Source of the DNA: Minisyncoccota bacterium
GTDB lineage: Bacteria; Patescibacteriota; Minisyncoccia; Phycocordibacterales; UBA9973
Reading direction: 5' to 3'
Length of the DNA stretch: 64,000 nt
Assembly: GCA_041662525.1 (NCBI GenBank)
Contig: JBAZSF010000001.1
Location: forward strand, 41,383 to 105,382
In this document: positions 1 to 64,000 of the stretch, piece by piece
Layout: every line of letters begins with the position of its first letter
How positions within the stretch are numbered: position 1 is the stretch's first letter
Program-made: the position numbers and the translations under genes
Notes under the pieces: model-generated
Database searches by the model: none
What the model was told of the DNA's origin: nothing
Seen by the model: the letters and a program-made list of their open reading frames with translations, nothing else

Positions 1-1
1 G

Positions 2-919
2 CTTATTTTTATTATACTTTTATTTATTACTTTCTATTTGAAATTTAAATATCAAAATTGGAAAATCTCCCATCAGTATTTAGGTATTGTTTTATTTTTG
101 AGCGGACTGCATATGTTTTTTGTGCCTAGTGATATTTCAAATAATACTATTTTAAAATACTACATGCTGGGATTATTTATTTTAGGTGCGTACTCTTTTT
201 TCTACAGAACTATTTTTAGAGTTTATAAAAAAGAGGAATATAAATACAAATTAGAAGAAGTAAAAAAAGTAAATGACAATATTGCTGAATTGAGACTCTC
301 TCCTTTGTCTAAAAAGTTAGAATTTTTACCTGGACAATTTGTTTTTTTGAGATTTGAAAACAAGAATATTCTTTCCGAATCACATCCTTTTTCTATTACT
401 TCTTCCACTGAAGATGAAGAGTTACTTTTAAGCATAAAAATATTGGGTGATTATACGTCTATGATTTATTTATTAAAACCTGGAGCTATTTGTAATATCG
501 AAGGGCCTTTTGGAGCTTTTTCTTACCTTAAAGCAAATTCAAAAAGACAGATTTGGGTTGCTGGAGGTATAGGCATTACACCGTTTTTAAGCATGGCTAG
601 AGAGCTCAATTTGAACAAGATGAGTAATAATGACTATGTTGTAGATCTTTATCATGTTGTTAACAATAGTACCGAAGCTGTTTTTGTGAATGAATTAATG
701 GAGATTTCAAAAAATAATGCTAATTTTAAATTCCACCAGTATTTTTCTGATGATAGTGGACGTATTTCAGCTGATTTTATTTTTCAAAATAGTCAGAATA
801 TTAAAGATGCTGAAATATTTTTATGCGGACCGGTTGGTTTTATGAAAAGTTTAAGGGATCAATTTGTAAAGTTAGGTTTTATTAAAAGTAAAATTTATTC
901 AGAAGAATTTAGTCTTTAA
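2..919 (+). CDS. NOX/ferric-reductase-like FAD/NAD(P)-binding oxidoreductase, 5'-partial (reading frame open to the window edge; ORF-track start at 38 is a TTG)
   Basis: HPFSITS FAD-binding motif and GGIGITPF NAD(P)-binding Gly-rich motif, typical of ferredoxin-reductase-type FAD/NAD domains of FRE/NOX enzymes. The upstream in-frame codons are hydrophobic (LIFIILLFITFY) with no stop, consistent with a truncated transmembrane heme domain. Confidence 0.6.
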   Translation, partial: LIFIILLFITFYLKFKYQNWKISHQYLGIVLFLSGLHMFFVPSDISNNTILKYYMLGLFILGAYSFFYRTIFRVYKKEEYKYKLEEVKKVNDNIAELRLSPLSKKLEFLPGQFVFLRFENKNILSESHPFSITSSTEDEELLLSIKILGDYTSMIYLLKPGAICNIEGPFGAFSYLKANSKRQIWVAGGIGITPFLSMARELNLNKMSNNDYVVDLYHVVNNSTEAVFVNELMEISKNNANFKFHQYFSDDSGRISADFIFQNSQNIKDAEIFLCGPVGFMKSLRDQFVKLGFIKSKIYSEEFSL

Positions 920-936
920 GGTTTTATTAAAATAAT

Positions 937-1821
937 ATGAAAAAATATATCACTGTATCTTTATTTGTTTTCTGGGCTATCATCGTTGCGGTACTTGTGG
1001 CTGGTTTGATTTCCCGTAATGACAATCAAATATTACTAGAACCAGATGTTAATGGAACTAATCAACCTGATAATATCACTGGAGTTAGCCCCAATACTTC
1101 TCCCTTAGTATTATCTATGACCGAACTTGTGAAGCATAATTCTAGCCAAAGCTGTTGGCTCCTAATTTCTGGCAAAATTTATAATGTTACCACTTATTTA
1201 AATCAGCACCCAGGTAATGCCAGCACGATTTTACCGACTTGTGGTAAAGATGCTACTGTAGCATACGATACCAAGGGCAGGCCAAACGGTAGCCCACATT
1301 CCAATAATGCAGAGACCTTGCTCGCGAATTATTTTATAGGTAATTTAAATCAAACTTTAAAAACTGGAACGAATCCAAATACTTCAACAAATACAAATCC
1401 TACTACAAACAAACCAACTACTCCTGTAGTTACACCAACTCCTGTACCTGTCACTCCTGCTCCGACACCCAATCCGACACTTGCTCTCACTATGGCTGAA
1501 CTCGCCAAACATAACTCAAGACAAAGTTGTTGGCTTCTCGTTTCGGGTAAAATTTACGATGTTACTACTTATTTAAATCAGCATCCGGCTGGCGCTAGTA
1601 CGATCTTGCAGACATGTGGCACAGATGCAACAGTGGCGTATAGTACTAGAGGTGGTAATGGCACACACTCGTCTTCTGCCAATGCACTTCTAGCTAATTT
1701 CTTTATTGGCAATCTAAATCAAACAGTTACTACTAGTCCAAACAATCCAACTACTCCGCCCACATCAAATCCAAATCCGACTACATCTAATTCAAGGGAT
1801 GATGACGATGATGACGATTAG
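937..1821 (+). CDS. N-terminally membrane-anchored protein with two tandem cytochrome b5-like heme-binding domains, Thr/Pro-rich linkers and a poly-Asp C-terminus
   Basis: Two ~80-aa repeats (WLLISGKIYNVTTYLNQHPGNASTILPTCGKDATVAY and WLLVSGKIYDVTTYLNQHPAGASTILQTCGTDATVAY) match the b5 core W-x-I-I-x-G-K-V-Y-D-V-T-x-F-x-x-x-HPGG ... AGxDAT, with a second His after each. N-terminal hydrophobic helix; TNPTTNKPTTPVVTPTPVPVTPAPTPNPT linker; tail SRDDDDDDD. Confidence 0.6.
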   Translation: MKKYITVSLFVFWAIIVAVLVAGLISRNDNQILLEPDVNGTNQPDNITGVSPNTSPLVLSMTELVKHNSSQSCWLLISGKIYNVTTYLNQHPGNASTILPTCGKDATVAYDTKGRPNGSPHSNNAETLLANYFIGNLNQTLKTGTNPNTSTNTNPTTNKPTTPVVTPTPVPVTPAPTPNPTLALTMAELAKHNSRQSCWLLVSGKIYDVTTYLNQHPAGASTILQTCGTDATVAYSTRGGNGTHSSSANALLANFFIGNLNQTVTTSPNNPTTPPTSNPNPTTSNSRDDDDDDD

Positions 1822-1869
1822 TTAACTAAATTATTTTGAAAAAAAATTAGTACAGGGTATACTGAATTC

Positions 1870-2955
1870 ATGCATGATTTAGCTTTGTATCGTAAATATA
1901 GACCTAAAACTTTTGATGAAGTTTTAGGTCAAGACCATATTGTGAAAGTACTAGAAAGCTCTATAGAAACAGATAAAGTTTCTCATGCGTATCTTTTTGT
2001 CGGTTCACGTGGTACTGGTAAGACTTCTGTGGCTAGGATTTTTGCGACCAGTATTGGAGTATCTGTAAATGATCTTTATGAAATAGATGCAGCTTCTAAT
2101 AGGGGGATAGAGGATATGAAGGAATTACGTGATGGTGTGCGGGTATTACCTTTTGATTCAAAATATAAAATTTACATCATAGACGAGGTACACATGCTTT
2201 CCAAGGATGCTTGGGGTGCATTATTGAAAACTTTAGAAGAACCACCCAAACATGTTATTTTTATTTTAGCTACGACCGAACTTCACAAGGTTCCTGAAAC
2301 AATTATTTCTCGTTGTCAGGTTTTTACCTTTAAAAAAGCTTCTGAAGCAGTATGTAGGAAAATGTTGCTCGACGTCGCAAAGTCCGAAGGATTTGAATTA
2401 GACACTGGGGGTGCAGAACTTTTAGCTATTTTAGCTGATGGATCATTTAGAGATGCATTAGGAGAATTACAGAAAATTCTCAACTTTATAGGTAGAGATA
2501 AAAAAACCCGCCTAGACCCGCTTCGACGCGAGGCGAGCTCGGCGAGGCTGGTAAAAAGAGAAGATGTAGAAAAAATAACTGGCGCGCCGAAAACAACTCT
2601 GGTGAATGATTTTATTTCTGCGATTGCAGAGAAAAATTTAGAGAAAGGAATATCTACTGTACGAATTGCTTCAGAAATGAATTTAGATATGAAATTATAT
2701 TTCAAACTTATAATTCAAAAATTACGTATGGCGATAATTTTACGCTATGCACCTAAATTAGAAAAGGAGATGACAGGGAATTTAGGAGAGCCGGATTTAG
2801 AATTTTTGAAAGAATTAATTAAAAAAGACAAAGAGGGAATGCTCCGCTCAGGAACATTGGCTATCCTTTTGGAAGCTTATCAAGATATGGACAATGCATT
2901 TGTCACCGAATTACCGTTAGAACTTGCTTTAGTGGAGATAATAAATAAAGAGTAA
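1870..2955 (+). CDS. dnaX: DNA polymerase III subunit gamma/tau (short form)
   Basis: N-terminus YRPKTFDEVLGQDHIV...LFVGSRGTGKTS (Walker A) and DEVHMLS box are classic DnaX. Confidence 0.9.
   Translation: MHDLALYRKYRPKTFDEVLGQDHIVKVLESSIETDKVSHAYLFVGSRGTGKTSVARIFATSIGVSVNDLYEIDAASNRGIEDMKELRDGVRVLPFDSKYKIYIIDEVHMLSKDAWGALLKTLEEPPKHVIFILATTELHKVPETIISRCQVFTFKKASEAVCRKMLLDVAKSEGFELDTGGAELLAILADGSFRDALGELQKILNFIGRDKKTRLDPLRREASSARLVKREDVEKITGAPKTTLVNDFISAIAEKNLEKGISTVRIASEMNLDMKLYFKLIIQKLRMAIILRYAPKLEKEMTGNLGEPDLEFLKELIKKDKEGMLRSGTLAILLEAYQDMDNAFVTELPLELALVEIINKE
2506..2552. repeat. GC-rich palindromic element inserted in frame in dnaX
   Basis: 47-nt segment cccgcctagacccgcttcgacgcgaggcgagctcggcgaggctgg sits in otherwise ~30% GC coding sequence and encodes TRLDPLRREASSARLV. 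It shares AAACCCGCCT(A/C)GA and TCGACGCGAGGCG with the guaA element at 26404. Confidence 0.6.
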
Positions 2956-2961
2956 AATTTA

Positions 2962-3564
2962 TTATTGGTTGTTTTTGTATTTTCTAATTAAGAATAAAAT
3001 AATGGCCATTATTGAAGCCCCTATTACTGTCATTATCATGTCTTTTTGCCCGTCAAAAAGGTCTGTTGAGCCATAAAATGAAGCCGCCAGGACAGGATTG
3101 ACTGTCAGAGCAGCGATCAATTCAAAAATCTCATAAAGCCCTGAAAGCGCAAACATGGTGGAGAGGGTAATATAATAATTCCATCCGTTTTCTTTTTCAT
3201 AATTTTTATTGAAATGCGATACAATCTCTTGCATTGGGTAAAACACTAAAAAGCCAAAAGAAAAATGAACCAGTTTGTCATACATATTTATTGATGATCC
3301 GAACAGTCGCCCTATTTCATATCCGAAAGGCACCTGTGTCACTCCATAATGGGAGGTTATTAAGGGCAGCACAATATACACAAGCAAGAAAGTATAAGAA
3401 ATATTTGAGAGTTTTTTATAGCGTTCTAAAATAAAAAGTGCCACTATCGCCAATACTACTGGGATATTCTCCAGCGCCCAATAAGACAAAGATGGGGGAT
3501 TAATTCCCGACCAAATGAAAACTATAATAAAAATTACTAACAAAAATAATTTATATTTATTCAT
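2962..3564 (-). CDS. polytopic membrane protein, function unknown
   Basis: 200 aa with multiple hydrophobic helices; clean ORF convergent with dnaX. Confidence 0.5.
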   Translation of the reverse strand: MNKYKLFLLVIFIIVFIWSGINPPSLSYWALENIPVVLAIVALFILERYKKLSNISYTFLLVYIVLPLITSHYGVTQVPFGYEIGRLFGSSINMYDKLVHFSFGFLVFYPMQEIVSHFNKNYEKENGWNYYITLSTMFALSGLYEIFELIAALTVNPVLAASFYGSTDLFDGQKDMIMTVIGASIMAIILFLIRKYKNNQ

Positions 3565-3655
3565 ATCATTATTACCACGAAGTGCATAATATCTAATTAT
3601 ACTATGATTTTTAATTTTTTAAAAATGGCTTTAATGTCTGGTCTGGGTGCATAAT

Positions 3656-4111
3656 CTATCTGCCTACTATATATACTACTAGTAAAATAAGAGCTCCCCA
3701 CCATAAAATGTCGGATATGATAAAACTGATTATGATTTTATTTTGCCACGAAGAAGGTAAAAGTTCTTTTGAGCGTCCGTCTTTTTCGCGTTGCAGTAAA
3801 AATGGACTGACTTTAAAAGAAAGAAAATAGCCGTTGATTATTAACCCCAAAGCCATAAAAGCATGAATCATCGGTATGCCGGCAAACATAGAATCACGAT
3901 AAAGTATAATGCCACCAATAATTGCCAAAGTGACGCCTGTCCAAATTAAAGGCTTTGTCACTTTGTGGGTTCTTGTAGTCGCTTCCGTCCAATAAGAAGA
4001 TTTTCTCCCCAAGAAGCCATGAATATCTATTACAGTGACGGCCCCAAGACCAATAACAAAACCAGATATAAAAATAAATAATCCTAAAAAATCTAATGTT
4101 ATATATTCCAT
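3656..4111 (-). CDS. membrane protein, unknown function
   Basis: 151 aa with 4 predicted TM helices. Confidence 0.4.
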   Translation of the reverse strand: MEYITLDFLGLFIFISGFVIGLGAVTVIDIHGFLGRKSSYWTEATTRTHKVTKPLIWTGVTLAIIGGIILYRDSMFAGIPMIHAFMALGLIINGYFLSFKVSPFLLQREKDGRSKELLPSSWQNKIIISFIISDILWWGALILLVVYIVGR

Positions 4112-4136
4112 AGTTTATGAAAAGATTATATCATTT

Positions 4137-4385
4137 CTAACCCGTAGCGAGCACCACCCAAATAGCAACAAAGGCGAGAAAGACAACTGTGCCGATGACT
4201 ACTTGATATTTAGCAACTCGTCTTGTCACAAAAAGAATAGTAGTTGCCATGACTACCCAAAATACCCAAGCGAAGACGAATTCGTTCCAATTCCAATTCC
4301 AGCCTTCAACAAATTGATTTCCCAACAATGGAATAATTAGTGCTACTGTTGCCCAGCCCATAATTTTAAAAATCGAGTTCTTCAT
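4137..4385 (-). CDS. small membrane protein, unknown function
   Basis: 82 aa with 2-3 hydrophobic helices; follows the previous ORF on the same strand. Confidence 0.35.
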   Translation of the reverse strand: MKNSIFKIMGWATVALIIPLLGNQFVEGWNWNWNEFVFAWVFWVVMATTILFVTRRVAKYQVVIGTVVFLAFVAIWVVLATG

Positions 4386-4487
4386 ATATTTATTTTATCA
4401 TAGTAAGGGTTCTTTGAGTGATTTTAGTATAGCAAATTGAAGCGCCTCAGTCGCCCTAGTGCCGTAAACTGTAGAAGTTTGAACTTG

Positions 4488-4496
4488 TGATAGAAT
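4488..4496 (+). promoter_or_regulatory. extended -10 (TGaTAGAAT) ending 6 nt before the msrB ATG; likely leaderless transcript
   Basis: tgatagaat at 4488-4496, ATG at 4503, no Shine-Dalgarno sequence. Confidence 0.4.
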
Positions 4497-4502
4497 TTAA
4501 AT

Positions 4503-4860
4503 ATGAAAGAACTAACTGAGGAAGAAAAAAGAGTAATAATAAACAAAGGCACAGAAGTACCGTTTACAGGTGAGTATGTTAACAATAAAGCAACCGGCGT
4601 TTATGTTTGTCGACAATGCGGGAATCCACTTTATAATTCCAAGGATAAATTTGAATCCAATTGTGGCTGGCCTTCTTTTGATGATGAGATACCTGGAGCA
4701 GTGCATAAGACTTTGGATGCCGATGGGAGTACGCACAGAGATAACTTGCACAAACTGCGGAGCACATTTGGGGCATTTGTTTATTGGTGAGCATTTAACT
4801 CCTAAAAACAAAAGATACTGCGTGAACTCTATTTCAATGAAATTTATACCCGGAAAATAG
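4503..4860 (+). pseudogene. msrB: peptide-methionine (R)-S-oxide reductase MsrB, disrupted by a +1 frameshift near 4727
   Basis: Frame 1 encodes the MsrB N-terminal half (PFTGEY...CRQCGNPLY...[10 protein letters not shown]...KTLDADGS). Frame 2 encodes the C-terminal half ([33 protein letters not shown]). Joining them needs removal of one nucleotide around agtAcgc. Confidence 0.6.
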
Positions 4861-4882
4861 TTTAATAAATTATTTTAAAAAT

Positions 4883-5371
4883 ATGATTAAAAAAATAGTA
4901 TTGGCGGGAGGATGTTTCTGGGGTCTTCAAGACTTGATAAGAAAACAAGCAGGCGTGGTGAAAACGCAGGTGGGCTATACAGGAGGAAAAGTTAAAAATG
5001 CAACATATGAAAATCATGAGGGGCATGCCGAGGCGGTAGAGATAGAATATGATACCGAAAAAACTTCTTATAAAAAAATGCTAGATTTTTTCTTTCAAAT
5101 ACACAATCCTACGACTATAAATCAGCAAGGGAATGATCGAGGAACTTCGTATCGTTCAGCAATATTTTACGGCAATGAGGAAGAAAAAAAGAAAGCAGAA
5201 AATTTCATAGATATCGTAAATAAATCAAAACGTTGGAAAGACCCTGTGGTTACAACACTGGAACCACTCTCTGATTTTTATCAAGCAGAAGAATACCATC
5301 AAGATTATCTACAGAAAAACCCAGGTGGCTATACTTGTCATGCTATTTATTTTGATAGTTATTTAAAATAG
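4883..5371 (+). CDS. msrA: peptide-methionine (S)-S-oxide reductase MsrA
   Basis: GCFWG active-site motif at the N-terminus; typical MsrA length. Confidence 0.9.
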
Positions 5372-5407
5372 ATAAAACAATTAATAAAATAACAAAGAAA
5401 AAATATA

Positions 5408-5509
5408 TGAAAGACGAAGGCTATAAAAATACTTTCCCTCACATTCGTTCGGGACCTTCGTCACTAATATTCGGGCCGAAGGCCCTGAGGAGCCTTAAGG
5501 CGACGAAGG
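5408..5509. other. GC-rich structured region 3' of tRNA-Gln (minus strand): nested hairpins including GGGCC-UUCG-GCCC and three copies of the complementary 8-mers GACGAAGG/CCTTCGTC
   Basis: gacgaagg at 5411, ccttcgtc at ~5447, gacgaagg at ~5502, gggccgaaggccc at ~5470. On the minus strand this is followed by a T-run, so it probably acts as the tRNA terminator. Confidence 0.4.
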
Positions 5510-5581
5510 GCTGGGAGACTAGGAATCGAACCTAGATTAAAGGCTTCAAAGGCCTCTGTCCTACCGTTAGACGATCTCCCA
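5510..5581 (-). tRNA. tRNA-Gln (anticodon UUG)
   Basis: Reverse complement folds as a cloverleaf: acceptor TGGGAGA/TCTCCCA, D-arm GTC-TAACGGTAG-GAC, anticodon stem GAGGC/GCCTT with loop CTTTGAA (UUG), T-arm CTAGG-TTCGATT-CCTAG, discriminator G. Confidence 0.8.
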
Positions 5582-5597
5582 ATGTTTACGTTTTGAT

Positions 5598-5840
5598 CTA
5601 ATTAAACAGTTTTTTAAGAAATTTTCTTCCAGAAGCTGATTTTAAATACTTTTCACGCTTTCTGGCTTCTTTTAGACTATCATATTTTTCATTATATATC
5701 ATTGTCCAAGGACAATGACGTTTTGTGTAAAAACTCTTTCCAGAATTATGTTCTGCTAACCTACGATTTAAATTGTTTGTTATACCTACATAACTTTTCA
5801 AGGAAACTGTACTTTTTAATATATAAAGAAAATAATTCAT
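5598..5840 (-). CDS. GIY-YIG nuclease family protein (UPF0213/YhbQ-like)
   Basis: YILKS...YVGITNNLNRRLAEHN is the GIY-YIG motif; 80 aa. Confidence 0.8.
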   Translation of the reverse strand: MNYFLYILKSTVSLKSYVGITNNLNRRLAEHNSGKSFYTKRHCPWTMIYNEKYDSLKEARKREKYLKSASGRKFLKKLFN

Positions 5841-5854
5841 TACATAGAGTATTA

Positions 5855-5896
5855 GACGACCTGCCTCGCCTTGATGCGAGTCAAGGCGGGTCTCCC
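5855..5896. repeat. GC-rich hairpin (CGCCTTGA-tgcgag-TCAAGGCG core), a member of the GC-rich palindrome family
   Basis: gacgacctgcctcgccttgatgcgagtcaaggcgggtctccc lies in the AT-rich promoter region between the GIY-YIG and ogt genes. Confidence 0.5.
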
Positions 5897-5983
5897 AATA
5901 TCTTTAAAACACATAATTTATAACATAAATCTTAACAAAAATCTATATTATTTGGTATGATGACTGAGACTAAATAAATTATT

Positions 5984-6277
5984 ATGGAAAAAATTAATAT
6001 AGTAAAATTAAAAGGTACACCTTTTCAGAAAAAGGTTTGGGTAGCTTTAACAAAAATAAAAAAGGGAAGTACTATTACGTATAAAGAACTAGCAAAAAAG
6101 ATAGGCAGACCCAGAGCCGTAAGAGCAGTAGGGAATGCTGTTGGGAAGAATCCTATACTTGTTATTATTCCTTGCCATAGAGTAGTCCGAAGTGATGGAA
6201 CCCTTGGTGGATATTCCGGTAGTGGTGGTATTAAAACAAAACGCGCCTTGCTTATCAAAGAAGGAGTAAAATTATAG
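5984..6277 (+). CDS. ogt: methylated-DNA--protein-cysteine methyltransferase (MGMT/Ogt DNA-binding/active-site domain)
   Basis: PCHRVV active-site motif (Cys acceptor) and HTH region YKELAKKIGRPRAVRAVGNA. Confidence 0.85.
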   Translation: MEKINIVKLKGTPFQKKVWVALTKIKKGSTITYKELAKKIGRPRAVRAVGNAVGKNPILVIIPCHRVVRSDGTLGGYSGSGGIKTKRALLIKEGVKL

Positions 6278-6296
6278 CTTACAACACATAATAGTA

Positions 6297-6512
6297 ATGT
6301 GGTTAGCTGGTGATTATCATCATAAATGTTATAATTTCATTATGACTAAAACAATAATAAACAATCAGGATTTTTTGGGGACTTTGTGGATGATAGGGTG
6401 GCTTTTTTCTATAGGTTTCCTTCGGCTTTCTTTTTGGAAAGGCGTTCTAGCTTTAATAGTTTGGCCTTATTATCTTGGGGTAAAATTTAGAAAAGATCCT
6501 GAAATTAAATAA
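6297..6512 (+). CDS. small hypothetical membrane protein (true start possibly at the internal Met, 6345)
   Basis: 71-aa ORF with one or two hydrophobic segments; weak support. Confidence 0.25.
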   Translation: MWLAGDYHHKCYNFIMTKTIINNQDFLGTLWMIGWLFSIGFLRLSFWKGVLALIVWPYYLGVKFRKDPEIK

Positions 6513-6520
6513 AAAAATTT

Positions 6521-7111
6521 ATGGAACCAAAAAATACAGTACCTCATAAGGGGAAAAGATTAATTATAACCGGCATTCCAACTATTGGTAAAACAACCTT
6601 GGCAAAACGCCTAGCAGAAGCAACTGGAGGAATTTATGTTTCTGCAGACGATATTCGTCATGAACTTCGACCAGACCCAAAATATACTGACGCTACAAAT
6701 TTTTGGAAAAATAAAAATAAAAGAACCTATTATATAAAAACATCTTATAGTCAACAATGGAAAAATATTGTTTCTCAATCTGAAAAATTATGGGAGGGGA
6801 TGTTGAACAAAATAAATAGTTATAAAGATGAAGAAAAACCAGTTATTTTTGAAGGGGTTAGTTTTTTACCACATTTAGTACACAAAGATTTGAATATTCC
6901 TTGCATGGTGATAGCTGGAGCAACGCTTGAAGAAGTTGTAGAAAAAAATAAAGATAAACCAATTTGGGAAAATACAGAACTAGAATTACAATCCGCCGCT
7001 TTTTTCTTGGGCGACCAGCCATATTTTAAAGCAGAAGCTGAAAAATATAACTATCCCGTATTTACCAATAATGACATAGCTTTCAAGGAAGCTCTTAAAA
7101 TTTTAGAATAA
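6521..7111 (+). CDS. P-loop NTPase / small-molecule kinase-like protein
   Basis: Walker A GIPTIGKTTLAKRLAE near the N-terminus; 196 aa. Confidence 0.5.
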   Translation: MEPKNTVPHKGKRLIITGIPTIGKTTLAKRLAEATGGIYVSADDIRHELRPDPKYTDATNFWKNKNKRTYYIKTSYSQQWKNIVSQSEKLWEGMLNKINSYKDEEKPVIFEGVSFLPHLVHKDLNIPCMVIAGATLEEVVEKNKDKPIWENTELELQSAAFFLGDQPYFKAEAEKYNYPVFTNNDIAFKEALKILE

Positions 7112-7446
7112 TGGCAACCATAGAAGATTTTGAAAAATTAGACATTCGGGTTGGGAAAATTATTGAGGTAAATGATTACCCAGAAGCCAGAAAACCTGGA
7201 TATAAGTTGAAAATAGATTTTGGTCCTGATGTTGGAATCAAGAATTCATTTTCTCAAATAGCTATTTTTTATGATAAAGAAGAATTGATAGGGAAGCTTG
7301 TCTTGGGTATTTTAAATTTTCCTATTAGAAAAATTGGTCCTTTTGAATCAGAAGTGTTAACTCTCGGTGTGCCTGACGAAGAAGGCAAAGTTGTTTTATT
7401 GGTACCAGACAAGAATAATGCAGTTGTTGGCGGAAAGCTGTATTAG
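7111..7446 (+). CDS. csaA: tRNA-binding protein (CsaA / EMAP-II-like OB-fold domain)
   Basis: LDIRVGKIIEV...KPGYKLKIDFG matches the tRNA-binding domain consensus (DLRVGKI...KL...IDVG). Start codon overlaps the previous stop (ATAATGG). Confidence 0.8.
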   Translation: MATIEDFEKLDIRVGKIIEVNDYPEARKPGYKLKIDFGPDVGIKNSFSQIAIFYDKEELIGKLVLGILNFPIRKIGPFESEVLTLGVPDEEGKVVLLVPDKNNAVVGGKLY

Positions 7447-7463
7447 TTTTAATTAAAATAAAA

Positions 7464-7501
7464 AAGAGGCTGTTGGCGAAAAAATCCGCTAACAGCCTCT
7501 T
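7464..7501. terminator. bidirectional rho-independent terminator between csaA (+) and cysE (-)
   Basis: aagaggctgttggcg-aaaaaatc-cgctaacagcctctt hairpin flanked by A-run upstream and T-rich downstream. Confidence 0.7.
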
Positions 7502-7513
7502 GATTTGATTGTG

Positions 7514-8035
7514 CTACACCTCCTTTCTATTTTTTCCGACAATTCTATCCAGCACGCCAACTGTCGTTGAATCATCAAGAACGTTCTTTAGAACAACAGC
7601 ATTAGCTCCTATTTTTACGTTAGAGCCAATTTTGATATTACCAAGGATTTTTGCTCCGGCTCCAACTTCAACATTATTGCCAAGAGTAGGATGCCTTTTA
7701 CCCTTTTCCTTCCCAGTTCCACCAAGGGTCGCTCCTTGATAAAGAAGACAATTATCTCCTATCTCGGCGGTTTCTCCTATGACCACACCCATTCCGTGGT
7801 CAATTACAAGCCCAACGCCTATCTTTGCCGCAGGATGAATTTCTATCCCAGTAAAAAATCTAACTAACTGGGACAGAATTCTTGCGCTTAGCTTCCAGTT
7901 TTTCATCCAAAGCCAGTGTGCAACGCGATGCCCAAGTATCGCATGTAATCCTGGGTAACATAGCAATACTTCTAAAACCGTCCGAGCTGCTGGATCCCTC
8001 TCAAAAATTGCACTTATATCCTTTGGTAATCTCAT
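7514..8035 (-). CDS. cysE: serine O-acetyltransferase
   Basis: N-terminal SAT region ([22 protein letters not shown]) plus hexapeptide repeats with IHPAAKIG...[18 protein letters not shown]. Confidence 0.85.
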
Positions 8036-8308
8036 ACTCTTAGTCCTCCCTTTATTTATTTATCAATTTACAAATTATATTTCTTAAAAAGAAACACCAG
8101 TCTTTTTAAAAGGCTGGTGTTTGGATTGTAGTTTTTAGAGATTATATTTACAGTTCAAAAATCAGCCTTTTAAATTAAAAGCTGAACAACAACAAACAAA
8201 CATAGTTGTGGAAGAAAAACTCTTTTGTATTACTTCTTCATTCATGATCAATGTATAGCATTTATCAAATTATATGTAAAGTGTTTCTGTTGGTGTTATA
8301 ATTAATTT

Positions 8309-9523
8309 ATGGAAAATAATGATTATAATATATGGCTTGAAGGAATAGAACGCGTAAAATATCCGCGAGATGTTTTGCCTGATGAGATAGAGACTTTAAT
8401 CGTGGGCGGAGGTATTACTGGAATAACTTGCGCATATTTACTGGCCAAAGATGGAAGACAAGTAGTTTTACTAGAAAAAAGAAAATTGGGAGAATGGATA
8501 ACCTACTGCACTACAGGTTTTTTGACGCAAGTGATAGACACAGATCCAGTTAGATTAATAAAATTATTCGGGGAAGAAAAAGCTCGTCTCATTTTCGCCT
8601 CACATCTAGAGGCCATAAATAATATAGAGAATATAATAAAATCTGAAATGATTGAATGCGAATTTAAACGTTGCAGTGATTATGTTTATGCCAACAGTAA
8701 AAAAGAAGAGAAAAAGCTTATAAAAATGGCAGAAACCTTCAAAAAGTTGAACGTAAAATGCGAATATAAAAAAGATAATAATTTAAACTTCTCCAAGTTT
8801 GGTTATATTGAAATGCCCAACCAGGCAAAATTTCACGTGATGAAATATCTAACTGCTTTGGCTAAAATAGCGAACGAACATGGCGCGATAATAGCTGAAG
8901 ACACAGAAGTTTTGAGCTTAAATGATAAAAAGGATTTTGTGGAGGTTGTAGTAAAAGATGTCGGAACCATAAAAGCCCGAAAAGTTTTTTCAGCCACCCA
9001 TAACCCTTTTGGGAAGCCATCTCATCTAATACATAAAATAAATACATATCGCACCTATGTTCTAGAATATAATATTCCGGTAAATTCTATTGTTGAGGCC
9101 ACCTATGAGGACAGTTTAAAACCATATCATTATTTTAGAATTGACCCGAAAAATGGTTTTGATAGAATGATTATCGGCGGTGCAGATCACTTAAATGTGA
9201 TTCAGATGAACAGGGAATTAAATTTCGAGACAATGAGAAATTATGTAAAAGAAATATTCAGAAAGACGTTTGAATATTCAGGCCTTGAAGAGATGCGCCA
9301 TTGGTCCGGAGTTATATTAGAGCCAGTCGATGGAATTGCTTTTCTAGGGGAATTAAAAGATAGTAATATTTTCCAAGCTTTTGCTTTTTCAGGAAATGGG
9401 ATGACTTATAGTTACATCGCTAGTAAAATCTTTTTTGATAAACTAACTTCACAAAAAAATATTTATACAGAAATTTATGATATCAAACGTAAAATTTCAT
9501 GGAGAGCAAATATCTTTGGTTAA
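8309..9523 (+). CDS. FAD-dependent oxidoreductase (DAO / glycine-oxidase-like family)
   Basis: N-terminal dinucleotide fold LIVGGGITGITCAYLLAKDGRQVVLLEK; ~400 aa. Confidence 0.7.
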   Translation: MENNDYNIWLEGIERVKYPRDVLPDEIETLIVGGGITGITCAYLLAKDGRQVVLLEKRKLGEWITYCTTGFLTQVIDTDPVRLIKLFGEEKARLIFASHLEAINNIENIIKSEMIECEFKRCSDYVYANSKKEEKKLIKMAETFKKLNVKCEYKKDNNLNFSKFGYIEMPNQAKFHVMKYLTALAKIANEHGAIIAEDTEVLSLNDKKDFVEVVVKDVGTIKARKVFSATHNPFGKPSHLIHKINTYRTYVLEYNIPVNSIVEATYEDSLKPYHYFRIDPKNGFDRMIIGGADHLNVIQMNRELNFETMRNYVKEIFRKTFEYSGLEEMRHWSGVILEPVDGIAFLGELKDSNIFQAFAFSGNGMTYSYIASKIFFDKLTSQKNIYTEIYDIKRKISWRANIFG

Positions 9524-9540
9524 AATTACGAAACTTGTTG

Positions 9541-9825
9541 CAGGCGTACTTTTTAGAAAGCCTTGCGCAGGCGGACGCGCCGAGCAGTTCGCTGGCGAAG
9601 CTTCGCCAGATAGATTGCTTTATAAAAAGTTATGCCAAGAAAGAGTTTCGTAATTAGATCTGAATTAAGAAACATAAACTTTTCTTCGGTACAGATTTTT
9701 TGAAGCTTAAAAAATCCTGCACGCCCCGCCAAAGGCGAGGCTCCGCCCAAAGGCGGGCCGAGGGAAGTTCTCGGCTCGACAGCCTACGAAACCCCGCAAA
9801 AAGTTATGTTTCTTAATTCAGGATG
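9541..9825. repeat. composite GC-rich structured element: 18-bp perfect palindrome (9592-9609), 18-bp terminal inverted repeats CTGAATTAAGAAACATAA (9660-9677 / 9804-9821) enclosing GC-rich hairpins, and direct repeat AAAAAGTTATG (9624 / 9798)
   Basis: ctggcgaagcttcgccag is a perfect palindrome. gatctgaattaagaaacataa and its reverse complement (ttatgtttcttaattcagga) flank a core containing ccgcccaaaggcgg and ccgagggaagttctcgg hairpins. The local GC content is far above the genome background. Confidence 0.55.
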
Positions 9826-9838
9826 TTATACTTAAAAA

Positions 9839-10927
9839 ATGTTTTTCATAGACCCCATTCGTAATTTTTATGGCAGGTTTGAACGGCCCATTTCATCTAT
9901 ATCCCTTGTTGGGGGTTTCGTTTTTGATGCTCTCACGCTCAAGCGCTTGGATACCCTTTGGGAGAATTTATGGGTTTTAGGTCACCTTCTTATTGTTGGA
10001 ATTTTTATTACTTTAATTCATCTGCACGAAAACGAAGTTGGTGGTGAAAAAAATCCTCAAAAAGCGCATTTCTGGTATGTGAATATTTTACAGTTTTTCT
10101 TTGGGGGAATTCTCTCGACTTATTTAGTTTTCTATTTTCGTAGTGCCGATATCTTTGTCACTTGGCCTTTTATTGTTCTCCTTGTTGGTGCTTTTATCGC
10201 CAATGAATCTTTAAAACGACATTACATCAGGCTTAGTTTTCAAATAAGCTTATTTTTTCTTTCGATTTACTCATTTGCCATTTTTTTAGTACCTGTAATT
10301 TTACACAAGATTGGCACCTGGGTATTTCTACTTTCAGGATTTCTTAGTTTAATTTTTATTGTCCTATTTCTTAAAATCTTATTTCACTTTATCAAAGATA
10401 AATTTAAAGAGAGTAAAAGATTGATAATTTCTTTAATTTTGGGGATTTTTATTTTAATTAATTTTCTATATTTTACCAATTTAATTCCTCCGATTCCTTT
10501 GTCTTTAAAAGATGCGGGGATGTATCACTCAATCCAAAAAAATACAGAAGGGAACTACGATATTACTTTTGAAGATTATGGCTGGAAAGGATACTTCAAT
10601 TTATATCCAGGATTTAAACAAGTTTCTGGAGAGCCCGTTTATGCTTTTAGCGCTATTTTCTCTCCAAAAAAACTAAACCTCACAATCATTCACGAATGGC
10701 AACATTATGATGAAAATGAAAAGAACTGGGTGACTGAAAGAATAATAAATCTACCCGTCATAGGCGGGCGAGATGGTGGTTTCCGTACTTATTCTATGCG
10801 TTACAACTTAGCCCTAGGAAAATGGAGGGTAAATGTAAAAACCCAACAAGGTCAAACTATTGGGGTTTTAAGATTTAAAATTATAGAAGCAGATACAGAA
10901 CCTATGCTTACTGCTGGGGTAAAATAG
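9839..10927 (+). CDS. polytopic membrane protein with extracytoplasmic C-terminal domain, function unknown
   Basis: 362 aa; ~6 TM helices in the first 220 aa, then a soluble domain. Confidence 0.5.
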   Translation: MFFIDPIRNFYGRFERPISSISLVGGFVFDALTLKRLDTLWENLWVLGHLLIVGIFITLIHLHENEVGGEKNPQKAHFWYVNILQFFFGGILSTYLVFYFRSADIFVTWPFIVLLVGAFIANESLKRHYIRLSFQISLFFLSIYSFAIFLVPVILHKIGTWVFLLSGFLSLIFIVLFLKILFHFIKDKFKESKRLIISLILGIFILINFLYFTNLIPPIPLSLKDAGMYHSIQKNTEGNYDITFEDYGWKGYFNLYPGFKQVSGEPVYAFSAIFSPKKLNLTIIHEWQHYDENEKNWVTERIINLPVIGGRDGGFRTYSMRYNLALGKWRVNVKTQQGQTIGVLRFKIIEADTEPMLTAGVK

Positions 10928-10933
10928 AAAAAA

Positions 10934-11503
10934 TTATTTATTGATTTCTTCCAAAAGACTTTCGGTATTTTGTCCTACATAGAGAATCGTTTTAAGATTT
11001 GAACATTTTTGAGGATCAAGATTTTCAAAATGACGAGCTACATCATCAATAAAAATTACTTTCTCATTCTTGTTTTCTAAACATATTTTTTCTACAGCAT
11101 CTTTTTTACTTTCTCCTCTTATGTGAATTTCAGAAAATAAAGAAGCAAGTCCGCTTCTTTCTACTTTGTCTTTTTGATGTTCGTATCCTCCATAAGTTAC
11201 TAAATAACAATTTTCTTTTCCAAATTTTTGCACAAGATTCACCAATTCAGTATTAATAAAATTAGGACACTCGCTCATTATTTCTTCGTGTAATTCAACA
11301 GGATTAATATCTTTCTTATTTTCAAGATTTATTAGTTCAGATATAAAATCTTTTAAAGAAAATTCTCCACCTCGTACTTTTTTATAATATGCTTCTGCTG
11401 TGTCATAAGGTATGCCTGCTTTATCTAAGCAGGAATATATCCGCTTTTTTAGTTTTTCACTATTGTAAAATAACACGTCATCAAAATCAAAAATAAATTT
11501 CAT
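10934..11503 (-). CDS. HAD-superfamily-like hydrolase
   Basis: FDFDDVLF (motif I, DxDx[TV]) and VIFIDDV (motif IV). Confidence 0.5.
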   Translation of the reverse strand: MKFIFDFDDVLFYNSEKLKKRIYSCLDKAGIPYDTAEAYYKKVRGGEFSLKDFISELINLENKKDINPVELHEEIMSECPNFINTELVNLVQKFGKENCYLVTYGGYEHQKDKVERSGLASLFSEIHIRGESKKDAVEKICLENKNEKVIFIDDVARHFENLDPQKCSNLKTILYVGQNTESLLEEINK

Positions 11504-11589
11504 CCCAGTACTAAAATTTTAATTAATAATCTTTATCCTTATGTCCCATAATCAAAAATTTAGTACGGGACAGGTATATTTAATATAGC

Positions 11590-11640
11590 ACAAAAAAAAC
11601 AAGCCCACTTACAACAACATAGTCGTGTAAGCAGGCTTGT
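11590..11640 (-). terminator. rho-independent terminator after the pfkB-family gene
   Basis: Minus-strand hairpin acaagcctgcttac-loop-gtaagtgggcttgt followed by an 8-T run (plus strand caaaaaaaac). Confidence 0.7.
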
Positions 11641-11668
11641 GATATTAATGATATTTTGAATCTATATT

Positions 11669-12595
11669 TTACCTTAACTGATGGCGTGAAGGGCCATTCC
11701 CTCCGCCTGCCATTGTGATTTTCTTTCCCGCGACTCGTGCCGCGAAATTAATCACCCCCATAAATTGTTTTAACTGAATAGTCAAAACGGATTCTCTAAG
11801 CCTAACAAGCTCAGAGATCATTGCTCCGAGGAACCAATCCCCGGCACCTGTCTCAAATCTACCGCCTGAAAAACTGACGGGTTTAAACGAAATACGGTAA
11901 TTAGAGAAGGAAAATATGCCTCCTTCTTTGTCATGAGTTACCACAACAATCTTGGGGCCACATTTGTGTATTTGTGAGAACCCCATCCCTGTTTCTTCAA
12001 ACTCGCGCTTATTCAGCACAAGTAGATCCACCAAGGGCAGGATCTTTTTAAACTCTTTGTTTGCACAAAGAGTGTCTTTCGCGTTCAGAACACGAAAGCC
12101 TTTCTTTACCTTTGCCTGAGACAGAAGTGCCTTAGCAAATAGTATTTCTACAGCTCTGAGACCGGTAATGACGACGAAGGTCTGCGGACCAATACCTATT
12201 TCCGGTCCAGCAAGAATCCGTAATGCCTGAGGCAGCTCAGAGTGTACAATGTCTCCCTTTTTGCCCCAAACCTCGTCATTACTTTCCCCAATAACGGGAA
12301 TGATGGCGTGGTTGGTCTCACTGAGGATCGGAATTGCGGTGAAAGGCACTTTGCCTTTCAAGACAGCGCTTCTCAAAAGAACATCTGCAACATCTTCTTT
12401 TTCATAAGCTGAAACAAGACCAAGAAGATGAGGACATCCGCCTAAACACTTAATTGCTGTAGCTGTGTTGCCCGATGATCCACTCAGGCAACAAGTCATA
12501 CACTTCAAAACCTTCTTTGGTCCTGGTGTATTTTCAATCACCAGTTCCATCTCGGGATTTACCGAAACCCCAATCACTGCATCAAATTTTTTCAT
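11669..12595 (-). CDS. PfkB-family carbohydrate/nucleoside kinase (ribokinase-like)
   Basis: C-terminal TGAGDWFLGAM (PfkB signature 2). Start moved to the ATG at 12595, which is preceded by AAAGGAGG; the ORF-track start at 12619 is a TTG. Confidence 0.75.
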   Translation of the reverse strand: MKKFDAVIGVSVNPEMELVIENTPGPKKVLKCMTCCLSGSSGNTATAIKCLGGCPHLLGLVSAYEKEDVADVLLRSAVLKGKVPFTAIPILSETNHAIIPVIGESNDEVWGKKGDIVHSELPQALRILAGPEIGIGPQTFVVITGLRAVEILFAKALLSQAKVKKGFRVLNAKDTLCANKEFKKILPLVDLLVLNKREFEETGMGFSQIHKCGPKIVVVTHDKEGGIFSFSNYRISFKPVSFSGGRFETGAGDWFLGAMISELVRLRESVLTIQLKQFMGVINFAARVAGKKITMAGGGNGPSRHQLR

Positions 12596-12796
12596 AACCT
12601 TTCCTCCTTTATCTTTCAACCACCAAGGGTGGCCGTTTTTATTTTGTACTCAAGCAACAAGTATAGAAATCTAATTCTAGAATAATAAAAATACAATTAT
12701 CCTGTCAAATATGTAGAAAATTTACTTTAAATTTTAGTATAAAAACCTAATAAATAAAGGTTTTAAGTGATATATTAATAAACTGTAGATGAAAAA

Positions 12797-12825
12797 TTGA
12801 CAAATTAGTCATAAAAATATAGTAT
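12797..12825 (+). promoter_or_regulatory. sigma70-like promoter TTGACA-17-TAGTAT ending 8 nt before the trmB ATG (leaderless)
   Basis: ttgacaaattagtcataaaaatatagtat at 12797-12825; ATG at 12834, no SD. Confidence 0.5.
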
Positions 12826-12833
12826 TCAAATAT

Positions 12834-13595
12834 ATGCAAATTCAAGTTGTCTTAAAAAATTTTGGTCTTTCAGAAAAAGAAATAGCAGTGTATTTGGCTT
12901 TAATAGAGCTCGGGTCTTCTTCAGTGCGAACTATATCCCAAAAAGCAAAAATAAATCGTGGTACTACTTATGATATTTTAAAATCCTTGATCAATCTTGG
13001 TATCATTTCCTATTACAATAAAGAATCAAAACAATATTTTATCGCTGAACGGCCGGAGACCTTGCTCGCAGTGATAGATAAAAAACAAGAAGAATTAAAA
13101 GAGGTTAAAGAAAATATTGAAGAAAACCTGCCTCTTTTTAAAACCATCTTTGAAAAACAAGGAGGTAAGCCAGTGGTGAAATTGTATGAGGGATTGATAG
13201 GTATCAGGCATATCTTGGAGGATGTATTGAAAAGTATGGATAGAGTAAAAGATAAGACTTACTATGTCTATTCTTCTTCAACGGTAAGAAAAAATGTGCA
13301 TCAGGCGATGAAAGATTTTAGTAAAAAAAGAATAAGGAGAAAAATCAAGGTAAAGACTATTGCTCTAGGTGAAGGAGGCGATACGGTGGGTCTTGATGAA
13401 AGAAAATGGATGGAATTACCAAATATGAAAGGGCAAGAAAATTTACGCTCTACGTATGAAATAATTTATGGCGGGAATAAAGTAGCGCATATCAGCCTCG
13501 ACAATGCAGAAAATCCAGTCGGGGTAGTGATAGAAAATCAAGAAATTTATCATACGCAAAAATTAATCTTTGAATATAATTGGAAAAAGTTGTAA
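12834..13595 (+). CDS. TrmB-family transcriptional regulator
   Basis: N-terminal winged HTH (LSEKEIAVYLALIELGSSSVRTISQKAKINRGTTYDILKSL) plus C-terminal TrmB-type domain; 253 aa. Confidence 0.7.
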   Translation: MQIQVVLKNFGLSEKEIAVYLALIELGSSSVRTISQKAKINRGTTYDILKSLINLGIISYYNKESKQYFIAERPETLLAVIDKKQEELKEVKENIEENLPLFKTIFEKQGGKPVVKLYEGLIGIRHILEDVLKSMDRVKDKTYYVYSSSTVRKNVHQAMKDFSKKRIRRKIKVKTIALGEGGDTVGLDERKWMELPNMKGQENLRSTYEIIYGGNKVAHISLDNAENPVGVVIENQEIYHTQKLIFEYNWKKL

Positions 13596-13602
13596 AAAAA
13601 AA

Positions 13603-13627
13603 TTAGGGAAAGCAGAGCTCTCCCTAA
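13603..13627. terminator. terminator hairpin between convergent genes
   Basis: ttagggaaagcagagctctccctaa followed by cgagtatctttttt. Confidence 0.6.
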
Positions 13628-13644
13628 CGAGTATCTTTTTTCTA

Positions 13645-13899
13645 TTATTTTTTATTCTTTTTTTGCATTCTCTTCCATCGAGAAATTGCTCTTTGGGCCG
13701 CTGTTTCCTCAGAGAGGTAAACCGACCCCTCTGACTCCTTGTTTGTTTTAGGTACCAGGAAAGAAATCCTGACCCCTTTTATTGTCCTGGTTATTTTTAC
13801 TCCAGGTAGAACTCTCATAGCCTCCTTGGTTGCAGAACCCAATCTGAATAAATCTGTTTTCATAAAGAACCTCCTTCTAGATTTTTTAAAACCATACAA
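13645..13899 (-). CDS. small basic hypothetical protein
   Basis: 84-aa ORF with a K/R-rich C-terminus; no recognisable motif. Confidence 0.3.
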   Translation of the reverse strand: MYGFKKSRRRFFMKTDLFRLGSATKEAMRVLPGVKITRTIKGVRISFLVPKTNKESEGSVYLSEETAAQRAISRWKRMQKKNKK

Positions 13900-13979
13900 T
13901 AACTTTAAATAAAAAGCAATAGCTAATAAATTATTCGTATTTATTTGTATTTGATTTTCCTATAAGGTAATATGTATTT

Positions 13980-16967
13980 ATGATTTCCCGAATATATGTA
14001 GCGTCCAAAGGAAAAGCTGACTTTATTAACTCTTACTTAATTTCCCATAAGTTGGGGAATGACAAAATCCTGAAAATCGCGGAAGCTCTAACAAACCCTA
14101 TCCTTGAAGAATTTTCTATAAATAAATTCCCAGCGACAGCTAAATTTTCTTATGCCATAGAAATAGGTTTCAAGCCAGGAGTCACAGACAATGTCGGGCA
14201 TACTGTGGAGGAAACTATTATGGACTTATTGCATATTGCTCCGGACGTTGGACGTCGGGGATTCGGACGTCCAACGTCCGGAGCTGATTTAGCAGTTTAT
14301 ACTTCTAAAATTTATTTAGTTTCTAATTCTAAAACAGAAGAGGTTGAGAAGATAGCTCTCTCGCTACATAATCCTCTGATTGAGCGTTCACATATCATAA
14401 GTATTTCTGATTTAAAAAAGAAAGGTTTACCATTAGAAGTTCCTAAAGTCATTTTGAAAAAGGCTACCCCAGTCATAAATGTCTCTCTTGATGTATCTGA
14501 CGAAGAACTTATAAAAATCGGTAGTGGAGGAATAATGGATGATAAGACAAAAGAAAGACGCGGTCCTTTGGCTCTTGATTTAGCGTCAATGAAAGTAATC
14601 CAAGAACATTTCAAAAAATTGAAAAGGGAGCCGACTGATATTGAGCTAGAATCTTTGGCACAAACTTGGTCTGAGCATTGCAAACATACTATTTTTGCAA
14701 ATCCTATCGATGACATCAAAGACGGTTTATATAAAACATATATAAAAGGCGCAACGAATTTAATTCGCAAACAAAAAGGAGCAAAAGATTTTTGTGTTTC
14801 TGTATTTAGTGATAATTCTGGAGGAATTATTTTTGATAAGGATTATTTAATTACTCATAAAGTAGAAACACACAATAGTCCTTCAGCTCTAGATCCATTT
14901 GGTGGAGCCATCACTGGCATCGTAGGTGTAAACCGGGACACAATAGGCTTCGGACTAGGCGCTAAACCGGTAGCTAATCTTTATGGTTTTTGCTTCGGTA
15001 ACCCTGAAGATAAAAGATCACTCTTTCGTGATAAAAATCTAACTCAAAAAATGCTTTCACCGAAAAGAATTATGGAGGGTGTAGTAAAAGGAATAAATGT
15101 TGGTGGAAATTGTTCTGGTATACCGACTCTTTCTGGTTTCGTTCGTTATGATGATAGATATAGAGGAAAGCCTTTGGTTTTTGCTGGTACGGTAGGGTTG
15201 ATTCCAAGAAATTTACCAGCCTCACCGAGTCTAGGCGGGCCCACCTTGGAAGGAAAAAAAAGGCTTTCACATCTCAAAAAAGCGCAAAACGGAGATTATG
15301 TCGTAGTTGTCGGAGGGAGAGTAGGTCTAGATGGTATTCATGGGGCGACTTTTTCTTCAGTGGTGATGGATTCAAGTTCTCCGGCGACTGCAGTGCAAAT
15401 CGGTGACCCAATAACTCAGAAAAAATTAAGTGATGCATTAATCAAAGAAGCGCGAGATCTGAATTTATATAACAGCATCACAGACAATGGCGCTGGAGGA
15501 ATTTCTTGTTCAGTTGCTGAAATGGCAAAAGAATGTGGCGGTGCAAAAGTTTCTTTAGAAAAAGTTCCATTAAAATACCCCGATCTTCGTCCATGGGAAA
15601 TTTGGATTTCAGAATCACAGGAACGTATGACTTTATCTGTGCCAAAGAAAAAATGGAATTTATTTAAAGAATTAATGGAAAAGAGAGGAGTAGAAGCTAC
15701 TATCATTGGAGAATTCACAAATTCTGGTAAATGTATTGTGGAATATTCTAATAAAAAAATCATGGATATTCCTATGGATTTTTTGCATGATGGTTTGCCG
15801 GAACAGCATTTATATACAAAACCCATTCAATTCACCTCTCCCCAAACCCCTCTCCATTATTTAGATAATGGAGAGGGGAAAGCAAGGGGTGAGGATTATA
15901 CGAAAGCCTTAGAAAAATTACTCGGTAGTAAAAATATCAGTGGATTTTCTTTTATTTCAGAGCAGTATGATCACGAAGTTCAAGGATCTTCTGTTTTAAA
16001 ACCACTCTCTGGACGAGGTCGTATCAATACCGATGCACAAGTTTTTCAGCCTGTTTTAAATTCAAACAAAGGAGTCATTCTATCTTCGAGCACTTATCCT
16101 TCATATGGAGACATTAGTACTTATCATATGGCCGCCTGCGCTATCGATAATGCTATTAGAAATACTCTTTGCGCTGGTGGAACACTTACACACTTAGCAA
16201 TTTTGGACAATTTCTGCTGGTGTTCATCCTATGATCAAACACGTTTAGCACAGCTCGTAGATTCAGTAAAAGCTTGTTACGACTATGCCGTCGGTTATGG
16301 AACACCCTTTATTTCTGGTAAGGATAGTATGTTTAATGACTTTAGGGGTTACGATAGTGACGGTAACCATGTGACTGTTTCTATCCCACCGACACTTCTT
16401 ATTTCAACGATTAGTGTTATGCCCGATTTAAATAAAACTGTTTCTCCAGAATTTAAAAATATAGGTGATATAATTTATTTATTAGGAGAAACAAATGATG
16501 AACTCGGAGGAGGAGAATATCTTAAAATGCTTGGAGCTATTGGCAACATTGTGCCCAAAGTAAATTTAAAAAAGAATATCAAAACTTATCGCGCCCTAGA
16601 AAAAGCAATTCAAAAAGAATTAATAGTTTCGGCAATGTCTGTTAATTCTGGCGGGCTGGCTATAGCACTCGCCAAAGCATGCGTAGGAGGAATGGTTGGA
16701 TGTAATGTTTCCCTTGACCCCATAGGCAAGATCTATGGGGTAGATGTAAAACTTTTCTCTGAAAGTCAGGGAAGGATTTTAGTTTCTGTAAATCCTAAAA
16801 ATATTTTAGGATTTGAAAAATTAATGAAGAATATTTTTTATGCCAAGTTGGGCAAAGTGGCCAAAGATAGTAAATTTGTTATTACGGATGGAAATAAAAA
16901 GATAATTGAAACAAGTGTAAAAAAATTGCACGATGCTTATCATAAATTTTCTAACTCACAAAAATGA
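13980..16967 (+). CDS. purL: phosphoribosylformylglycinamidine synthase subunit PurL with ~180-aa N-terminal (PurS-like) extension
   Basis: REPTDIELESLAQTWSEHCKHTIF and THNSPSALDPFGGAITGIVGVNRD motifs. The FGAM-synthetase core starts at about residue 215. No glutaminase domain (a separate purQ follows). Confidence 0.9.
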   Translation: MISRIYVASKGKADFINSYLISHKLGNDKILKIAEALTNPILEEFSINKFPATAKFSYAIEIGFKPGVTDNVGHTVEETIMDLLHIAPDVGRRGFGRPTSGADLAVYTSKIYLVSNSKTEEVEKIALSLHNPLIERSHIISISDLKKKGLPLEVPKVILKKATPVINVSLDVSDEELIKIGSGGIMDDKTKERRGPLALDLASMKVIQEHFKKLKREPTDIELESLAQTWSEHCKHTIFANPIDDIKDGLYKTYIKGATNLIRKQKGAKDFCVSVFSDNSGGIIFDKDYLITHKVETHNSPSALDPFGGAITGIVGVNRDTIGFGLGAKPVANLYGFCFGNPEDKRSLFRDKNLTQKMLSPKRIMEGVVKGINVGGNCSGIPTLSGFVRYDDRYRGKPLVFAGTVGLIPRNLPASPSLGGPTLEGKKRLSHLKKAQNGDYVVVVGGRVGLDGIHGATFSSVVMDSSSPATAVQIGDPITQKKLSDALIKEARDLNLYNSITDNGAGGISCSVAEMAKECGGAKVSLEKVPLKYPDLRPWEIWISESQERMTLSVPKKKWNLFKELMEKRGVEATIIGEFTNSGKCIVEYSNKKIMDIPMDFLHDGLPEQHLYTKPIQFTSPQTPLHYLDNGEGKARGEDYTKALEKLLGSKNISGFSFISEQYDHEVQGSSVLKPLSGRGRINTDAQVFQPVLNSNKGVILSSSTYPSYGDISTYHMAACAIDNAIRNTLCAGGTLTHLAILDNFCWCSSYDQTRLAQLVDSVKACYDYAVGYGTPFISGKDSMFNDFRGYDSDGNHVTVSIPPTLLISTISVMPDLNKTVSPEFKNIGDIIYLLGETNDELGGGEYLKMLGAIGNIVPKVNLKKNIKTYRALEKAIQKELIVSAMSVNSGGLAIALAKACVGGMVGCNVSLDPIGKIYGVDVKLFSESQGRILVSVNPKNILGFEKLMKNIFYAKLGKVAKDSKFVITDGNKKIIETSVKKLHDAYHKFSNSQK
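14238..14284. repeat. 47-nt perfect GC-rich palindrome inserted in frame in purL
   Basis: gctccggacgttggacgtc-ggggattcg-gacgtccaacgtccggagc has a 19-bp perfect stem and encodes APDVGRRGFGRPTSGA within the N-terminal domain. Confidence 0.7.
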
Positions 16968-18748
16968 AAACAGAAACTAAACCACATTCGACAGGCTCAG
17001 TGTCTACAACCTGCCAAAACTGTAAAGAAGACTTCGTTATTGAACCGGAGGATTTTAATTTCTACGAAAAAATGAAAGTTCCAGCTCCGACTTTTTGCCC
17101 TCTTTGTCGAGCAGAGAGGAGGTTTGCTTTTAGAAACGAACGTAAACTTTTTAAGGTAAAAGATACTTTTACTGGTAAAGAAATTTTTTCATTATACCCA
17201 GAAGAAAGTGGCAGAAAAATTATTACTCAAGAAGAGTGGTATGGGGATGGCTGGGATGCGATGGAATATGCCCGCGAATATGATTTTTCTCGACCGTTTT
17301 TCGAGCAATTTTTTGAACTTCAAAGAGAAGTGCCTATTTACAATCTAAATGTACAAAGAATGATTAATAGTCCATATTCTGGAAACGCTACAGCGTTAAA
17401 AAACTGTTACCTCTGTTTTCATTCTAATTATACTGAAGATAGTATGTATGGCAGTGCGAATGATCATTGCAAAGATTGCGTGGATAATTCTCACATTCAA
17501 TATTCAGAACGATGTTATGAATGTTTTTGGTTAGAAAAATGTTATCAATGTTATTTTTCTATAATGTGTGGAGAATCACACAATCTTTTTTTATGTCGTA
17601 ATTGTTTAGGATGCAATGATTGTTTTGGCTGCGCAAATTTACGCAAATCCTCTTACTGTATTTTCAATAAGCAATATTCTAAAGAAAATTATTTTAAAGA
17701 AATAGAAAGTATGAAATTGAATACTATTTTCGGCTTAAAAAAAATGCGAGGTAAAGCTAGAGCCTTTTGGTTAACTCAGCCAACAAAATCTCAACATGGT
17801 CTTAAAAATTTAAATTCAACAGGTTCTCATGTTACACATTGTAAAAATGTGAATGATAGTTTTTTGATCAGAGGAAGTGAAAATATGCGTTACTGCCAAC
17901 ATATGCAAGTACCTGCGAATAAAGATTGCTATGATGTTTCTAATTGGGGAGAAAATACAGAACTTTCTTATGAGACTTTAGTGTGTGGTGAAAATGCCTA
18001 CAACATGAAATTTAGTTTCAATTGCTGGCCGACATGCACGGACAGTGAATACTGCATGGATCTCTTTAGTTGCTCAGATTGTTTTGGCTGTGTGGGTTTA
18101 AAGAAAAAACAATATTGTATTTTCAATAAACAATATACTAAAGAAGAATACTATCAGATAATAGAAAAAATTAAAAAACAAATGGATGATATTCCTTATA
18201 CTGACAAGCAAGGTCTTATTTATAAGTACGGAGAATTTTTCCCAATAGAATTTTCTCAGTCTGGATATAATAATACTGTCGCAATTCAACATTTCCCACT
18301 TACGAAAACAGAAGCAGAAAAAAAGGGATACCTATGGGTAGAAGCGCCCCAGAGTGAATATAGAATTACTATTAAATCATCCGAACTTCCGAATTCTATT
18401 CCTGAAGAAAATGAAATTTTAAAAGAAATTATAGAATGCGAGAATTGTAAAAAAGCTTATCGGATAATGGAAAATGAATTAATTTTTTTGCGTAAAGAAA
18501 ATCTGCCTCTGCCTGATTTGTGTCATGATTGCAGATATGATAGAAGAATAAAGGATAGACTATCGATCAGATCGTATGACCAATCTTGCATGTGCGGAGG
18601 AACTTTAGACGAAACTGGAATTTATAAAAATACCGTTAAACATCTCCATGCAGATGAACCGTGCGGAGAGAAATTTAAAACTGGACACGCTCCAGAAAAT
18701 AAAGAGATAGTTTATTGTGAAAAATGTTATCAACAAGAAGTTTACTAG
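16964..18748 (+). CDS. cysteine-rich multi-zinc-ribbon-like protein of unknown function (594 aa); paralog of 47951..49681
   Basis: ATGA start/stop overlap with purL. About 50 Cys arranged mostly as CxxC pairs. N- and C-terminal C-x2-C...CP-x-CR ribbons; two internal ~170-aa repeats ending YCIFNKQY(S/T)KEEY; CRNCLGCNDCFGC run. Confidence 0.75.
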   Translation: MKTETKPHSTGSVSTTCQNCKEDFVIEPEDFNFYEKMKVPAPTFCPLCRAERRFAFRNERKLFKVKDTFTGKEIFSLYPEESGRKIITQEEWYGDGWDAMEYAREYDFSRPFFEQFFELQREVPIYNLNVQRMINSPYSGNATALKNCYLCFHSNYTEDSMYGSANDHCKDCVDNSHIQYSERCYECFWLEKCYQCYFSIMCGESHNLFLCRNCLGCNDCFGCANLRKSSYCIFNKQYSKENYFKEIESMKLNTIFGLKKMRGKARAFWLTQPTKSQHGLKNLNSTGSHVTHCKNVNDSFLIRGSENMRYCQHMQVPANKDCYDVSNWGENTELSYETLVCGENAYNMKFSFNCWPTCTDSEYCMDLFSCSDCFGCVGLKKKQYCIFNKQYTKEEYYQIIEKIKKQMDDIPYTDKQGLIYKYGEFFPIEFSQSGYNNTVAIQHFPLTKTEAEKKGYLWVEAPQSEYRITIKSSELPNSIPEENEILKEIIECENCKKAYRIMENELIFLRKENLPLPDLCHDCRYDRRIKDRLSIRSYDQSCMCGGTLDETGIYKNTVKHLHADEPCGEKFKTGHAPENKEIVYCEKCYQQEVY

Positions 18749-18795
18749 CGTCGCGCTTTGATGGACGATTGCGCGACATGATTTCGTAAAATCAA
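18749..18795. repeat. conserved hairpin element GTCGCGC-(14)-GCGCGAC + CATGATTTCGTAAAATCAA immediately 5' of the purQ ATG; homolog at 33583
   Basis: Near-identical 45-nt element also precedes mrdA, with a compensatory T-A to C-G change in the stem. Confidence 0.65.
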
Positions 18796-19551
18796 ATGAA
18801 AAAAATAAAACCAAAAATAATAATAATGTCGGGATATGGACTTAATTGTGAAGAAGAAACAAAGTTTGCTTTTGAAAAAGTCGGAGGGCTTGCAGACATT
18901 GTACACATTAATGACTTAATTACTAAACCTAAAATACTTTCGGAATATAAAATATTAGTTTTCCCAGGGGGATTTTCTTTTGGAGATGATACTGGTAGTG
19001 GAAAAGCGTATGCAAATAAATTTAAAAATCATTTAGCGAAAGAATTAACTGAATTTCTATCACGTGATACTCTTACTATTGGAATCTGTAATGGATTTCA
19101 AATAATAACTAATCTAGGAATTTTACCCGGAGGGCTTACTTATAATAAAAATGGGCAATATATAGATAGATGGGTTGACTTAGAAGCAAAAGGAAACAGT
19201 CCTTGGCTCCAAGGGGTTAAAAAAATATCACTACCTATAGCGCACGGTGAAGGACACTACGTAATTTCTCAAAAAGAATACCTAAAAATGAAACAAAATA
19301 AGGAAATTGCTTTTATTTATACAAATGGAGAAATATGTAAGTTTCAAAACCTCGAGAAAAATCCAAACGGATCAGAACATGACATTGCGGGAGTTTTAGC
19401 ATATAATGGCAGAGTGCTCGGCATGATGCCACATCCAGAAAGAGCCATGTTTTCACATCAAAGTCCTACGTGGCAACTAAATAAAAAGGTTTCAAAAGAT
19501 GGAGTAGGATTACAGATTTTTAAAAACGGTATTAATTATTTTAAAAAATAA
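18796..19551 (+). CDS. purQ: phosphoribosylformylglycinamidine synthase subunit PurQ (glutaminase)
   Basis: GICNGFQI catalytic Cys; HGEGHY...MMPHPER triad region. Confidence 0.9.
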   Translation: MKKIKPKIIIMSGYGLNCEEETKFAFEKVGGLADIVHINDLITKPKILSEYKILVFPGGFSFGDDTGSGKAYANKFKNHLAKELTEFLSRDTLTIGICNGFQIITNLGILPGGLTYNKNGQYIDRWVDLEAKGNSPWLQGVKKISLPIAHGEGHYVISQKEYLKMKQNKEIAFIYTNGEICKFQNLEKNPNGSEHDIAGVLAYNGRVLGMMPHPERAMFSHQSPTWQLNKKVSKDGVGLQIFKNGINYFKK

Positions 19552-19553
19552 AA

Positions 19554-20951
19554 ATGAGTGAGCTAAAAGAAAAATGTGGGATCGTAGGAATATACGGCAA
19601 GAATTTGCCTATTTCCAGATTGGCATTTTTTGCTTTATTTGCACTACAACATAGGGGGCAAGAAGCATCAGGAATTACTACAAATGATGGTAAAAAATTT
19701 CGTACCCACAAAGGCGCAGGACTCGTATCTCAGGTGTACACAGAAAAAACAATAAAAAAATTGACGGGACATATCGCTATTGGGCACAACAGATATTCTA
19801 CTTCAAAAGGCGGAGCCTTAAATCACGCTCAACCAGTTGTAAATAACGATAAATCTTTTGCCCTAGCGCACAATGGTAATTTACCAAGCACAAAAGCATT
19901 AGAAAATTTTCTTTCTTCAAAAAAAGTATTGAAAAAAGACCGTAATGATTCGGAACTCATGGCTGATGCGATTGATTTTTATATCAAAGAAGGTAATTCA
20001 ATTTCAAAATCTGTAGAAAAATCTTTTCCTTTATTTACTGGGGCTTTTTCATTAGTAATGATGACTAAGGATACCTTGGTCGCTGTGCGTGATGCTTATG
20101 GAATGCGCCCACTTGCCATAGGCAAGCTGGAAAAAGGTTATGTTGTTGCTTCAGAAACATGCGCTCTACAAACTGTCGGTGCAATATTTTTGAGAGAAGT
20201 AAAACCCGGAGAAATGATTGTTATAAATAAGAATGGTCTAAAAAGTATCCAATTAGCACCACCCAATCCGAAGCACGACATATTTGAATATGTTTATTTC
20301 GCTAGACCGGACAGTGTACTAAATGGTAAATTGATTTATGAAGTAAGGAGAAATTTTGGGAAAGTTCTCGCTCAAGAATTTAAGAAGAAAGTTGATATTA
20401 TCGTACCTGTCCCTGATACAGCTATGCCGGTAGCTATAGGATATAGTCAGACTTCAGGTATTCCAATGGAAATGGCTTTAGTGAAAAATCGCTATGTCCA
20501 TAGAACTTTTATCGAACCTGATCAAAAATCCAGGCGGAATAGTGTGGCGCTCAAACTCATACCTCTACCTCAAATTTTGAAAGGTAAAAAAATAATAGTA
20601 ATAGATGATTCTATTGTAAGGGGACACACTTGCAGAAAATTAGTTAAAACACTTTTTAAATCAGGCGCCAAAGAAGTGCATCTTTTGATTTCTTCTCCAC
20701 CAGTCCGCTTTCCAGATTTTTACGGTATGGATACTCCAAATCAAGATGAATTAATTGCGTCTTATAAAACTATAGAAGAAGTTCGTAAATTCATGGGTGC
20801 TACATCACTGCACTATCTTTCACTCGATGGATTGATAAAGGCCATTGGTCTACCAAAAGATAAATTATCTACTTCCTGCTTTACAGGTATTTATCCTATA
20901 GATTTAAAAGAACGCAGAGAGGAAGTGGATTATAATATTTCAAAGGAATAA
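19554..20951 (+). CDS. purF: amidophosphoribosyltransferase
   Basis: N-terminal MxxxCGIVGIYG (Ntn Cys) and PRTase domain; 465 aa. Confidence 0.9.
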   Translation: MSELKEKCGIVGIYGKNLPISRLAFFALFALQHRGQEASGITTNDGKKFRTHKGAGLVSQVYTEKTIKKLTGHIAIGHNRYSTSKGGALNHAQPVVNNDKSFALAHNGNLPSTKALENFLSSKKVLKKDRNDSELMADAIDFYIKEGNSISKSVEKSFPLFTGAFSLVMMTKDTLVAVRDAYGMRPLAIGKLEKGYVVASETCALQTVGAIFLREVKPGEMIVINKNGLKSIQLAPPNPKHDIFEYVYFARPDSVLNGKLIYEVRRNFGKVLAQEFKKKVDIIVPVPDTAMPVAIGYSQTSGIPMEMALVKNRYVHRTFIEPDQKSRRNSVALKLIPLPQILKGKKIIVIDDSIVRGHTCRKLVKTLFKSGAKEVHLLISSPPVRFPDFYGMDTPNQDELIASYKTIEEVRKFMGATSLHYLSLDGLIKAIGLPKDKLSTSCFTGIYPIDLKERREEVDYNISKE

Positions 20952-20964
20952 AAATAGTATCAGC

Positions 20965-21585
20965 ATGAAAAAAAAATTAGCAATATTAATTTCGAATGCT
21001 GGTACCGGCACTAACCTAAAAGCCATTATCGATGGAATTAATTCTGGGGTAATTAATGCCGAAATTTGCGCAGTTATTTCAGATACTGTAAATGCAAAAG
21101 GTCTAGAACACGCTAGAGCAAATAATTTAAAAGTCGAAATTTGTGAAAATAAAGAAAACCTATTGCCACTTTTGCAAAAATTAAATCCCAGTGAAGACTT
21201 AATGTATATTTGTTTAGCAGGTTGGAAACAAATTATCACAGATGAGGTGATTCTTGCTTTTCCAAATAAGATTTTAAACCTACACCCTGGATTAATCCCT
21301 GATACAACTAATGAAAATGTTAAAAATCCAGACGGAACGGAAGCCCTGTGGAATAAAGGCATGATGACCAATAAAGCAATTAAAAATTTCTTTGATCTAA
21401 AAGCTACTTTTGCTGGTTCAAGTATTCATTTTTTAACCTTAAATTTTGATTTTGGGCTAGTTTTAGGAAGAACTTTTGAGAAAATTGAAGAGGATGACGA
21501 TGTTGAGTCATTGTATTCAAGATTAAAGGCAAAAGAGAATCATTTGTATATAGAAGTTTTAGAAAAATTGTGTCAAAATGAATAA
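20965..21585 (+). CDS. purN: phosphoribosylglycinamide formyltransferase
   Basis: LAILISNAGTGTNLKAII ... NLHPGLIPD motif. Confidence 0.85.
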   Translation: MKKKLAILISNAGTGTNLKAIIDGINSGVINAEICAVISDTVNAKGLEHARANNLKVEICENKENLLPLLQKLNPSEDLMYICLAGWKQIITDEVILAFPNKILNLHPGLIPDTTNENVKNPDGTEALWNKGMMTNKAIKNFFDLKATFAGSSIHFLTLNFDFGLVLGRTFEKIEEDDDVESLYSRLKAKENHLYIEVLEKLCQNE

Positions 21586-22870
21586 CATGCAAAAAATATT
21601 AATAATTGGGGCTGGAGGAAGAGAGCATGCAATCGGATGGAAAGTAGCACAATCGCGGAACGCTGGGCAGATTTTTTTTGCTCCTGGAAATGGTGGCACA
21701 AGTAATATTGGAATTAATGTAGACCTAAAGGCAACTGATATTTCAGGGCTGTTAGAATTTGCCAAAAAAGAAAAAATTGATTTAACCTTGGCTTTACCCG
21801 ATGATCCGCTTGCTCTTGGTATCGTGGATGAATTTAAAAAAAATAATTTGCGTATTTTCGGTCCGACAAAACAAGCTAGTAAAATCGAATGGTCAAAAGC
21901 TTTTTCAAAAGATTTTATGCATCGACATAATTTGCCGACAGCGAAATTTGAAATATTTGATAATTTTGAAAAAGCAAAAGAATATGTTTCAAAACAATCT
22001 TTACCTATAGTTATCAAAGCAAGCGGTTTAGCTTTAGGTAAAGGTGTAATAATTTGCCAAAACTTAGAGGAAGCAAATGAGGCCCTAGAAAATATGTTTA
22101 TAAAAAAAGTTTTTGGGGATGCTGGTAATGAGGTGGTGGTAGAAGAGTTCCTCATTGGTCCAGAAATTTCTATTCATGCATTTTCAGATGAGAAAAATTA
22201 TAAAATGTTTCCGACTTCTCAGGATCATAAAAAGATAGGGGAAAATGATACTGGACTGAATACTGGCGGAATGGGTACGATAGCCCCACTTCCTTTTGTA
22301 ACAAATGAACTTTTAGAAAAGATTGAAAAAGATATTGTTGTTCCGACCGTGCATTCAATGGAGAAAGACGGAAATCCTTTTTTAGGTGTGATATACCCAG
22401 GACTAATACTCACAAAAGATGGTCCTAAGATTCTTGAATATAATGCGCGTTTTGGTGATCCAGAAACTCAAACTTATATGAGACTTTTAGATACAGATAT
22501 TTTGGATATTTTCAATTCATGTATTGATGGAAAACTTGATCAAATAGAAATAAATTGGAGCAAAAAATCTGCTTGCACCATAGTATTAGCTTCTGGAGGG
22601 TATCCAGAAAATTACGATAAAGGGAAGATAATTTCAGGAATTTCTGAAGCAGAAATGCAACCTGATATCGTTGTTTTTCATGCTGGTACAAAAATAAAAA
22701 ATGACGAACTTGTCACTAGTGGCGGGCGAGTACTAGGAATTACCGCCACAGGAGATACCCTAGAAGAAGCCCTTGCAAAAGCTTATAAAGCCATAGAAAA
22801 AATTTCATTTGAAGGAATGCAATATAGAAAAGACATCGGCCAGGGTGCATTAAAAATAAAAAATATTTAA
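21578..22870 (+). CDS. purD: phosphoribosylamine--glycine ligase
   Basis: ILIIGAGGREHAIGWKVAQS N-terminus and ATP-grasp core; 8-nt overlap with purN. Confidence 0.9.
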   Translation: MNNMQKILIIGAGGREHAIGWKVAQSRNAGQIFFAPGNGGTSNIGINVDLKATDISGLLEFAKKEKIDLTLALPDDPLALGIVDEFKKNNLRIFGPTKQASKIEWSKAFSKDFMHRHNLPTAKFEIFDNFEKAKEYVSKQSLPIVIKASGLALGKGVIICQNLEEANEALENMFIKKVFGDAGNEVVVEEFLIGPEISIHAFSDEKNYKMFPTSQDHKKIGENDTGLNTGGMGTIAPLPFVTNELLEKIEKDIVVPTVHSMEKDGNPFLGVIYPGLILTKDGPKILEYNARFGDPETQTYMRLLDTDILDIFNSCIDGKLDQIEINWSKKSACTIVLASGGYPENYDKGKIISGISEAEMQPDIVVFHAGTKIKNDELVTSGGRVLGITATGDTLEEALAKAYKAIEKISFEGMQYRKDIGQGALKIKNI

Positions 22871-24204
22871 TTATCCCAATTGAAGAATTGCTCTCTGTCT
22901 GGGCCGGTGCCGACGGAGATAATTTTTACATTCAGATCAGAGAGTTTATTTTTAATGTATTTTAAATAAGAAACAAGCTCTTTGGAAACTTTCTTTTTGT
23001 TATTTACTCCAGAATTTTTTTCTCCCCAACCATGAATATTTTCGGTCATCACATCTGTAACTTCATTTAAGTAAAGTGGAAATTCTTTTAGAATTTTTGT
23101 TTTGTTTTTCTCTTTAACTTTATACCCAGTCACTACTTTTATTTTATCACTCAAGCAAATATCAGCTTTATTAATGAAAATTCTATTGGCCCCCGATAGG
23201 GTAATAGCGTAACGCAAAGCAAATAAATCAAGCCAACCGCACATTCGTGGTCGTCCAGTCGTCGCTCCAAATTCTTGTCCTGCGTCTTGGAAAAGTTTTT
23301 CCAGAGCCGGATCTTTTATTCTAGCAGGAAAGCTTCCACCGCCTACTTTTGTCGTATAAGCTTTTATTACGCCATATATATTCCGTAAATAAGTATGAGG
23401 TACACCCAAGCCCAAGCAAACATTGGCTGGTAGGGTATTACTACTGGTGACATTAGGATAATCACCAAAATCAATATCCAGCATCACCGCCTGCGCACCT
23501 TCCGCTAAAATGTTTTTTCCTTCTTTTAATCTTTTTTGTATCAAAGATGCTAAGTCACAAATCTTCAATTTTTTAATTTCTTTTACTGCATTCAACCATT
23601 TTTCTTTAGCTTCTTTTATTTTTTTTATATCAATTTCAAAACCATATTTTTCTTTATACATATTTAAAAGATTCATATGAAATTCTGACAAAATAAACTC
23701 TTTCTTTTCAAAATCTGACAACAATATATCACCGATTAAAAACCCTCTCCTGTTTCGCACATCACCATAAGCAGGACCTATACCCCTAGATGTCGTACCT
23801 ACCTTGGTCCCCAGCTTGCCTCGGCGATGTTCTTCTGCTTGATCTAAAAAAGGATGTAAGTATGAAACTAACTTTGCCCGATTGGAAATAAAAAGACGGG
23901 GGGAGACATTGAACCCTAAATTTTTTAATTGCGATATTTCTGAAACTAAAGACAGGGCATCAACTACGACACCATTGCCAATATATAATTCTATATTTTT
24001 ATGAAGACAACCAGAAGGGATAATATGTCCGATAAAAGTGGTATTGCCTAATTTTAAAGTATGTCCTGCATTGGCTCCTCCTTGAAAACGTGCAACTCCA
24101 GAATAAATACCGTGGGATAAAAGTTGATCTATGTTTTTACCTTTTCCTTCATCTCCCCACTGAAGACCCACGACAACATCAATAAAACCATTTTTTTTAT
24201 TCAT
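22867..24204 (-). CDS. purA: adenylosuccinate synthetase
   Basis: VVVGLQWGDEGKGK P-loop and GNTTFIGHIIP motifs. Confidence 0.9.
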   Translation of the reverse strand: MNKKNGFIDVVVGLQWGDEGKGKNIDQLLSHGIYSGVARFQGGANAGHTLKLGNTTFIGHIIPSGCLHKNIELYIGNGVVVDALSLVSEISQLKNLGFNVSPRLFISNRAKLVSYLHPFLDQAEEHRRGKLGTKVGTTSRGIGPAYGDVRNRRGFLIGDILLSDFEKKEFILSEFHMNLLNMYKEKYGFEIDIKKIKEAKEKWLNAVKEIKKLKICDLASLIQKRLKEGKNILAEGAQAVMLDIDFGDYPNVTSSNTLPANVCLGLGVPHTYLRNIYGVIKAYTTKVGGGSFPARIKDPALEKLFQDAGQEFGATTGRPRMCGWLDLFALRYAITLSGANRIFINKADICLSDKIKVVTGYKVKEKNKTKILKEFPLYLNEVTDVMTENIHGWGEKNSGVNNKKKVSKELVSYLKYIKNKLSDLNVKIISVGTGPDREQFFNWDN

Positions 24205-24215
24205 AAAAAAATAAA

Positions 24216-25730
24216 TTACTGTCCAATACTATAGTTAGGGGACTCTTTAGTAATTGCAACATCATGAGGATGGCTTTCTTTTATGCCGGAATTAGTAATT
24301 TTAACAAATCTTGCATTATCTTGAAGAGTTTTTATGTTGGGTGTTCCACAATACCCCATACCAGCTCGAAGACCTCCGACGAGCTGATAAATCACTTCTG
24401 ATAAAACACCCTTAAAAGAAACTCTACCGACTATCCCTTCCGGTACAAGTTTTTTAATATCTTCTTCCATGTCTTGAAAATATCTGTCTTTAGAGCCGAG
24501 CTGCATAGCTTCAATAGAACCCATACCACGATAAGTTTTATATTTTCTAGATTCAAAAATAATTATTTCACCAGGAGATTCTTCAACTCCAGCAAAGAGG
24601 GAACCAGCCATTACAGAACTAGCTCCGGCGGCTATAGCTTTAGTAATATCTCCCGTATATCTAATACCTCCATCAGCAATAATAGGTACGCCAGAACCTT
24701 TTATGGCTTCCGCCACCTCATACACTGCAGAAAATTGAGGATAACCTACGCCAGTGATTATTCGAGTAGTACAAATCGATCCTGGCCCAATACCGACTTT
24801 TACGGCATCTGCTCCAGCTTTCACTAAAGCCAAAGCTGCATCTGCTGTAGCAATATTTCCCGCGATTACTTCTAATTGAGGAAATACTTTTTTTATTTTT
24901 TTTAACATTTCGATCACCCCTTTTGAATGACCATGAGCAGTATCAATAGCCACCACATCTACTCCATTTTGCACTAATGCTTGGACTCTTTCCAAGGTGT
25001 CATTTGATATCCCAACTGCCGCACCCACACGCAGACGACCTAAATTATCTCTAGAAGATTTCGGACGAGATTTTACTTTCATAATATCTTTGTAGGTAAT
25101 GAGACCGATAAGTTTATTTTTACTATCAACTAGTGGTAATTTTTCAACTTTGTATTCTGTTAATATCTTTTCAGCTTCTTTTAGATCGGTACGAATATTT
25201 CCAGTTATTAAATTTTCTTTAGTCATTATTTCACCTACCGAAAGTTCTAAATTTTTCTGAAATCGAAGATCCCGATTAGTTAAAATTCCTTTTAATTCCA
25301 TATTTTCATCAACAATTGGAATTCCACCGATCTTATTTTCTTCCATAATAGAAAGAGCTTCGCTCAATAAAGATTCTTCTGTTAGGGTTATGGGGTCATG
25401 GATCATTCCACTTTCGGAACGCTTAACCTTACGCACCTCGGCTGCCTGTTTTTCAATATTCATATTCTTATGAATAATTCCTATGCCTCCTTCTTGGGCC
25501 ATCGCTATAGCCATCGCACTTTCAGTGACCATATCCATGGCGGCAGAGACAAGAGGAACACTAAGTGTTATTTTTTTAGTCAGCTTTGAAGAAATATCAA
25601 CGTCACGAGGTAAAGTTTCGGAGTATTGTGGCACAAGCAAGACATCATCATAAGCCAAACCTTCTTTGAAGTTTTCGTTAAATTTTTTATTTCTATTTAT
25701 TACTTTATTTATTTTTACTTTCAAAGCCAT
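24216..25730 (-). CDS. guaB: IMP dehydrogenase
   Basis: [11 protein letters not shown], tandem CBS domains, catalytic loop [11 protein letters not shown]. Confidence 0.9.
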
Positions 25731-25746
25731 AATATATCGTGTATAC

Positions 25747-27321
25747 TACCATATTATGAATGATATACAAATACTTGTTGTGGACTATGGGTCGCAATAT
25801 ACACTAGTTATCGGCAGAACTCTACGCGAGCTTGGTGTGCGAAGCATAATATTACCTCCAAATAAAGCAGACCAGTGGCTAAAAAATAATACTCCAAAGG
25901 CAGTTATCCTCTCTGGTAGTAATTGGAGCGTACACAACGAAGGAGCACCAAGTATTCCTCAGGCACTCGATACTACTGGTAGAAAATATTTAATTTTAGG
26001 AATTTGTTATGGTATGCAACTTCTAGCGCACAAGAATGGTGGCAAAGTAGAACGACCACTCGATCATCGTGAATATGGACCAGCCATGGTTACCTTAAAC
26101 ACCTTGCATCCGCTTTTTAAGGGAATTTCTAAAAAAACCCAAGTCTGGGCAAGTCACGGGGATACTGTAACCAAGCTTCCAAAAGATTTTGTTTCCATAG
26201 CTACGTCCGGCGGAAATGCTGCCATGAGCGACAAAACTAATAGTGTTCTAGGAATTCAATTTCATCCAGAAGTTGTGGACACCAATGAAGGTAAAAAAAT
26301 ATTACAGAATTTTTTGAATATGGCTAATTGTAAAAAAGATTGGAATCCCATAAATTTGATTCACGAAATTCAAAAAGAAGTTTTAGAAATTGTAGGAGAA
26401 AAACCCGCCTCGACTCGCGGAGGCTCGTCGACGCGAGGCGGGGATAAAGTTATTTTAGGAGTTTCAGGCGGAGTGGATTCTACTACTTTAGCTGCTGTCT
26501 TGGCTCCAGTCTTAGGGAGTAGGCTCGTTTGTGTGGCTATAGACACTGGAGGATTAAGACAAAATGAATTAGTAGAATTAAAAAATAATAGTAAAAACGC
26601 TGGCATAAAAAATCTTATAATAATTTCTGCTGAAACTGAATTTATAAAAAATATTGAAAAAACTATTGACGGAGAAGAGAAGAGAGCAAAATTTCGTACT
26701 GTTTATAAAAAAATATTTGAAGAACAAATAAAAAAAACGGGTGCAAAGTTTATAGTGCAAGGTACTTTGGCAACAGATATCATTGAAAGCGGTAAAGCAG
26801 GAGAGTCAGCCATGATAAAAACTCACCACAACGTAGGCCTTAACTGGAAAGTAGAGGATTTACATCCTTTTCGCAACTTATTTAAATATGAAGTTCGAGA
26901 ACTTGCTCGTGCACTCAAACTTCCAAAAGCTATCTCTGAGCGGAATCCTTTTCCAGGTCCTGGTTTATTTTTAAGAATTGTTGGTACACCGGTCTCAAAA
27001 GAAAAACTGGACCTCGTACGAGAAGCAGACAAAACCGTAGCGAATATATTAAAAAAATATGATGTTGCTAAAGACATTTCCCAACTCATCGTCGCCCTTC
27101 TCGGTGTCAATTCTGTCGGCGTAAAAGGTGATGAACGGGTTTATGGTCACTCCTTGGCTATCCGTGCCGTACAAACAGTAGATTTTATGACAGCTAAAGG
27201 TTATTATTTTTCGGAAGAAATTATAAATGAAATCACCAACTCTCTCACAAAACACAAAAACATAGTTCGTGTATTTTTTGATATGACTCCAAAACCTCCG
27301 GCCACAACAGAGTTTGAGTAA
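25747..27321 (+). CDS. guaA: GMP synthase (glutamine-hydrolysing)
   Basis: ILVVDYGSQYT GATase start, SGGVDSTTLA PP-loop. Start chosen at Met 25747 rather than the ORF-track 25666, which would overlap guaB. Confidence 0.9.
   Translation, partial: YHIMNDIQILVVDYGSQYTLVIGRTLRELGVRSIILPPNKADQWLKNNTPKAVILSGSNWSVHNEGAPSIPQALDTTGRKYLILGICYGMQLLAHKNGGKVERPLDHREYGPAMVTLNTLHPLFKGISKKTQVWASHGDTVTKLPKDFVSIATSGGNAAMSDKTNSVLGIQFHPEVVDTNEGKKILQNFLNMANCKKDWNPINLIHEIQKEVLEIVGEKPASTRGGSSTRGGDKVILGVSGGVDSTTLAAVLAPVLGSRLVCVAIDTGGLRQNELVELKNNSKNAGIKNLIIISAETEFIKNIEKTIDGEEKRAKFRTVYKKIFEEQIKKTGAKFIVQGTLATDIIESGKAGESAMIKTHHNVGLNWKVEDLHPFRNLFKYEVRELARALKLPKAISERNPFPGPGLFLRIVGTPVSKEKLDLVREADKTVANILKKYDVAKDISQLIVALLGVNSVGVKGDERVYGHSLAIRAVQTVDFMTAKGYYFSEEIINEITNSLTKHKNIVRVFFDMTPKPPATTEFE
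26404..26442. repeat. GC-rich palindromic element inserted in frame in guaA
   Basis: cccgcctcg-actcgcggaggctcgtcgacg-cgaggcggg (9-bp outer stem) encoding KPASTRGGSSTRGGDK. It lies between the GATase and ATP-PPase domains and is related to the dnaX element. Confidence 0.65.
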
Positions 27322-27352
27322 TATGCTATAATTTCTTTTCAAATATAAATTC

Positions 27353-28852
27353 ATGAATAAAAAAATAACAAAAAAAATTCAAAGTGCACTTATTTCAGTT
27401 TTTAATAAAGATGGGCTTGAAGAAATCATTAAACTTCTTGCTAAACATAATGTAAAAATTATTTCTACCGGTGGTACTGCAGAATTTATTCGTAAACTTA
27501 ACGTATCAGTGACTGAAGTAGAAGAAATCACAAATTACCCTGCTTTATTTGGAGGTAGAGTAAAAACACTTCAACCGCAAATTTTCGGTGGGATTTTAAA
27601 TCGCCGAGATAATATAAATGATCAGAAAGAAAAAGCAGAACACAAAATAGAAGACATAGATTTAGTAATCGTAGATCTATATCCATTTGAAGAAACCCTT
27701 GCAAGTGGTGCAAGTGAAGAAGAAATTATCGAAAAAATAGATATCGGTGGAATATCTTTAATCCGCGCGGCTGCCAAAAATTTTAATGATGTTGTAGTTA
27801 TTCCTTCAAAGAATCAATATAAGGAGCTTAAGCAGATATTAAAGAATGGTAATGAAACTAGTTTAGAAGAACGCAAAAAATTTGCCGGTGATGCATTTGA
27901 AATTACAAGTATTTACGACAAAGCTATTCGCGGATATTTTCAGGGGACAAAATTGCGTTATGGAGAAAATCCACATCAAAAAGCAGAATTTATAGGGATT
28001 TTAGAGGAAAGCTTCACCCAACTTCATGGCAAAGAACTTTCTTATAATAATCTCATAGATACAGAATCAGCTATCATGGCCGTATATGATTTTAAAGATC
28101 CGGCTTTCGCTATTGTGAAGCATATGAATACTTGCGGTCTGGCTGTTAGAGAAGAAGGCCATTTATTCGAGGCATACGAGGCAGCTTATAATGCAGACCC
28201 GCTCTCAGCTTTTGGTGGGATACTCGCAGCCAATAGAATCATCGAAGAAGATATTGCGAAACTTATAAAAGAACAAAAACTTTTTGTAGAAGTGATCATT
28301 GCGCCAGACTTTTCAAAAGAAGCTCTAAGTATATTAATGGAGAAAAAAGATTGTAGAATTTTAAAATGGAAAAATCCAATACTTTCACAAAAACAAAACC
28401 GCACTTGTTTTACAGGAATTCTTTCACAAGACCGAGACACTCACATAGAAACTGAAACAGATCTTAAAGTAGTCACTAAACGTGAACCAACAGAACAAGA
28501 AAAAAAAGATTTACTCATGGCCGCGGTAGTGACTAAGCATTTAAAATCTAATTCTATAGCTTTAGTTAAAGATGAAACACTTATCTCTATGGGTTGCGGG
28601 CAAACATCTCGTATTGATGCATTGACACAAGCTGTAGACAAAGCCAAAAAATTTAATTTTTCCTTAAAAGGTGCAGTGATGTCCTCAGAAGCATTTTTTC
28701 CTTTTCCTGATTGTATAGAGTTGGCGGGAGAAGAGGGTATAACTGCGGTAATTCATCCTGGAGGTTCAAAAAACGACCAAACTTCGATAGATATGGCTGA
28801 TAAATATAATATAGCAATGGCAACAACTGGTTTTCGGCATTTTAAACATTAA
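27353..28852 (+). CDS. purH: bifunctional AICAR transformylase / IMP cyclohydrolase
   Basis: N-terminal MGS-like domain (ALISVFNKDGL...ISTGGTA) plus AICARFT domain; 499 aa. Confidence 0.9.
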   Translation: MNKKITKKIQSALISVFNKDGLEEIIKLLAKHNVKIISTGGTAEFIRKLNVSVTEVEEITNYPALFGGRVKTLQPQIFGGILNRRDNINDQKEKAEHKIEDIDLVIVDLYPFEETLASGASEEEIIEKIDIGGISLIRAAAKNFNDVVVIPSKNQYKELKQILKNGNETSLEERKKFAGDAFEITSIYDKAIRGYFQGTKLRYGENPHQKAEFIGILEESFTQLHGKELSYNNLIDTESAIMAVYDFKDPAFAIVKHMNTCGLAVREEGHLFEAYEAAYNADPLSAFGGILAANRIIEEDIAKLIKEQKLFVEVIIAPDFSKEALSILMEKKDCRILKWKNPILSQKQNRTCFTGILSQDRDTHIETETDLKVVTKREPTEQEKKDLLMAAVVTKHLKSNSIALVKDETLISMGCGQTSRIDALTQAVDKAKKFNFSLKGAVMSSEAFFPFPDCIELAGEEGITAVIHPGGSKNDQTSIDMADKYNIAMATTGFRHFKH

Positions 28853-28863
28853 TTATTGTAAGA

Positions 28864-28892
28864 TTGACAGTTTATTCTAGGATATGTATATT
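28864..28892 (+). promoter_or_regulatory. near-consensus sigma70 promoter TTGACA-17-TATATT
   Basis: ttgacagtttattctaggatatgtatatt upstream of ORF 28978, which has the strong SD AGGGAGG. Confidence 0.5.
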
Positions 28893-28977
28893 GTAAATGA
28901 ATACATTAAGGGTACATTGCTGGGGTTTGCTAAAACAAATCCTTTTGACAAACAATATTTAACCAGGGAGGTTTCAG

Positions 28978-29358
28978 ATGAAAGATCAGATGGAAAATGA
29001 AGGTTATTCTTATTTTAAGCATACCTCAATACGTGAGTTATGCAATTTACTGGCAGTAAACGATGAAATGCCGATTCTCGACAAATCTTTGATGATACTA
29101 TTTTCTTCAGTATCAACGAGTAGCCTAGATTCGGATTTTGGAATACTCCTTAACCTTCACAAAAAATGCAAAAAGCATTTTGAAAAACTTTTAGGAATGA
29201 GAGGATCATTCTTCGAAGGTTTTATTTTGTTTATCAAATCAGAAAAGGAGGGAATGCTCGTCGGCATAGGAACCGATGAGAGGTTCTATGCTATTGCAGC
29301 ATGGGATAGCTATGAGTGTGATCTCTGGGAACCAGAAGAGATCATACACTATAATTAA
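28978..29358 (+). CDS. hypothetical protein (126 aa)
   Basis: Own promoter and SD, and terminated by a hairpin; no recognisable motif. Confidence 0.45.
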   Translation: MKDQMENEGYSYFKHTSIRELCNLLAVNDEMPILDKSLMILFSSVSTSSLDSDFGILLNLHKKCKKHFEKLLGMRGSFFEGFILFIKSEKEGMLVGIGTDERFYAIAAWDSYECDLWEPEEIIHYN

Positions 29359-29378
29359 TAACAGGTGAGACTATCGAA

Positions 29379-29424
29379 AGGCCAGCATGCTCCGGGAGGA
29401 AGTGTGCTGGCCTAATTTGTTTTA
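29379..29424 (+). terminator. rho-independent terminator
   Basis: aggccagca-(17)-tgctggcct followed by aatttgtttta. Confidence 0.6.
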
Positions 29425-29449
29425 TATTAAAAAAATGATAAGATAAAAT

Positions 29450-29968
29450 ATGGAAAAAAAATCTATTGTCGGCATAGTGATGGGGTCAGACTCAGATTTG
29501 GAGGTAATGGCAGAAACAGCGAAAGTTCTCGAAGAATTTAATGTACCCTATGAAATGACTGTGGCTTCTGCACACCGCAGCCCTGAATTAGTGCACAAAT
29601 ACACAACTAGTGCAAAAGCTCGAGGACTCAAAATGATCATAGCTGGAGCAGGAGGGGCAGCACATCTAGCAGGGGTTATTGCATCCCTCACAACCCTGCC
29701 TGTTGTTGGTGTACCTATTAAAACAAAAAATTTAGACGGCCTTGATTCAATTCTTTCTACTATCAATATGCCTCCAGGAATTCCAGTCGCAACCGTAGGG
29801 ATTAATTCTGCCAAAAATGCTGGGTTGTTAGCTGTTACCATCCTTGCCCTAAATGATAAAAATTTAGAAAAGAAATTAGTTACCTATAAAAATAAAATGA
29901 AGATTGAGGTTAAAATAAAAGGAGAAAAACTTTTAAAAATTGGATATAAAAAATATTTAAATAAATAA
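29450..29968 (+). CDS. purE: 5-(carboxyamino)imidazole ribonucleotide mutase
   Basis: VGIVMGSDSDL...ASAHRSPE...IAGAGGAAHLAG. Confidence 0.9.
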   Translation: MEKKSIVGIVMGSDSDLEVMAETAKVLEEFNVPYEMTVASAHRSPELVHKYTTSAKARGLKMIIAGAGGAAHLAGVIASLTTLPVVGVPIKTKNLDGLDSILSTINMPPGIPVATVGINSAKNAGLLAVTILALNDKNLEKKLVTYKNKMKIEVKIKGEKLLKIGYKKYLNK

Positions 29969-29969
29969 A

Positions 29970-31010
29970 ATGAGTGACTTGTATAAACAAGCTGGTGTAG
30001 ATATTGAAGCTGGTAATGAAGTCGTAAAACGAATAAAAAAAAGTGTGGCAAGCACTCACACTGATGCAGTGCTTACAAATATTGGGCACTTCGGTGGACT
30101 CTATGATTTAGGAGAAATTTTAAAGAATTACAAACACCCAATTTTAGTACAAAGTATTGACGGTGTAGGAACAAAACTCTTGATAGCTAAAATGGCCAAT
30201 AGATATGACTCCGTAGGGGAAGATATCGTCGGACACAGTTGTGGAGACATCTTAGCTATGGGTGCAAAGCCCATCACATTTTTAGACTATGTTGCTAATG
30301 AAAAACTCATTCCTGAAGAAATGGAGCAAATGGTTTCTGGCATGGCAAAAGCTTGCAGAGAAGCTGGAATAGCGATTATCGGCGGCGAAACCGCTGAAAT
30401 GCCAGGAGTGTATATGAAAGGAGAGCACGATATCGCTGGATGTATTACTGGCATAGTAGAAAAAGATAAAATAATAACTGGAGAAAAAATTAAAGAGGGA
30501 AATGTTATTCTCGGTCTTGCTTCATCAGGATTACACACAAATGGATTTTCATTAGCGAGAAAATTAATTTTTGAAAAAGCAGGACATTCTGTAGACGAAA
30601 AAATTCCTGAACTTGATATGACAGTAGGAGAGGCGCTTCTGCAAGTTCATACTAACTACACAAAACCAATACTAGAAATACTCGATTCGGGAATTGAAAT
30701 AAGGGGCATTGCGCACATAACCGGTGGAGGATTCATCGAAAATATTCCCCGCATTCTTCCTAACAGCTTGGACGCAGAAATAAAAAAAGATTCATGGCCC
30801 ATACTTCCAATTTTCTCTTTTATGCAAAGAATTGATAATATTAGTGAGCAAGAAATGTATACAGCATTCAACATGGGAATCGGAATGGTTTTGGTTTCTC
30901 CAATGTTAGAAAAAACAAAAATTGAAGAAATTTTTAAAAAATATCCAGATTTTAAAATTTACGAAATTGGTAAAATTATTAAAGGGGAAGGCAAGGTACA
31001 ATTAATATAA
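29970..31010 (+). CDS. purM: phosphoribosylformylglycinamidine cyclo-ligase (AIR synthetase)
   Basis: YKQAGVDIEAGNEVVKRIK N-terminus; PurM fold length. Confidence 0.9.
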   Translation: MSDLYKQAGVDIEAGNEVVKRIKKSVASTHTDAVLTNIGHFGGLYDLGEILKNYKHPILVQSIDGVGTKLLIAKMANRYDSVGEDIVGHSCGDILAMGAKPITFLDYVANEKLIPEEMEQMVSGMAKACREAGIAIIGGETAEMPGVYMKGEHDIAGCITGIVEKDKIITGEKIKEGNVILGLASSGLHTNGFSLARKLIFEKAGHSVDEKIPELDMTVGEALLQVHTNYTKPILEILDSGIEIRGIAHITGGGFIENIPRILPNSLDAEIKKDSWPILPIFSFMQRIDNISEQEMYTAFNMGIGMVLVSPMLEKTKIEEIFKKYPDFKIYEIGKIIKGEGKVQLI

Positions 31011-31024
31011 TTATTTTTAATAAA

Positions 31025-31960
31025 ATGAATATTTTAGAAAAAACAGATTTTAAAAATTTAGGTGAAAAATATATTGGCAAAGTCAGAGACGTATATACTC
31101 AAGATGATAAGGTTATTTTAATTTCTACTGACAGGTATTCGGCTTTTGATCGCAACTTGGCACTTATACCTTGTAAGGGGCAAGTACTTACACAAGTAAG
31201 TAAATTTTGGTTTGAAAATACGAAAGATATTGTGAAAAATCATGTTCTAGATTTCCCTGATCCAAATGTGGTTGTGGGTAAAAAATGTAAAGCAATTCCA
31301 GTAGAATTTGTAGTGCGAGGTTATATCACAGGGGTTACAAGTACATCTCTTTGGACGCATTACATGGAAGGTAAAAGAGATTTTGGTAATTTTGTCTTAC
31401 CTGATGGACTTAAAAAAAATCAAAAGCTAGAAGAACCTGTTTTTACCCCGACAACAAAAGATGAACATGATAGACCGATAACTCCAAAAGAAATTGTAGC
31501 TGAAGGGATACTTTCAGAAAAAATGATAGTGGAATTAGAAAGAATTGCTAAAGCTTTATTCAATCGAGGACAAGAAGTTGCTCTTGCTCACGGACTCATT
31601 TTAGTAGATACAAAATATGAATTCGGCTTAGATGAAAATAATGAAATAATATTGATAGATGAAATCCATACTCCAGATTCTTCTAGATATTGGCAAGCAG
31701 ATTCTTATCAAACTAAAATAGACCAAGGATTGGAACCAGAAAATTTTGATAAAGAATTTTTACGATTATGGTTTAAGAAAAATTGCGACCCTTATAAAGA
31801 CAAAGTCCTACCAGAAGCGCCAATTGATATGGTAAAAGAATTGTCTAGCCGATATATCCGAATTTGCGAACAAATTACTGGTATTCCTTTTAAAGTTGAA
31901 ATAGGAAACATAGAAAAAAGAATAGAAAATAATATTAAAAAATATAATTATGATAAATAA
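31025..31960 (+). CDS. purC: phosphoribosylaminoimidazole-succinocarboxamide synthase (long form)
   Basis: GKVRDVY...STDRYSAFDR SAICAR synthetase motifs; 311 aa. Confidence 0.85.
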   Translation: MNILEKTDFKNLGEKYIGKVRDVYTQDDKVILISTDRYSAFDRNLALIPCKGQVLTQVSKFWFENTKDIVKNHVLDFPDPNVVVGKKCKAIPVEFVVRGYITGVTSTSLWTHYMEGKRDFGNFVLPDGLKKNQKLEEPVFTPTTKDEHDRPITPKEIVAEGILSEKMIVELERIAKALFNRGQEVALAHGLILVDTKYEFGLDENNEIILIDEIHTPDSSRYWQADSYQTKIDQGLEPENFDKEFLRLWFKKNCDPYKDKVLPEAPIDMVKELSSRYIRICEQITGIPFKVEIGNIEKRIENNIKKYNYDK

Positions 31961-33311
31961 CGCAATAAACCCATTAGACGGAAGATACTTTGATAAAACT
32001 CGAGCTATCGCTCAATATTTTTCTGAGGAAGCTTTAATGAAATACAGAGTAATGGTGGAAGTTGAATATTTGATTGCTTTGTCAGAAAAAAAAATATTCC
32101 GCAAATTTACCCCAAGTGAAATAAAAATAATAAAAAATCTTTATGAAAAATTTGACGAAGTCTCCTATGGTGAAATTAAAAAAATAGAGACAACAACTAA
32201 TCATGACGTCAAAGCAGTTGAATATTTTATTAAGGAAAAGTTATCAGAAACATCTCTAAAAGATAGTATTGAGTGGGTGCATTTTGCTTTAACCTCAGAA
32301 GATACAAATAATTTGGCTTATGGATTGATTCTAAGTGAAGTTACTGCAAATATTTTGACGCCTAAATTAAAAGAAGTCAATCATGAGCTGAAGCTTTTAG
32401 TTAAACGTTATAAGGATTTACCTATGCTCGCACGCACCCACGGACAACCAGCCAGCCCTACGACTTTCGGTAAAGAAATGAATGTGTTTGCTTGTAGACT
32501 TGAACGAGGATTAGATCATTTACTCGGACAAAAAATTATGGTTAAACTTAATGGTGCTTCTGGAAATTATAACGCACACATAGTGGCTTTTCCTAAAATT
32601 GACTGGTTAAAATTTTCTAAAAATTTTGTTATTAATTTAAATAAAAATTTAATATTCAAATTAGAATTAAATGAAGCAACAACCCAAATCGAACCCCATG
32701 ACTCTTATATTGAACTCTTTGATCGTTTTAAAAGGATGAATAATATGCTCATTGATCTCAATCAAGACATGTGGAGATATATTTCTGATAATTGGATAAC
32801 TCAAAAAGCAAAGGAAGGAGAGGTAGGTTCTTCTACTATGCCACATAAAATAAATCCAATCGATTTTGAAAACAGCGAAGGAAACCTTGGTCTAGCAAAC
32901 GCACTTTTTGAATTTTTTGCTAGAAAATTGCCGATTTCACGTCTTCAACGAGACCTTTCGGATTCTACTGTAGAACGCGCTTTTGGCACGGCTTTCGGAC
33001 ATTCATATCTAGCTTACACTTCACTTCTTAAGGGATTAAGTAAAATTAGTGTGAATGAAATAAAGATAAAAGAAGATTTAAATAATCATCCAGAAGTAAT
33101 TGCTGAAGCTATCCAAACCATTTTGCGACGAGAAAAAGTAACTATGCCATATGAAAAATTAAAAGAATTGACTCGTGACAAACAAGTAACATTAATAGAC
33201 ATTCACAACTTTATAAAATCTCTAAACGTAGATGACAAAATAAAAAAGGAATTATTGACAATCACTCCAGAAAATTATATCGGTCTTGCTTCAAAACTCG
33301 CTTCCAAGTAA
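31950..33311 (+). CDS. purB: adenylosuccinate lyase
   Basis: PLDGRYFDKT N-terminus; fumarase/ASL signature-region GSSTMPHKINPIDFEN. Confidence 0.9.
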   Translation: MINNAINPLDGRYFDKTRAIAQYFSEEALMKYRVMVEVEYLIALSEKKIFRKFTPSEIKIIKNLYEKFDEVSYGEIKKIETTTNHDVKAVEYFIKEKLSETSLKDSIEWVHFALTSEDTNNLAYGLILSEVTANILTPKLKEVNHELKLLVKRYKDLPMLARTHGQPASPTTFGKEMNVFACRLERGLDHLLGQKIMVKLNGASGNYNAHIVAFPKIDWLKFSKNFVINLNKNLIFKLELNEATTQIEPHDSYIELFDRFKRMNNMLIDLNQDMWRYISDNWITQKAKEGEVGSSTMPHKINPIDFENSEGNLGLANALFEFFARKLPISRLQRDLSDSTVERAFGTAFGHSYLAYTSLLKGLSKISVNEIKIKEDLNNHPEVIAEAIQTILRREKVTMPYEKLKELTRDKQVTLIDIHNFIKSLNVDDKIKKELLTITPENYIGLASKLASK

Positions 33312-33320
33312 GATAGGGGG

Positions 33321-33593
33321 ATGGTATACCGTATATTAGCTTCCGTTTTACTTTTATTTTCAATACTTTTTATGCCTTTATGGGTGTCAGCTATTTTGGC
33401 ACTTGGAGGTATGGTTTATTTTAATATTTTTTGGGAAGCAGTCCCGCTATTTCTTTTGTCAGACTTACTTTATGGGGTAAAAGAAATAAAATTTAATAAT
33501 ATAATTTTTATTTCTTTTATTGCATCAATTATTATCCTAATAATCATAGAAATTATAAAAAAGAAACTTAAATTTTACCCAAGCCGCGCTTAA
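33321..33593 (+). CDS. small membrane protein, unknown
   Basis: 90 aa with 3 hydrophobic helices. Confidence 0.35.
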   Translation: MVYRILASVLLLFSILFMPLWVSAILALGGMVYFNIFWEAVPLFLLSDLLYGVKEIKFNNIIFISFIASIIILIIIEIIKKKLKFYPSRA

Positions 33594-33628
33594 AGGACGA
33601 TTGCGCGGCATGATTTCGCTAAATCAAC
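33583..33628. repeat. conserved hairpin element GCCGCGC-(13)-GCGCGGC + CATGATTTCGCTAAATCAA immediately 5' of the mrdA ATG; homolog of 18749
   Basis: Left arm overlaps the last codons and stop of the upstream ORF; the 3' tail is identical to the purQ copy apart from 2 nt. Confidence 0.65.
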
Positions 33629-35356
33629 ATGATAACAAGAATAATTAAAAAGAATAAATTAAAACACAAGAATTCCTTTGTAGAGCCCGATGAAATTTTT
33701 CTGGATTCAAAAAATTTACAAAATTTTGATCGTCAGCAATTTGAAGGAAGAATCGAACGCCCAATTTTAAAAAAAACTATTCTGATGTTGGGTATTTTGT
33801 TTTTATTTTTTACTGGAATTTTCGGGGCTCGTCTTGCTTATCTTCAAATTCAAAAAGGCCAAGCATATTTCAACCGAAGCCAAAATAATATGTTAGAAAA
33901 AACTATTATATTTACTGGTAGAGGTATTATTTACGACCGGAATAAAAAAGAACTAGTGTGGAATAAAAAAGAAAACCCAGGAACTGATGTGCTCAGAGAG
34001 AGTTCAGTTTCTCGTCCTCCCACTCGTGCATATTTATCACCAGGATTCTCACATCTTTTGGGTTATGTGAGTTATCCATCAAAAGACGATTCAGGTAACT
34101 ATTGGCAAGGTGAATTCATAGGCAAAGATGGATTAGAGAAAGAATATAATGATTTACTTAAAGGAGAAAACGGAGCAAAAATAATTGAAACAGATGCCTT
34201 AAAAAAAATATATTCAGAAAATATTGTAAATGCTCCGAAGCAGGGAAATGATCTAGTGACGACGATTGATGCCCGGGTGCAAGGAGAATTATTTAATCTT
34301 ATTAAAAATCTTTCAACTGATAGAACTTTTAATGGTGGGGGAGGAGTAATAATGGATGCTACAAATGGAGAGATAATAACTACTACGAGTTTTCCTGAAT
34401 ATAATTCCGAAATTCTTTCATTTGGAAAAGATGTATCGACTATTAATAGCTATCTCACTGACAAAAGAAAAGTTTTTGTAGATAAAAATATTTCAGGACT
34501 TTATACTCCTGGATCAATCGTAAAGCCCTTTTTTGCTTTAGGGGCTCTGACAGAAGGTGTAATTGATCCCTATAAAAAAATACTTTCTACAGGTTCTATT
34601 TCTATTCCTAACCCTTACTTAAAAGATCAAAAAACTATTTTTAAAGATTGGCAAGTAAATGGCTGGACAAATATGATGGAGGCAATAGCAGTATCTTCAG
34701 ATATTTATTTTTATGAAATTGGAGGAGGATTTGAAGACCAAAAAGGACTTGGTATAGCAAATATAGAAAAATATGCCAAACTTTTTGGCTTTGGAGATAA
34801 AACTGGAGTTGACCTTCCCGACGAAAAAAAGGGAACAATCCCAAGCCCAGAATGGAAAGCGTTAAACTTTAAAAATGATCCTTGGCGTGTTGGGGACACT
34901 TATCATACTGCCATCGGACAATATGGTTTCCAAGTAACTCCAATGGAAATGGCTCGAGCGGTAGGAGCTATTGCAAACAATGGAAAATTATTAACTCCAC
35001 ACTTGATATTAAATGATACTGTAAAAGAAAATCAAAATACTATAATAAATTTAAATAAAGAATATTTTGACACTATCCACCTTGGTATGAGAATGGCTGT
35101 AACTTCTGGAACTGCTGTCTCACTAAATATACCCTATGTACAAGTCGCTGCTAAAACTGGTACAGCCCAAGTTGGTCTAGCAAAAAATAAAGTGAACTCT
35201 TGGGTCATCGGTTTTTTCCCATACGATAATCCTAAATACGCTTTTGCAATAATGATGGAAGCAGGACCATCTTCTACTGGAACTGGTGCAGCTGCTTCTA
35301 TTATGCGTCAACTTTTAGATTGGATGTTCATCAATACTCCAGAGTACTTTAAATAA
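33629..35356 (+). CDS. mrdA: penicillin-binding protein 2 (peptidoglycan D,D-transpeptidase)
   Basis: SIVKPF (SxxK), SSD (SxN) and KTGTAQV (KTG) motifs; N-terminal TM anchor. Confidence 0.85.
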   Translation: MITRIIKKNKLKHKNSFVEPDEIFLDSKNLQNFDRQQFEGRIERPILKKTILMLGILFLFFTGIFGARLAYLQIQKGQAYFNRSQNNMLEKTIIFTGRGIIYDRNKKELVWNKKENPGTDVLRESSVSRPPTRAYLSPGFSHLLGYVSYPSKDDSGNYWQGEFIGKDGLEKEYNDLLKGENGAKIIETDALKKIYSENIVNAPKQGNDLVTTIDARVQGELFNLIKNLSTDRTFNGGGGVIMDATNGEIITTTSFPEYNSEILSFGKDVSTINSYLTDKRKVFVDKNISGLYTPGSIVKPFFALGALTEGVIDPYKKILSTGSISIPNPYLKDQKTIFKDWQVNGWTNMMEAIAVSSDIYFYEIGGGFEDQKGLGIANIEKYAKLFGFGDKTGVDLPDEKKGTIPSPEWKALNFKNDPWRVGDTYHTAIGQYGFQVTPMEMARAVGAIANNGKLLTPHLILNDTVKENQNTIINLNKEYFDTIHLGMRMAVTSGTAVSLNIPYVQVAAKTGTAQVGLAKNKVNSWVIGFFPYDNPKYAFAIMMEAGPSSTGTGAAASIMRQLLDWMFINTPEYFK

Positions 35357-35391
35357 TTAGATTTTTCATAGTTTATTGTTATAATATAACA

Positions 35392-36411
35392 ATGTTCTCT
35401 TGGCTTAAAAAACACTTCATTCCACACGAAGGAAATGAACATCGTCCACATATTTTGCGTAGCGGTAGTATTCGCAATATCGTTATTGTTATTATTTTCT
35501 TAGAAATAATAACTTTTCTTTTACCGACATTTACTCATTTAAATACAACTGTAAATATGGCGGCTGTTTTGCCAGCAGTCTTGGCTGATCTTACTAATAC
35601 TGAACGACAATCCCAAAATCTTCCAACTCTTACCGTTAACCCGGTCTTAAACAAAGCGGCAGAAATGAAAGCGACAGACATGGCAACAAAGAGTTACTTT
35701 GCTCACACTAGCCCGGAAGGAAAAACTCCTTGGTATTGGCTCACTCAAGTGGAATATAAATACCAATACGCTGGTGAAAATCTAGCTATTAATTTTAGTG
35801 ATTCAAAAGATGTGACAAATGCTTGGATGGCAAGTCCTACCCATAAAGCAAATATCGTGAAAGGAAACTATACAGAAATAGGCACCGGTATTGCTAGAGG
35901 TATCTATGAAGGTAGGGAAACAATATTTGTAGCACAAGTGTATGCAAATCCTTTACCTGTATCTAACGTAGTAGCGCAAATTGAACCTGAAAAAATAATA
36001 ACTAAGCCTGTGAATACAACACCCAAGGTCGTCGTCACAAAAGAACCAGAAAATGTTCTTGGAGTAGAGATCACCACCCCTAGCGAAACCCCAGCAAAAA
36101 CAGGGGAAGTAACTAATACAGAAAATATCCAAAACATTCCTTCTAACCCAATTCAAAATCCTACCTTCTGGCAAAAATTGATTTCTTCTCCTCGAAACAA
36201 TATGAACATAATTCTTTATATTATTTTTGGAATAGTTTTTATTGCTTTGCTTTTCTATATTCTTCTAAAAATAAAAAATTATCATATTGACCTAATAACA
36301 AATGGATTAATAGTTTTGTCTATCATTGGAGTAATTTTTATTTTTAATTATTATTTAACCCATCACAATATGGTCATCACTCAAAGTTTAGATTATTCAA
36401 GTGAGTCTTAG
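35392..36411 (+). CDS. CAP (SCP/PR-1-like) domain protein with N- and C-terminal TM segments
   Basis: YFAHTSPEG...GENLAINFSD...NAWMASPTHKANI...GNYTEIG resembles CAP signatures; hydrophobic segments at both ends. Confidence 0.6.
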   Translation: MFSWLKKHFIPHEGNEHRPHILRSGSIRNIVIVIIFLEIITFLLPTFTHLNTTVNMAAVLPAVLADLTNTERQSQNLPTLTVNPVLNKAAEMKATDMATKSYFAHTSPEGKTPWYWLTQVEYKYQYAGENLAINFSDSKDVTNAWMASPTHKANIVKGNYTEIGTGIARGIYEGRETIFVAQVYANPLPVSNVVAQIEPEKIITKPVNTTPKVVVTKEPENVLGVEITTPSETPAKTGEVTNTENIQNIPSNPIQNPTFWQKLISSPRNNMNIILYIIFGIVFIALLFYILLKIKNYHIDLITNGLIVLSIIGVIFIFNYYLTHHNMVITQSLDYSSES

Positions 36412-36437
36412 AGATTATTGTGATATAATTAATATAA

Positions 36438-37214
36438 ATGAAGAAATATATCATTACATTATTTATTCTTTTTGTTTTACTGGTCTTATCTTTGTTTTTT
36501 TACTACAAATTTGACCCATCTTTGTTCACAAGGCTTTCTTTTTATATGAGTCTGGCGAATCCTTCTATGCGCATAGTGAAGGTCCAAGAGGGTCTGCGTA
36601 AAGAAGAAGTAGCGCAAGTAATAGCGAACAAGCTCAACTGGGATGTACAAGAAAAAGAGGATTTTATAAATAACGCAAGTGTAGAAGGGTATTATTTTCC
36701 AAAAACTTACTTAATTTATAAAGATGATGATCCTTCTGCAGTCAAAGCGACTATGCTTGATGAATTTAACAAACAAGTAAATACAATAAAAAAACCAAAA
36801 TCAAAACAGATAATAAATGAAGATACTGCTATTAAAATTGCTTCCATTATTCAGCGTGAAGCAGCCGGTAAAAAAGATATGAATTTAATTTCAGGAATAA
36901 TTTGGAATCGTATTTTTAATGGAATGAAATTGCAAATAGACGCAACTCTTCAATACGCTAAAGGAAGTGAAGAAGATGGTTGGTGGCAACGAGTTAATTC
37001 TGAAGATAAAAAAATAGAATCTACTTATAACACTTACCTTTATGCTGGATTACCGCCTGGGCCTATCGCAAACCCCGGACTAGCTGCTATCTCTGCCGCT
37101 TATAATCCACAAAAAACAAAGTGCCTTTTTTACTTGCATGACAAAAAAAGAAAGATCCACTGTGCAGCGACCTACGAGGAACACAAAAAAAATATAGAGA
37201 TTTATCTCAAATAA
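36438..37214 (+). CDS. mltG: endolytic murein transglycosylase MltG (YceG-like)
   Basis: ASIIQREA...YNTYLYAGLPPGPIANPG; N-terminal TM. Confidence 0.85.
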   Translation: MKKYIITLFILFVLLVLSLFFYYKFDPSLFTRLSFYMSLANPSMRIVKVQEGLRKEEVAQVIANKLNWDVQEKEDFINNASVEGYYFPKTYLIYKDDDPSAVKATMLDEFNKQVNTIKKPKSKQIINEDTAIKIASIIQREAAGKKDMNLISGIIWNRIFNGMKLQIDATLQYAKGSEEDGWWQRVNSEDKKIESTYNTYLYAGLPPGPIANPGLAAISAAYNPQKTKCLFYLHDKKRKIHCAATYEEHKKNIEIYLK

Positions 37215-37268
37215 AAGATAAGGTAACTAAACTTGCATATATCCGTCTTTTATTGATACAATATACCT

Positions 37269-37508
37269 ATGCAAAAAGCACGTATATTTTTAGTTTTGGG
37301 TATTTGGATAGCAGTATTGCCATATTTAGGTTTCCCATATTCTTGGAAAGATGTTTTGACAACTCTTTCCGGAATTGGACTTATTTGTGCAAGCTATATG
37401 ATGTACAAAGAATCTAAACTAAAGGAAGTTCAAAAAGAAAAAACTTTTGATAATTTTAGAGAGAATGATTTCAAAGAAGAACCTGAAGAAGAAAAATATA
37501 ACACATAA
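37269..37508 (+). CDS. small membrane protein, unknown
   Basis: 79 aa with 2 TM helices and an acidic tail. Confidence 0.3.
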   Translation: MQKARIFLVLGIWIAVLPYLGFPYSWKDVLTTLSGIGLICASYMMYKESKLKEVQKEKTFDNFRENDFKEEPEEEKYNT

Positions 37509-37512
37509 TCTA

Positions 37513-38751
37513 ATGCAAAAATTTTCTGATTTTTTAAACACAAAACGTATCGCTGCTACTATTTTGATAGTTTTTTTATTTATTGCTACTTTTATCGGAG
37601 GTGTGTACGTTGGTGATTCTAATCGACCCGAGATAGATAAAGTTTTAGGTATTTCAAATAAAGAAACACAAGTTATAACAACAACAGATTTTTCTCCATT
37701 TTGGAAAGTTTGGAATACCATTAATGAGAAAAATCCGTCTGCAAGCGGGGTAACTGACCAAGACAGGGTATATGGAGCTATCGAAGGGCTTGTAAGCTCA
37801 TTAAACGACCCGTATAGCGTATTTTTTAACCCAGACGAGACGAAGTCTTTCGAAGAAGAAATATCCGGCAATTTTGACGGTATTGGTATGGAGGTCGGAA
37901 TAAAAGACAAAATCCTTACTGTTATCGCTTCACTCAAAGATACTCCGGCTTATCGAGCAAATATAAAATCTGGTGATAAAATTCTTAAAATTGATACTAC
38001 TGTCACCACAGACTTAAGTATTGAAAAAGCAATTAAGTTAATACGTGGACCAAAAGGAACGACTGTCACACTTACAATTTTTAGAGAGGGAAGTCAAAAG
38101 CCAGAAGAAATAAAAATAGTACGAGACACTATAAATATACCGACATTAGATACGGAATTGAGAAAAGATGGAATTTTTGTAATTAAACTCTATAGTTTTT
38201 CTGCTAATTCTGCTAATCTTTTTCGTAATGCGATGAAGCAATTTGCAGAATCTGGATCTGATAAACTTTTACTTGATTTGAGAGGGAATCCTGGAGGCTA
38301 CTTGGATGCATCTGTGGATATGGCAAGCTGGTTCTTACCAGAAGGAAAGACAGTCGTAACTGAAGACTATGGTAATAGTAAAAAAGAAAAAATATTTAGA
38401 AGTAAGGGTTATAATATTTTTAATGATAAATTAAAATTTGTCATTTTAATTGATGATGGTTCCGCTTCAGCTTCTGAAATTCTCGCAGGTGCCATGCAAG
38501 ACAACGAGAAGGCAAAATTAGTAGGAAGCCAAAGTTTCGGTAAAGGATCAGTACAGGAAGTCATCGACATAACTCCAGATACGATTTTAAAAATAACAGT
38601 AGCAAAATGGCTAACACCTAACGGAAATTCTATTTCCGAAAAAGGATTAACACCAGATTATCCTGTAGAAATTACTCAAAAAGATTTAGATGCAAAAACA
38701 GATCCACAATTAAACAAAGCAGTAGAATTATTACTAGCACCTATCAACTAG
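37513..38751 (+). CDS. ctpA: carboxyl-terminal processing protease (S41)
   Basis: PDZ region plus LDLRGNPGGYL and ILIDDGSASASEI motifs. Start set at Met 37513 rather than 37447, which overlaps the previous ORF. Confidence 0.85.
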   Translation: MQKFSDFLNTKRIAATILIVFLFIATFIGGVYVGDSNRPEIDKVLGISNKETQVITTTDFSPFWKVWNTINEKNPSASGVTDQDRVYGAIEGLVSSLNDPYSVFFNPDETKSFEEEISGNFDGIGMEVGIKDKILTVIASLKDTPAYRANIKSGDKILKIDTTVTTDLSIEKAIKLIRGPKGTTVTLTIFREGSQKPEEIKIVRDTINIPTLDTELRKDGIFVIKLYSFSANSANLFRNAMKQFAESGSDKLLLDLRGNPGGYLDASVDMASWFLPEGKTVVTEDYGNSKKEKIFRSKGYNIFNDKLKFVILIDDGSASASEILAGAMQDNEKAKLVGSQSFGKGSVQEVIDITPDTILKITVAKWLTPNGNSISEKGLTPDYPVEITQKDLDAKTDPQLNKAVELLLAPIN

Positions 38752-38764
38752 AAACTGATTATCT

Positions 38765-39208
38765 ATGAAAGTTATATTTTTAAAAGATGTGCCTAGGGTA
38801 GGGAAAAGACACGATACAAAAGAAGTAAACGACGGCTATGCCCTCAATTTTCTAATTCCTAGAAAGTTTGCTGAAATGGCGACTCCAAATGCTCTTGCCT
38901 TACTAGAAACAAAAAAGAAAAATATTAAAATAGAAAGAGAAATGCAAGAAGATCTTTTGCTAAAAAATTTGGAAAATATAAAAGAAAAAATCGTCACAAT
39001 AAAAGCCAAAGCAGATGAAAAAGGACATTTATTCTCTGGGATAAAAAATAAAGAGATTATAAAAGAGATGAAAGCTCAACACAATGCTGAAATCAGTGAA
39101 GAATCTATTGTTTTAGAAAAACCAATTAAAGAAATAGGGGAGTTTGAAATCCAAATTTCCATGAAAGACAAAAAATCTTCTTTTAAGCTAAAAGTAGAGA
39201 GAGCTTAA
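38765..39208 (+). CDS. rplI: 50S ribosomal protein L9
   Basis: [33 protein letters not shown]-terminus. Confidence 0.9.
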
Positions 39209-39480
39209 ATTACTACATTTACAACCTTTTTAACTGCTGTTTTGCCGTTAAAAGATGTTTTTCGTTTAGAGCCGAATTTAACTATGCCGTCTTTGAGAGC
39301 AAAAAGAGTGTGGTCTTTACCAGCAGAAACATTTGTACCAGCCATAATAGCTGTGCCACGCTGACGAACGATAATAGAGCCAGATTGAGCCTTTTGGCCG
39401 TCAGTAAGCTTTATTCCAAGGTATTGTGGATTAGAATCTCTTAAGTTTTTCGCGGTTCCACCCGCCTTTCTATGTGCCAT
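39205..39480 (-). CDS. rpmA: 50S ribosomal protein L27
   Basis: [24 protein letters not shown]...IIVRQRGT. Confidence 0.9.
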
Positions 39481-39546
39481 TTGATGTTATTTTATTTAAT
39501 GCTAAAATTCATTTGTAATTGAATTACCACAAGTATATATAATTTT

Positions 39547-39915
39547 ATGGAAAAAATCAAGCAATTTATAAATGAAACAATTCAAAGTGAAAAAGGAAAG
39601 GATGTTTTAGTAGTTATTATTGTTATTTTAGTTGGCTTGATATCATTTGAACTAGGTAGACTATCTAAGGAAAATGACCAAGGGGGCCTTAAAATCGAAT
39701 ATACAGACCCAAATCTCACTCAAACGGCTAATATAATCTCTACGGTTACTAATAACAAAACAGGAAAAAATTTCTTTGCCTCCAGTAAGGGAAGTAAATA
39801 TTATTCTCTAGGATGCTCTGCTGGTAAAACTATTAAACAAGAAAACAGAGTTTACTTTGCAACAGGGGAAGAAGCAGAAGTGGCTGGATATACACTTTCT
39901 AGCTCGTGTAGGTAA
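39547..39915 (+). CDS. membrane-anchored protein with Ada-N-terminal-like (metal-binding-domain-like) fold lacking two of the four Cys
   Basis: YYSLGCSAGKTIKQENRVYFATGEEAEVAGYTLSSSCR resembles the Ada_Zn_binding pattern (C...ENRVFF...EA..AGYRPC.C) but only 2 Cys are present. Confidence 0.35.
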   Translation: MEKIKQFINETIQSEKGKDVLVVIIVILVGLISFELGRLSKENDQGGLKIEYTDPNLTQTANIISTVTNNKTGKNFFASSKGSKYYSLGCSAGKTIKQENRVYFATGEEAEVAGYTLSSSCR

Positions 39916-39952
39916 TATATATGAGTGTCGCACAATATATGTTTGGGTAGTA

Positions 39953-40153
39953 TTACTTAACACTATTAAAGAGATCCTTGAACCAATTTAATGCTTCCTT
40001 AAGCCAATTGATAATTTCAATCCAAGTAAGATTAAAATAACTTAAAATACCAGTTATTGTAAGATTAAAATATCTCATTAAAAGTAAAGCTAAAACAATA
40101 AGAATAATAATTTGCAAAAATCCACTTTGTTTATTTTTTATTTCATTTTTCAT
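39953..40153 (-). CDS. small membrane protein, unknown
   Basis: 66 aa with 2 TM helices. Confidence 0.3.
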   Translation of the reverse strand: MKNEIKNKQSGFLQIIILIVLALLLMRYFNLTITGILSYFNLTWIEIINWLKEALNWFKDLFNSVK

Positions 40154-40176
40154 ACTTATATTTTACCACACTAAAT

Positions 40177-41478
40177 TTATTTAAACATACTTGAATTCGT
40201 TGGTGGTAAATAATACATCGGGTCAAGATAAGCATTTATAGGTGCTAAGGGTTGAGTCAATGATTTTCCAGGGCAAGACTTGCTAGGAAGGTTCTTTACT
40301 TCGGCTGCATTAGGAGCATAAACAGACACATGCAAATGTGGACCTGTGGAATAACCTGTATTGCCACTATAAGCCACTACTGTGCCTCTCTCTACTCTTT
40401 CCCCCACTCTCGCTTTAACTAAAGACAAATGCCCAAAAGCACCAGAAAGACCATTATCATATTTAATAAAAACAAATTTTCCAAAAGAAGCACCCGGGCA
40501 TTGAACATCAGTATCTCCTACGCCAGCCACAATACCAGAAGCCATAGCTTTAACCGGTGTACCTACTGAGGCGCGAAAATCTACTCCACCATGAGAGCCA
40601 GATACATAAAGTCTTTTGGAATCCACTGTTTTGCCAAAAAGTTGAGTTATCAATACGTAATCAAGTGGCCAAGAAAATACTCCGGCATCAGGTAATTTCG
40701 AGGGATCTAAAATATATTTTAATTGAGATTCATAATCTCGAAGCTCTTTTTCAATTGCATTCTTTTGGGCAAGTCTATCTTTTAAAAGTTTTTGATAATT
40801 AGCTTCATTATTTTTTGTTTGTGATAAAAGTTTATTCTTTTCTTTTGTATTTTGCGCCACTATTTTTTGCTGATCAGAAAGTTGTATTTTGAGTTTTGAA
40901 AGTTCATTTTTTGTATCGATAGTCACCTTCCTTGTATCCTCTAAAACACCTTTTGTCTGTTTTAGTATAATTATATCTGCCCTCATTCTTTCACGAACAG
41001 TAATTATGTTATCTACATCATCCCAAACCACAGCTAAATCATTATTGGATAATATGTTTTCTATTAAACTGGTCTGCTCAATTTCATTCATGTTTTCAAT
41101 TTCAAGTTTAATAGATTCTATGTTATTTGTTATAGAATCTTCTTTATTGTTTATATCTGAACTTAAATTTTGTATTGTAAAATTTGTTTTATCGATTTTT
41201 TTTTGAGTAATAGTGATGTCTGCATCTAATTTTTTTTTAGTTAAATCAAGCGCTTTCAAAGAACCATTTAAGGAACTTTTTTGTTGCCCTAAACTATTAA
41301 GCTGTACTTGATAGTTAGCTATTTCTTTTTCTAATTGTAGAATATCAGCATTTTTTTGACTTATTTGGTTTTGAATTTCAGTAGCTGTTTGCGCATAAGA
41401 AAAAGCAAAAGGAGCTAAAAGCAAAATTATTAACAACAGTGTACTAAGCTGCTTTTTGTAATCGTGATATGGTTTCAT
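40177..41478 (-). CDS. M23 family metallopeptidase with N-terminal coiled-coil (EnvC/NlpD-like)
   Basis: Long coiled-coil then LytM motifs HGGVDF...GHLS...GNTGYSTGPHLH. Confidence 0.8.
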   Translation of the reverse strand: MKPYHDYKKQLSTLLLIILLLAPFAFSYAQTATEIQNQISQKNADILQLEKEIANYQVQLNSLGQQKSSLNGSLKALDLTKKKLDADITITQKKIDKTNFTIQNLSSDINNKEDSITNNIESIKLEIENMNEIEQTSLIENILSNNDLAVVWDDVDNIITVRERMRADIIILKQTKGVLEDTRKVTIDTKNELSKLKIQLSDQQKIVAQNTKEKNKLLSQTKNNEANYQKLLKDRLAQKNAIEKELRDYESQLKYILDPSKLPDAGVFSWPLDYVLITQLFGKTVDSKRLYVSGSHGGVDFRASVGTPVKAMASGIVAGVGDTDVQCPGASFGKFVFIKYDNGLSGAFGHLSLVKARVGERVERGTVVAYSGNTGYSTGPHLHVSVYAPNAAEVKNLPSKSCPGKSLTQPLAPINAYLDPMYYLPPTNSSMFK

Positions 41479-42889
41479 TTTTTCCTAAAATTTCCGCTAT
41501 GATAAATGGATCTGGTGATTTATCTAATCCTGACAAGGCAAAACGCACAGGGTGCAATAACTCTCCCCTGCTGTCTAATTTATCGGCTATTAACATTAAA
41601 GCATTTTTAATATTTTCTATTTTAAAATCTTTTTCAGTCAATCCGTCTAGCGTTTTTATTGCTAGCTGTAAATTTTCAGATATTTTTTCAGGCGAAGTAT
41701 TTTTAAAAATTAGTTTTTCTTTAGGGTAACTTGGCTGTTTAAAGAATAAATCTAGCTCCCCTCTCGTAGCCATGTCTTTTACATCCCCCCATTTTGAAAT
41801 TCGTTCTAAAATAATAGGAACGAGTTTTGGATTACGCATTTCTTTAGGTAGCCATTCTAGAATATTTTTTTCTACTTCATCGTAAGAAAGTAATTTTATA
41901 TGCTCTTTATTTAGCCAATTTAATTTATCATCACTCCATTGCGCTCCAGAACGCTGAATTTTAGTTAGATCAAAGATATTAATTAATTCTTCTCTTGTAT
42001 ACACTTCTTTTTCTCCACCTGGATTAAAACCAAGAAATGCTAAATAATTTATCATTGCATCAGGTAAATATCCTTCTTTTTCATAATCTAAAACATCTTT
42101 CGCGCCGTCACGTTTGCCGAGTTTTTTGTTTCCATCCGCACCCATTATCGGAGGAGTCGTCACGAAATATGGAGGGGTAACACCGAGTGCTTCATAAACA
42201 GACAAAAACTTCGGGGTTGAAGATATAAATTCTTGTCCTCGTACCACATGAGTCACCTTCATTTCTATGTCATCCACAATATGCGCGAAGTTGTACGTAG
42301 GATATCCATCGCTTTTTATTAAAATAAAATCATCTAATGCTTCTGGTCCAGCAGAGAGCTCTCCCCATACAATATCATTCCAAATTGTTTGTTTTAGTTC
42401 TACTACCTTGAATCGAAGTGGCGTAGACCCATCCCACACAGATGGATTTTCTGGCCCGCCTAGACTCGCACTAGTCGAGGCTGGTCTATGCTCTCGATAC
42501 AAAAATGGTTTTTTATCCGCCTCAGCTTCTTGCCTAAATTTTCCTATTTCCTCTTCTGTATAAGGATCTGCATATGCCAAGCCTTTTTTTATTAAAATTT
42601 CAGCATATTTTTTATATAATTCTAATCTCTCTGATTGAATATAAGGCGCACAAGGTCCACCGATATCTGGTCCTTGATCCCAATTCAAACCAAGCCATTT
42701 TAATGATTTTTGAATATGCTCTATAGAGCCTGCCACTTCCCTTTCCTTATCAGTGTCCTCGATTCGTAAGATAAATTGACCATTGTTTTTTCTAGCCAAA
42801 AGCCACGCATAAAGCGCAGTTCTTACTCCCCCCACATGCATAAAACCTGTCGGGCTAGGCGCAAATCTTGTTACTACTTTCTTTTCCAT
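41444..42889 (-). CDS. gltX: glutamate--tRNA ligase
   Basis: VVTRFAPSPTGFMHVGGVRTALYAW (HIGH region). Confidence 0.9.
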   Translation of the reverse strand: MEKKVVTRFAPSPTGFMHVGGVRTALYAWLLARKNNGQFILRIEDTDKEREVAGSIEHIQKSLKWLGLNWDQGPDIGGPCAPYIQSERLELYKKYAEILIKKGLAYADPYTEEEIGKFRQEAEADKKPFLYREHRPASTSASLGGPENPSVWDGSTPLRFKVVELKQTIWNDIVWGELSAGPEALDDFILIKSDGYPTYNFAHIVDDIEMKVTHVVRGQEFISSTPKFLSVYEALGVTPPYFVTTPPIMGADGNKKLGKRDGAKDVLDYEKEGYLPDAMINYLAFLGFNPGGEKEVYTREELINIFDLTKIQRSGAQWSDDKLNWLNKEHIKLLSYDEVEKNILEWLPKEMRNPKLVPIILERISKWGDVKDMATRGELDLFFKQPSYPKEKLIFKNTSPEKISENLQLAIKTLDGLTEKDFKIENIKNALMLIADKLDSRGELLHPVRFALSGLDKSPDPFIIAEILGKNETISRLQKAA

Positions 42890-42905
42890 TACTGTATTTT
42901 AACAT

Positions 42906-44036
42906 CTATTCCTCATGACTCAAAGCTATATCCACTAGTTCTCGAGCTATTTTTTCAGCAGCGCCTTCTTTGTTGAAAGCTTTTGCATTTTGTGTCATTT
43001 TTTCATAACTTACCTTGTCTTCTATTATTCTTTCAATTTCTAAACTTAAAATATTAGCTGTCATATTATCTTCTTCAATAACACTACAAGCTCCAGCTCG
43101 TGCATAACTAAAAGCATTTTTTCTTGAGTGATCAGCATTTGAATTCTTAAAAGGAACTAAGATTGACGGCACACCCCAAGAAGCTATTTCAAATAAAGTT
43201 GATCCAGCACGAGAAACAATAATAGTAGCAACACCTGCCGTCATTTTCATTTGTAAAGAATTTAAAAATGGAAAAGGTAAATATCTTGCCTTGTTCTTAT
43301 TCTCTGCTAATATAACTTCCGCTTCTCCAGAAACTGTTTTAAATTTTTGAACTCCAGTTTGGTGAACAATTTGATAATTTTTTATTAATATTGGTAATGC
43401 ATCCAAAACAACATTATTTATAAGTTCTGCTCCTTGAGAGCCACCAAGTATAACAATAATAGGTATTTCTTCTTCTAATTTTAAATATTTTAATGCTTCT
43501 TTTTGTGGTGATTTATGCTCTATTTCAGTCCTTATGGGTTGTCCTGTCCAAGCGACAATTTCCTTTGGAAAAAAAACAGCAGCCTCAGCAAAAGACACAG
43601 CAACTTTTTTAGCAAAATGTCCTGCCCAAAGATTCACTCGTCCAGGAGCAGAATCTGATTCATGAATTAAAACAGGGATACGTAAAATTCTAGCTGCGAA
43701 AATCGTCGGAAAAGAGGCATATCCTCCTTTGCCAAAAACAACATCTGGATAAATTGAAAATAATTTAAAAATTGCATTAATAATACCAAAAAAAATTTTG
43801 AAAATATCAATAAAATTTTGAAATGAAAAATAAGTACGCATTTTCCCAGATACTATTTTTTCATACAAAAGTTCATTTTCAACAAGTATTTTTTTATCAT
43901 AAGGACTATCAGAAAAATAATAAAGTTTCGCTCCTACGATATGTTCCTGGTCTATTATTTTATTAACTTTTTGGGCAATAGCAATAAGTGGATAAAAATG
44001 TCCACCCGTCCCACCACCCGTAAAAACTATTTTCAT
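42906..44036 (-). CDS. murG: UDP-N-acetylglucosamine--N-acetylmuramyl-(pentapeptide) pyrophosphoryl-undecaprenol N-acetylglucosamine transferase
   Basis: MKIVFTGGGTGGHFYP N-terminus. Confidence 0.9.
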   Translation of the reverse strand: MKIVFTGGGTGGHFYPLIAIAQKVNKIIDQEHIVGAKLYYFSDSPYDKKILVENELLYEKIVSGKMRTYFSFQNFIDIFKIFFGIINAIFKLFSIYPDVVFGKGGYASFPTIFAARILRIPVLIHESDSAPGRVNLWAGHFAKKVAVSFAEAAVFFPKEIVAWTGQPIRTEIEHKSPQKEALKYLKLEEEIPIIVILGGSQGAELINNVVLDALPILIKNYQIVHQTGVQKFKTVSGEAEVILAENKNKARYLPFPFLNSLQMKMTAGVATIIVSRAGSTLFEIASWGVPSILVPFKNSNADHSRKNAFSYARAGACSVIEEDNMTANILSLEIERIIEDKVSYEKMTQNAKAFNKEGAAEKIARELVDIALSHEE

Positions 44037-44155
44037 CCCGTTAGAAGCAGATCGCGATCAACTCGCGTATCTGATGTTTTAAGTTATTAATTTTTTCTAT
44101 GTTTAATTTCATGTTTTGTTTATTTTTAAATTGCGATCGCGGCTTCTAACGGGAT
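44035..44155. repeat. 121-nt inverted-repeat element (termini ATCCCGTTAGAAGC ... GCTTCTAACGGGAT) exactly filling the ftsW-stop/murG-start junction
   Basis: Imperfect ~23-bp terminal inverted repeat around a ~75-nt AT-rich interior. Outer bases include the murG start codon and abut the ftsW stop. Confidence 0.7.
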
Positions 44156-45258
44156 TAATTATTTTTACGCTGAAATCTAGATATATTAAGCACAATACCC
44201 ATTGCCATCATGAAAACCATAAGTGAAGTACCTCCTTGACTCATGAAAACTAACGGCACTCCTGTCAATGGAAAAACACCAATTACAGAAGCGATATGCA
44301 TAAATGATTGTGCTGTAATTAGTATAACAATTCCATAAACTAAAAGTCCACTAAAAGCATCTGGAGAGCGATTAGCGATACGAAAACCACGTAAAATAAA
44401 AAACAAATAAAGAAATATTGTAATTATTGACCCAACAAAGCCCAATTCTTCACCCAAGACAGCAAAAATAGAGTCACCTTGTGGCTCAGGAAGATAACTA
44501 AATTTTTGAATACTTTGACCAAATCCACGTCCAAAAATACCACCTGATCCCAAAGCAATAAGCGATTGTTGAATTTGATAAGAAGACCCTTGCGCATCTC
44601 CCGATGGATTAATAAAAGTTTTTACTCTTTCTTGTAAGTATGGCTTAAAAAAAACTAGAGTTCCGAGTAGTAGAACTACTCCAAAGATTGTACCAAAAAT
44701 ATACTTTAAGGGAACACTAGAAATAAAAAGCATCGAGATTCCAGTAATAGAAATAAGAATAAAACTTTTTGTATCTGGTTGTTTTAATAAAACAAAAGCA
44801 ATAACTGTAATCATTATTAAAAATGGTAAAATTCCAAATCTAAAATCCTGCACTTTATTTTTTACCCACGACAACCAAGCTGCAAAATAAATAATAAAGC
44901 CAAATTTTAAAAATTCTACTGGTTGAAATTGAAAGGTTCCGATTTGTATCCACCTAGACGCTCCTCCATGACTCCATCCAAGAGTTGGAATAAAAACCGC
45001 GGCAGTTAATAATATGGACCCTAAAAAAAATAAAAAGGAAAATTTACGCCAAAATTTATAATTTATTTTAGAACAAAAATACATACCTAAAAATCCAAGA
45101 CCAAGACCGAGGACCAATTGACTAAAAAGCACTGAATAAAATATTTTTTCATTTTTTGCCAAAATTCCCAAAGAGGCCGAAATAAACATAGCCACTCCAA
45201 GGGCTAATAAAATAAATATAATTATAAGAAAAAATTTATCTACTTTTTTTTCTTTCAT
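44155..45258 (-). CDS. ftsW: SEDS-family peptidoglycan glycosyltransferase FtsW/RodA
   Basis: 10-TM SEDS topology with conserved SQGGTS motif. Confidence 0.85.
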   Translation of the reverse strand: MKEKKVDKFFLIIIFILLALGVAMFISASLGILAKNEKIFYSVLFSQLVLGLGLGFLGMYFCSKINYKFWRKFSFLFFLGSILLTAAVFIPTLGWSHGGASRWIQIGTFQFQPVEFLKFGFIIYFAAWLSWVKNKVQDFRFGILPFLIMITVIAFVLLKQPDTKSFILISITGISMLFISSVPLKYIFGTIFGVVLLLGTLVFFKPYLQERVKTFINPSGDAQGSSYQIQQSLIALGSGGIFGRGFGQSIQKFSYLPEPQGDSIFAVLGEELGFVGSIITIFLYLFFILRGFRIANRSPDAFSGLLVYGIVILITAQSFMHIASVIGVFPLTGVPLVFMSQGGTSLMVFMMAMGIVLNISRFQRKNN

Positions 45259-45379
45259 CCCGTTAGAGGTAGGAAATGCTCTGCATTTCCGTAGTTATAT
45301 TACTTATAATTAAAATTTTCAACATTAATTGTTTTTCTATATTATTTAAAATAATAAACTATACAACCTCTAACGGGAT
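45257..45379. repeat. 123-nt inverted-repeat element (termini ATCCCGTTAGAGGT ... ACCTCTAACGGGAT, 14-bp perfect) filling the mraY-stop/ftsW-start junction; second copy of the 44035 family
   Basis: Shares the 11-nt terminus ATCCCGTTAGA with the 44035 element. Contains an inner 8-bp hairpin ggaaatgc-tct-gcatttcc. The right arm ends at the AT of the ftsW start codon. Confidence 0.7.
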
Positions 45380-45382
45380 TCA

Positions 45383-46438
45383 TTACCTACTCACTATTGC
45401 TAAAATCACACCTACAATAGCAAATACAATTGAAAGAATCCAAAAACGCATTGTCACTTTATAAGATGGCCAACCAAGTGCTTCAAAATGATGATGAATA
45501 GGTGCTAATTTAAACAATCGTTTTCCTCCCCTTATTTTTTTTGAACATATCTGTAAAACGACAGAACCAGATGAAATCACAAGAGGTAGGGCAATAATGG
45601 GAAGAATTAAAACTGAATCAGTTAAAAATGCAAATGTCGCCAAAGTAATAGTTAGACCCATAATACCAGTCTCTCCCATATAAAATCTAGCAGGCGGAAT
45701 ATTAAACCAAAGAAATGCAAGAATCGCTCCAGTGATAACTCCTGAAAAAGCAGCGAGATCTATTTGATTATTGGCAAAAGCTATCGCCGAATAAGCGGCA
45801 AAAATGGACGCAAGTACTCCCCCTGAAAGTCCGTCTATACCATCGATTACTCCGCCAGAAAAAGTCGCTACTGCCACTATTATAAAAAATGGAATTATAA
45901 AAATACCTAAGTAAATATTTCCTGCAAACGGGATATGAATCGATGTCATACCTAGTTTATAAAAAAACCAAAACCCTATAAAAAGAGAAATAAGAGTCAC
46001 AAGAAAAACTTTCCATTTGCGCCATGATTTATCATCCCGAGCAAATTTTCCCGCACCATAAATTTGAATAAGATCATCCCAAAGCCCTAGCAATGAGCCT
46101 AAAAGGAGTGTAAAAAAAGGTATTAGAGTTTGGTTACGACTCAAGAAAGTCATTTTTTCTGTACTAATTGATGGAAAAAAATTTGATGCTAGAAAAAAAA
46201 GGATTGTAGTAAAAAGAACAGAAACCCAGATTATTATTCCACCAACACGGGGTGTTTTTAATTCTTCTTTTTCATTATGTACTTTATGAAAATCAGATGC
46301 AGACGTACCAATATTCCTAGAATATTTTTTCCACATTTTATATTTATAAAAAAAATGAGTAGCAAATGGAGTAAGCAAAAGACCTAAGAAAAAAGCAAAT
46401 GTTGTCGGCACAAAAATTTTAACTAAATTTAAAAGCAT
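45383..46438 (-). CDS. mraY: phospho-N-acetylmuramoyl-pentapeptide transferase
   Basis: LLGLWDDL and polytopic MraY topology. Confidence 0.9.
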   Translation of the reverse strand: MLLNLVKIFVPTTFAFFLGLLLTPFATHFFYKYKMWKKYSRNIGTSASDFHKVHNEKEELKTPRVGGIIIWVSVLFTTILFFLASNFFPSISTEKMTFLSRNQTLIPFFTLLLGSLLGLWDDLIQIYGAGKFARDDKSWRKWKVFLVTLISLFIGFWFFYKLGMTSIHIPFAGNIYLGIFIIPFFIIVAVATFSGGVIDGIDGLSGGVLASIFAAYSAIAFANNQIDLAAFSGVITGAILAFLWFNIPPARFYMGETGIMGLTITLATFAFLTDSVLILPIIALPLVISSGSVVLQICSKKIRGGKRLFKLAPIHHHFEALGWPSYKVTMRFWILSIVFAIVGVILAIVSR

Positions 46439-46473
46439 TGATTTATTATAGCAATAAATGCTATCGTTCTCAA

Positions 46474-47310
46474 ATGAACAGAATCAATTTGAAACTTATA
46501 TTTGCCTTAATTTTATTGGTTTTTGTATCTCTACCAATATTCACCTCCTCTCTCTTAAATTTTGAAAAAGAAAGAATAAAAGAATTAAATTATCAAAAAC
46601 TTTTACAAGAAGAATTGGTTCGAAAGGAAGCTCAAGAAAAAATAGAAGAAAAAAATTATTTAATGGGTAATTTTGATCCTAGCACTAGAAAAGATTTTGT
46701 TTTAATACCCATAGAATACACGACCAATAAAAGTAAGATGTATTTAAGAAAAGAAACCTTGGAAGCCTTTTTAAAAATGCGAGATGCCGCTCTAAAAGAT
46801 AAGATAGATTTAAAAATAGCTTCCGCGACTAGGAATTTTGATTATCAAAAAGATTTTTGGAATAAAATATGGACTGGGGCCATATTTTTAAATAAAGAAA
46901 ATTTATCAAAAAGCATACCCAACAATCAAGAAAGATTTAAAAAAATATTAGAGTATGTCGCTGTTCCGGGTACATCTCGTCATCACTTCGGCACAGATAT
47001 AGACCTAAATGGTGGAAATATTTATTATTTTAATTCTGAAGTAGGTAAAAAAGAATATGCATGGCTTGTAAAAAATGCCCCGCTTTTTGGCTTTTGTCAA
47101 CCATATAATTTAAAAGAAAATAATAGGATAACAGGTTTTAATGAAGAAAAATGGCATTGGTCTTATCTACCTCTTGCAAAAAAATTTATGGAAGAATATA
47201 AAGATCTAGTGAAAAATGAAGATATAGAAGGATTTTTAGGAGATGAAAATGTATCTGGAGAGGATCTAATAAATAATTATGTGCTCAGTATAAATCCTAT
47301 CTGTCTTTAA
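46474..47310 (+). CDS. D-alanyl-D-alanine carboxypeptidase-like (peptidase M15B/VanY family), secreted
   Basis: VPGTSRHHFGTDIDL...WHWSY (LAS metallopeptidase H-x-D / EWWH-like motifs). Start moved to Met 46474 (signal peptide MNRINLKLIFALILLVFVS) to avoid overlap with the mraY start. Confidence 0.7.
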   Translation: MNRINLKLIFALILLVFVSLPIFTSSLLNFEKERIKELNYQKLLQEELVRKEAQEKIEEKNYLMGNFDPSTRKDFVLIPIEYTTNKSKMYLRKETLEAFLKMRDAALKDKIDLKIASATRNFDYQKDFWNKIWTGAIFLNKENLSKSIPNNQERFKKILEYVAVPGTSRHHFGTDIDLNGGNIYYFNSEVGKKEYAWLVKNAPLFGFCQPYNLKENNRITGFNEEKWHWSYLPLAKKFMEEYKDLVKNEDIEGFLGDENVSGEDLINNYVLSINPICL

Positions 47311-47924
47311 CTTTTAAAATATTTTTTATAAAGACCATACTCTGACAATACCTCTCGCAAAGTTAAAGTTACTACAATAGAAATAATTATAGCTAAATTT
47401 ATGTTTACAAACATAAGAAAATAGAACGTAACAGCGCCTGCAAAAACTGCCATAATATAACCAGATTTTTTATGAAAAGCGAAAGGCGCATCCCCCATCA
47501 CCGCATCCCGAAGAACCCCACCACCAAAACCAGTAATCATCCCCATAAAAATACAAGCGAGAGTAGTCATAATTCCATAACCGTTATTATGAAATAAATA
47601 ATTATAAGTTATGGAAGTTCCAATAATCGCAAAAGCGGCCAAACCGACTGAATCCAGAAAACGAAAAAAAGTAAACCATCTTTTAAAAACATGCGGTACC
47701 AAATAAGTCGCAATTCCACCGGCTATCGCAAGCAAAAGATAATTTGGATCTTTGAGATAAAAAAGTGGTGTACGCCCGATGACTAAATCACGAAAGGTTC
47801 CCCCGCCCACCGCCGTAATCACACCCAAAAGCACTACCCCAAAAACATTTAGCTCCCGTCCTCGCGCTTTAAATGCTCCCGCCACCGCAAAAGCTAATGT
47901 TCCAATGAGATCAAGAATATACAT
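47307..47924 (-). CDS. UPF0126 / TRIC-like membrane protein (YadS/YicG family)
   Basis: Two internal repeats each with GGGxxRD (AVGGGTFRDL, GFGGGVLRDA). Confidence 0.7.
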   Translation of the reverse strand: MYILDLIGTLAFAVAGAFKARGRELNVFGVVLLGVITAVGGGTFRDLVIGRTPLFYLKDPNYLLLAIAGGIATYLVPHVFKRWFTFFRFLDSVGLAAFAIIGTSITYNYLFHNNGYGIMTTLACIFMGMITGFGGGVLRDAVMGDAPFAFHKKSGYIMAVFAGAVTFYFLMFVNINLAIIISIVVTLTLREVLSEYGLYKKYFKS

Positions 47925-47950
47925 AAATTTATTTTAACACATTGTATAAA

Positions 47951-49681
47951 TTAATAAACTTCTTGTTGGTAACACTTCTCGCAATAAACAATCTCTGGCC
48001 TTTCTGGGGCATAACTGGTCTCAAATTCTACTTCACATTTTTTGGTGCCGTGCGTATGATTTTCTTTATTGCACATACACTCTCTGCGCCAGAGTTTGCT
48101 GGGTCCTCTATTTTTAAAACGTTTAAGATGACGGCACTCAGGACAGTTACGTGGTATTGGTATTTGCATTCTTTTATAAAAAGCTAACTCATCTACAATA
48201 ACTCGATAATTTTTATTGCATTCCATGCATGCAAAAACCTCCTTATTTACATCAAAATCAGAAGATAATTCTAAAATGGAATCTGGGAAAGTTTTCCAAT
48301 CAATAGTTTCCTTGCCATATGTCCCACGCGGAGTATCTTCCCATTTGAAACCCTGCGCTAATGCTTCTTCTTTTGTTAGTGGAAATTCGTCCATAACCGA
48401 AGACTCATTATAGCCAAACGGAGATAATTCTTTTGGAAAAAAATCTCCGTAAATCCCCTCTTGTTTCATTTTTTCTACAATTTCTGCTTGGAGTTTTTCA
48501 TATTCTTCTTTAGAATACTGTTTATTTAAAATACAATAAGAACCTTTTATTAAACCAACACATCCAAAACAATTATTAGAATTCGGGCAATTTAAACAAT
48601 ATTCCATAAATTGTGAGCCCCAGCAATATTGAGAGCAAGTAACATTTGATGCTTCAAGCCCGGTATTTAGAGTATTATAAATCAATTCTGCCGTGCGCCC
48701 TGCAGTATTGCAATCCATACAATCTTTTGCCCCGCGCCAAACATGCATGGAATAAGCATTGTCTTCTGCGTCATAAGAATGAAAACACTGACGATTATTT
48801 TTGACGTTCGTCATATAATTTCCCGTAGAATTTACGGCATTAAAAATTTCAGCAAATTTTCTAGGTTTGTCTTTTATAAAATTTTGAAATTCTTTTTTAA
48901 AATTTTTCATACCCGAATGTGTGTCTAATTTAAAAGATTTTAATTTATTTTCATATTCTTCTTTGGTGTATGGTTCATCAAAAATACAATACTTTTGTCC
49001 CCGTAAATTTATACAACCCAAACAATTTGAGCAATTTCGGCAATCAAGAAGAAAGGAACTGTCAAGACAGCTATGGCATCCTTTGGAAAATCGTAAATTA
49101 TTACAGTCATAACAATCATCAACTTCGTACGATAGTTCTACTTTATTCGTAAAAGAACAATCGACTAGATCTTTTGAAAGCTGAATCCAATAACAATTGA
49201 TGCAATTCTCATTATTTGAGCTTTCTATGATCACATAACAGTTTTTATTATCAGCCGTATAATTTAAGTAATAACAATTTACATTTCTTAAGCCAGTCAA
49301 AGCTGGTTTTGGAACTTTTTTCCAAAGTTCACTAAACTGCTTAAAGAAAGATTCATTAGAATTATAATTTTGAGCATATTTATTAGCATTTAGGTCATCA
49401 CCATACCAACAATTAGAACACCAACTAGGGTAAGTTTTATTTGGACTAAAAATTGAAATTGTATCTTTTTTACAATTATCACAAATACGCTTGTAAAAAC
49501 ATCTTTCATTTTTAAAACAAAGTCGAAGTTGCATTCGACATTCTGGACAATTTTTAGGTGGCAATACTCCAATCTTTTCATAAAATCCAAAATCATCCGG
49601 CTCAATCGTGAAGTTTTTTTGACAACTTTGGCAAGTAGTAGGCACTGAGTCTTGCGAATGTGTTTTAGTTTGTACTTCCAT
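47951..49681 (-). CDS. cysteine-rich multi-zinc-ribbon-like protein of unknown function (576 aa); paralog of 16964..18748
   Basis: Same architecture as 16964..18748 and an identical C-terminal EIVYCEKCYQQEVY; 17-nt overlap with scpB. Confidence 0.75.
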   Translation of the reverse strand: MEVQTKTHSQDSVPTTCQSCQKNFTIEPDDFGFYEKIGVLPPKNCPECRMQLRLCFKNERCFYKRICDNCKKDTISIFSPNKTYPSWCSNCWYGDDLNANKYAQNYNSNESFFKQFSELWKKVPKPALTGLRNVNCYYLNYTADNKNCYVIIESSNNENCINCYWIQLSKDLVDCSFTNKVELSYEVDDCYDCNNLRFSKGCHSCLDSSFLLDCRNCSNCLGCINLRGQKYCIFDEPYTKEEYENKLKSFKLDTHSGMKNFKKEFQNFIKDKPRKFAEIFNAVNSTGNYMTNVKNNRQCFHSYDAEDNAYSMHVWRGAKDCMDCNTAGRTAELIYNTLNTGLEASNVTCSQYCWGSQFMEYCLNCPNSNNCFGCVGLIKGSYCILNKQYSKEEYEKLQAEIVEKMKQEGIYGDFFPKELSPFGYNESSVMDEFPLTKEEALAQGFKWEDTPRGTYGKETIDWKTFPDSILELSSDFDVNKEVFACMECNKNYRVIVDELAFYKRMQIPIPRNCPECRHLKRFKNRGPSKLWRRECMCNKENHTHGTKKCEVEFETSYAPERPEIVYCEKCYQQEVY

Positions 49682-50258
49682 TTTCTTCTTTTAATTCCCC
49701 CACCTCCGCAGATAAATCTTCTAAATTTTTAGCTGCAATATTAATAGAGTTATTAACTTCATCATAGCCTGGCAATTCTTCCACTGATCTTACTCCCATA
49801 AAAGATAGCAACTCAAAACTTGGTTTATAAATAAATTTCCGACTATCTTTCATATCTGTTGTTTTCTCTACAAGCCCTCGAATAGACAAAGCGCGTAAAG
49901 TGAAACTGGAATTTACCCCTCTTATATAATCAATCTCCGCTCTACTTACGCCATTTTTATAAAGAATAATAGAAAGTGTTTCCAAGCTCGCTTTAGAAAG
50001 CTCTTTATTCAACTCTTCTTTTTGCAAGTTTTCTATAAGTTCACTACATTCTGGAGCCGTGCCAAGCATAACATCATCTTCTTTCTCTATCACAACCACA
50101 CCTCTTTCTTTAAAACTTTCTTTCAATTTTTCTATTGCCTCGTTTATTTCTATCTGTCCCACTTTAAAAACTTCAGAAAGTTTCTTTCGTGACATTGGTT
50201 CTCCTTTCCAAAATAATATTGCTTCTATTTTCGATTCTAAATTTTTGTCTAAATTCAT
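49665..50258 (-). CDS. scpB: segregation and condensation protein B
   Basis: IEAILFWKGEPMSRKKL N-terminal winged-helix; 4-nt overlap with scpA. Confidence 0.85.
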   Translation of the reverse strand: MNLDKNLESKIEAILFWKGEPMSRKKLSEVFKVGQIEINEAIEKLKESFKERGVVVIEKEDDVMLGTAPECSELIENLQKEELNKELSKASLETLSIILYKNGVSRAEIDYIRGVNSSFTLRALSIRGLVEKTTDMKDSRKFIYKPSFELLSFMGVRSVEELPGYDEVNNSINIAAKNLEDLSAEVGELKEENGSTN

Positions 50259-50983
50259 AAAATTTGTTTTTCCATAATAATATCCCCTCCATCAGTTTCT
50301 TGGATTGCATCAAGTATCCCTTTCCTCACAAGTTCTAGCATAGCAAGAAAACCAACAATGACAATTACTTTTTCTTCACGGGTGACTTGTTTTCCACCAC
50401 CTGTAAAATCTTTAAAATTCATCTTAATAGAATTTTGTATCCTCTCTGTTAATTTATCTATCATTTCTTCGAGACTAATAACTTTTCGTACTTCTACTTT
50501 TGGTAAAAATACCTTTTGAGGCATGGCACCTACAACATCTCGAGCAAAAACCATCATAGAATCCTTAGTGATTTGTTCGTCCGGTAAAAATACTAAAACA
50601 TTATTTTTCTTCTCTAGTGGCGCGAAAATTATTTTCTGACCAAAATTATCTTTTATATTTCCGCCAAGTTTTGTAAAAAGCTCATAAAGACGAAGTCTCT
50701 CTTCTAGATTTTTTATATCTCCCTCTTCTTCATTTGTCAGATCTAAATTTGGCAATAATGATTTTGATTTGATTAAAAGTAAAGTAGATGCCACAACAAC
50801 AAAACTTGAAATATCTGAATAATGCAATCCACCTAATTTATTCATATAATTCAAATAATCTTCAGTCACTGCAGAAAGAGACACATCACTTATATGGAGT
50901 TTTCTTTTTTCGATTAATGTTAAAAGTAAACCAAATGGCCCCTCAAAACCAGTCATTTTTATTGTATAATTTTCTGTTCCCAC
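50255..50983 (-). CDS. scpA: segregation and condensation protein A
   Basis: FEGPFGLLLTLIEKRKLHISDVSLSAVTEDYL N-terminus. Confidence 0.85.
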   Translation of the reverse strand: MGTENYTIKMTGFEGPFGLLLTLIEKRKLHISDVSLSAVTEDYLNYMNKLGGLHYSDISSFVVVASTLLLIKSKSLLPNLDLTNEEEGDIKNLEERLRLYELFTKLGGNIKDNFGQKIIFAPLEKKNNVLVFLPDEQITKDSMMVFARDVVGAMPQKVFLPKVEVRKVISLEEMIDKLTERIQNSIKMNFKDFTGGGKQVTREEKVIVIVGFLAMLELVRKGILDAIQETDGGDIIMEKQIL

Positions 50984-51020
50984 CTTTATATAATATAACT
51001 ATTTTTAAATTTTAGCTAAT

Positions 51021-51884
51021 TTAAGCAATTTTAATCGTTAAAAGCATTAAGCCAATAATAATAAAAATAAATGAAATAATTTTGATTAACAAATGCTTCT
51101 CGTGAAAATATTTATTTCCTGAAATAATTGCTAATAAAACAGAAAAAGCTCTTTTTCCACTGGTAATTATAGAAGCAGGAGCATAAGCATATGCAATACC
51201 TAAAATAGCTCCCCCGGCTGCATTTGAAATCGATTGAATAAAAAAATTTTTCTTCAGAAGATAAATCAGTGGATTTTCTTTAAATTTCCACATAGACATA
51301 ATAAATAAAAAAATAATTAGAAAAATATGAGTGATGATCTGTTGGGCTTCGACAGAGTTATAATGTGTAATACAGTATTTATAAATAGAGATAGTTGCCA
51401 CAGCATTAATTGTAGAAAAAATAACATATCCAATTCCTTTTTTATTGATACCATGATTAAAAAGTAAAATAATGAGACCTAAAATTATTACTGAAATTCC
51501 AAATAAATTAAAAAAGTTTATCTCATATCCTAGAATAGTGTCTACTACGAGCAAAAGTGGTATTGTGCCGATCATTAAAAATCCAAAAGTACTACGATCA
51601 GCCTCAACTATCGCATGTAATGTACTATAAGTTTGCATAATTTCTAAAATTATTAATAAGGAAAGAATTGGTATTGACGCAGGATTAAATATAAAACTAT
51701 TTTTTATAATAGCGAGAATAATAAATATAAATAAAACCCAAAAAGAATTTAAAAAACCAAAAGTATAAATATTTTCTTTTTTGTTTAAAACTTCCCACTT
51801 TCCAAAAGATGAAGATATTTCATTCAAAAAAGTCCCTACAGCAGTTAAAATTATGCCGATCATATTAGGAAATATATTCCTCAA
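51021..51884 (-). CDS. 10-TM membrane protein (DMT-superfamily-like), unknown substrate
   Basis: 287 aa with about 10 hydrophobic helices in two halves. Confidence 0.45.
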   Translation of the reverse strand: MRNIFPNMIGIILTAVGTFLNEISSSFGKWEVLNKKENIYTFGFLNSFWVLFIFIILAIIKNSFIFNPASIPILSLLIILEIMQTYSTLHAIVEADRSTFGFLMIGTIPLLLVVDTILGYEINFFNLFGISVIILGLIILLFNHGINKKGIGYVIFSTINAVATISIYKYCITHYNSVEAQQIITHIFLIIFLFIMSMWKFKENPLIYLLKKNFFIQSISNAAGGAILGIAYAYAPASIITSGKRAFSVLLAIISGNKYFHEKHLLIKIISFIFIIIGLMLLTIKIA

Positions 51885-53292
51885 TAAATTTATATAAAAG
51901 TCTTACTGGGGTACCGAGGGCGCCCGTAGCTAGATTTTCCCCTGCCATAGGTGTCATCCTTGGAGCGATGTCTAAGTGCGCCCATTTTGGTATTTTCCCC
52001 TCTTCTTTTTTATTTTTAATAAATTGATATAAGAAAATTGCTCCGTAAATCGCTCCGCCGTAACGAGAATCTTTATTATGAACATTTGTGAAGTCTCCCA
52101 AAGATCCCTTTATCTCATTTTCATATTCTTCCCACATAGGTAAACGCCAAACATAATCTCCAGTTTTTTCTCCTGTTTCTTCAAGTTTTTTTGCCAATCC
52201 ATCATCATTTGTAAAAATAGCTGAAGCTCTCTCTCCGAGCGCTACTGCAGCGGCCCCAGTCAAAGTCGCAATATCTATTATCACTTCTCCATTATATTTC
52301 TCAGCATAAGTCAATGCATCTGCGAGAATCACCCTTCCTTCTGCATCAGTATTCAAAACTTCAATTGTAATGCCTGACATTGAACGAATCACATCCCCTG
52401 GTCTATAACTTTTTCCTGACGTCATATTTTCTACAGCAGGAATAAGACCAATCACATTCTTTTTTAATTTCATTTTTGCAACTAAAGCAATCGTGTGAAT
52501 CACCGCACTTCCACCGGACATATCCATATTCATACCAAGAAGTGAAGATGAAGGTTTCAAATTTATTCCCCCCGCATCAAAAGTCACTCCTTTACCGACA
52601 AGCACAATCGGCTTTTCACCTTTCTTGCCACCCCAATATTCCATAATAATAAATTTTGATTCTTCGTCTGACCCTCGTCCGACGGAAAGAATGGCTTGCA
52701 TTTTTAGATGCTCCATTTCTTTTTCCCCTAGCACAGTAACTTTGACGGGAAAATTTTTTACTGCTTCCTTCGCTTCTTTGGCTAAAATTTGTGGAGTCAT
52801 ATCACCGCCAGGCATATTGGAAAGAGAACGTGTTTTATTTACCACTTCAGCTATTACACTGCCTTTTAGAATAGCTTTTTCTGTTTCCTTACTAGCACCA
52901 GAAATAATAACTTCTTTTATAAGATTAAATCCTTCTTTTGGTGCCGTCTTGTAATAATTAAATTCATAATTGGCAAAATCAAGCTGAGAACCAATTATTT
53001 CTCCTAATTCTACATTAGAAAGTTTTATATTTTTAAATACAAGATCATTAAAATTAAAAGCTATTTTTTCTGTTTTGACGTTTTTTGCCATTACAATTAT
53101 CTTGCGTACAAGCAAAAAAAGCTTCCGTAAATTCATTTTTTCCTCCTTGTCGCATTTTAAATAAAGAGTTTTTACTCCGTTTTCCTTCACTATTTCATCT
53201 TTATTTTTAGAATGAATAGAAACAAAAAGAACCTCCCCTTTTATGTCTTTTACGTTATCTTTAAAAGTAATTTTCATTGATATATTATACAC
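51865..53292 (-). CDS. pepA: leucyl aminopeptidase (M17)
   Basis: NTDAEGRVILADALTYA signature. Confidence 0.9.
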   Translation of the reverse strand: MYNISMKITFKDNVKDIKGEVLFVSIHSKNKDEIVKENGVKTLYLKCDKEEKMNLRKLFLLVRKIIVMAKNVKTEKIAFNFNDLVFKNIKLSNVELGEIIGSQLDFANYEFNYYKTAPKEGFNLIKEVIISGASKETEKAILKGSVIAEVVNKTRSLSNMPGGDMTPQILAKEAKEAVKNFPVKVTVLGEKEMEHLKMQAILSVGRGSDEESKFIIMEYWGGKKGEKPIVLVGKGVTFDAGGINLKPSSSLLGMNMDMSGGSAVIHTIALVAKMKLKKNVIGLIPAVENMTSGKSYRPGDVIRSMSGITIEVLNTDAEGRVILADALTYAEKYNGEVIIDIATLTGAAAVALGERASAIFTNDDGLAKKLEETGEKTGDYVWRLPMWEEYENEIKGSLGDFTNVHNKDSRYGGAIYGAIFLYQFIKNKKEEGKIPKWAHLDIAPRMTPMAGENLATGALGTPVRLLYKFIEEYIS

Positions 53293-53375
53293 TTTTTACA
53301 GAAAAATTCAAAAAACTACTTTACGCCGAGCTTGCTCTAGCATGAAGTTATCCACATCCATATTCTCTACTTTAC

Positions 53376-53404
53376 TTGACTAAAGTACTTTACTTTGATA
53401 AAGT
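53376..53404 (+). promoter_or_regulatory. promoter TTGACT-17-TAAAGT with a 10-bp palindrome AAAGTACTTT in the spacer and flanking ACTTTAC/GTAAAGT inverted repeats (candidate autoregulatory operator)
   Basis: ctactttacttgactaaagtactttactttgataaagtag; -10 ends 6 nt before the ATG of the TrpR-like gene (leaderless). Confidence 0.45.
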
Positions 53405-53410
53405 AGCTGT

Positions 53411-53806
53411 ATGAGTAAAGGAATGAATAAAAATACATCAATCAATACAGTTAAACTAATCCAAGAAATTGGACCAAAAATGAATTGGGGTGACAAAAAA
53501 AATAGGCAATTTGTTGAAGCTATTTTAACTTTAAAAAACACAAATGAAACTGAGCGTTTTCTGCGTGACTTGATGACTGAAAGTGAAATAAAAGAATTTG
53601 CTAATCGCCTAGAAGCTGCTCGCCTGCTCTCAATAGATATTCAATATAATGCAATTATTGAGAGCACTGGTCTTTCTTCTGCGACTATCGCTCGAATAGC
53701 AAAATGGTTAAAAGGTTCACTAGGTGGATATCGTTTAATTTTATCTCGTTTATCAAATCACCATCACAACTCTTCCAAACTTAGGAAAGGGTTGCTTTTA
53801 AGCTGA
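53411..53806 (+). CDS. TrpR-like protein, YerC/YecD family
   Basis: FLRDLMTESEIKEFANRLEAARLL...STGLSSATIARIAKWLKGSLGGY matches the YerC/YecD (Trp-repressor-like) fold family. Confidence 0.75.
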   Translation: MSKGMNKNTSINTVKLIQEIGPKMNWGDKKNRQFVEAILTLKNTNETERFLRDLMTESEIKEFANRLEAARLLSIDIQYNAIIESTGLSSATIARIAKWLKGSLGGYRLILSRLSNHHHNSSKLRKGLLLS

Positions 53807-53836
53807 TAATATTTTTGTAAATTATTTTTTGAAACT

Positions 53837-53878
53837 AACCCCTTCCTAAGTTTGTTTAGGAAGGGGTTTTGCGTTTTC
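53837..53878 (+). terminator. rho-independent terminator
   Basis: aaccccttcctaa-gtttgt-ttaggaaggggtt then ttgcgtttt. Confidence 0.8.
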
Positions 53879-53939
53879 CTTTGAAACGCCATGGTTGCCC
53901 TCCATTAGGGGTAAATTTGTTCTTTGAAAGGAGAAAATT

Positions 53940-54113
53940 ATGGATGGTCGTATTTGGTGTCCTAATTGTCGTAAGTTGAATTTCGTTAAAATTTTAAAAC
54001 GAATGACAACAGAAGAAGGTGAAGAAATTTTTATTTTTAAAACAAAAACAATTAAAACAAAATACAAATGCACTACGTGTAAACACAAATGGACTGACAT
54101 AGAAAAATTTTAG
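53940..54113 (+). CDS. small zinc-ribbon protein (57 aa), not on the ORF track
   Basis: SD GGAG 8 nt upstream; MDGRIWCPNCRKL...KYKCTTCKHKWTD has two CxxC pairs; own terminator downstream. Confidence 0.45.
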   Translation: MDGRIWCPNCRKLNFVKILKRMTTEEGEEIFIFKTKTIKTKYKCTTCKHKWTDIEKF

Positions 54114-54137
54114 CATCGCGTCTCATAAGCGCAACAA

Positions 54138-54177
54138 AAGGGCTGCTCGTAAACGAGCAGCCCTTTACTATTTTTAT
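54138..54177. terminator. terminator hairpin (bidirectional position)
   Basis: aaagggctgctcg-taaa-cgagcagcccttt followed by actattttta. Confidence 0.75.
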
Positions 54178-55097
54178 TAAATTACGTTTTCCTGACTTTC
54201 TCGGAGTCTCGCAATTTTATAAATACTAAAGACGAGGATAATGGCAGCGAGCCATTGGGTAAAGGAAAGTACAGTATGGTTTACAATAAAATCCAATAGG
54301 ATAGCTACGAAAGGAAAAGTTAATTCTAAAATAGTAGAAATATGAACTGGGGTTTTTGCTAATCCTTTATAATAAATAAGCAAGGCAACCATACCCGTAG
54401 AAACAGCTATAAGTGCTAAAAGACTGAATTGAGAGAGGGTTGGTACCGCCAAAACGCCACCACTTCGGCCAAACAAAATCAGCAAAGGCAGAGCAATAAT
54501 TAATGTAAATAAAAATCTATAAAAAGTACTGACTTTAAAGTCTACTTTTCCTAAAAGCATTTTGGAAAATGTGGTAGAAGAGCCCCAAGCGAATGCTGCG
54601 CCTAGCGCATATAGTGCAGCAATTATTGTCCCCTCTCCAGTTTGTAAATTTACAACACCATTAGAAAAGGTAACGAAGTATGCAGAAATTATTGCGAGCA
54701 ATGCCCACTTTATATATCTTTTATCAAATTTTTCTTTCAAGAAAATCGTAGCGGTAGTGATAGCAAATATTGGCTGAAGTTTTTGCAAAAGAAATACTAC
54801 GGAGATGGTGATGAAATGGACCTTCCCCAGAGCTGTCGTAAACCAAAGCGTGCCTAAGAGTCCACTCAAAAATGCTATTAAAACAATGAGCCACCATTCT
54901 CGTGAGGTGAGCTTGGTTTGTAAAATATATTTAAAAACAAATGGAGATAGAATAATCAAACCAATCAAATGCTCGAAGAAAATAATAGTAATCGGTGGCA
55001 GAGAATACAAATGCTGGCGGATAAGCCCGTCAAAAGCCCACAAGGTCGCAGCAATAAGAATAAAAACAGGACCGCTATATTTAAAATCTTTTAACAT
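54177..55097 (-). CDS. EamA/DMT-family transporter
   Basis: 10 TM helices in two EamA-like halves; 306 aa. Confidence 0.7.
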   Translation of the reverse strand: MLKDFKYSGPVFILIAATLWAFDGLIRQHLYSLPPITIIFFEHLIGLIILSPFVFKYILQTKLTSREWWLIVLIAFLSGLLGTLWFTTALGKVHFITISVVFLLQKLQPIFAITTATIFLKEKFDKRYIKWALLAIISAYFVTFSNGVVNLQTGEGTIIAALYALGAAFAWGSSTTFSKMLLGKVDFKVSTFYRFLFTLIIALPLLILFGRSGGVLAVPTLSQFSLLALIAVSTGMVALLIYYKGLAKTPVHISTILELTFPFVAILLDFIVNHTVLSFTQWLAAIILVFSIYKIARLRESQENVI

Positions 55098-55420
55098 AAA
55101 TTTATATCTTTTTTTATTTGATTAATTAATTCTTCTTCCGTATCAAAATGTTTATATTCTCTCAAAAATTTTTTAATTATGAGTTTTACCTCTTTCCCAT
55201 AAGCATCTCCATCATAACCTATTAAATGTGCGTCAATTTTATTATTAGGTCCTATTGCAATGCCAGCTCGGTATAAAACATTATCTAAAAACGCTTCACC
55301 AGCATATACCCCAACTGGTGGAAATTCTTTTAATTGTGTTTCTAGGTTCACTGTTGGGAAACCAAGCTTCTTTCCATACCCATCACCTTTGATTACTTTT
55401 CCGGAAATTATATATTGCAT
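55091..55420 (-). CDS. riboflavin kinase (monofunctional, RibF C-terminal-domain-like)
   Basis: GKVIKGDGYGKKLGFPTVNL matches the riboflavin kinase G-x-V-x-x-G-x-x-x-G-R-x-LGFPTAN motif. Confidence 0.75.
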   Translation of the reverse strand: MQYIISGKVIKGDGYGKKLGFPTVNLETQLKEFPPVGVYAGEAFLDNVLYRAGIAIGPNNKIDAHLIGYDGDAYGKEVKLIIKKFLREYKHFDTEEELINQIKKDINLC

Positions 55421-55433
55421 TAAATTTTATTTT

Positions 55434-56783
55434 TTAAAATCCTTCTTCGTTCAACCTTTCATCTATTCTATTCATGTCTCTAGGAAACATACATGCTTCA
55501 CGAATATTTTTAAGTCCCAAAAGTTGCATAGTTATGCGCTCTGCTCCAAAAGAAAATCCTCCTTCTGGTGGAACCCCATATTTAAAAGCTTCAAGAAACA
55601 TTTTAATTTTATTTGGATCCATTTCCCAAAGTTTTACATGTTCGACAAGTTGTTCATAATTATTTATTCTGCGTCCACCAGAGAGCCATTCCACTCCACG
55701 ACATATCAGATCCATGCCTTCATTGTATTCTGGTTCGTCTGGATTTGGATAAACATAAAATGGTTTTTTGCGCGTAGGATATCCATAAATAAAAACGAAA
55801 TCGGAACCTGTCTCTTCTTTAATTATTTCAGAAATTTCTCTTTCATCTTGCGGATTGGTATCTTTTTCTCCTCGAACATCGCGACCAGATTTTTCAAAAA
55901 TTTTCTGTTGGACTTCTCTCAAAGAGAGAGACGGGGTTTTATCTAACATTATTGGAAGTGTAACATTCAATAATTTCAAATGTTCAGCATTTTTTATCTC
56001 TACTTGTTTTAAAATATATTTAAAAGTTTCTTCCGCCACGTCGCGTACATCAGTCCATGATTCTATAAAACCCATTTCAGCGTCTAGGCAAACAATCTCT
56101 GTCAAATGTCTGGTGGTCGATGAAGGCTCCGCGCGAAAAACCTTATTTACTGTAAAGCATCTCTCAAAAGCGGACATCACAATTTGCTTATAAAGTTGCG
56201 GGGATTGAGACAAATAAGCTTTCTTTCCGAAATAATCAAACTGAAAAACTTCTGCCCCACCCTCAGCCGCCGCCGGAGTGATGGAAGGCGCTTGAAATTC
56301 AAAAAACATATTTTGTTTCATAAATTCTCTAAAAGAATCAATAATCGTTTCTTGGATTTTAAAAATTGCTTGCACTTTTGGCTGTCTTAAAACCAATGCT
56401 CTATTGTCTAATTCGGTGGTAAGTTCTAAGTTATATCCATCAAGCGACATATCAAAAGGAAGCGCTTCTGCTTTTGCTAATACTTCAATCCCTACCACTT
56501 CCATCTCTACTTCCCCATTCAAAACTCCCGCTTTTATATTTTTTTCTGGACGTTTATTTACAATACCGGTAATTTTTAAAACCCATTCAGGACGAATTGT
56601 TTTTGCTACTTCTATCGCCTCAATATGGTTTGGTAAAGTAACACACTGCACTCGTCCAGTCATGTCTCGCATATCAAAAAAAACCATCTTCCCTTGATCC
56701 CGCCTGACATCTACCCAGCCGGCAATAATTATTTCCTTGCCAATATGATCTTTTAAATCTTTAATATATACTCGATTTTGCAT
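55434..56783 (-). CDS. aspS: class IIb aspartyl/asparaginyl-tRNA synthetase (archaeal/eukaryal-type AspRS or AsnRS)
   Basis: OB-fold N-terminus, motif 2 FRAEPSSTTRHLTE, motif 3 GGFSFGAERI; 449 aa. Confidence 0.85.
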   Translation of the reverse strand: MQNRVYIKDLKDHIGKEIIIAGWVDVRRDQGKMVFFDMRDMTGRVQCVTLPNHIEAIEVAKTIRPEWVLKITGIVNKRPEKNIKAGVLNGEVEMEVVGIEVLAKAEALPFDMSLDGYNLELTTELDNRALVLRQPKVQAIFKIQETIIDSFREFMKQNMFFEFQAPSITPAAAEGGAEVFQFDYFGKKAYLSQSPQLYKQIVMSAFERCFTVNKVFRAEPSSTTRHLTEIVCLDAEMGFIESWTDVRDVAEETFKYILKQVEIKNAEHLKLLNVTLPIMLDKTPSLSLREVQQKIFEKSGRDVRGEKDTNPQDEREISEIIKEETGSDFVFIYGYPTRKKPFYVYPNPDEPEYNEGMDLICRGVEWLSGGRRINNYEQLVEHVKLWEMDPNKIKMFLEAFKYGVPPEGGFSFGAERITMQLLGLKNIREACMFPRDMNRIDERLNEEGF

Positions 56784-56808
56784 AAAATTATTCTAACATA
56801 AATGACTT

Positions 56809-57828
56809 CTATTTCCCATTATGCCAAAGCTCGGTGACAGAATTGCCATTGTGTAAATTATCTATTACTTGCGCAATTAATTTCGCCGTAGAAATTACTT
56901 CCAAATTTTTTATTTTTTTTCGTACCTCTTCTCCTAGACAAGAATCCGTAAACCAAATACCAGAAAAATCTGCTTTGTTTAAATTCTCTATCGCATTACC
57001 AGAAAGCACAGCATGAGTGGTTGTAAAATAAACATCTTTTGCTCCGTTTTCTTTTAAAGTTTTGAGGGCTTTGATAGCTGTCCCACAAGTATCAGCCATA
57101 TCGTCCGGCATGATTATATTATATCCCCTCGGGTCCCCAATCACTTCCATGATTTCATTATGATTAGCTTTTTTAGGATCGCGAAATTTATTTATAATTA
57201 CAATATTGCCCGGAATTCCGAGTTGTTGCGCTAATCTTCTACAAGAAGGTGCCGCTCCTAAATCAGGCGCAACAATTTTAAATTTCTTCAAATCAAATTT
57301 CTTTGAACGAATGTGATTTAAAATAAGCGAATCTGTATTCACGTCCACCATAGGAATGGTTAGGGCGTGAGCGTTGTAGCTCGAAGGATTATGTAATTTC
57401 AAAACTACTATTCTGTGTGCCCCCGCCATCTGAAACCGCATTGGAATTTTTTGGGAAAGTACTGGCTCTCTGTGATTAGAAGATTCATCTTGTCTGGCAT
57501 AAGGCAAACATGGCATGACTACTGTTACTCGAAAAGGTTCGCCTTGTTTTAGAGCGAGAATCAAAGACTCGCATTCATCTAAATCATAAGAAAGTTTTTC
57601 TTTCTCGCCAAAACGAGGCTGGGAAATTATATAGACATCTCTATCTCGGACGGACTCTGTGTGATGCACTAAAAATTCTCCATTGCTGAATATTTTGTAA
57701 AAAAAGGGGTCTAATTTAGTTTTTAATAATTTAGCGACTTTTAAGGCAAGATCTTGATGGGTACCGCTAGCGTTTCCAAATAATTTTAAAGGGTAAGGGT
57801 TAAGGTTTGTCTGTTTTTGATTTTTCAT
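56809..57828 (-). CDS. prs: ribose-phosphate pyrophosphokinase
   Basis: PRPP-binding loop DDMADTCGTAIKA and N-terminal FSNGEF...VRDRDVYII. Confidence 0.85.
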   Translation of the reverse strand: MKNQKQTNLNPYPLKLFGNASGTHQDLALKVAKLLKTKLDPFFYKIFSNGEFLVHHTESVRDRDVYIISQPRFGEKEKLSYDLDECESLILALKQGEPFRVTVVMPCLPYARQDESSNHREPVLSQKIPMRFQMAGAHRIVVLKLHNPSSYNAHALTIPMVDVNTDSLILNHIRSKKFDLKKFKIVAPDLGAAPSCRRLAQQLGIPGNIVIINKFRDPKKANHNEIMEVIGDPRGYNIIMPDDMADTCGTAIKALKTLKENGAKDVYFTTTHAVLSGNAIENLNKADFSGIWFTDSCLGEEVRKKIKNLEVISTAKLIAQVIDNLHNGNSVTELWHNGK

Positions 57829-57893
57829 TACAAAAGTATTTTATCATAAGGATAAATAAAACAAAAACTTGCAAAAATACCGACGAGGACTTG

Positions 57894-57919
57894 ACCCCGT
57901 CGCTCGCGAGCGATGGGGT
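57894..57919. repeat. 26-nt GC-rich palindrome ACCCCGTCGCTCG-CGAGCGATGGGGT upstream of prs
   Basis: 13-bp stem with one G-U position; abuts a TTGACT -35 box. Confidence 0.5.
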
Positions 57920-58104
57920 TGACTTAAAAAAATTTTCATATATTATATTCTTAATGCAATCAAATATAGGTTTTAACAATTATTTCTTCTTTTTTAGCTT
58001 CTGGACCAAAGGTTCCAGAGTTCATTTCTGATATTGTTAAAATCATTCTAAACAAACATAACAATACAAGAAACGAGCCCTGGAACGGGCTCGTTTCTCT
58101 TTTC
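57919..58104 (+). promoter_or_regulatory. candidate promoter (TTGACT-16-TATTAT), ~150-nt leader with internal hairpin, and intrinsic terminator (58071-58104) upstream of the tandem paralog genes: attenuator-like leader or small RNA
   Basis: Terminator aaacgagccc-tggaa-cgggctcgttt + ctctttt. Upstream GGTTCCAG (58011) can pair with the CTGGAAC in the terminator (possible antiterminator). Confidence 0.35.
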
Positions 58105-58184
58105 AAGAGGAAATTTTCTTTGAAATCAAAATAAAAACAGCTATCTTTGATAGTTGAAAAGATAGAGAGAAAGGAGAAAGGAAA

Positions 58185-58613
58185 ATGACTCAAAAAGAAA
58201 AACAAAAAATAGTTTTTCGTAGTCTTCATGTGAATTTTGGCGACATGGTCGTCACTATTCACGAAATGAGTAGAGGGGGTGTCCTCTACTATTTTTTCAA
58301 CAATTTCGGAAGGTTTAAAGAAATATCTTTTCCGTCAGAAGAAGAGGTAGAGGAATTTTGTCAGGAACACCCTGATAAATTAGCTCCTAAGCTTTTTTCA
58401 ACCTTTTTTCTGTGCAAAAGAGAAAAAAGGTTTATCGTTATTAGGGTGGTAGTAAAAGATTTCCAAAAAATTGATCTGGAGGAGATTTCTCTAAGATCAA
58501 AGGAAGAATGGAGCCCTTGGCATAGGGTGGTAGTAGTGGTGCCACCAAAGAAATCTACAAAACAACAAACAGCTGTATTAGTAGCTACAAAAAACAAAGG
58601 GGGTAGTAAATAA
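58185..58613 (+). CDS. hypothetical protein (142 aa), tandem paralog A
   Basis: Strong SD AAAGGAG; shares FC-x-(E/D)HP(D/N)KLA, FFLCK and EWSP(W/L)H(R/W)VVVV(V/L)PP with the next gene. Confidence 0.5.
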   Translation: MTQKEKQKIVFRSLHVNFGDMVVTIHEMSRGGVLYYFFNNFGRFKEISFPSEEEVEEFCQEHPDKLAPKLFSTFFLCKREKRFIVIRVVVKDFQKIDLEEISLRSKEEWSPWHRVVVVVPPKKSTKQQTAVLVATKNKGGSK

Positions 58614-58614
58614 A

Positions 58615-59061
58615 ATGAAGAAAAAAGATAATTTTTATTTTTCAAAGGTAGGGTCGTTACTTGCAGTTAGAAAAAATAGCGTGCTTCGTAAAGCATACGA
58701 GAATTTATTCAACAGAAGTCCGCAAGTTATTTTTCGTGACCAGCATGTAGCTGGTTACGAAATGAGAGAAAGAGGCACTCTCGAAAATTTTTTCTCTAGC
58801 CTTGATCTCGGAAAAATTGAAAACCTTTGTTTCGAATTACGAAGCGAGATTGACGATTTTTGTCGAGACCACCCCAACAAATTGGCGAGGAATCGTCGTT
58901 ACACTTTTTTCCTCTGCAAAGAGGGGGGAAGTATAACAGTCATTCGCATCTGCGTGAATGACTACTCAGAACTCATTATTGATGAGTTTCCTATAAATTA
59001 TGGACTTGAGTGGAGTCCGTTGCATTGGGTGGTTGTTGTATTACCGCCCGAAAAGAAATAG
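58615..59061 (+). CDS. hypothetical protein (148 aa), tandem paralog B
   Basis: Starts 1 nt after the paralog A stop; same motif set. Confidence 0.5.
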   Translation: MKKKDNFYFSKVGSLLAVRKNSVLRKAYENLFNRSPQVIFRDQHVAGYEMRERGTLENFFSSLDLGKIENLCFELRSEIDDFCRDHPNKLARNRRYTFFLCKEGGSITVIRICVNDYSELIIDEFPINYGLEWSPLHWVVVVLPPEKK

Positions 59062-59080
59062 AAATATCGCTTTATCAATC

Positions 59081-59126
59081 ATGCCGCCCAGAGGTCTTCG
59101 ACCAAAAGGCGGCATTCTTATTTTAT
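59081..59126. terminator. terminator between the convergent paralog pair and trpA
   Basis: atgccgcc-(19)-ggcggcat followed by tcttatttta. Confidence 0.6.
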
Positions 59127-59909
59127 AACTTTATACATAAATTTATTAGCCTCTGATACGATTTCAGAATTTTTACTTTTTCTTATAACATCAATTATTG
59201 CACTTCCAATAATTCCTATTTCTGAATATCTTTTTATTAATTTTAAATCTTTTGATGAAGAAATACCAAAACCAACAGCAAGTGGAATTGAGGACCCACC
59301 TCTTACTCGCTCCAAATATAAACTAATATCTTTTGCAAATTTTTTACCTGTTCCTGTGGTTCCTTGCCTCGATGTGCAATAAATAAAACCACTCGCCAAT
59401 TTTTTAATTTCTTGAAGTCGATTATCTTCTATTGCCGGAGAAATTACATAAATAAGATGCACTCTTGCTTTTGTGGCATAATTTTGTAATGTTTTACACT
59501 CTTCTGTGTCATAAGGAAGGTCGGGAACAATCAGCCCAGAAACTCCAGAATCTTTACAAGCAACACAAAAACGCTCAATACCCATATGAATTAAAATATT
59601 TGCGTATGTCATTAAAACTACAGGTGTTTTAAGATTTTTACTCACAAATTTTGCCAACTCAAAACTATCTTTAATTCTTGTACCCGCATCAAGAGATTTC
59701 TGGCAAGCCTCAACGATTAATGTGCCGTCAGCCATTGGATCAGAAAAAGGGATTTGAATTTCTATAATATTTGCCCCGCCTTTTACTAAAGCTTTAGCAA
59801 TTCTTTTTGAAAGTGAAAATGTTGGGTAACCCGTCACCAAATGTGCCATTACTCCAATTCTTTTTCTCTCTTTAATTTTTTCTATAACGATATCAATTTT
59901 ATTTTTCAT
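59118..59909 (-). CDS. trpA: tryptophan synthase alpha chain
   Basis: TIM-barrel TrpA with conserved YxNP-like region (YANILIH...GVSGLIVPDLP) and C-terminal GFGISS. Confidence 0.85.
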   Translation of the reverse strand: MKNKIDIVIEKIKERKRIGVMAHLVTGYPTFSLSKRIAKALVKGGANIIEIQIPFSDPMADGTLIVEACQKSLDAGTRIKDSFELAKFVSKNLKTPVVLMTYANILIHMGIERFCVACKDSGVSGLIVPDLPYDTEECKTLQNYATKARVHLIYVISPAIEDNRLQEIKKLASGFIYCTSRQGTTGTGKKFAKDISLYLERVRGGSSIPLAVGFGISSSKDLKLIKRYSEIGIIGSAIIDVIRKSKNSEIVSEANKFMYKVIK

Positions 59910-61131
59910 ATCTTTTTATTTCTTCAACGAGAAACTTTTTAAATTCTTTATTATTAATAAAACGAGTAATGTTAAAAAGATCTTTATCTCCTCTTCCTGA
60001 CACATTCACAACCACAATTTTCTTTTTTGATAATGTTGGTAAAATTTTAAAAGCAGAAGCAAGTGCATGGGAAGACTCAAGAGCTGGAATAATTCCTTCA
60101 TATTTAGCCGTTATTTGAAAAGCTTCTATGGCTTCCTTGTCAGATGCAGATTGAAGCTCTATCCTTTTGTTTTTATAAAATTCTACAAGTTCAGGGCCCA
60201 TCCCTGGATAATCAAGACCAGCTGCAATACTATCTGTCGGAGCAATGTGTCCTTCTTTCGTTTGAAGAAACAATGATTTATATCCTTGAAAAATCCCCAA
60301 ACTTCCATTTTCTTTTCTTATTGCATTTTCTCCTATCTTTTTCCCAACTCCCCCTGCTTCTACACCAACAAGCCTGACATTTCTATTTTTTATAAAATCA
60401 TAAAATGCTCCAATCGCATTACTACCACCACCCACACAAGCAAATACAAAATCTGGAAGTTTTTGTTCTTTTTTTTCTAACTGTTTTTTAATTTCTTTTC
60501 CAATAATTGACTGAAAAGTTCGATTCATAATAGGATATGGGTGAGGACCAAGCACAGAACCAATCACATAATAACTTTCATCAGAATTTCCCATCCAATA
60601 TTTAAGCGCCTCATTTACAGCATCTTTTAAAGTCTTACTACCCGAAGAAACACTTATTACTTCAGCTCCCAATTGCTCCATCCAAAAAACATTTGGTCTT
60701 TGACGAGCAATGTCTTTTTCGCCCATAAAAATTTTACATTTAAAACCAAATTTTGCTGCAATAGTCGCAGTAGCTACTCCATGTTGGCCAGCACCTGTTT
60801 CTGCAATAAGTTCTTTTTTGCCAAGTCTTTTAGCAATAAGCGCCTGTCCAATACAATGAGTAATCTTGTGAGCACCTGTATGATTTGCTCCCTCATTTTT
60901 AAAATATAATTTTGCCCCTCCAAAATGTTTTGTAAGATTTTCTGCATAAATCAGAGGGGTGGGGCGCCCACTATATGAATCTAGAAGTTCAAAAAATTCT
61001 TTCTGAAATTTTTTATCTTTCATAGCTTTTTTAAATTCAGTTTCTATTTCCTTAAGCGCATGAACAAGCATTTCTGGTATGTAAGCTCCACCATATTGAC
61101 CAAAGTATCCATTTTTTGTTTTTGTTTTCAT
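59899..61131 (-). CDS. trpB: tryptophan synthase beta chain
   Basis: GQYGGAYIPE, HTGAHKI (PLP Lys), GAGQHGVATA motifs. Confidence 0.9.
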   Translation of the reverse strand: MKTKTKNGYFGQYGGAYIPEMLVHALKEIETEFKKAMKDKKFQKEFFELLDSYSGRPTPLIYAENLTKHFGGAKLYFKNEGANHTGAHKITHCIGQALIAKRLGKKELIAETGAGQHGVATATIAAKFGFKCKIFMGEKDIARQRPNVFWMEQLGAEVISVSSGSKTLKDAVNEALKYWMGNSDESYYVIGSVLGPHPYPIMNRTFQSIIGKEIKKQLEKKEQKLPDFVFACVGGGSNAIGAFYDFIKNRNVRLVGVEAGGVGKKIGENAIRKENGSLGIFQGYKSLFLQTKEGHIAPTDSIAAGLDYPGMGPELVEFYKNKRIELQSASDKEAIEAFQITAKYEGIIPALESSHALASAFKILPTLSKKKIVVVNVSGRGDKDLFNITRFINNKEFKKFLVEEIKRYEK

Positions 61132-61190
61132 ATTAAAAATTAGTTATTAATAATTTAAGCCAGCAGTGGTCCTCTCGGGCACTGCTGGCT
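61132..61190 (-). terminator. intrinsic terminator / attenuator hairpin immediately upstream of trpB
   Basis: Minus-strand agccagcagtg-(11)-cactgctggct, an 11-bp perfect stem, followed by a U-rich tract (ttaaattattaataactaattttt). Confidence 0.65.
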
Positions 61191-61198
61191 AACATCGA

Positions 61199-61414
61199 TC
61201 ACAACCCTATTATGCTACCCCAGCCATCTCTGGGACGCTCTATTGTCATACGAGTCTGTGGTTCTTTGTCCAAAGATTCACGTATGACCAAAGAGATATT
61301 GCATGTTTTGCAAAAACCCAACCAAACCTTAGGCATATCCTCAATAAAGACAACTCTGCTCTTACATTTTGGACATATTTTTACCGGAAGTTGAATTCTT
61401 TCTTCAAGCAACAT
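61199..61414 (-). CDS. small zinc-ribbon protein (71 aa) encoded in the trpB leader
   Basis: SD AAAGGAGG; ICPKCKSR...FCKTCNIS has two CxxC pairs. Confidence 0.45.
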   Translation of the reverse strand: MLLEERIQLPVKICPKCKSRVVFIEDMPKVWLGFCKTCNISLVIRESLDKEPQTRMTIERPRDGWGSIIGL

Positions 61415-61665
61415 AAAGACCTCCTTTCAAAGAACAAAATCAGCGCTTTTTATTGCGCTGTTTAATGGATTGCTTTTTTAGATTATATATAAAAGAAATC
61501 AACAGAATAGCGCAAAAACGTTTACCTTTGCGCCCCACCAAGAATTTAATTTATAAATTTCTTGTTTTTTATTTTGTTGATTTTTACTCAATATCATCAT
61601 ACTAGTATGCTAGTATATATAAAAAATAAAAGCAAGTATATAAATAATATAACTGTGGAAAACTT
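61415..61665 (-). promoter_or_regulatory. trp leader region: candidate promoter overlapped by palindrome ATACTAGTAT-gc-TAGTATAT (61598-61618), then two hairpins with U-rich tails before the leader ORF
   Basis: ACTAGT core as in the E. coli trp operator; hairpins gcgcaaa-(10)-tttgcgc and cagcgc-aataaaaa-gcgctg on the minus strand. Confidence 0.45.
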
Positions 61666-61962
61666 TTATTTCAAAACTTTTAAAGCTCGTCTGAGCCCTC
61701 CTTCTTTTTTGCGCATTTCACGAGATCCACGAGTAACTGTTGCTACTCCTAAATGTAAAGCTTCAGCGATAGCCTGATGATGCTCCCCTTCTGCTAGGCG
61801 CTTTACTATTTGCCACCTTACTCCAATATTATCGAACTCTCTCGGTGTTAAAATATCTTTCACAAAATCACCCAAAAGAGCTTTATCTTTGGAGATTTTA
61901 TGAATCACTTCAATTACTTCTTTTTTATATTGTTCTGAATTATTTTTCATACTAGTATACAT
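61666..61962 (-). CDS. TrpR-like protein, YerC/YecD family (second copy)
   Basis: ILTPREFDNIGVRWQIVKRLAEGEHHQAIAEALHLGVATVTRGSRE: HTH of the YerC/YecD family. The start overlaps the trpS end, and that overlap contains ATACTAGTATAC. Confidence 0.75.
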   Translation of the reverse strand: MYTSMKNNSEQYKKEVIEVIHKISKDKALLGDFVKDILTPREFDNIGVRWQIVKRLAEGEHHQAIAEALHLGVATVTRGSREMRKKEGGLRRALKVLK

Positions 61963-62923
61963 TCACCCCGATCTTTTCTCGCACTTCGGTCATTTTTTTA
62001 GAAGCGACGATTTTTGCTTTTTCGCCACCAGCTTTTAAGATTTCAAGGGCTTTAGGTATATCTTTTTCAAATTCTTTTCTCTTCTCTCGAAGTGGTGCTA
62101 TAAATTTTTCTAAATCTTCTATCAGCATTTCTTTCAGTTCCTTATACTTACCAGCTTTTTCTGCGTAAATCTTTTTTAGCTCTTCTTCTGAACGAAAGAG
62201 TTTGTGAATAGCATAAACATTTTGTGGAATTCCCCCACTAGAATCCGTCACAATGCTCATCACGCATTTTTTTATTTCTTCATATTCTGCAAAAAGCGGA
62301 ATGGTGTTACCATAACTTTTACTCATCTTTCTGCCATCTGTTCCAGGCACAATTGCTACTTCTTTCATAATCATTGGCTCTGGCAATTTGAAAGTCTGAC
62401 TTTCTGTCTGATTCCCTTCCCCATAAATATTATTAAATTTCTCGGCTATATCACGAGCAATCTCTACATGCTGTTTTTGATCAGCTCCCACCGGTACAAG
62501 ATCAGGACTATACATCAAAATATCAGCCGCCATTAAAACCGGATAATTAAAAGTACCTACATCGATTTCTTTATTCTTTGCCTCTGCATCTTTAAAAGCA
62601 TGCGCTCGCATTAGAAATGGCATGGTGGTAATGGTGTCGAAAATCCAGGCAAGCTCTGTGTGTTCAGAAATATCACTTTGCTTGAAAAATGTCACTTTTT
62701 TGGGATCAAGACCAATGGTTAAATAATCAAGCAAAACATTTTTTATATTTTCCTTCATTTCCTTAGGATTACGAAGAGAATGCAAAGCATGATAATCGGC
62801 TATAAAAACAAAGCCGTCATGCTCATTTTGCAGGTCCACGAATTGCTTCATCGCCCCAAAATAGTTGCCAATATGTGGCTTTCCTGAAGGCTGAACTCCT
62901 GATAAGAATATTTTTTTAGACAT
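61952..62923 (-). CDS. trpS: tryptophan--tRNA ligase
   Basis: GVQPSGKPHIGNYFGA (HIGH-like) and KMSKS. Confidence 0.9.
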   Translation of the reverse strand: MSKKIFLSGVQPSGKPHIGNYFGAMKQFVDLQNEHDGFVFIADYHALHSLRNPKEMKENIKNVLLDYLTIGLDPKKVTFFKQSDISEHTELAWIFDTITTMPFLMRAHAFKDAEAKNKEIDVGTFNYPVLMAADILMYSPDLVPVGADQKQHVEIARDIAEKFNNIYGEGNQTESQTFKLPEPMIMKEVAIVPGTDGRKMSKSYGNTIPLFAEYEEIKKCVMSIVTDSSGGIPQNVYAIHKLFRSEEELKKIYAEKAGKYKELKEMLIEDLEKFIAPLREKRKEFEKDIPKALEILKAGGEKAKIVASKKMTEVREKIGVNVY

Positions 62924-62980
62924 ATTTATATATTATCATAATTGTCCACATTTTAATAACATCTTTGCTAACTTTTAGGC

Positions 62981-63008
62981 TTTGCTATTCATTCAATTGT
63001 GCTAGAAT
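62981..63008 (+). promoter_or_regulatory. promoter TTTGCT-16-TGcTAGAAT (extended -10) ending 6 nt before the dnaB ATG (leaderless)
   Basis: tttgctattcattcaattgtgctagaat; ATG at 63015. Confidence 0.4.
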
Positions 63009-63014
63009 GACGTA

Positions 63015-64000
63015 ATGGTTAAGGTAATAAAAAATAATAATCTACGCATCCCCCCACAAAGCATCCCTTCTGAACAGGCAGTTCTCGGTTCTATAATGCT
63101 CCGCAAAGATGCGATGCATGAAGTAGAAGACATGGTCACACCGGACTCTTTTTATGTTGAAAAACATAAAAAAATTTTTCAGGCGATGCTTGATTTGTCG
63201 GCAAAAAATGAACCGATCGACATGCTTTCCCTCTCTACAAAATTAAAAGAACAAAAACTCCTCGAAGGAGTCGGTGGTAACCAATATTTAGCTGAAATTG
63301 TAAACGTTGTTCCTTCGAGTACTAACATCAAACATTATGCTGATATTGTCCAAAAAAAATATGTTCTGCGAAGTTTGATAGAGGCAGCAGACTATGTATC
63401 TGAACTTGCTTTTGAAGAAGGAGATGACCACATGGATGACATTTTAGATATGGCGGAAAAGAGAATTTTCGGTGTAGTTTCATCTCCGAAAAATCAAAAA
63501 TATGTGAACTTAAAAGATGCCTTGCCAGAAGCCTATGAGCGTTTGGAAAAATTACACGAAACTAAAGGTATGCTTCGAGGGTTAGCCACTGGATTTAAAG
63601 ATTTAGACAGCATGCTCTCTGGGTTGCAAAAATCAGACTTGGTTATCTTGGCAGCTAGACCAAGTATGGGTAAGACTACTCTCGCCTTAGACATAGCCCG
63701 CATGTCTGGAGTATTACATGAAAAATCTATTTTAATATTTTCCTTAGAAATGTCTTCTCAACAATTAGTGGACAGAATGCTCTCTGCTGAAAGCCGAGTG
63801 AATGCTTGGAATCTGCGTACAGGGCATTTGTCTTCTGATCGAGATTTTTCTCAATTGCGAGACTCGTTAGATAAACTCGCTAAAGCAAAAATCTATATTG
63901 ATGATCAACCTGGAAATTCTATTGTTAAAATGAAAGCTCTTTCTCGCAGACTCAAAGCAGAAAAAGGACTCGATCTCATTGTGGTGGATTATTTACAGCT
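63015..64000 (+). CDS. dnaB: replicative DNA helicase, 3'-partial (runs off the window end)
   Basis: N-terminal PPQSIPSEQAVLGSIML, then Walker A ILAARPSMGKTTLALD and LFSLEMS. Confidence 0.9.
   Translation, partial: MVKVIKNNNLRIPPQSIPSEQAVLGSIMLRKDAMHEVEDMVTPDSFYVEKHKKIFQAMLDLSAKNEPIDMLSLSTKLKEQKLLEGVGGNQYLAEIVNVVPSSTNIKHYADIVQKKYVLRSLIEAADYVSELAFEEGDDHMDDILDMAEKRIFGVVSSPKNQKYVNLKDALPEAYERLEKLHETKGMLRGLATGFKDLDSMLSGLQKSDLVILAARPSMGKTTLALDIARMSGVLHEKSILIFSLEMSSQQLVDRMLSAESRVNAWNLRTGHLSSDRDFSQLRDSLDKLAKAKIYIDDQPGNSIVKMKALSRRLKAEKGLDLIVVDYLQ

Follow-up and report, generated by a model that had tools for sequence, protein, structure and literature searches.

The locus and its genes

The window, a stretch of 64 kb, carries two members, p1 and p2, of a zinc-finger/Cys-ladder solenoid family, referred to below as X. 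The p1 gene lies on the plus strand at positions 16964..18748 and encodes a protein of 594 aa, assigned to subfamily A by subfamily clustering. The reading frame described in the earlier note is a real gene, and its ATG overlaps the stop codon of purL (FGAM synthase, 995 aa; 13980..16967, plus strand; Pfam AIRS, AIRS_C and FGAR-AT_linker). Downstream, after a gap of 47 nt, follows purQ, encoding the glutaminase subunit (18796..19551, plus strand; Pfam GATase_5 and others), and then purF, purN and purD. A protein identical to p1 is on record (P0001) as "hypothetical protein WC671_00345, Candidatus Paceibacterota".

The p2 gene (47951..49681, minus strand) encodes a protein of 576 aa belonging to subfamily I, and was characterized by comparison with p1 and by an AlphaFold2 (AF2) model. 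The two proteins share 37% identity over their full length (E 2e-123), so the paralogue proposed earlier at this position is genuine. The gene adjoins scpAB, sharing 17 nt with the end of scpB. No signal peptide, hydrophobic N-terminus or transmembrane segment was found in either protein (maximum Kyte-Doolittle 19-residue means of 0.83 for p1 and 0.66 for p2), in agreement with the earlier description of a soluble cytoplasmic protein lacking a signal peptide.

Translational coupling to purL and the place before purQ suggest a reading of p1 as an accessory of purine biosynthesis, for example an assembly or regulatory subunit of PurL-PurQ. The order purL-X-purQ-purF-purN-purD was observed both in the window and in one further MAG, where the protein shares 69% identity; promoter-like and terminator-like sites were not in excess between p1 and purQ. 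However, the purL-X-purQ context was present in just 2 of the 23 regions with a subfamily-A copy (22 loci and the window), the remaining subfamily-A orthologues being located in ATPase cassettes or arrays without pur genes. In addition, p2 adjoins scpAB, and up to nine X copies occur at a single locus. The subfamily-A contexts largely refute a role in purine synthesis, which we regard as highly improbable, and the placement of p1 between purL and purQ is a lineage-specific relocation.

Domain layout of p1

The AF2 model of p1 had a pLDDT of 83.4 and a pTM of 0.85, and the independent model of p2, with the same topology, reached 85.8 and 0.87, respectively. All domains of p1 are given below with plus-strand coordinates. 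The protein begins with a treble-clef-like zinc finger (aa 13-60; 17000..17143) with ligands C17, C20, C45 and C48, followed by a conserved CR..RR helix (pLDDT about 89 in the AF2 model). A degenerate second finger (aa 61-95; 17144..17248) has D/T/T/E at sites 67/70/88/91 in p1, and this second Cys4 finger is retained in p2. It is succeeded by a helical linker (aa 96-135; 17249..17368) with helices at 99-102 and 112-122 (pLDDT 96-97).

The central part is modelled as two beta-solenoids. The first, with its cap (aa 136-243; 17369..17692), comprises about eight 12-residue coils with Cys/Ser ladders, a conserved ring C214-C217-C220-C223 and the cap YCIFNKQYSKENY. A helical hairpin (aa 244-285; 17693..17818; helices 240-249 and 255-269 in the model) joins it to the second; this hairpin is basic (net charge of +7 for p1), and no other segment varies as much across the family (mean top-residue frequency 0.36). 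The second solenoid and its cap (aa 286-396; 17819..18151) are homologous to the first, and display short strands with 3-residue spacing in the model, the cap YCIFNKQYTKEEY, and conserved C376 (94%) and C385 (87%).

A long helix and a small alpha/beta domain follow (aa 397-485; 18152..18418; pLDDT above 90), carrying the conserved motif GEFFP...S...YN...A....P......G..W and yielding no match in any library searched. The C-terminal copy of the treble-clef-like finger (aa 486-535; 18419..18568) has ligands C492, C495, C520 and C523, and the protein closes with a Cys/His module (aa 536-594; 18569..18745) containing C542, C544, H560, H562, C567, C585 and C588 and ending in the near-invariant IVYCEKCYQQEVY-COOH. 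By eye only, this last module was likened to the second half of the zf_Tbcl_2/TIGR04272 consensus (..RPVYC..C). Across X proteins, conservation is highest at the termini and lowest in the early coils and the hairpin.

The symmetric layout proposed earlier was confirmed, as the N-terminal ribbon recurs near the C-terminus with 37% identity over 41 aa (pairwise E 1e-9). The two internal repeats of about 170 aa were recovered as a duplication (residues 163-251 against 287-404, 36% identity, E 8e-21), but the aligning unit is about 120 aa and the offset 153 aa. Both repeats close, as described, with YCIFNKQY(S/T)KE(N/E)Y (residues 231-243 and 384-396), and the blocks agree at 33 of 39 nt. Since they encode the same amino acids in a genome of 34% GC, this near-identity does not imply recent gene conversion.

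The terminal fingers were compared with known finger families. Pfam zf_Tbcl (PF13451) gave weak matches in 19 of 54 X members at E<0.05 (best E 3.5e-7), and zf_Tbcl_2 (PF23477) in 14 of the 54 at the same threshold (best E 5.2e-6). The p1 protein itself matched neither PF13451 nor PF23477/TIGR04272 at E<=1, thus lying outside the Pfam gathering cutoff of zf_Tbcl, and residues 60-92 of p2 scored 15 bits against PF23477/TIGR04272, below the cutoffs of 27 and 36. Precomputed matches among the listed homologues comprised PF13451 in two and PF23477 in one. Both terminal fingers nevertheless show the arrangement of these families, with two CxxC pairs at the expected spacing, about 25 residues apart as in zf_Tbcl, and a conserved Cys4 set. 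The CxxC-x17-CxxC arrangement of TIGR04272 is absent from p1, which has D67/T70/T88/E91 at that site. In contrast to X, zf_Tbcl and zf_Tbcl_2 are fingers of only about 35 aa, of unknown function, corresponding to less than 20% of an X protein. Ligand conservation and spacing support the view that the terminal modules of X behave as real Cys4 treble-clef zinc fingers.

For the protein as a whole, searches of Pfam, NCBIfam, PADLOC and PDB sequences and a Foldseek search of the PDB returned nothing significant that explains it, and no enzyme signature was found in Pfam, NCBIfam or PADLOC. The earlier statement that no P-loop, catalytic motif or assignable family can be recognized is therefore upheld across these resources. 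The narrow, Cys-containing beta-solenoids of insect antifreeze proteins (CfAFP of spruce budworm, 1m8n; the 12-residue type of Tenebrio) and curli CsgA (8c50) resemble X in their short regular coils. Unlike X, which has neither signal peptide nor transmembrane segment, these proteins are secreted and have disulfides or an amyloid core. Pentapeptide-repeat proteins are set apart by their A(D/N)LXX repeat, with a phase and coil of 5 and 20 as against 3 and 12 in X, and no Pfam Pentapeptide match was obtained.

Cysteine register, conservation and distant relatives

The cysteine content of p1 was 39 (6.6%), fewer than the approximately 50 counted in the earlier note, and that of p2 was 43, the range being 6.6-7.5%. 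CxxC pairs hold 26 of the 39 Cys of p1 rather than nearly all of them. Runs with Cys at every third residue are present as described, for instance C211-C214-C217-C220-C223. From residue 148 to 232, every one of the 15 Cys shares a single phase modulo 3, for which the chance under independence is (1/3)^14, about 2e-7. In the central region of 54 homologues, Cys-Cys lags were multiples of 3 only, with a peak at 12.

According to PMC11795689, AF2 over-predicts beta-solenoids for repeats. The lags at multiples of 3 and the peak at 12 back the solenoid reading independently of AF2, and the centre of X is modelled as two homologous narrow beta-solenoids with about 12 residues per turn. That the Cys point inward, and how the C214-C223 ring is arranged, we infer from the periodicity only.

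The same register was found in small phage and metagenome proteins. The p1 sequence matched phrog_15341 with E 0.0046 over residues 147-390, and the X family profile matched phage/metagenome proteins with E 6e-12 (L085) and 1e-10 (L084), the cap aligning residue by residue. Like X, phrog_15341 and the small CXX-repeat proteins have Cys at every third residue, then the cap CFGC-RN-x-x-KS-x-Y-x-ICNVQ-x-TKEEYE and a helix. The phrog_15341-type proteins are 75-300 aa long and very acidic, with a single module of near-perfect (C-S/F-D/G/R)n and no zinc fingers, whereas X contains two such modules in degenerate form, their ladders mixing Cys, Ser and aliphatic residues, along with four or five further domains, and is chromosomal in Paceibacteria. 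The homology between X and phrog_15341 is limited to the level of domains.

Cys at every third residue is also a feature of heterocycloanthracin/sonorensin precursors (PF27784, which serves as a "Sonorensin" marker in PMC13289728), and precomputed PF27784 matches were present in 3 of 120 listed small relatives. X could on this basis be a CXX-repeat RiPP precursor or a relative of one, with Cys converted to thiazoles. Such precursors, however, are short leader-plus-core peptides encoded beside cyclodehydratase/dehydrogenase genes, while p1 is a multidomain protein of 594 aa with confident globular domains, YcaO/cyclodehydratase genes are absent among the neighbours, and the small relatives terminate in a folded, conserved cap instead of a free core peptide. 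No such NCBIfam or Pfam match was obtained for p1, p2 or the phage proteins, the Pfam copy searched being one without PF27784. Size, folded domains, the cap and the lack of modification enzymes disfavour the precursor reading to the point where we give it almost no credence, and the likeness of X relatives to PF27784 is probably compositional.

Conservation differed sharply between the fingers and the centre. The terminal-finger Cys (C17/C20/C45/C48 and C492/C495/C520/C523) showed no variation in 54 sequences and 85-99% conservation in 333, with values of 95-97% for the N-terminal finger. The ring C214/C217/C220/C223, which spans exactly one turn, was 79-95% conserved. Other central Cys, that is, those outside the ring and other than C376 and C385, were only 18-76% conserved, with Ser, Leu or Val often in their place. 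Their co-variation was weak (phi <= 0.35), whereas the Cys4 quartet 67/70/88/91, which p2 shares with about 45% of the family, is gained and lost as a unit (phi 0.99). Co-evolution of a Cys quartet, which the earlier note proposed to look for, is thus seen at this site and only weakly in the centre, and the note's zinc-ribbon modules hold for the ends, with their conserved Cys4 sets, but give way to two beta-solenoids in between.

These data bear on the earlier proposal that X is a poly-metal-binding protein (Zn or Fe-S), here widened to storage or scaffolding, with most of its approximately 40 Cys as ligands. With Cys at every third residue, a 12-residue turn can show four thiols to its centre, so inward stacks of four Cys per turn could accommodate metal ions or clusters in a column. 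The high Cys content, the conserved one-turn ring and the presence of cutA1 (divalent-ion tolerance protein CutA1) next to X arrays in seven loci are in line with this, as are the phage relatives, which consist almost purely of (C-x-x)n, lack a hydrophobic core and would be hard to stabilize without metal or disulfides. However, the proposal was to be abandoned if the Cys pairs were unconserved among homologues, and this is what was found for most central positions, which also lack the coupling seen in the Cys4 control. No ferredoxin (Fer4), radical-SAM or metallothionein match was obtained in the 54 members, and the motif CxxCxxCxxxCP is absent; ferredoxin-like and metallothionein-like metal binders differ from X in having a conserved cluster-binding Cys motif, or a very high CxC/CC density in a small protein. 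We therefore consider the poly-metal reading unlikely. Poor conservation and independent variation suggest that most solenoid Cys are probably core residues and not metal ligands. As the finger Cys are conserved and most central ones are not, a load of about 3-4 Zn per p1 rather than dozens is expected: about three structural Zn, or four if the ring C214/C217/C220/C223 binds metal.

Arrays, neighbouring ATPases and the proposed role

Homologues of p1 formed at least 7,993 clusters at 90% identity and those of p2 at least 6,134, and the family comprised 2,155 representatives at 50% identity (E<=1e-30). Every named source organism belonged to a Paceibacteria/Parcubacteria lineage. Co-directional arrays of 2-9 copies were present in 57 of 84 sampled regions (83 loci and the window), and one MAG carried at least 11 copies over two sampled loci (about 19 kb). 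Median identity was 43.5% to the best neighbour compared with 56.7% to a copy in another genome, which indicates that the array copies are ancient, and subfamilies retain 65-80% identity between genera. On these sequence comparisons, X appears to be an ancient multigene family restricted to Paceibacteria.

The commonest neighbour from outside the family was a TrwB/TraD/VirD4-like ATPase without transmembrane segments, present in 30 of 83 loci, on the same strand as X save in one case and often abutting both array ends. In the other 53 loci no VirD4-like ATPase was found within 8 kb, nor was one found in the window with its two X genes. Orthologues of p1 usually lie directly after the long ATPase (L007, L016, L024) or within two genes of it (L006, L011, L015). 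Reciprocally, X genes were located beside 11 of the 12 closest metagenome ATPase homologues, while no X was found near more distant ones (L143-L169). The ATPases slightly exceed the Pfam cutoffs for TrwB_AAD_bind, T4SS-DNA_transf and TraG-D_C and fall far under every NCBIfam equivalog cutoff. The long ATPase carries a zf_Tbcl_2/TIGR04272 finger at 46-48 bits (47.8; cutoff 36). The synteny may in part reflect inherited gene order (MreB...ATPase-X-ATPase-DnaJ...CysS in Nomurabacteria).

Patescibacteria genomes hold about two VirD4-like T4SS coupling proteins (T4CPs) each, rarely near virB4 and possibly exapted (PMC12102498), and the X-neighbour ATPases fit this census. They differ from VirD4/TraD/TrwB coupling proteins in lacking the N-terminal membrane anchor; no relaxase or channel genes were found near them, and X proteins show no resemblance to any known T4CP substrate or adaptor.

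One reading of this neighbourhood is that X is effector cargo, recognized by the VirD4-like ATPases (for example through the C-terminus ...YCEKCYQQEVY) and delivered by the T4SS into a host cell. Adjacency to coupling-protein-like ATPases, the strictly conserved extreme C-terminus, the many paralogues per reduced genome, as in effector repertoires, and a chaperone gene, dnaJ, after the short ATPase in 13 loci are consistent with it, and T4SS genes have an important part in how one Patescibacterium grows as an epibiont (PMC12102498). On the other hand, only 148 of 5,713 Patescibacteria T4CPs have virB4 nearby and strain ML1 does not require its T4CP (PMC12102498), the X-neighbour ATPases have no anchor, and VirB4, VirB6 and pilus genes are absent among recurrent neighbours. 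Identities of 65-80% between genera are unlike those of typical fast-evolving effectors, and zinc fingers and solenoids unfold poorly as substrates, making delivery of X as an effector rather unlikely.

TIGR04272-type fingers occur elsewhere with nucleic-acid enzymes, which is a lead for X as a rod-shaped nucleic-acid mimic, in the manner of pentapeptide-repeat proteins and phage Ocr, and/or a nucleic-acid-binding regulator of a translocase, restriction or defence enzyme; the acidic rods would imitate DNA, and the treble-clef fingers could bind DNA or RNA. Family median charges are -5 and -3 for the acidic solenoids and +2 and +4 for the mildly basic fingers, the versions that stand alone in phages read (C-S-D)n and have a pI of 4.5-5.2, and the partner ATPases come from a DNA-pumping superfamily. 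We nonetheless judge this quite unlikely, as no match to a nucleic-acid-binding domain and no PADLOC match were obtained, restriction and defence genes were absent nearby, and the overall pI of about 6.2 is atypical for DNA-binding proteins.

Gene order could also point to a self-assembling cytoskeletal or structural element whose solenoid ends stack head to tail as in bactofilin or curli, with paralogues co-polymerizing: mreB was found near arrays in 15 loci, rodA is recurrent, and operon-like arrays co-express several paralogues that are ancient and conserved. The mreB/rodA adjacency may, however, be inherited synteny, and conserved non-solenoid caps and flanking globular domains normally block end-to-end stacking, so that such an element seems very unlikely.

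From gene adjacency we infer a function of X in partnership with the ATPases, and tentatively prefer a reading in which p1 is a soluble, non-enzymatic, zinc-stabilized scaffold and X proteins are adaptors or cargo of VirD4/TraD-like ATPases. The solenoid interiors would be lined by in-register Cys/Ser/aliphatic ladders, each closed by the cap CFGC-x-NL-x4-YCIFNKQYTKEEY, with treble-clef Cys4 fingers at both ends and the small alpha/beta domain before the C-terminal ones. X members would act with two soluble VirD4/TraD-like ATPases (FtsK-HerA superfamily) that bracket arrays in many genomes. The conserved zinc-finger ends could provide a common docking handle, the long ATPase having the same finger type, while the variable early coils and basic hairpin would make every paralogue specific in its role as adaptor or cargo. 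Within the window, p1 has moved into the purine operon, and p2 is found beside scpAB.

A bolder and more doubtful possibility is that X arrays and the two soluble VirD4-like ATPases form an unrecognized Paceibacteria-specific machine, with the rods as exported effectors or DNA-mimicking adaptors built on a Cys-ladder fold variant. If so, a DNA-translocase-type motor would handle ten or more ancient paralogous rods, and the "orphan" coupling proteins of Patescibacteria would be explained. The fold would be a new Cys-ladder solenoid variant, possibly with metal at the C214-C223 ring, common to widespread small phage proteins.

Paceibacteria genomes are roughly 1 Mb or less, and yet one MAG keeps at least 11 copies of a 1.7-kb gene. 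X numbers thousands of proteins but lacks a name, a domain model, a structure and a paper, and is among the larger blind spots of the candidate phyla radiation. Handles on the family are provided by the abundant VirD4-like ATPases of unexplained role (PMC12102498) and by the solenoid module in small acidic phage proteins. A cytoplasmic 12-residue solenoid with a Cys/Ser-ladder core would be an unusual rigid rod, of interest to protein designers.

Domain plan and zinc-finger ends

The gene for p1, a 594-aa protein, lies at 16964-18748 on the plus strand; its ATG overlaps the purL stop, and the purQ start follows 47 nt downstream. The paralogue p2, which the earlier note had placed at 47951-49681 on the minus strand, proved to be full-length (576 aa, 37% identity to p1, E 2e-123), and no third copy was detected in the 64-kb window by tblastn. 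The cysteine content had been overestimated: p1 contains 39 Cys (6.6%) rather than about 50, and p2 contains 43, of which 26 and 30, respectively, rather than nearly all, fall in CxxC pairs. Neither protein has a hydrophobic segment fit for a transmembrane helix or for a signal peptide, the latter in line with the earlier note, which saw none in p1. A secreted effector is one rival reading of the family.

The internal symmetry described for p1 was confirmed. The N-terminal ribbon aligned with residues 492-532 (37% identity, E 1e-9), and residues 163-251 aligned with residues 287-404 (36% identity, E 8e-21), each internal repeat being closed by the block YCIFNKQY(S/T)KE(N/E)Y, whose two copies are identical at 33 of 39 nt. 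These repeats were visible only by segment-versus-segment comparison and were not revealed by whole-protein self-BLAST.

AlphaFold2 models, built with family alignments, shared one topology (pLDDT 83.4 and pTM 0.85 for p1; 85.8 and 0.87 for p2). In the p1 model, a beta-hairpin/helix finger (aa 13-55) and a second finger position (aa 61-95) come first; a helical linker then leads to two stretches of short strands (about aa 136-235 and about aa 286-390) that are separated by a helical hairpin (aa 240-270). A long helix and a small alpha/beta domain extend to about aa 485, and two finger-like modules form the C-terminal part.

Across 54 sequences, C17/C20/C45/C48 and C492/C495/C520/C523 were invariant or nearly so, as were C542/C567/C585/C588 together with C544, H560 and H562. 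In an alignment of 333 sequences of diverse paralogues, finger ligand positions were 85-99% conserved, with the exception of C544 (62%). Weak Pfam matches to zf_Tbcl and zf_Tbcl_2 were obtained for 19 and 14 of the 54 members, respectively; p1 itself remained below both thresholds. A further N-terminal quartet (positions 67/70/88/91) is missing from the subfamily of p1 and occurs in p2 and in about 45% of family members. Its positions 70, 88 and 91 occur all-or-none (phi 0.99), while position 67 is kept more widely (phi about 0.6). Since such co-occurrence is expected of a metal-binding unit, the quartet served as a positive control. The multi-zinc-ribbon architecture suggested earlier was thus retained for the ends, with their conserved finger Cys, and given up for the centre, where paired beta-solenoids are predicted.

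Predicted central solenoids and their phage relatives

All 15 Cys in residues 148-232 of p1 share a single phase modulo 3 (about 2e-7 expected by chance), a result that is model-independent. In the same region of 54 homologues, the Cys-Cys lag spectrum was zero off multiples of 3 and peaked at 12. When written in 12-residue rows, the sequences showed Cys/Ser ladders at columns 12, 3, 9 and 6, with aromatic or aliphatic residues at column 1. From this register, period and ladder pattern, we read each central module as a solenoid of about eight 12-residue coils whose core consists of Cys, Ser and aliphatic residues and which ends in the conserved cap CFGC-x-NL-x4-YCIFNKQYTKEEY. The early coils reached a pLDDT of only 58-78, and AlphaFold2 is known to predict solenoids too readily for repeat sequences (PMC11795689); handedness and Cys orientation are features that we infer.

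The earlier note had taken p1 for a poly-metal-binding protein (Zn or Fe-S). Among 333 sequences, well-conserved central Cys were C214 (79%), C217 (89%), C220 (95%), C223 (83%), C376 (94%) and C385 (87%); the others were conserved at 18-76%, with Ser, Leu and Val as common substitutes. Their presence or absence was nearly independent (phi ≤ 0.35 versus 0.99 in the control quartet). For the central part, most Cys are thus poorly conserved among homologues, the outcome that the earlier note had named as refuting its reading, and both the conservation and the co-occurrence tests argue against the poly-metal or Fe-S reading, which we mostly reject: judged from the alignments, most central Cys are probably not ligands and would pack the solenoid core. 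The four conserved Cys of C214-C223 together occupy exactly one 12-residue turn, where a putative further Cys4 site may lie. We would expect about three Zn in p1, four if this ring binds metal, and one more in p2.

Stand-alone counterparts of the module were found in an IMG/VR scan, where six loci (L084-L089) encode small proteins of 118-304 aa with near-perfect (C-x-x)n sequence, e.g. CSDCSDCFGCSDC (examples at L085:6120-6476, L086:7680-9476 and L087:7935-8996). These phage proteins are acidic and consist almost entirely of Cys-x-x repeats (CSDCSDCFGC...); they are sometimes encoded by tandem gene pairs, and phrog_31265 forms an additional C-terminal domain in some of them. In two of the six, the terminal sequence CFGCRN..KS.Y.ICNVQ.TKEEYE can be aligned with the cap at every residue, and the family profile matched these two at E 6e-12 and 1e-10. 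Most of these proteins belong to phrog_15341, of unknown function (four of four scanned matched), to which p1 gave a weak match (E 0.0046). At the level of sequence, the solenoid-plus-cap module thus appears in stand-alone form in phages.

A search with one phage CXX-repeat protein returned 415 small relatives. Among the 120 listed, three (P0432, P0435 and P0454) had a precomputed match to PF27784 (PF27784.1), which a 2026 paper takes as a 'Sonorensin' marker (PMC13289728); on that basis the proteins could be read as RiPP precursors. Because the cap is folded, NCBIfam gave no match and no modification enzymes lie nearby, we regard this likeness as compositional similarity to CXX-repeat bacteriocin precursors, and we reject RiPP/sonorensin membership of the phage-type relatives as well as a RiPP precursor role for the family.

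Charge is unevenly distributed, with acidic solenoids and mildly basic fingers; the pI of the phage versions is 4.5-5.2. This pattern speaks for a rival reading in which the proteins mimic or bind nucleic acid.

Extent and genomic setting of the family

Neither p1 nor p2 matched Pfam, NCBIfam or PADLOC above cutoff; hits to HNOB, Trm112, CpcG4 and CblA (E 0.01-0.2) were taken to be noise. In the PDB, no match came from sequence searches, whether with one protein or with a 54-sequence profile, nor from Foldseek at E ≤ 1e-3. The earlier view that p1 belongs to no known family therefore holds for these libraries, and no description of the family was found in literature searches.

In word-indexed searches, the matches amounted to at least 7,993 clusters at 90% identity for p1 and at least 6,134 for p2. 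The best 120 matches listed per search (240 in total) were mostly 550-600 aa long; those with a name were labelled 'hypothetical protein', and nearly all their named sources were Candidatus Paceibacterota, Nomurabacteria or Minisyncoccia. When 1.84 billion representatives were searched exhaustively with a profile, 5,121 matched at E ≤ 1e-3, of which 2,155 reached E ≤ 1e-30. Almost all of the top 150 were full-length, and weaker ones may cover only the fingers. At least 586 loci matched in GTDB species representatives. Informative names there were Nomura-, Staskawicz-, Jorgensen-, Lipton-, Sungii- and Giovannonibacteria, 'Parcubacteria', Paceibacterota, Minisyncoccia and Patescibacteria; the remaining records bore names that carry no information or look generic (many 'uncultured Candidatus Saccharibacteria', several simply 'bacterium', one Gammaproteobacteria). 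The family is thus very large and restricted to one lineage.

Gene neighbourhoods were compared in 84 regions, namely 83 loci from other genomes and the window. Two to nine co-directional copies within about 17 kb, frequently with 4-nt overlaps, were present in 57 of the 84, and one MAG carries at least 11 copies over two loci (L021, L026). Some array members are split over two adjacent ORFs (L018:8252-10039, L026:11397-13145, L060:1790-3535); such cases may be due to frameshifts, pseudogenes or assembly errors and hint that genes arise and are lost inside arrays.

In the window, p1 (X in the gene orders below) sits in the order purL-X-purQ-purF-purN-purD, followed by purA and guaB on the minus strand and then guaA and purH, which together make up a compact island for de novo purine and GMP/AMP synthesis (13980-28852, purL to purH). 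Candidate phyla radiation organisms are usually without nucleotide biosynthesis. An accessory role in purine synthesis would fit this position; however, the purL-X-purQ insertion is shared with one other MAG and is absent from the other 21 loci with a subfamily-A copy, so it was read as relocation, and the role was rejected as lineage-specific context. Promoter- and terminator-like sites between purL, X and purQ showed no excess over shuffled controls. No Pfam match at E ≤ 1e-5 covers the first ~190 residues of PurL (13980-16967, 995 aa), a stretch that could represent a fused PurS-like segment.

The p2 gene follows scpA-scpB (49665-50983) and overlaps the scpB end by 17 nt. As the order ScpA-ScpB-X...VanY recurs in L047, p2 is probably co-transcribed with these condensin accessory genes. 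A 287-aa ORF (51021-51884, minus strand), flanked by scpA and the gene for a leucyl aminopeptidase, had no Pfam match at E ≤ 1e-5, and a tRNA (5511-5581, minus strand) was the sole Rfam match at gathering threshold in the window.

Neighbouring ATPases and divergence of the copies

The commonest non-family neighbour was a P-loop ATPase, found at 30 of the 83 loci (47 ORFs), on the same strand with one exception and frequently abutting the array. It occurs in a short form (about 485-520 aa) and a long form (about 690-800 aa), both of which matched TrwB_AAD_bind, T4SS-DNA_transf, TraG-D_C and DUF87 just above Pfam cutoffs and fell far below the cutoffs of TraD/VirD4-like NCBIfam models. These VirD4/TraD-like proteins lack transmembrane segments in both forms. 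In the long form (L006, L007, L016, L024, L039, L040, L071, L081; e.g. L016:5795-7981), a genuine zf_Tbcl_2/TIGR04272 finger (46-48 bits) precedes a Pro/Ala-rich tail. In L016 and L006, the two sequences examined, this tail is long, also rich in Lys, and has the conserved ending VPEDVLxKILE-COOH.

The usual order is long ATPase, one to four X genes and then the short ATPase, a paralogue of the long form, with p1 orthologues usually directly after the long ATPase (L007, L016, L024) or at most two genes away (L006, L011, L015). The observed adjacency of 36% compares with roughly 4% expected for random 16-kb windows, an enrichment of about nine-fold; this is a rough estimate rather than a computed statistic, which assumes about two VirD4-like genes per genome. 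Reciprocally, X was present in 25 of 80 metagenome loci centred on ATPase homologues; it lay beside 11 of the 12 closest homologues and beside none of the most distant, so the link is specific to one clade. No VirD4-like ATPase occurs in the 64-kb window. In 2,918 Patescibacteria genomes, 5,713 VirD4-like T4CPs have been reported, only 148 of them near virB4, and exaptation was suggested (PMC12102498).

Further recurrent neighbours are housekeeping genes or small uncharacterised ones; MreB, DnaJ, CysS, RodA, RRF, RsmE, a sigma factor, TrmB, GH130 and DUF5674 look like housekeeping synteny. Genes for VirB4, VirB6, pili and YcaO were absent from the recurrent neighbours. The divalent-ion tolerance protein CutA1 adjoins arrays at seven of the 83 loci (L003:12962-13267, L053:4132-4446 and five others), and a PaaX-like PaaX_M protein (Cas2-like domain) recurs near arrays at seven loci.

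The structural description given here is, in our judgement, highly probable. The proteins would be non-enzymatic and might be adaptors or cargo of the flanking ATPases; this functional link is doubtful, and structure and link taken together are put forward tentatively. A filament former is a further rival reading. The parts are of known kinds (treble-clef fingers and a beta-solenoid), whereas the family, the CXX-solenoid-plus-cap module and the association with orphan VirD4-like ATPases were undescribed in the libraries and literature searched. That X marks a truly new ATPase-plus-repertoire system seems to us unlikely.

Conservation across the family peaks in fingers and caps and falls to its lowest values in the early coils, at 0.42-0.44, and in the basic inter-solenoid hairpin, at 0.36; the fingers may act as constant 'handles', with variable solenoid and hairpin surfaces. 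Same-subfamily proteins of different MAGs are 65-80% identical. The best same-locus neighbour was 43.5% identical (median) versus 56.7% for the best match in another genome, and 95% of copies were nearer to a copy elsewhere than to any locus neighbour. By these identities the copies are ancient, which argues for long-standing sub-functionalisation and against recent amplification or an arms race.

Follow-up and report, generated by a model that had tools for sequence, protein, structure and literature searches.

The 64-kb window (the whole stretch of DNA analysed here) includes a segment of the purine (pur) operon in which a gene for a 594-aa Cys-rich protein, called X below, lies between purL and purQ. 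A second gene of the same family, X2, is located elsewhere in the window. The features concerned are as follows (coordinates are those of the window).

12834..13595, plus strand: TrmB-family HTH regulator, 5' of purL; 93-96% identical in the clade-A relatives described below.
13980..16967, plus strand: purL (995 aa), FGAM synthetase II, with the Pfam domains AIRS, AIRS_C and FGAR-AT_linker.
16964..16967, plus strand: ATGA overlap of the purL stop (TGA) and the X start (ATG).
16964..18748, plus strand: X, the 594-aa Cys-rich ORF, between purL and purQ.
18749..18795, plus strand: 47-nt spacer with a hairpin (18750-18777) lacking a U-tract.
18796..19551, plus strand: purQ (GATase_5, E = 2.9e-69; TIGR01737).
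19554..20951, plus strand: purF (Pfam/NCBIfam).
20965..21585, plus strand: purN (Pfam/NCBIfam).
21578..22870, plus strand: purD (Pfam/NCBIfam); purF-purN-purD form the remaining operon segment (19554..22870).
47951..49681, minus strand: X2 (576 aa), 37% identical to X.

A preliminary description of this DNA had proposed the order purL, Cys-rich gene, spacer and purQ-purF-purN-purD. This is borne out by the coordinates and by the Pfam and NCBIfam identities (for PurL, TIGR01736 with E = 3.5e-149), as are the ATGA overlap of the purL stop with the next start, the 594-aa Cys-rich gene (39 Cys and 14 His) and an element of exactly 47 nucleotides 3' of it. The PurS-like N-terminal extension that it attributed to PurL is at most hinted at: the Pfam PurS match (E = 0.017) is under the threshold. 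An 84-aa ORF on the minus strand (13645-13899) was considered as a possible PurS and ruled out, having no PurS match. PurL itself is of the long fused type common to other CPR and DPANN (80 relatives in the PurL scan). X is without a promoter or terminator of its own and is presumably read as part of the pur transcript, its translation being coupled to that of purL. The start of X2 overlaps the stop of scpB, giving the string scpA-scpB-X2.

The following parts can be distinguished in X.

16982..17008, plus strand: 9-aa N-terminal insert PHSTGSVST ('THSTSSVQA'-type).
17012..17134, plus strand: N-terminal zinc ribbon, zf_Tbcl-like (C17, C20, C45, C48).
17381..17704, plus strand: Cys-rich module 1 (aa 140-247), ending C.GC.NLR...YCIFNKQY.KE.Y.
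17825..18163, plus strand: Cys-rich module 2 (aa 288-400), which duplicates module 1 within the protein.
18437..18559, plus strand: C-terminal zinc ribbon (C492, C495, C520, C523).
18587..18727, plus strand: C-terminal Cys/His cluster (C542, C544, H560, H562, C567, C585, C588), all invariant columns.

From its N-terminus the protein has a zinc ribbon and a linker, followed by the two duplicated Cys-rich modules and an alpha/beta region; another zinc ribbon and a Cys/His tail complete it. The two ribbons are homologous (hhalign probability 99.1%); their eight cysteines are invariant among 114 sequences, with CxxC pairs about 24 residues apart, and the N-terminal ribbon carries the signature CxxC..F.I...DF.FYEK..VP.P..CP.CR..RR. 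The two modules are likewise related (hhalign probability 99.7%, E = 1e-26). The 9-aa insert is rare (about 3% of family members, spread across several subfamilies). The C-terminus ends with the family signature YCEKCYQQEVY. In an AF2 model (pLDDT 84.9, pTM 0.88) the central modules show a ..C..C.. periodicity of about 11 residues and little regular secondary structure.

X has no match in Pfam, NCBIfam, PADLOC, the PDB sequences or the PDB folds (Foldseek). This includes the Pfam zf_Tbcl families (PF13451/PF23477; none at E <= 0.01), the PADLOC models of anti-phage defence (0 families at E <= 1) and, in Pfam and NCBIfam, any sequence or profile homology to PurS, PurQ or PurL. Against PHROGs, the sole match of X and X2 was phrog_15341 (E = 0.005), a family with no assigned function. 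Homologues at 35-40% identity do have precomputed PF13451/PF23477 matches, some of them weak or faint, and a BFVD fold search returned putative zinc-ribbon domain proteins. The dN/dS ratio of X (0.08-0.12, compared with 0.03-0.17 for the pur genes) is about 0.1, which indicates that the gene is functional. X is thus a functional protein that is probably cytosolic and probably binds zinc.

The spacer hairpin has a perfect 7-bp stem (GTCGCGC/GCGCGAC). It had been described as conserved, and this holds for part of it: the 3' 38 nucleotides of the spacer are identical (38/38) in one relative (L167/L168), but the left stem arm has two mismatches there, and in loci L001, L006 and L005 the window's spacer is absent or different. 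Its stability is unremarkable (MFE -16 kcal/mol, z = -1.16 against shuffled sequences). An intrinsic terminator was ruled out, since the GC stem has no T-run or U-tract, is absent from the terminator scan and has this z value. So was a family-associated element of the attC or REP type: the window holds no second copy, and hairpins are not commoner after family genes than after other genes (p = 0.43).

X belongs to subfamily A of a multi-copy family of paralogues that is very large and restricted to Paceibacteria. We obtained at least 7,994 matches, the best 120 of which are 65-82% identical and about 586 aa long. Clustering at 50% identity gives at least 3,624 clusters, whose proteins are about 560-600 aa long throughout and come exclusively from Paceibacterota. 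There are several copies per genome, often as co-oriented tandem arrays (170 family ORFs in such arrays in 714 kb of sampled family loci). Some tblastn matches spanned 2.2-2.6 kb; inteins or introns were ruled out here, as the tool had merged neighbouring tandem copies into one match. An origin from viruses, phages or plasmids was also ruled out: no family member was found among IMG/VR viral contigs, INPHARED phages or PLSDB plasmids. Literature searches on the family found nothing relevant.

We compared the purL-purQ junction in 42 informative species-level Paceibacteria loci from the PurL scan, all with the same fused-type purL. In 27 of these purL is joined directly to purQ by ATGA, 13 (about 31%) have a family member at the junction and two carry unrelated cargo. 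Such cargo includes a peptidase with a phosphatase, a PemK toxin and others. None of 34 more distant CPR/DPANN loci with the same type of PurL has a family member at this position, their junctions being either direct or of a non-family kind. The 3' end of purL and its ATGA are identical in occupied and direct loci; the ATGA shared here with X is the one that joins purL to purQ in relatives. The occupants belong to at least six deep clades that are only 35-45% identical to each other. In the PurL tree the hosts of clade A are monophyletic; genomes with a direct junction stand between the clade-B hosts. In the nearest outgroup, L167 (PurL 75%), the spacer matches that of the window, but the occupant is from clade B and shares only 36% identity with X. 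This indicates that the junction serves as a slot in which one occupant has replaced another.

Placement within pur loci is not random. In 46 Paceibacteria pur loci, all 17 family ORFs lie directly 3' of purL or purF, and none was found in 205 kb upstream. At least nine distinct subfamily placements are involved. Besides the occupied purL-purQ junctions, three more operons have a copy after purF. Given this, there may be selection for co-expression of family members with the pur genes.

The explanation that we favour, and consider reasonably probable as a whole, is that X is a functional paralogue occupying an exchangeable purL-purQ slot and that it does not serve FGAM synthetase specifically. 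The slot would have arisen precisely where purL and purQ overlap by ATGA, in an ancestor of a Nomurabacteria-like clade, and been inherited vertically in the clade of the window (the window, L001, L006 and L005). Deeply diverged paralogues would also have taken each other's place in it: in the window lineage, A would have replaced B with retention of the purL ATGA and the downstream spacer. Elsewhere the slot may have been enlarged by a second copy or by unrelated cargo, including the PemK toxin, and in many lineages precisely emptied. Exchange and precise loss could both have proceeded through conserved gene ends and an ATGAAAA microhomology common to the occupant start and the purQ start. 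No terminal repeats or target-site duplications flank the insert beyond 7-9 nucleotides of microhomology. Strongly conserved gene-end DNA was ruled out as an obvious recombination substrate because the enrichment is modest: identity between distant paralogues is only about 0.6-0.68 at the gene ends against 0.51 overall. Differential loss from an ancestral tandem array would account for part of the pattern with no need of exchange.

Family members are found in many other contexts. X-subfamily orthologues (67-72% identical) are located away from pur operons in both L002 and L003, in the latter between grpE and dnaK. An X2 orthologue follows holB, and subfamilies also occur in holB-frr gene strings. 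Clade B occupies either the purL-purQ junction or a site between mur ligase genes; since two of the four members looked up are of the latter type, clade B was rejected as a dedicated pur-specific paralogue. No pur gene was found in any of 80 family loci that had been chosen independently of pur.

These contexts bear directly on the suggestion, made in the preliminary description, that X is an accessory or assembly factor of FGAM synthetase. Such a factor (accessory, assembly or regulatory, and acting on the enzyme or the purine pathway) would be kept between purL and purQ for matched production, as the ATGA coupling, the frequency of occupied junctions, the additional copies after purF with none upstream and the retention of the arrangement under strong constraint in the window's clade might suggest. 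The same description held that relatives with a direct junction and the Cys-rich gene elsewhere would make a link to purine synthesis unlikely. By this yardstick the suggestion fails: the 27 close and all 34 distant relatives have the same PurL and PurQ without an X-type gene between them, and orthologues lie elsewhere in L002 and L003. In addition, the same junction accepts unrelated cargo and highly divergent paralogues, whose subfamilies recur in mur, scpAB, holB and grpE-dnaK contexts, and the unbiased loci contain no pur gene. With the family present in so many different operons, X is unlikely to be a factor for purine synthesis; nor is it likely to act specifically on FGAM synthetase, and we give the matched-production reading very little weight. 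The other suggestion, a selfish insertion tolerated by the operon, comes closer to the evidence as regards a tolerated insertion. The evidence gives less support to its selfish part: purifying selection on the gene is as strong as on the pur enzymes, no mobility or nuclease domain is recognisable, and the subfamilies are deeply conserved. That the junction is a slot used recurrently, its occupant being swapped among paralogues, and that the window holds at least two family copies are observations beyond that description.

In its strongest form, the selfish reading would make the family a self-mobile gene inserting co-directionally at gene boundaries of conserved operons. Its patchy presence among close relatives, precise ATGA boundaries, many copies per genome and orthologues at 70-80% identity in unrelated positions would fit, as would the conserved acidic residues (a possible active site) and the frequent PemK/MazF, NYN, PaaX/Cas2-like, recombinase and IS200 neighbours. 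We nevertheless regard it as unlikely. No nuclease, transposase or integrase/recombinase domain was found (Pfam, NCBIfam, PHROGs, Foldseek against the PDB), the flanks show only the short microhomology, and the viral, phage and plasmid collections lack the family. Its deep, stable subfamilies diverge at the rate of host enzymes, and mobile elements do not typically form head-to-tail arrays of diverged paralogues. It is also improbable that the family mainly serves metal handling (buffering, storage or chaperoning of zinc or another divalent metal) with an incidental operon position. The abundance of Cys and His in each of several copies per small genome and the occurrence of CutA1 (eight times) and ArsR/SmtB-type HTH regulators (four times) as neighbours speak for this, but together these account for only 12 of 161 neighbours. 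Many central cysteines vary between subfamilies, yet the non-Cys polar residues D174, D324, N388, Y243 and W458 are invariant, and the conservation of a 590-aa multi-domain architecture (65-80% identity within subfamilies) points to specific interactions and not to bulk chelation.

The commonest recurrent partner of the family is a T4CP-like ATPase gene (28 of 161 immediate neighbours). There are 37 such genes in the 714 kb of family loci compared with none in 538 kb of pur loci. The ATPases are orphan, soluble P-loop proteins of the TrwB/TraG/DUF87 type (T4CP/HerA-like) that have a Walker A motif but lack TM helices. Family arrays often lie directly 3' of the ATPase gene, and the gaps are often 1-3 nt. 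It has been reported that only 148 of 5,713 T4CP homologues in Patescibacteria are near virB4 and that those away from virB4 have possibly been exapted (PMC12102498). On the strength of this association, family members may be zinc-stabilised adaptor or client proteins of T4CP-like ATPases, a partnership that we put forward tentatively as the likeliest role. With no T4CP-like gene near X or X2 in the 64-kb window, it is not visible at this locus. More speculative still is that the Cys-rich family and the orphan ATPases constitute an undescribed Paceibacteria-wide cellular system, in which the ATPase would act on a repertoire of zinc-stabilised paralogues, with slots swapped by recombination and promoterless members in exchangeable slots of the pur, mur, scpAB and grpE-dnaK operons. 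If true, cassette exchange would couple different paralogues to different core pathways.

The impact on purine biology is small, the FGAM synthetase genes working without X in most relatives. For CPR/Patescibacteria, tiny genomes nonetheless carry several copies of an undescribed 1.7-kb gene whose subfamilies are conserved like core enzymes. The ATPase association would also provide a candidate partner for thousands of orphan T4CP homologues (PMC12102498). If deep paralogues are swapped in place while the operon boundary stays fixed, this would be an unusual mode of operon evolution, and it is testable with existing genomes.

Several known systems resemble parts of this picture. Both ends of X have the CxxC-(24)-CxxC ribbon of zf_Tbcl and zf_Tbcl_2 (PF13451, PF23477; 'probable treble-clef zinc finger', named 'zinc-ribbon domain containing protein' by NCBI) and bear F.I...DF.FYEK...P.P..C..CR..RR. 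These domains, however, are only 35-50 aa long, have no known function and cover less than 15% of X, whose 450-aa core with its duplicated modules matches no Pfam, NCBIfam or PDB sequence or fold. A few clade-B members have sporadic and weak precomputed matches to the insect antifreeze-type Cys-rich beta-helix (PF02420), but X has none, is probably cytosolic, with no signal peptide, and has no PDB match by Foldseek.

A further comparison is with operons for the PurS-PurQ-PurL FGAM synthetase complex, such as those of the Bacillus/Thermotoga type. X is encoded between two subunits of the complex and presumably coupled to the PurL gene in translation, but most relatives join purL and purQ directly by ATGA and the family occurs mostly in loci without pur genes. 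Free-standing homing endonuclease genes are wedged between conserved genes in phage genomes. The family shares with them its patchiness, precise co-oriented insertion at conserved-gene boundaries and multiple sites per genome; it differs in having no HNH, GIY-YIG or LAGLIDADG domain in X, in its absence from viral, phage and plasmid collections, and in its stable subfamilies, strong purifying selection and tandem arrays. In the Bartonella virD4-bep locus, a T4CP (VirD4/TraG) gene has tandem substrate genes next to it. The Patescibacteria ATPases differ in lacking a transmembrane anchor and adjacent T4SS genes, the family members are predicted to be folded, zinc-rich cytosolic proteins, and X and X2 have no such ATPase gene within 64 kb; the likeness lies in the arrangement itself, in which family arrays often directly follow a TrwB/TraG/DUF87-type ATPase gene with gaps of 1-3 nt.

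The gene order of the preliminary description is borne out by the ORF map and by domain scans: purL is followed by a 594-aa Cys-rich gene (X) and then by purQ, purF, purN and purD, all on the plus strand. The ATGA common to the purL stop and the X start is equally confirmed in the window sequence. The PurS-like N-terminus ascribed to PurL is only hinted at (PurS profile E = 0.017). The window also carries a second family copy (X2, 576 aa, 37% identical to X), whose start overlaps the scpB stop. The features concerned are:

13980-16967, plus strand, purL (ORF map and domain scans)
16964-18748, plus strand, X, 594-aa ORF (ORF map)
18796-19551, plus strand, purQ (ORF map and domain scans)
29450-29968, purE
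29970-31010, purM
31025-31960, purC
47951-49681, minus strand, X2
49665-50258, scpB, in a string with X2
50255-50983, scpA, in the same string

The purine genes of the window are split (22867-33311): purA and guaB (minus strand), guaA and one more ORF lie between purD and purE. In the relatives' loci L167 and L172, purN and purD are fused into a single ORF of 633-653 aa with purE-purM-purC directly after it (L167 9865-13665).

X and X2 belong to a family of Cys-rich proteins of Paceibacteria, and the purL-purQ junction was surveyed using the window's PurL as query with one genome per species, giving 80 loci. A direct purL-purQ junction, typically through the same ATGA or TAATATG, is found in 27 of the 42 informative Paceibacteria loci; in 13 the junction holds one or two members of the family, and in two it holds unrelated genes alone. 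Three further loci combine a direct junction with a family gene behind purF. Unrelated cargo accompanies the family genes in two of the 13 occupied loci (pyroglutamyl peptidase and an LMW phosphatase in one, a methyltransferase-like gene and a PemK/MazF toxin in the other). None of the 34 loci that come from other CPR or DPANN lineages has a family member at the junction. The 46 Paceibacteria pur loci include 17 family ORFs directly after purL or purF and none in 205 kb upstream of purL; the pur string, and especially the purL-purQ junction, is therefore a preferred location.

Seen from its own side, the family is not tied to purine synthesis. Among 80 family loci sampled without reference to pur, none contains pur genes. 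X-subfamily orthologues (67-72% identity) lie in L002, as a tandem pair adjoining a cytidylyltransferase-family (CTP_transf_like) gene and glycoside hydrolase genes, and in L003, between grpE and dnaK in a row of family genes, one of which is broken into two ORFs. Of four members of another subfamily, clade B, that were looked up, two sit in purL-purQ junctions and two between mur ligase genes. The proposal that X is an accessory or assembly factor fails the refutation test set by the preliminary description itself, on the direct junctions and on the X orthologues found elsewhere. The alternative proposal, an insertion that the operon tolerates, comes closer, with the qualification that what is inserted is a conserved gene of the cell, sitting in a slot whose occupant can be exchanged; it is not decaying, nor is it demonstrably selfish.

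The occupants of this slot fall into at least six deeply separated subfamilies in the family tree (all trees are neighbour-joining only). Clade A occupies it in the window, L001, L006 and L005, clade B in seven loci, clade C in three, and clades D, E and F in one each; L019 has B and C in tandem. In the PurL tree clade-A hosts are monophyletic, and genomes with a direct junction are scattered among the clade-B hosts. Loci occupied by A, B or D share the same final 30 nt of purL plus ATGA with the direct loci. In L167/L168, which form the closest outgroup of clade A (PurL 75%), the spacer before purQ is that of the window (38/38 nt identical up to the purQ start) and the occupant is a clade-B gene, 36% identical to X. 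This DNA-level detail is decisive: on the simplest reading, the present occupant is younger than the slot and its borders, and in the window lineage B gave way to A in place. The occupant start (ATGAAAAC) and the purQ start (ATGAAAAA) have a microhomology in common, which could mediate insertion as well as precise deletions restoring purL-ATGA-purQ. DNA conservation at the gene ends is just moderately raised.

The spacer between X and purQ was previously described as a conserved hairpin element. The 47-nt spacer and a perfect 7-bp GC stem are indeed present, but the folding energy is ordinary (z = -1.16) and the stem is not kept in L167. The hairpin has no U-tract and no terminator was called there by a terminator scan. 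This spacer occurs only in the window and L167/L168 among 174 loci, and its retention in L167 without the stem hints at something other than a hairpin. Its 3' part (18771-18795) allows a reading as two very short, overlapping ORFs immediately 5' of the purQ start, ATGGACGATTGCGCGACATGA (MDDCAT*) and ATGATTTCGTAA (MIS*).

X (39 Cys, 14 His) has no match in Pfam, NCBIfam, PADLOC, PDB sequences or, by Foldseek, PDB structures; the fold comparison covered PDB and BFVD. It is not an orphan. A word-indexed search gave at least 7,994 relatives, the best 120 of which are 65-82% identical and about 586 aa long. Matches with an informative source name are all Candidatus Paceibacterota or Nomurabacteria, apart from isolated mislabelled bins named Rickettsiales or Burkholderiales. 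An exhaustive HMMER scan puts the family at 3,624 clusters at 50% identity, 1,362 of them below E = 1e-30. The alignment-based AlphaFold2 model is confident (pLDDT 84.9, pTM 0.88). Profile-profile comparison shows X to be internally duplicated: its N-terminal zinc ribbon is homologous to the C-terminal one (probability 99.1%), and one Cys-rich module is present twice, at residues 140-247 and 288-400 (probability 99.7%). Across 114 sequences of two subfamilies, the eight cysteines of the ribbons and four C-terminal ones never vary, nor do several polar residues, whereas many central cysteines do. No hydrophobic segment is present, so X is predicted to be cytosolic. X is a working gene, with dN/dS of 0.08-0.12 against L001, L006 and L005 (0.03-0.17 for the neighbouring pur enzymes). 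The family has no characterised homologue, no relevant description was found in the literature searched, and its function is a hypothesis.

An insert of 8-9 aa (consensus (K/R)THSTSSVQA) immediately N-terminal of the first zinc-ribbon Cys occurs in only 20 of 685 family members. Both window copies have it (X 16982-17008; X2 49615-49641, minus strand); it is scattered across several subfamilies and is also found in L141, L112, L048, L080, L033 and, twice in tandem, L125. Candidate origins are gene conversion, mini-insertion or an ancestral feature lost many times.

Close members (about 58-87% identity) number at least 120 for each of X, X2 and subfamily B, and contigs common to their match lists show that a single genome carries several subfamilies. 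An X2 orthologue in another genome (79% identity) follows holB, not scpB; in the window X2, like X, sits behind genes for two subunits of one complex (scpA-scpB). The 80 metagenomic loci retrieved with the family profile hold 170 family ORFs in 714 kb (genes in fetched loci were called by a simple longest-ORF rule), often in runs of adjacent co-oriented copies; L117, for example, has seven copies, as many as four of them adjacent. The genes flanking them point the same way in about 80% of cases and are separated by short gaps or overlap. Some copies within arrays are split into two ORFs or have a large internal deletion (L003 4472-6166; L149 7989-9767; L135 3255-5044; L037 2664-3890), probably as pseudogenes or through errors of assembly. 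Searches of IMG/VR viral contigs, INPHARED phages and PLSDB plasmids found no family member.

Upstream of purL, a TrmB-family HTH gene (window 12834-13595), present in clade-A loci only, is 93-96% identical in L001, L005 and L006. This exceeds every pur enzyme there except PurF in L001 (equal, 96%), and the gene is a candidate regulator of pur. DPANN archaea (Aenigmatarchaeota, Iainarchaeum, Nanoarchaeota and Woesearchaeota; L058, L059, L065-L067, L073, L077, L083) also have the long fused-type PurL, at 54-57% identity, and the purL-purQ order. DPANN PurLs are mixed among those of CPR bacteria in the neighbour-joining tree, which suggests inter-domain transfer of the purL-purQ operon.

Of 161 immediate neighbours of family genes, 28 are TrwB/TraG/DUF87-type P-loop ATPases, the commonest kind; 18 of the 28 lie directly upstream of the family gene, often with a gap of 1-3 nt. 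Such T4CP-like genes number 37 in the 714 kb of family loci versus none in 538 kb of Paceibacteria pur loci; the 64-kb window has none. The family-adjacent proteins possess a Walker A motif and lack transmembrane segments. These orphan soluble T4CP/HerA-like ATPases form two size classes, the longer (about 700 aa) also having a CxxC-x17-CxxC treble-clef zinc finger and a Pro-rich tail, and are found directly upstream of family arrays in L087, L095, L098, L100, L105, L110, L141, L148, L161, L162 and others. Rarer neighbours are CutA1, phosphoglycerate kinase, NYN, ArsR-type HTH, PaaX/Cas2-like and PemK/MazF genes. A 2025 survey reported 5,713 VirD4-type T4CP homologues in Patescibacteria, just 148 of them near virB4, and raised their possible exaptation (PMC12102498). 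The array-adjacent ATPases may be these unexplained homologues, and the Cys-rich family is a candidate partner for them.

GC-rich nested palindromic mini-elements lie in frame within the purL coding sequence (window 15821-15890 and 14238-14284), with further sites in L005 (6830 and 9779), L006 (6827), L007 (1851), L014 (4793 and 7644) and L003 (17367). One, CACCTC.CCCC..CCCCTCTCC-loop-GGAGAGGGG..GGGGTGAGG, recurs at one and the same site in purL in five loci, those of the window and of four relatives, and further copies of it are intergenic, including in the occupant-purQ spacer of L005 and L014. The second is a perfect 19-nt inverted repeat in the N-terminal region of purL. These elements are reminiscent of the Rickettsia palindromic elements, the in-frame insertion here being in purL.

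Follow-up and report, generated by a model that had tools for sequence, protein, structure and literature searches.

An in-frame GC-rich hairpin in purL of a Minisyncoccota bacterium as a probable copy of a dispersed palindromic repeat family of Patescibacteria

The gene for a PurL-like FGAM synthase in the analysed window (the whole stretch of DNA examined, 64 kb) carries a GC-rich hairpin of 47 nt at positions 14238-14284 as an insertion that keeps the reading frame, and this hairpin probably represents (with a probability of roughly 0.6) one copy of a dispersed, REP/RPE-like family of palindromic repeats, tolerated as a passenger in a loop of the enzyme. The repeat family is apparently undescribed so far, and the kind of element is already known. 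The genomes of CPR/Patescibacteria are tiny and, by most accounts, contain little mobile DNA; if the proposed explanation is true, phylum-wide palindromes add 10-25 residues to loops of core enzymes (PurL, GatB, PurH, NifS-like), which would explain part of the variation in protein length in CPR as well as odd Gly/Pro/Arg-rich inserts.

The element, to which no strand is assigned, reads GCTCCGGACGTTGGACGTC-GGGGATTCG-GACGTCCAACGTCCGGAGC and comprises a left arm (14238-14256), a centre of 9 nt (14257-14265) that fits the GGRATTC-type centre of the family, and a right arm (14266-14284). The left arm contains the sub-palindrome GACGT-TGG-ACGTC (14244-14256) and the right arm the sub-palindrome GACGT-CCA-ACGTC (14266-14278). 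A repeat search returned the arms as 19 nt each, 100% complementary and separated by 9 nt; hence, the perfect 19-bp stem described in an earlier note on this DNA is real, and its term 'perfect palindrome' holds for the inverted repeat but not for the element as a whole, since the centre is non-palindromic. With 3 mismatches tolerated, the 19-mer was found in the window only as its two arms and in none of 100 shuffles; judged by its base composition, a 64-kb sequence should contain about 8e-5 inverted repeats as good as this one. Folding predicted -47.2 kcal/mol (z = -8.8) for the element as RNA and -28.2 kcal/mol (z = -9.7) as DNA. Its GC content is 68%, compared to 36.6% for purL and 34% for the window; the latter two values replace the background of about 30% GC that had been claimed. 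Multiple-displacement amplification and assembly errors can yield inverted repeats; however, the probability that the hairpin is such an artefact (a chimeric inverted duplication) is practically negligible, for the element and its flanks are identical in an independent ENA assembly (647 of 647 nt), the insertion keeps the reading frame, and the same purL site holds related copies in five further orthologues that come from different samples.

The host gene (13980-16967, + strand) has an intact open reading frame; the encoded 995 aa include a PurS-like domain at the N-terminus and the Pfam domains FGAR-AT_linker, AIRS and AIRS_C. The 16 codons that run through the element (14238-14285, + strand) encode A87 PDVGRRGFGRPTSG A102 of PurL in the frame preferred by the family (xDVGR...RPTSx), and the in-frame translation of the hairpin is APDVGRRGFGRPTSGA. 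The ATT codon immediately upstream (Ile86; 14235-14237, + strand), a junction shared with two other loci (L001 and L002), stands together with the element in place of the ancestral CTG AAA GAT AAA AAT (LKDKN) of L005, a syntenic relative with 82% amino-acid identity and an empty site, whose codons at the site are CAT CTG AAA GAT AAA AAT GAT. Relative to the closest empty-site relative, 51 nt are present in place of 15 nt, so that the gene is longer by 36 nt (12 codons); the frame is intact, as had been stated, through this net change, whereas the 47 nt alone are no multiple of 3. PurL with the insert most likely stays functional.

The short loop (HLKNNSDLA) is found at the site in 88 of 106 PurL orthologues, where a segment of 14 residues (I.DLLHLKNNSDLA) corresponds to 26 residues in PurL of the window. 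The 16 residues are therefore an insertion, given this short segment and the empty site of L005, and the alignment of orthologues proposed in the earlier note thus bears out its suggestion; no conserved equivalent segment was found in palindrome-free relatives among the 106 sequences. Furthermore, the element is absent and the ancestral loop intact in the nearest relatives (P0003, P0006 and P0007), and junctions and stem alleles in the purL loop vary between lineages, which together imply that the loop gained the element independently in at least four lineages. Every purL insertion was accompanied by the loss of 4-6 loop codons. Decayed or partial copies are represented by L006, by a monomer in L005 (L005:10154) and by 'SGSS' and 'PSGA' loops, as is expected of non-essential DNA under turnover. 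Nested or double copies were observed in L001 and in gatB of L099.

The AlphaFold model of full-length PurL was poor (pLDDT 51), and the N-domain was modelled separately and used instead (pLDDT 78). In this model, residues 91-101, with pLDDT below 50, lie between a helix (residues 71-84) and a strand (residues 105-114). The best fold matches of the domain are the N-domain of large PurL (E ~6e-4) and PurS (probability 0.84-0.93), in agreement with the PurS-like assignment made earlier. The insert maps to the low-confidence segment and is thus predicted to sit in a surface loop, itself predicted to be disordered, of an otherwise well-modelled PurS-like domain; a surface location had been anticipated from the sequence.

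A search for further copies, also proposed earlier, yielded none within the 64-kb window, where the hairpin is the single copy (counted against the main reading) and where single GTTGGAC/GTCCAAC 7-mers are at chance level (3 found, 3.7 expected); the family was hence demonstrated from other genomes. In low-GC contigs of Patescibacteria, from genomes and metagenomes, pattern scans retrieved over 100 related copies. With its loose pattern, the first genome scan returned mostly chance matches in high-GC genomes, and its counts are not frequencies; among the matches listed, those with a long stem in low-GC DNA were all from Patescibacteria (Saccharibacteria, Nomurabacteria, Paceibacteria, Vogelbacteria), including three contigs from one MAG. 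The metagenome scan yielded at least 119 loci, including multi-copy contigs (e.g. L136 with four and L180 with three copies). The pattern used for sampling the family fixes the GTTGGAC core, so that decayed copies and copies with other cores are under-sampled. The family consensus is TTTCGG-RY-GTTGGAC-RY-C / centre / G-RY-GTCCAAC-RY-CCGAAA, in which two sub-palindromes of 21 nt are inverted (head-to-head), the sub-palindrome TTCGG-RYGT-TGG-ACRY-CCGAA being paired with its own reverse complement; core and centre motifs are kept across classes of Patescibacteria.

Template switching and hairpin-primed repair are established as mutational routes by which palindromes are corrected, and some stems reach into host-derived flanks (in L003, TTGCTA/TAGCAA covers conserved D-L-L codons), as would be the case if the purL hairpin had originated locally in this way, unrelated by descent to the other copies. 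The existence of the family already refutes this origin largely, and we regard it as hardly credible: the same 40-50-nt sequence, including its non-palindromic centre, recurs across many genomes, in spacers as well as in unrelated genes, and an element of 68% GC is not buildable from local DNA of 36.6% GC.

Among 94 copies that could be assessed, 48 are located in stop-free open reading frames with at least 50 aa open on either side, which, together with the in-frame hairpin in purL, supports the analogy to Rickettsia palindromic elements (RPEs) that had been drawn from the sequence; these in-frame copies are distributed over the three reading frames as 37/7/4. About half of the copies are non-coding and lie in intergenic spacers, often of the ribosomal-protein operon, where the same spacers are occupied in 10 or more loci. 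The host contexts (purL, gatB, purH, a nifS-like and a murC-like gene, and the ribosomal-protein operon spacers) are mutually unrelated, and loops in purL, gatB, purH and the nifS-like gene are occupied repeatedly. The strong preference for one frame and the recurrence of the peptide (xDVGR...RPTSx) in several enzymes might be taken to indicate that it is adaptive, i.e. that PurL and other enzymes have acquired a functional loop with it. Tolerance accounts equally well for the frame bias, however, because the other frames give peptides that contain Cys or Trp; the loops differ freely in length and in their centres, disorder is predicted for the region, most orthologues lack the insert and half of the copies are non-coding, and an adaptive role of the peptide is accordingly very improbable.

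Several other known classes of elements were considered for the hairpin. For an intrinsic terminator, a scan of positions 13600-15000 found no terminator-like site and no T-run; the hairpin lies inside the open reading frame and is followed by TGATTTAGCA, with no U-tract. With Rfam 15 at gathering thresholds, only a tRNA-Gln passed in the whole window, and at E-value thresholds the hairpin site gave only sub-threshold matches to generic hairpins. A phage origin was rejected, since the one match in 2.9 million viral contigs had 67% GC and a short stem, i.e. was a chance match. The attC sites of integrons are ordered R'' (RYYYAAC) ... R' (GTTRRRY), have imperfect stems with extrahelical bases and lie beside cassettes; GTTGGAC and GTCCAAC fit these degenerate motifs, but in reversed order, and the hairpin has a perfect stem and no cassettes around it. 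A MITE was rejected, as the element is palindromic throughout, has no flanking direct repeats, and loop codons were lost on insertion; neither a target-site duplication nor a clean junction is visible at the purL insertions. No transposase or other mobilising enzyme recurs beside the copies (1952 ORFs from 110 loci were clustered and representatives judged by eye), and the recurrent neighbour families are ribosomal proteins L6, L18, S8 and L4, GatB, and NifS-like, TatD-like and MurC-like (ligase) proteins. A literature search found no report of such palindromic repeats in Patescibacteria, CPR, Parcubacteria or Saccharibacteria, and matched the core sequences only to shRNA oligos.

The two arms of the element covary strongly within the family, which counts for the main reading: 94.2% of the cells are paired, and 167 cells are changed on both arms compared to 64 in shuffles, with none of 500 shuffles reaching the observed value. 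The host genes are near saturation at third codon positions (30-65% identity), yet the elements are still about 94-96% paired, and this could also mean selection for structure. The hairpin would then be a selected cis-acting structure (for mRNA processing or stability, a translational pause, a cruciform, or a protein-binding site) that regulates purL and other operons. Consistent with this are the near-perfect pairing of the arms and the many compensated changes, one of which, between P0001 and P0002 (CCGG>CCAG / CCGG>CTGG), is synonymous on both sides, as well as the repeated occupation of the same ribosomal-protein operon spacers and the conserved motifs mentioned above. However, we consider such a regulatory function rather unlikely in view of the closest relatives, which keep the ancestral loop without the element, the patchy presence of the element and its decayed copies, and there is neither a U-tract or terminator signature nor an Rfam family at the site. 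Moreover, there is no obvious common regulatory logic for a hairpin of -47 kcal/mol in unrelated essential coding sequences, and mismatches in coding copies are not biased to the mRNA strand (15 G.T compared to 12 A.C, no signal), i.e. G.U is not favoured in the sense strand, which fits an element at the DNA level. With the hairpin as a tolerated passenger, complementarity of the arms may be kept by recent copying or by correction within the palindrome (template switching).

The purL-loop stems represent two alleles that are uncoupled from the tree of the host gene, yet uniform inside each genome. Across the family, the stem allele (GACGT or GGTGT) is uniform in each of 8 multi-copy contigs or MAGs, while one orthologous site may carry different alleles in different genomes; the chance of this is, by our own estimate, about 4e-4. 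Such dialects might co-evolve with a receptor if the element were a genome-wide recognition sequence (e.g. a signal of the DNA-uptake type, or a binding site for a protein dimer or tetramer), with coding copies placed where the protein tolerates them. The uptake sequences of Pasteurellaceae and Neisseria are found in coding regions in this way and, as described, would resemble the family in their frame bias and their preference for poorly conserved loops. The density of one copy in 64 kb is far too low for such a signal, however, with single cores at chance level, and nearly every copy consists of the complete double palindrome and not of a single core; a recognition sequence is decidedly unlikely. 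A further reading, which we put forward tentatively and as the lesser possibility, is that of an active hairpin, present throughout Patescibacteria, of which a small set of permissive loops and spacers receives fresh copies again and again through a process akin to homing or gene conversion, with no transposase linked to it. It is suggested by the four or more gains in the PurL loop, the nested and double copies, and stem alleles that are uniform within a genome although they differ between genomes at one orthologous site. If this were true, dispersed 47-nt palindromes would undergo concerted evolution and would steadily supply the streamlined CPR proteomes with new peptides in surface loops.

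The dispersed, passenger-like family has counterparts among known palindromic repeats. The GC clusters of yeast mitochondria are short GC-rich palindromes in a very AT-rich organelle genome and are occasionally found in frame; they differ from the hairpin family by their eukaryotic organelle and unrelated sequence. GTAG-tagged REPs are mobilised by RAYT (IS200/IS605-type Y1) transposases; the hairpin family is like these in being short palindromes near gene 3' ends or in operon spacers, with families that differ between genomes, and unlike these in that its consensus has no GTAG, half of its copies are intragenic, and no Y1 transposase recurs beside the copies at about 110 loci.

REP-type repeats, among them the short RPE-4 and RPE-6 of Rickettsia, are a closer analogue than the classic RPEs of 100-150 bp. 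CGTC-tagged REPs, which include RPE-4/RPE-6 of Rickettsia conorii and dRS3 of Neisseria, are described as small GC-rich stem-loops, mostly arranged as head-to-head dimers that fold into one large hairpin; they are intergenic as well as intragenic in frame, where they encode about 15-30 residues, have no dedicated adjacent transposase, and comprise units with a stem of 8-9 bp, a loop of 4-5 nt, a 3-nt tail (CCA), and an unpaired CGTC (or TGTC/CCTC) tag that terminates the stem-loop on one side (Di Nocera et al. 2013, PMC3733652). Patescibacteria are not among the phyla listed there (PMC3733652). Head-to-head dimers, intragenic units and the lack of a flanking transposase are common to these REPs and the hairpin family, compared by description, and monomers also occur in the latter. 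The GACGT allele contains CGTC, which is paired inside the stem, unlike the unpaired tag of the REPs, and the GGTGT allele has CACC in its place; the sub-palindrome TTCGGACGT-TGG-ACGTCCGAA has a 9-bp stem with a 3-nt TGG/CCA centre, so that CCA is a loop and not a tail, and the dimer has essentially no spacer and near-perfect stems of 19-25 bp. Classic RPEs (RPE-1, Ogata et al. 2000) of about 100-150 bp reportedly encode 30-50 residues, are confined to Rickettsia, and are found in frame in unrelated housekeeping genes of a reduced genome, apparently compatible with the protein folds (PMC10969869). The purL hairpin differs from these in its length of 47 nt and its Patescibacteria host, the comparison being one of description with no sign of shared sequence.

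For the spread of the family, we propose that copies would be mobile or be copied at the DNA level. Owing to its head-to-head pair of sub-palindromes, the full element can form either a single long hairpin or cruciform, or two short ones. No mobilising enzyme was found at about 110 loci, and the elements are for this reason termed possibly selfish or neutral. Copies would persist in intergenic spacers, and in permissive surface loops of proteins if the change in length keeps the frame and the encoded peptide, rich in Gly/Pro/Ser/Thr/Asp/Arg, is harmless. The purL copy would have entered the loop that joins helix and strand in the PurS-like N-domain, with five loop codons becoming seventeen, and the inserted peptide would be a passenger and not an adaptation. 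If true, this would add a second independent case, beside Rickettsia, of selfish palindromes accommodated by protein structure, and the family could help to type strains and to trace recent DNA turnover in lineages that are uncultured; alignments, domain models and predicted structures of CPR proteins can also be led astray by palindrome inserts. Intergenic copies flanked by A/T runs also exist, for example L185 and L153.

The purL gene of the window (ORF 13980-16967; an FGAM synthase, PurL-type, of 995 aa, with the Pfam matches FGAR-AT_linker, AIRS and AIRS_C) contains at positions 14238-14284 the hairpin GCTCCGGACGTTGGACGTC-GGGGATTCG-GACGTCCAACGTCCGGAGC. Its two arms of 19 nt each are separated by 9 nt and are complementary at 100% of positions, as claimed in an earlier note on this DNA, and the element is indeed translated in frame (A87-PDVGRRGFGRPTSG-A102). 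The GC content of the element is 68%, versus 36.6% for the remainder of purL and 34.4% for the window; from base composition, approx. 8e-5 inverted repeats of comparable quality are expected in the window, and 0 of 100 shuffles contained the 19-nt arm. Folding energies of -47.2 kcal/mol (z = -8.8) as RNA and -28.2 kcal/mol (z = -9.7) as DNA were calculated. An assembly artefact was ruled out, since element and flanks are identical (647/647 nt) in an independent ENA assembly.

The full-length AlphaFold model of this PurL was poor (mean pLDDT 51), with a confident N-domain and a dip at residues 88-102. A separate model of the N-domain (184 aa; pLDDT 78, pTM 0.70) shows residues 91-101 at pLDDT <50, between a helix (71-84) and a strand (105-114). 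Among PDB structures, Foldseek matched this N-domain to large PurL of Salmonella (probability 1.00, E = 5.6e-4 to 3e-3), to human PFAS and, at probability 0.84-0.93, to the PurS proteins of Thermotoga and Thermus; in a sequence search, residues 194-239 aligned with the large-PurL linker (residues 185-230). Model and fold matches thus support the proposal of the earlier note that the insert occupies a loop, here a predicted one, of a PurS-like N-domain.

The window PurL has the same sequence as a MAG protein annotated as Candidatus Paceibacterota, and its close homologues (941-1030 aa) are all from Patescibacteria/CPR (Nomurabacteria-like). Alignment of the orthologues confirmed an insertion: the segment from ...E(T/I)I to VYTSK comprises 14 residues in 88 of 106 homologues, typically I.DLLHLKNNSDLA, and 26 residues in the window PurL. 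The site is empty in the homologue P0003 (82% amino-acid identity), whose locus L005 is syntenic with window positions 5980-27105 at approx. 80% nucleotide identity and reads CAT CTG AAA GAT AAA AAT GAT TTA at this point; relative to L005, LKDKN is swapped for I + APDVGRRGFGRPTSGA in the window (net +36 nt).

Different hairpins were found at the same loop of other homologues, i.e. CCGTCGGGTGTTGGACACC-GGGATTTCG-GGTGTCCAACACCCGACGG in P0013 (locus L002), TTGCTAGGTGTTGGACACC-AAGATTCTG-GGTGTCCAACACCTAGCAA in P0004 (L003), and GACGTCCGACGTC-AAAGTCCTA-GACGTCGGACGTC in P0009 (L004). The perfect 19-bp stem of P0013 differs from the window stem at seven positions, every one of them compensated. The element is doubled in P0002 (L001) and represented by a shortened derivative in P0005 (L006), and the insert of P0020 is also of the DVGR...RPTS type. 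By pairwise identities and NJ trees (931 gap-free columns), a grouping that rests mainly on the identity matrix, P0004 groups with the empty-site sequences P0006 and P0007 (88% identity), the window PurL (P0001), P0002 and P0005 cluster with empty-site P0003, and P0009, P0013 and P0020 fall into separate clades, each amid empty-site sequences. Because the carriers group with empty-site PurLs that retain the ancestral LK(D/E/N)KN loop overwritten by the insertions, the simplest reading is that the hairpin was gained at this loop at least four times independently.

A second loop, after INKFP, is occupied in P0002, P0003, P0009, P0040 and P0060. P0002 carries three family copies across the two N-domain loops (L001:3163-3200 and 3292-3385). 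The 'empty-site' P0003 holds in this second loop a monomer unit, GATGT-CGG-ACATC (L005:10154-10166), which is read as DVGH. At a third variable site (window 15836-15878, aa approx. 620-633), there is a small palindrome, CCCCTCTCCATTAT/ATAATGGAGAGGGG, and the orthologues have very dissimilar inserts of up to approx. 30 residues.

The earlier note had also raised the matter of further copies; none of the 19-nt arm was found in the 64-kb window with up to three mismatches allowed, and related copies were found in other Patescibacteria contigs. A first scan of GTDB representative genomes with a loose pattern gave mostly chance matches in high-GC genomes; the long-stem matches in low-GC DNA, among the matches listed, were all from Patescibacteria, and comprise Saccharibacteria (L041, L056, L090, L092, L099, L108, L111, L120; of these, L041, L099 and L111 are three contigs from one MAG), Nomurabacteria (L035, L057, and L064 with two copies), Paceibacteria (L080, L121), Vogelbacteria (L076) and an unclassified member (L025). 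With a stricter pattern, at least 119 loci were found in JGI/ENA metagenome contigs, and about 110 copies among the matches listed lie on contigs of 28-49% GC; contigs L136 (four copies in 4.5 kb) and L180 (three in 1.1 kb) carry multiple copies, and L143, L220, L236 and L237 two each. A single match to viral contigs was judged as chance.

From the 55 different 47-mers whose centre is 9 nt long, the consensus is nTTTCGG-RY-GTTGGAC-RY-C-CGRAWTTCG-G-RY-GTCCAAC-RY-CCGAAAn. Both arms are small palindromes in their own right (GACGT-TGG-ACGTC or GGTGT-TGG-ACACC; in the longer form given by the consensus, TTCGGACGT-TGG-ACGTCCGAA), so that the element consists of two 21-nt units arranged head to head. 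In the alignment of the family elements, 94.2% of cells are paired (31-45% in slid registers), 10 of the 11 pairs left free by the search pattern vary on both sides, and 167 doubly changed cells were observed versus 64 ± 8 after shuffling (0/500 shuffles as high); the invariance of the seven core positions per arm and of the C/G pair beside the centre is uninformative, as these were fixed by the search pattern. Pairing of the arms stays at approx. 94-96% even though the host genes approach saturation at synonymous sites, which may reflect recent copying, correction within the palindrome, or selection.

Among the matches listed, 94 low-GC copies lie >150 nt from a contig end, and 48 of these lie within a reading frame that is free of stops for at least 50 codons in both directions. 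In 37 of the 48, codon position 1 is the G of GTTGGAC, a frame that reads xDVGR...RPTSx or xGVGH...CPTPx; seven and four copies use the remaining frames. Recurrent hosts among the matches listed are gatB (NNKH-element-GYSLID, six loci), a nifS/iscS-like gene (frame 1, five loci), purH (YGENAYQKPA..-element-LAIHNW, four loci) and a gene with QDL.V-element-K.LWQ (four loci), supplemented by a murC-like ligase and purL. Junctions vary from locus to locus, and gatB of L099 and three places in purL of L001 hold nested or partial copies. The non-coding copies are often in ribosomal-protein operon spacers, adjoining rplF, rplR, rpsH and rplD. Successive spacers of such operons hold family hairpins (L136:139-4559, L180:4875-5952, and at least 10 other metagenome loci), most without a T-run downstream.

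The two stem alleles, GACGT and GGTGT, are uncoupled from the host gene: window and L003 have unlike alleles in flanks of 86% identity, and L002 and L003 share an allele in flanks of 72% identity (47% at third positions). The allele is uniform inside each of eight multi-copy contigs/MAGs, for which we estimate a probability of approx. 4e-4 under random assortment. Between P0001 and P0002, one stem pair is altered on both sides, both synonymously (CCG>CCA, TCC>TCT).

The element matched no Rfam family, and no terminator-like site was found at the purL element. Mismatches affect 38 of the 1020 pairs in 54 distinct coding copies (15 G.T, 12 A.C, 11 other; sense strand), with no sign of mRNA-specific upkeep of pairing. 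An integron attC core site was considered for the likeness to GTTRRRY/RYYYAAC and was rejected, since the motif order is wrong and the stem too perfect. Among 1952 clustered ORFs of 110 element-bearing loci, inspection of family representatives by eye detected no recurrent transposase family. The results agree with a dispersed palindromic repeat of REP/RPE type at the DNA level, which would persist in spacers and permissive protein loops; turnover is suggested by the range of states at one site, where the element may be decayed, monomeric, nested or absent.

Among described systems, the REP superfamilies of Di Nocera et al. (PMC3733652) come closest. Their CGTC-type includes Rickettsia RPE-4 and RPE-6, forms mostly head-to-head dimers foldable as a single large hairpin, encodes 20-30 residues where intragenic, and is without a dedicated transposase (PMC3733652). 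The Patescibacteria family, however, lacks the unpaired CGTC tag that defines this type (its CGTC lies in the paired stem, and one allele has none) and apparently also the CCA tail arrangement, and hence is filed as REP-like and outside the CGTC superfamily, set apart by the published description (PMC3733652). Classic RPEs, of approx. 150 bp (PMC10969869), resemble the family only in how they behave. Elements of this kind are already known; the family, its host phylum, the double-palindrome architecture and the repeated use of the same enzyme loops seem not to have been described before, and nothing in the literature searched connects such repeats with Patescibacteria, CPR, Parcubacteria or Saccharibacteria.

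A second GC-rich palindromic family in the window (CCMGCCTMGAC / GTCKAGGCKGG; 2504-2556, 5860-5896, 15216-15241, 26404-26442 and 42451-42484) lies in frame in ORF 1870-2955, purL, guaA and ORF 41444-42889, and once in a spacer; the guaA copy corresponds to 39 nt missing from L005. It looks lineage-specific, given one further match (L165:3849) among 130 low-GC loci. Also missing from L005, where the flanking genes overlap, is a 347-nt intergenic block (9491-9837) with two GC-rich islands (9553-9609 and 9712-9785) and no match to Rfam or tRNA. The purine operon member ORF 16964-18748 (594 aa; 585 aa in L005; no Pfam match on record), located between purL and a GATase_5 (purQ-like) gene, has a 27-nt in-frame insertion relative to L005 near its start (16985-17011), and is followed, before purQ, by a 48-nt spacer insertion (18747-18794) with the hairpin GTCGCGC...GCGCGAC. 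Ordinary-looking intergenic GC-rich hairpins at 29380-29412, 54137-54166, 59083-59113 and 61158-61190, unrelated in sequence to either repeat family, are probable terminators.
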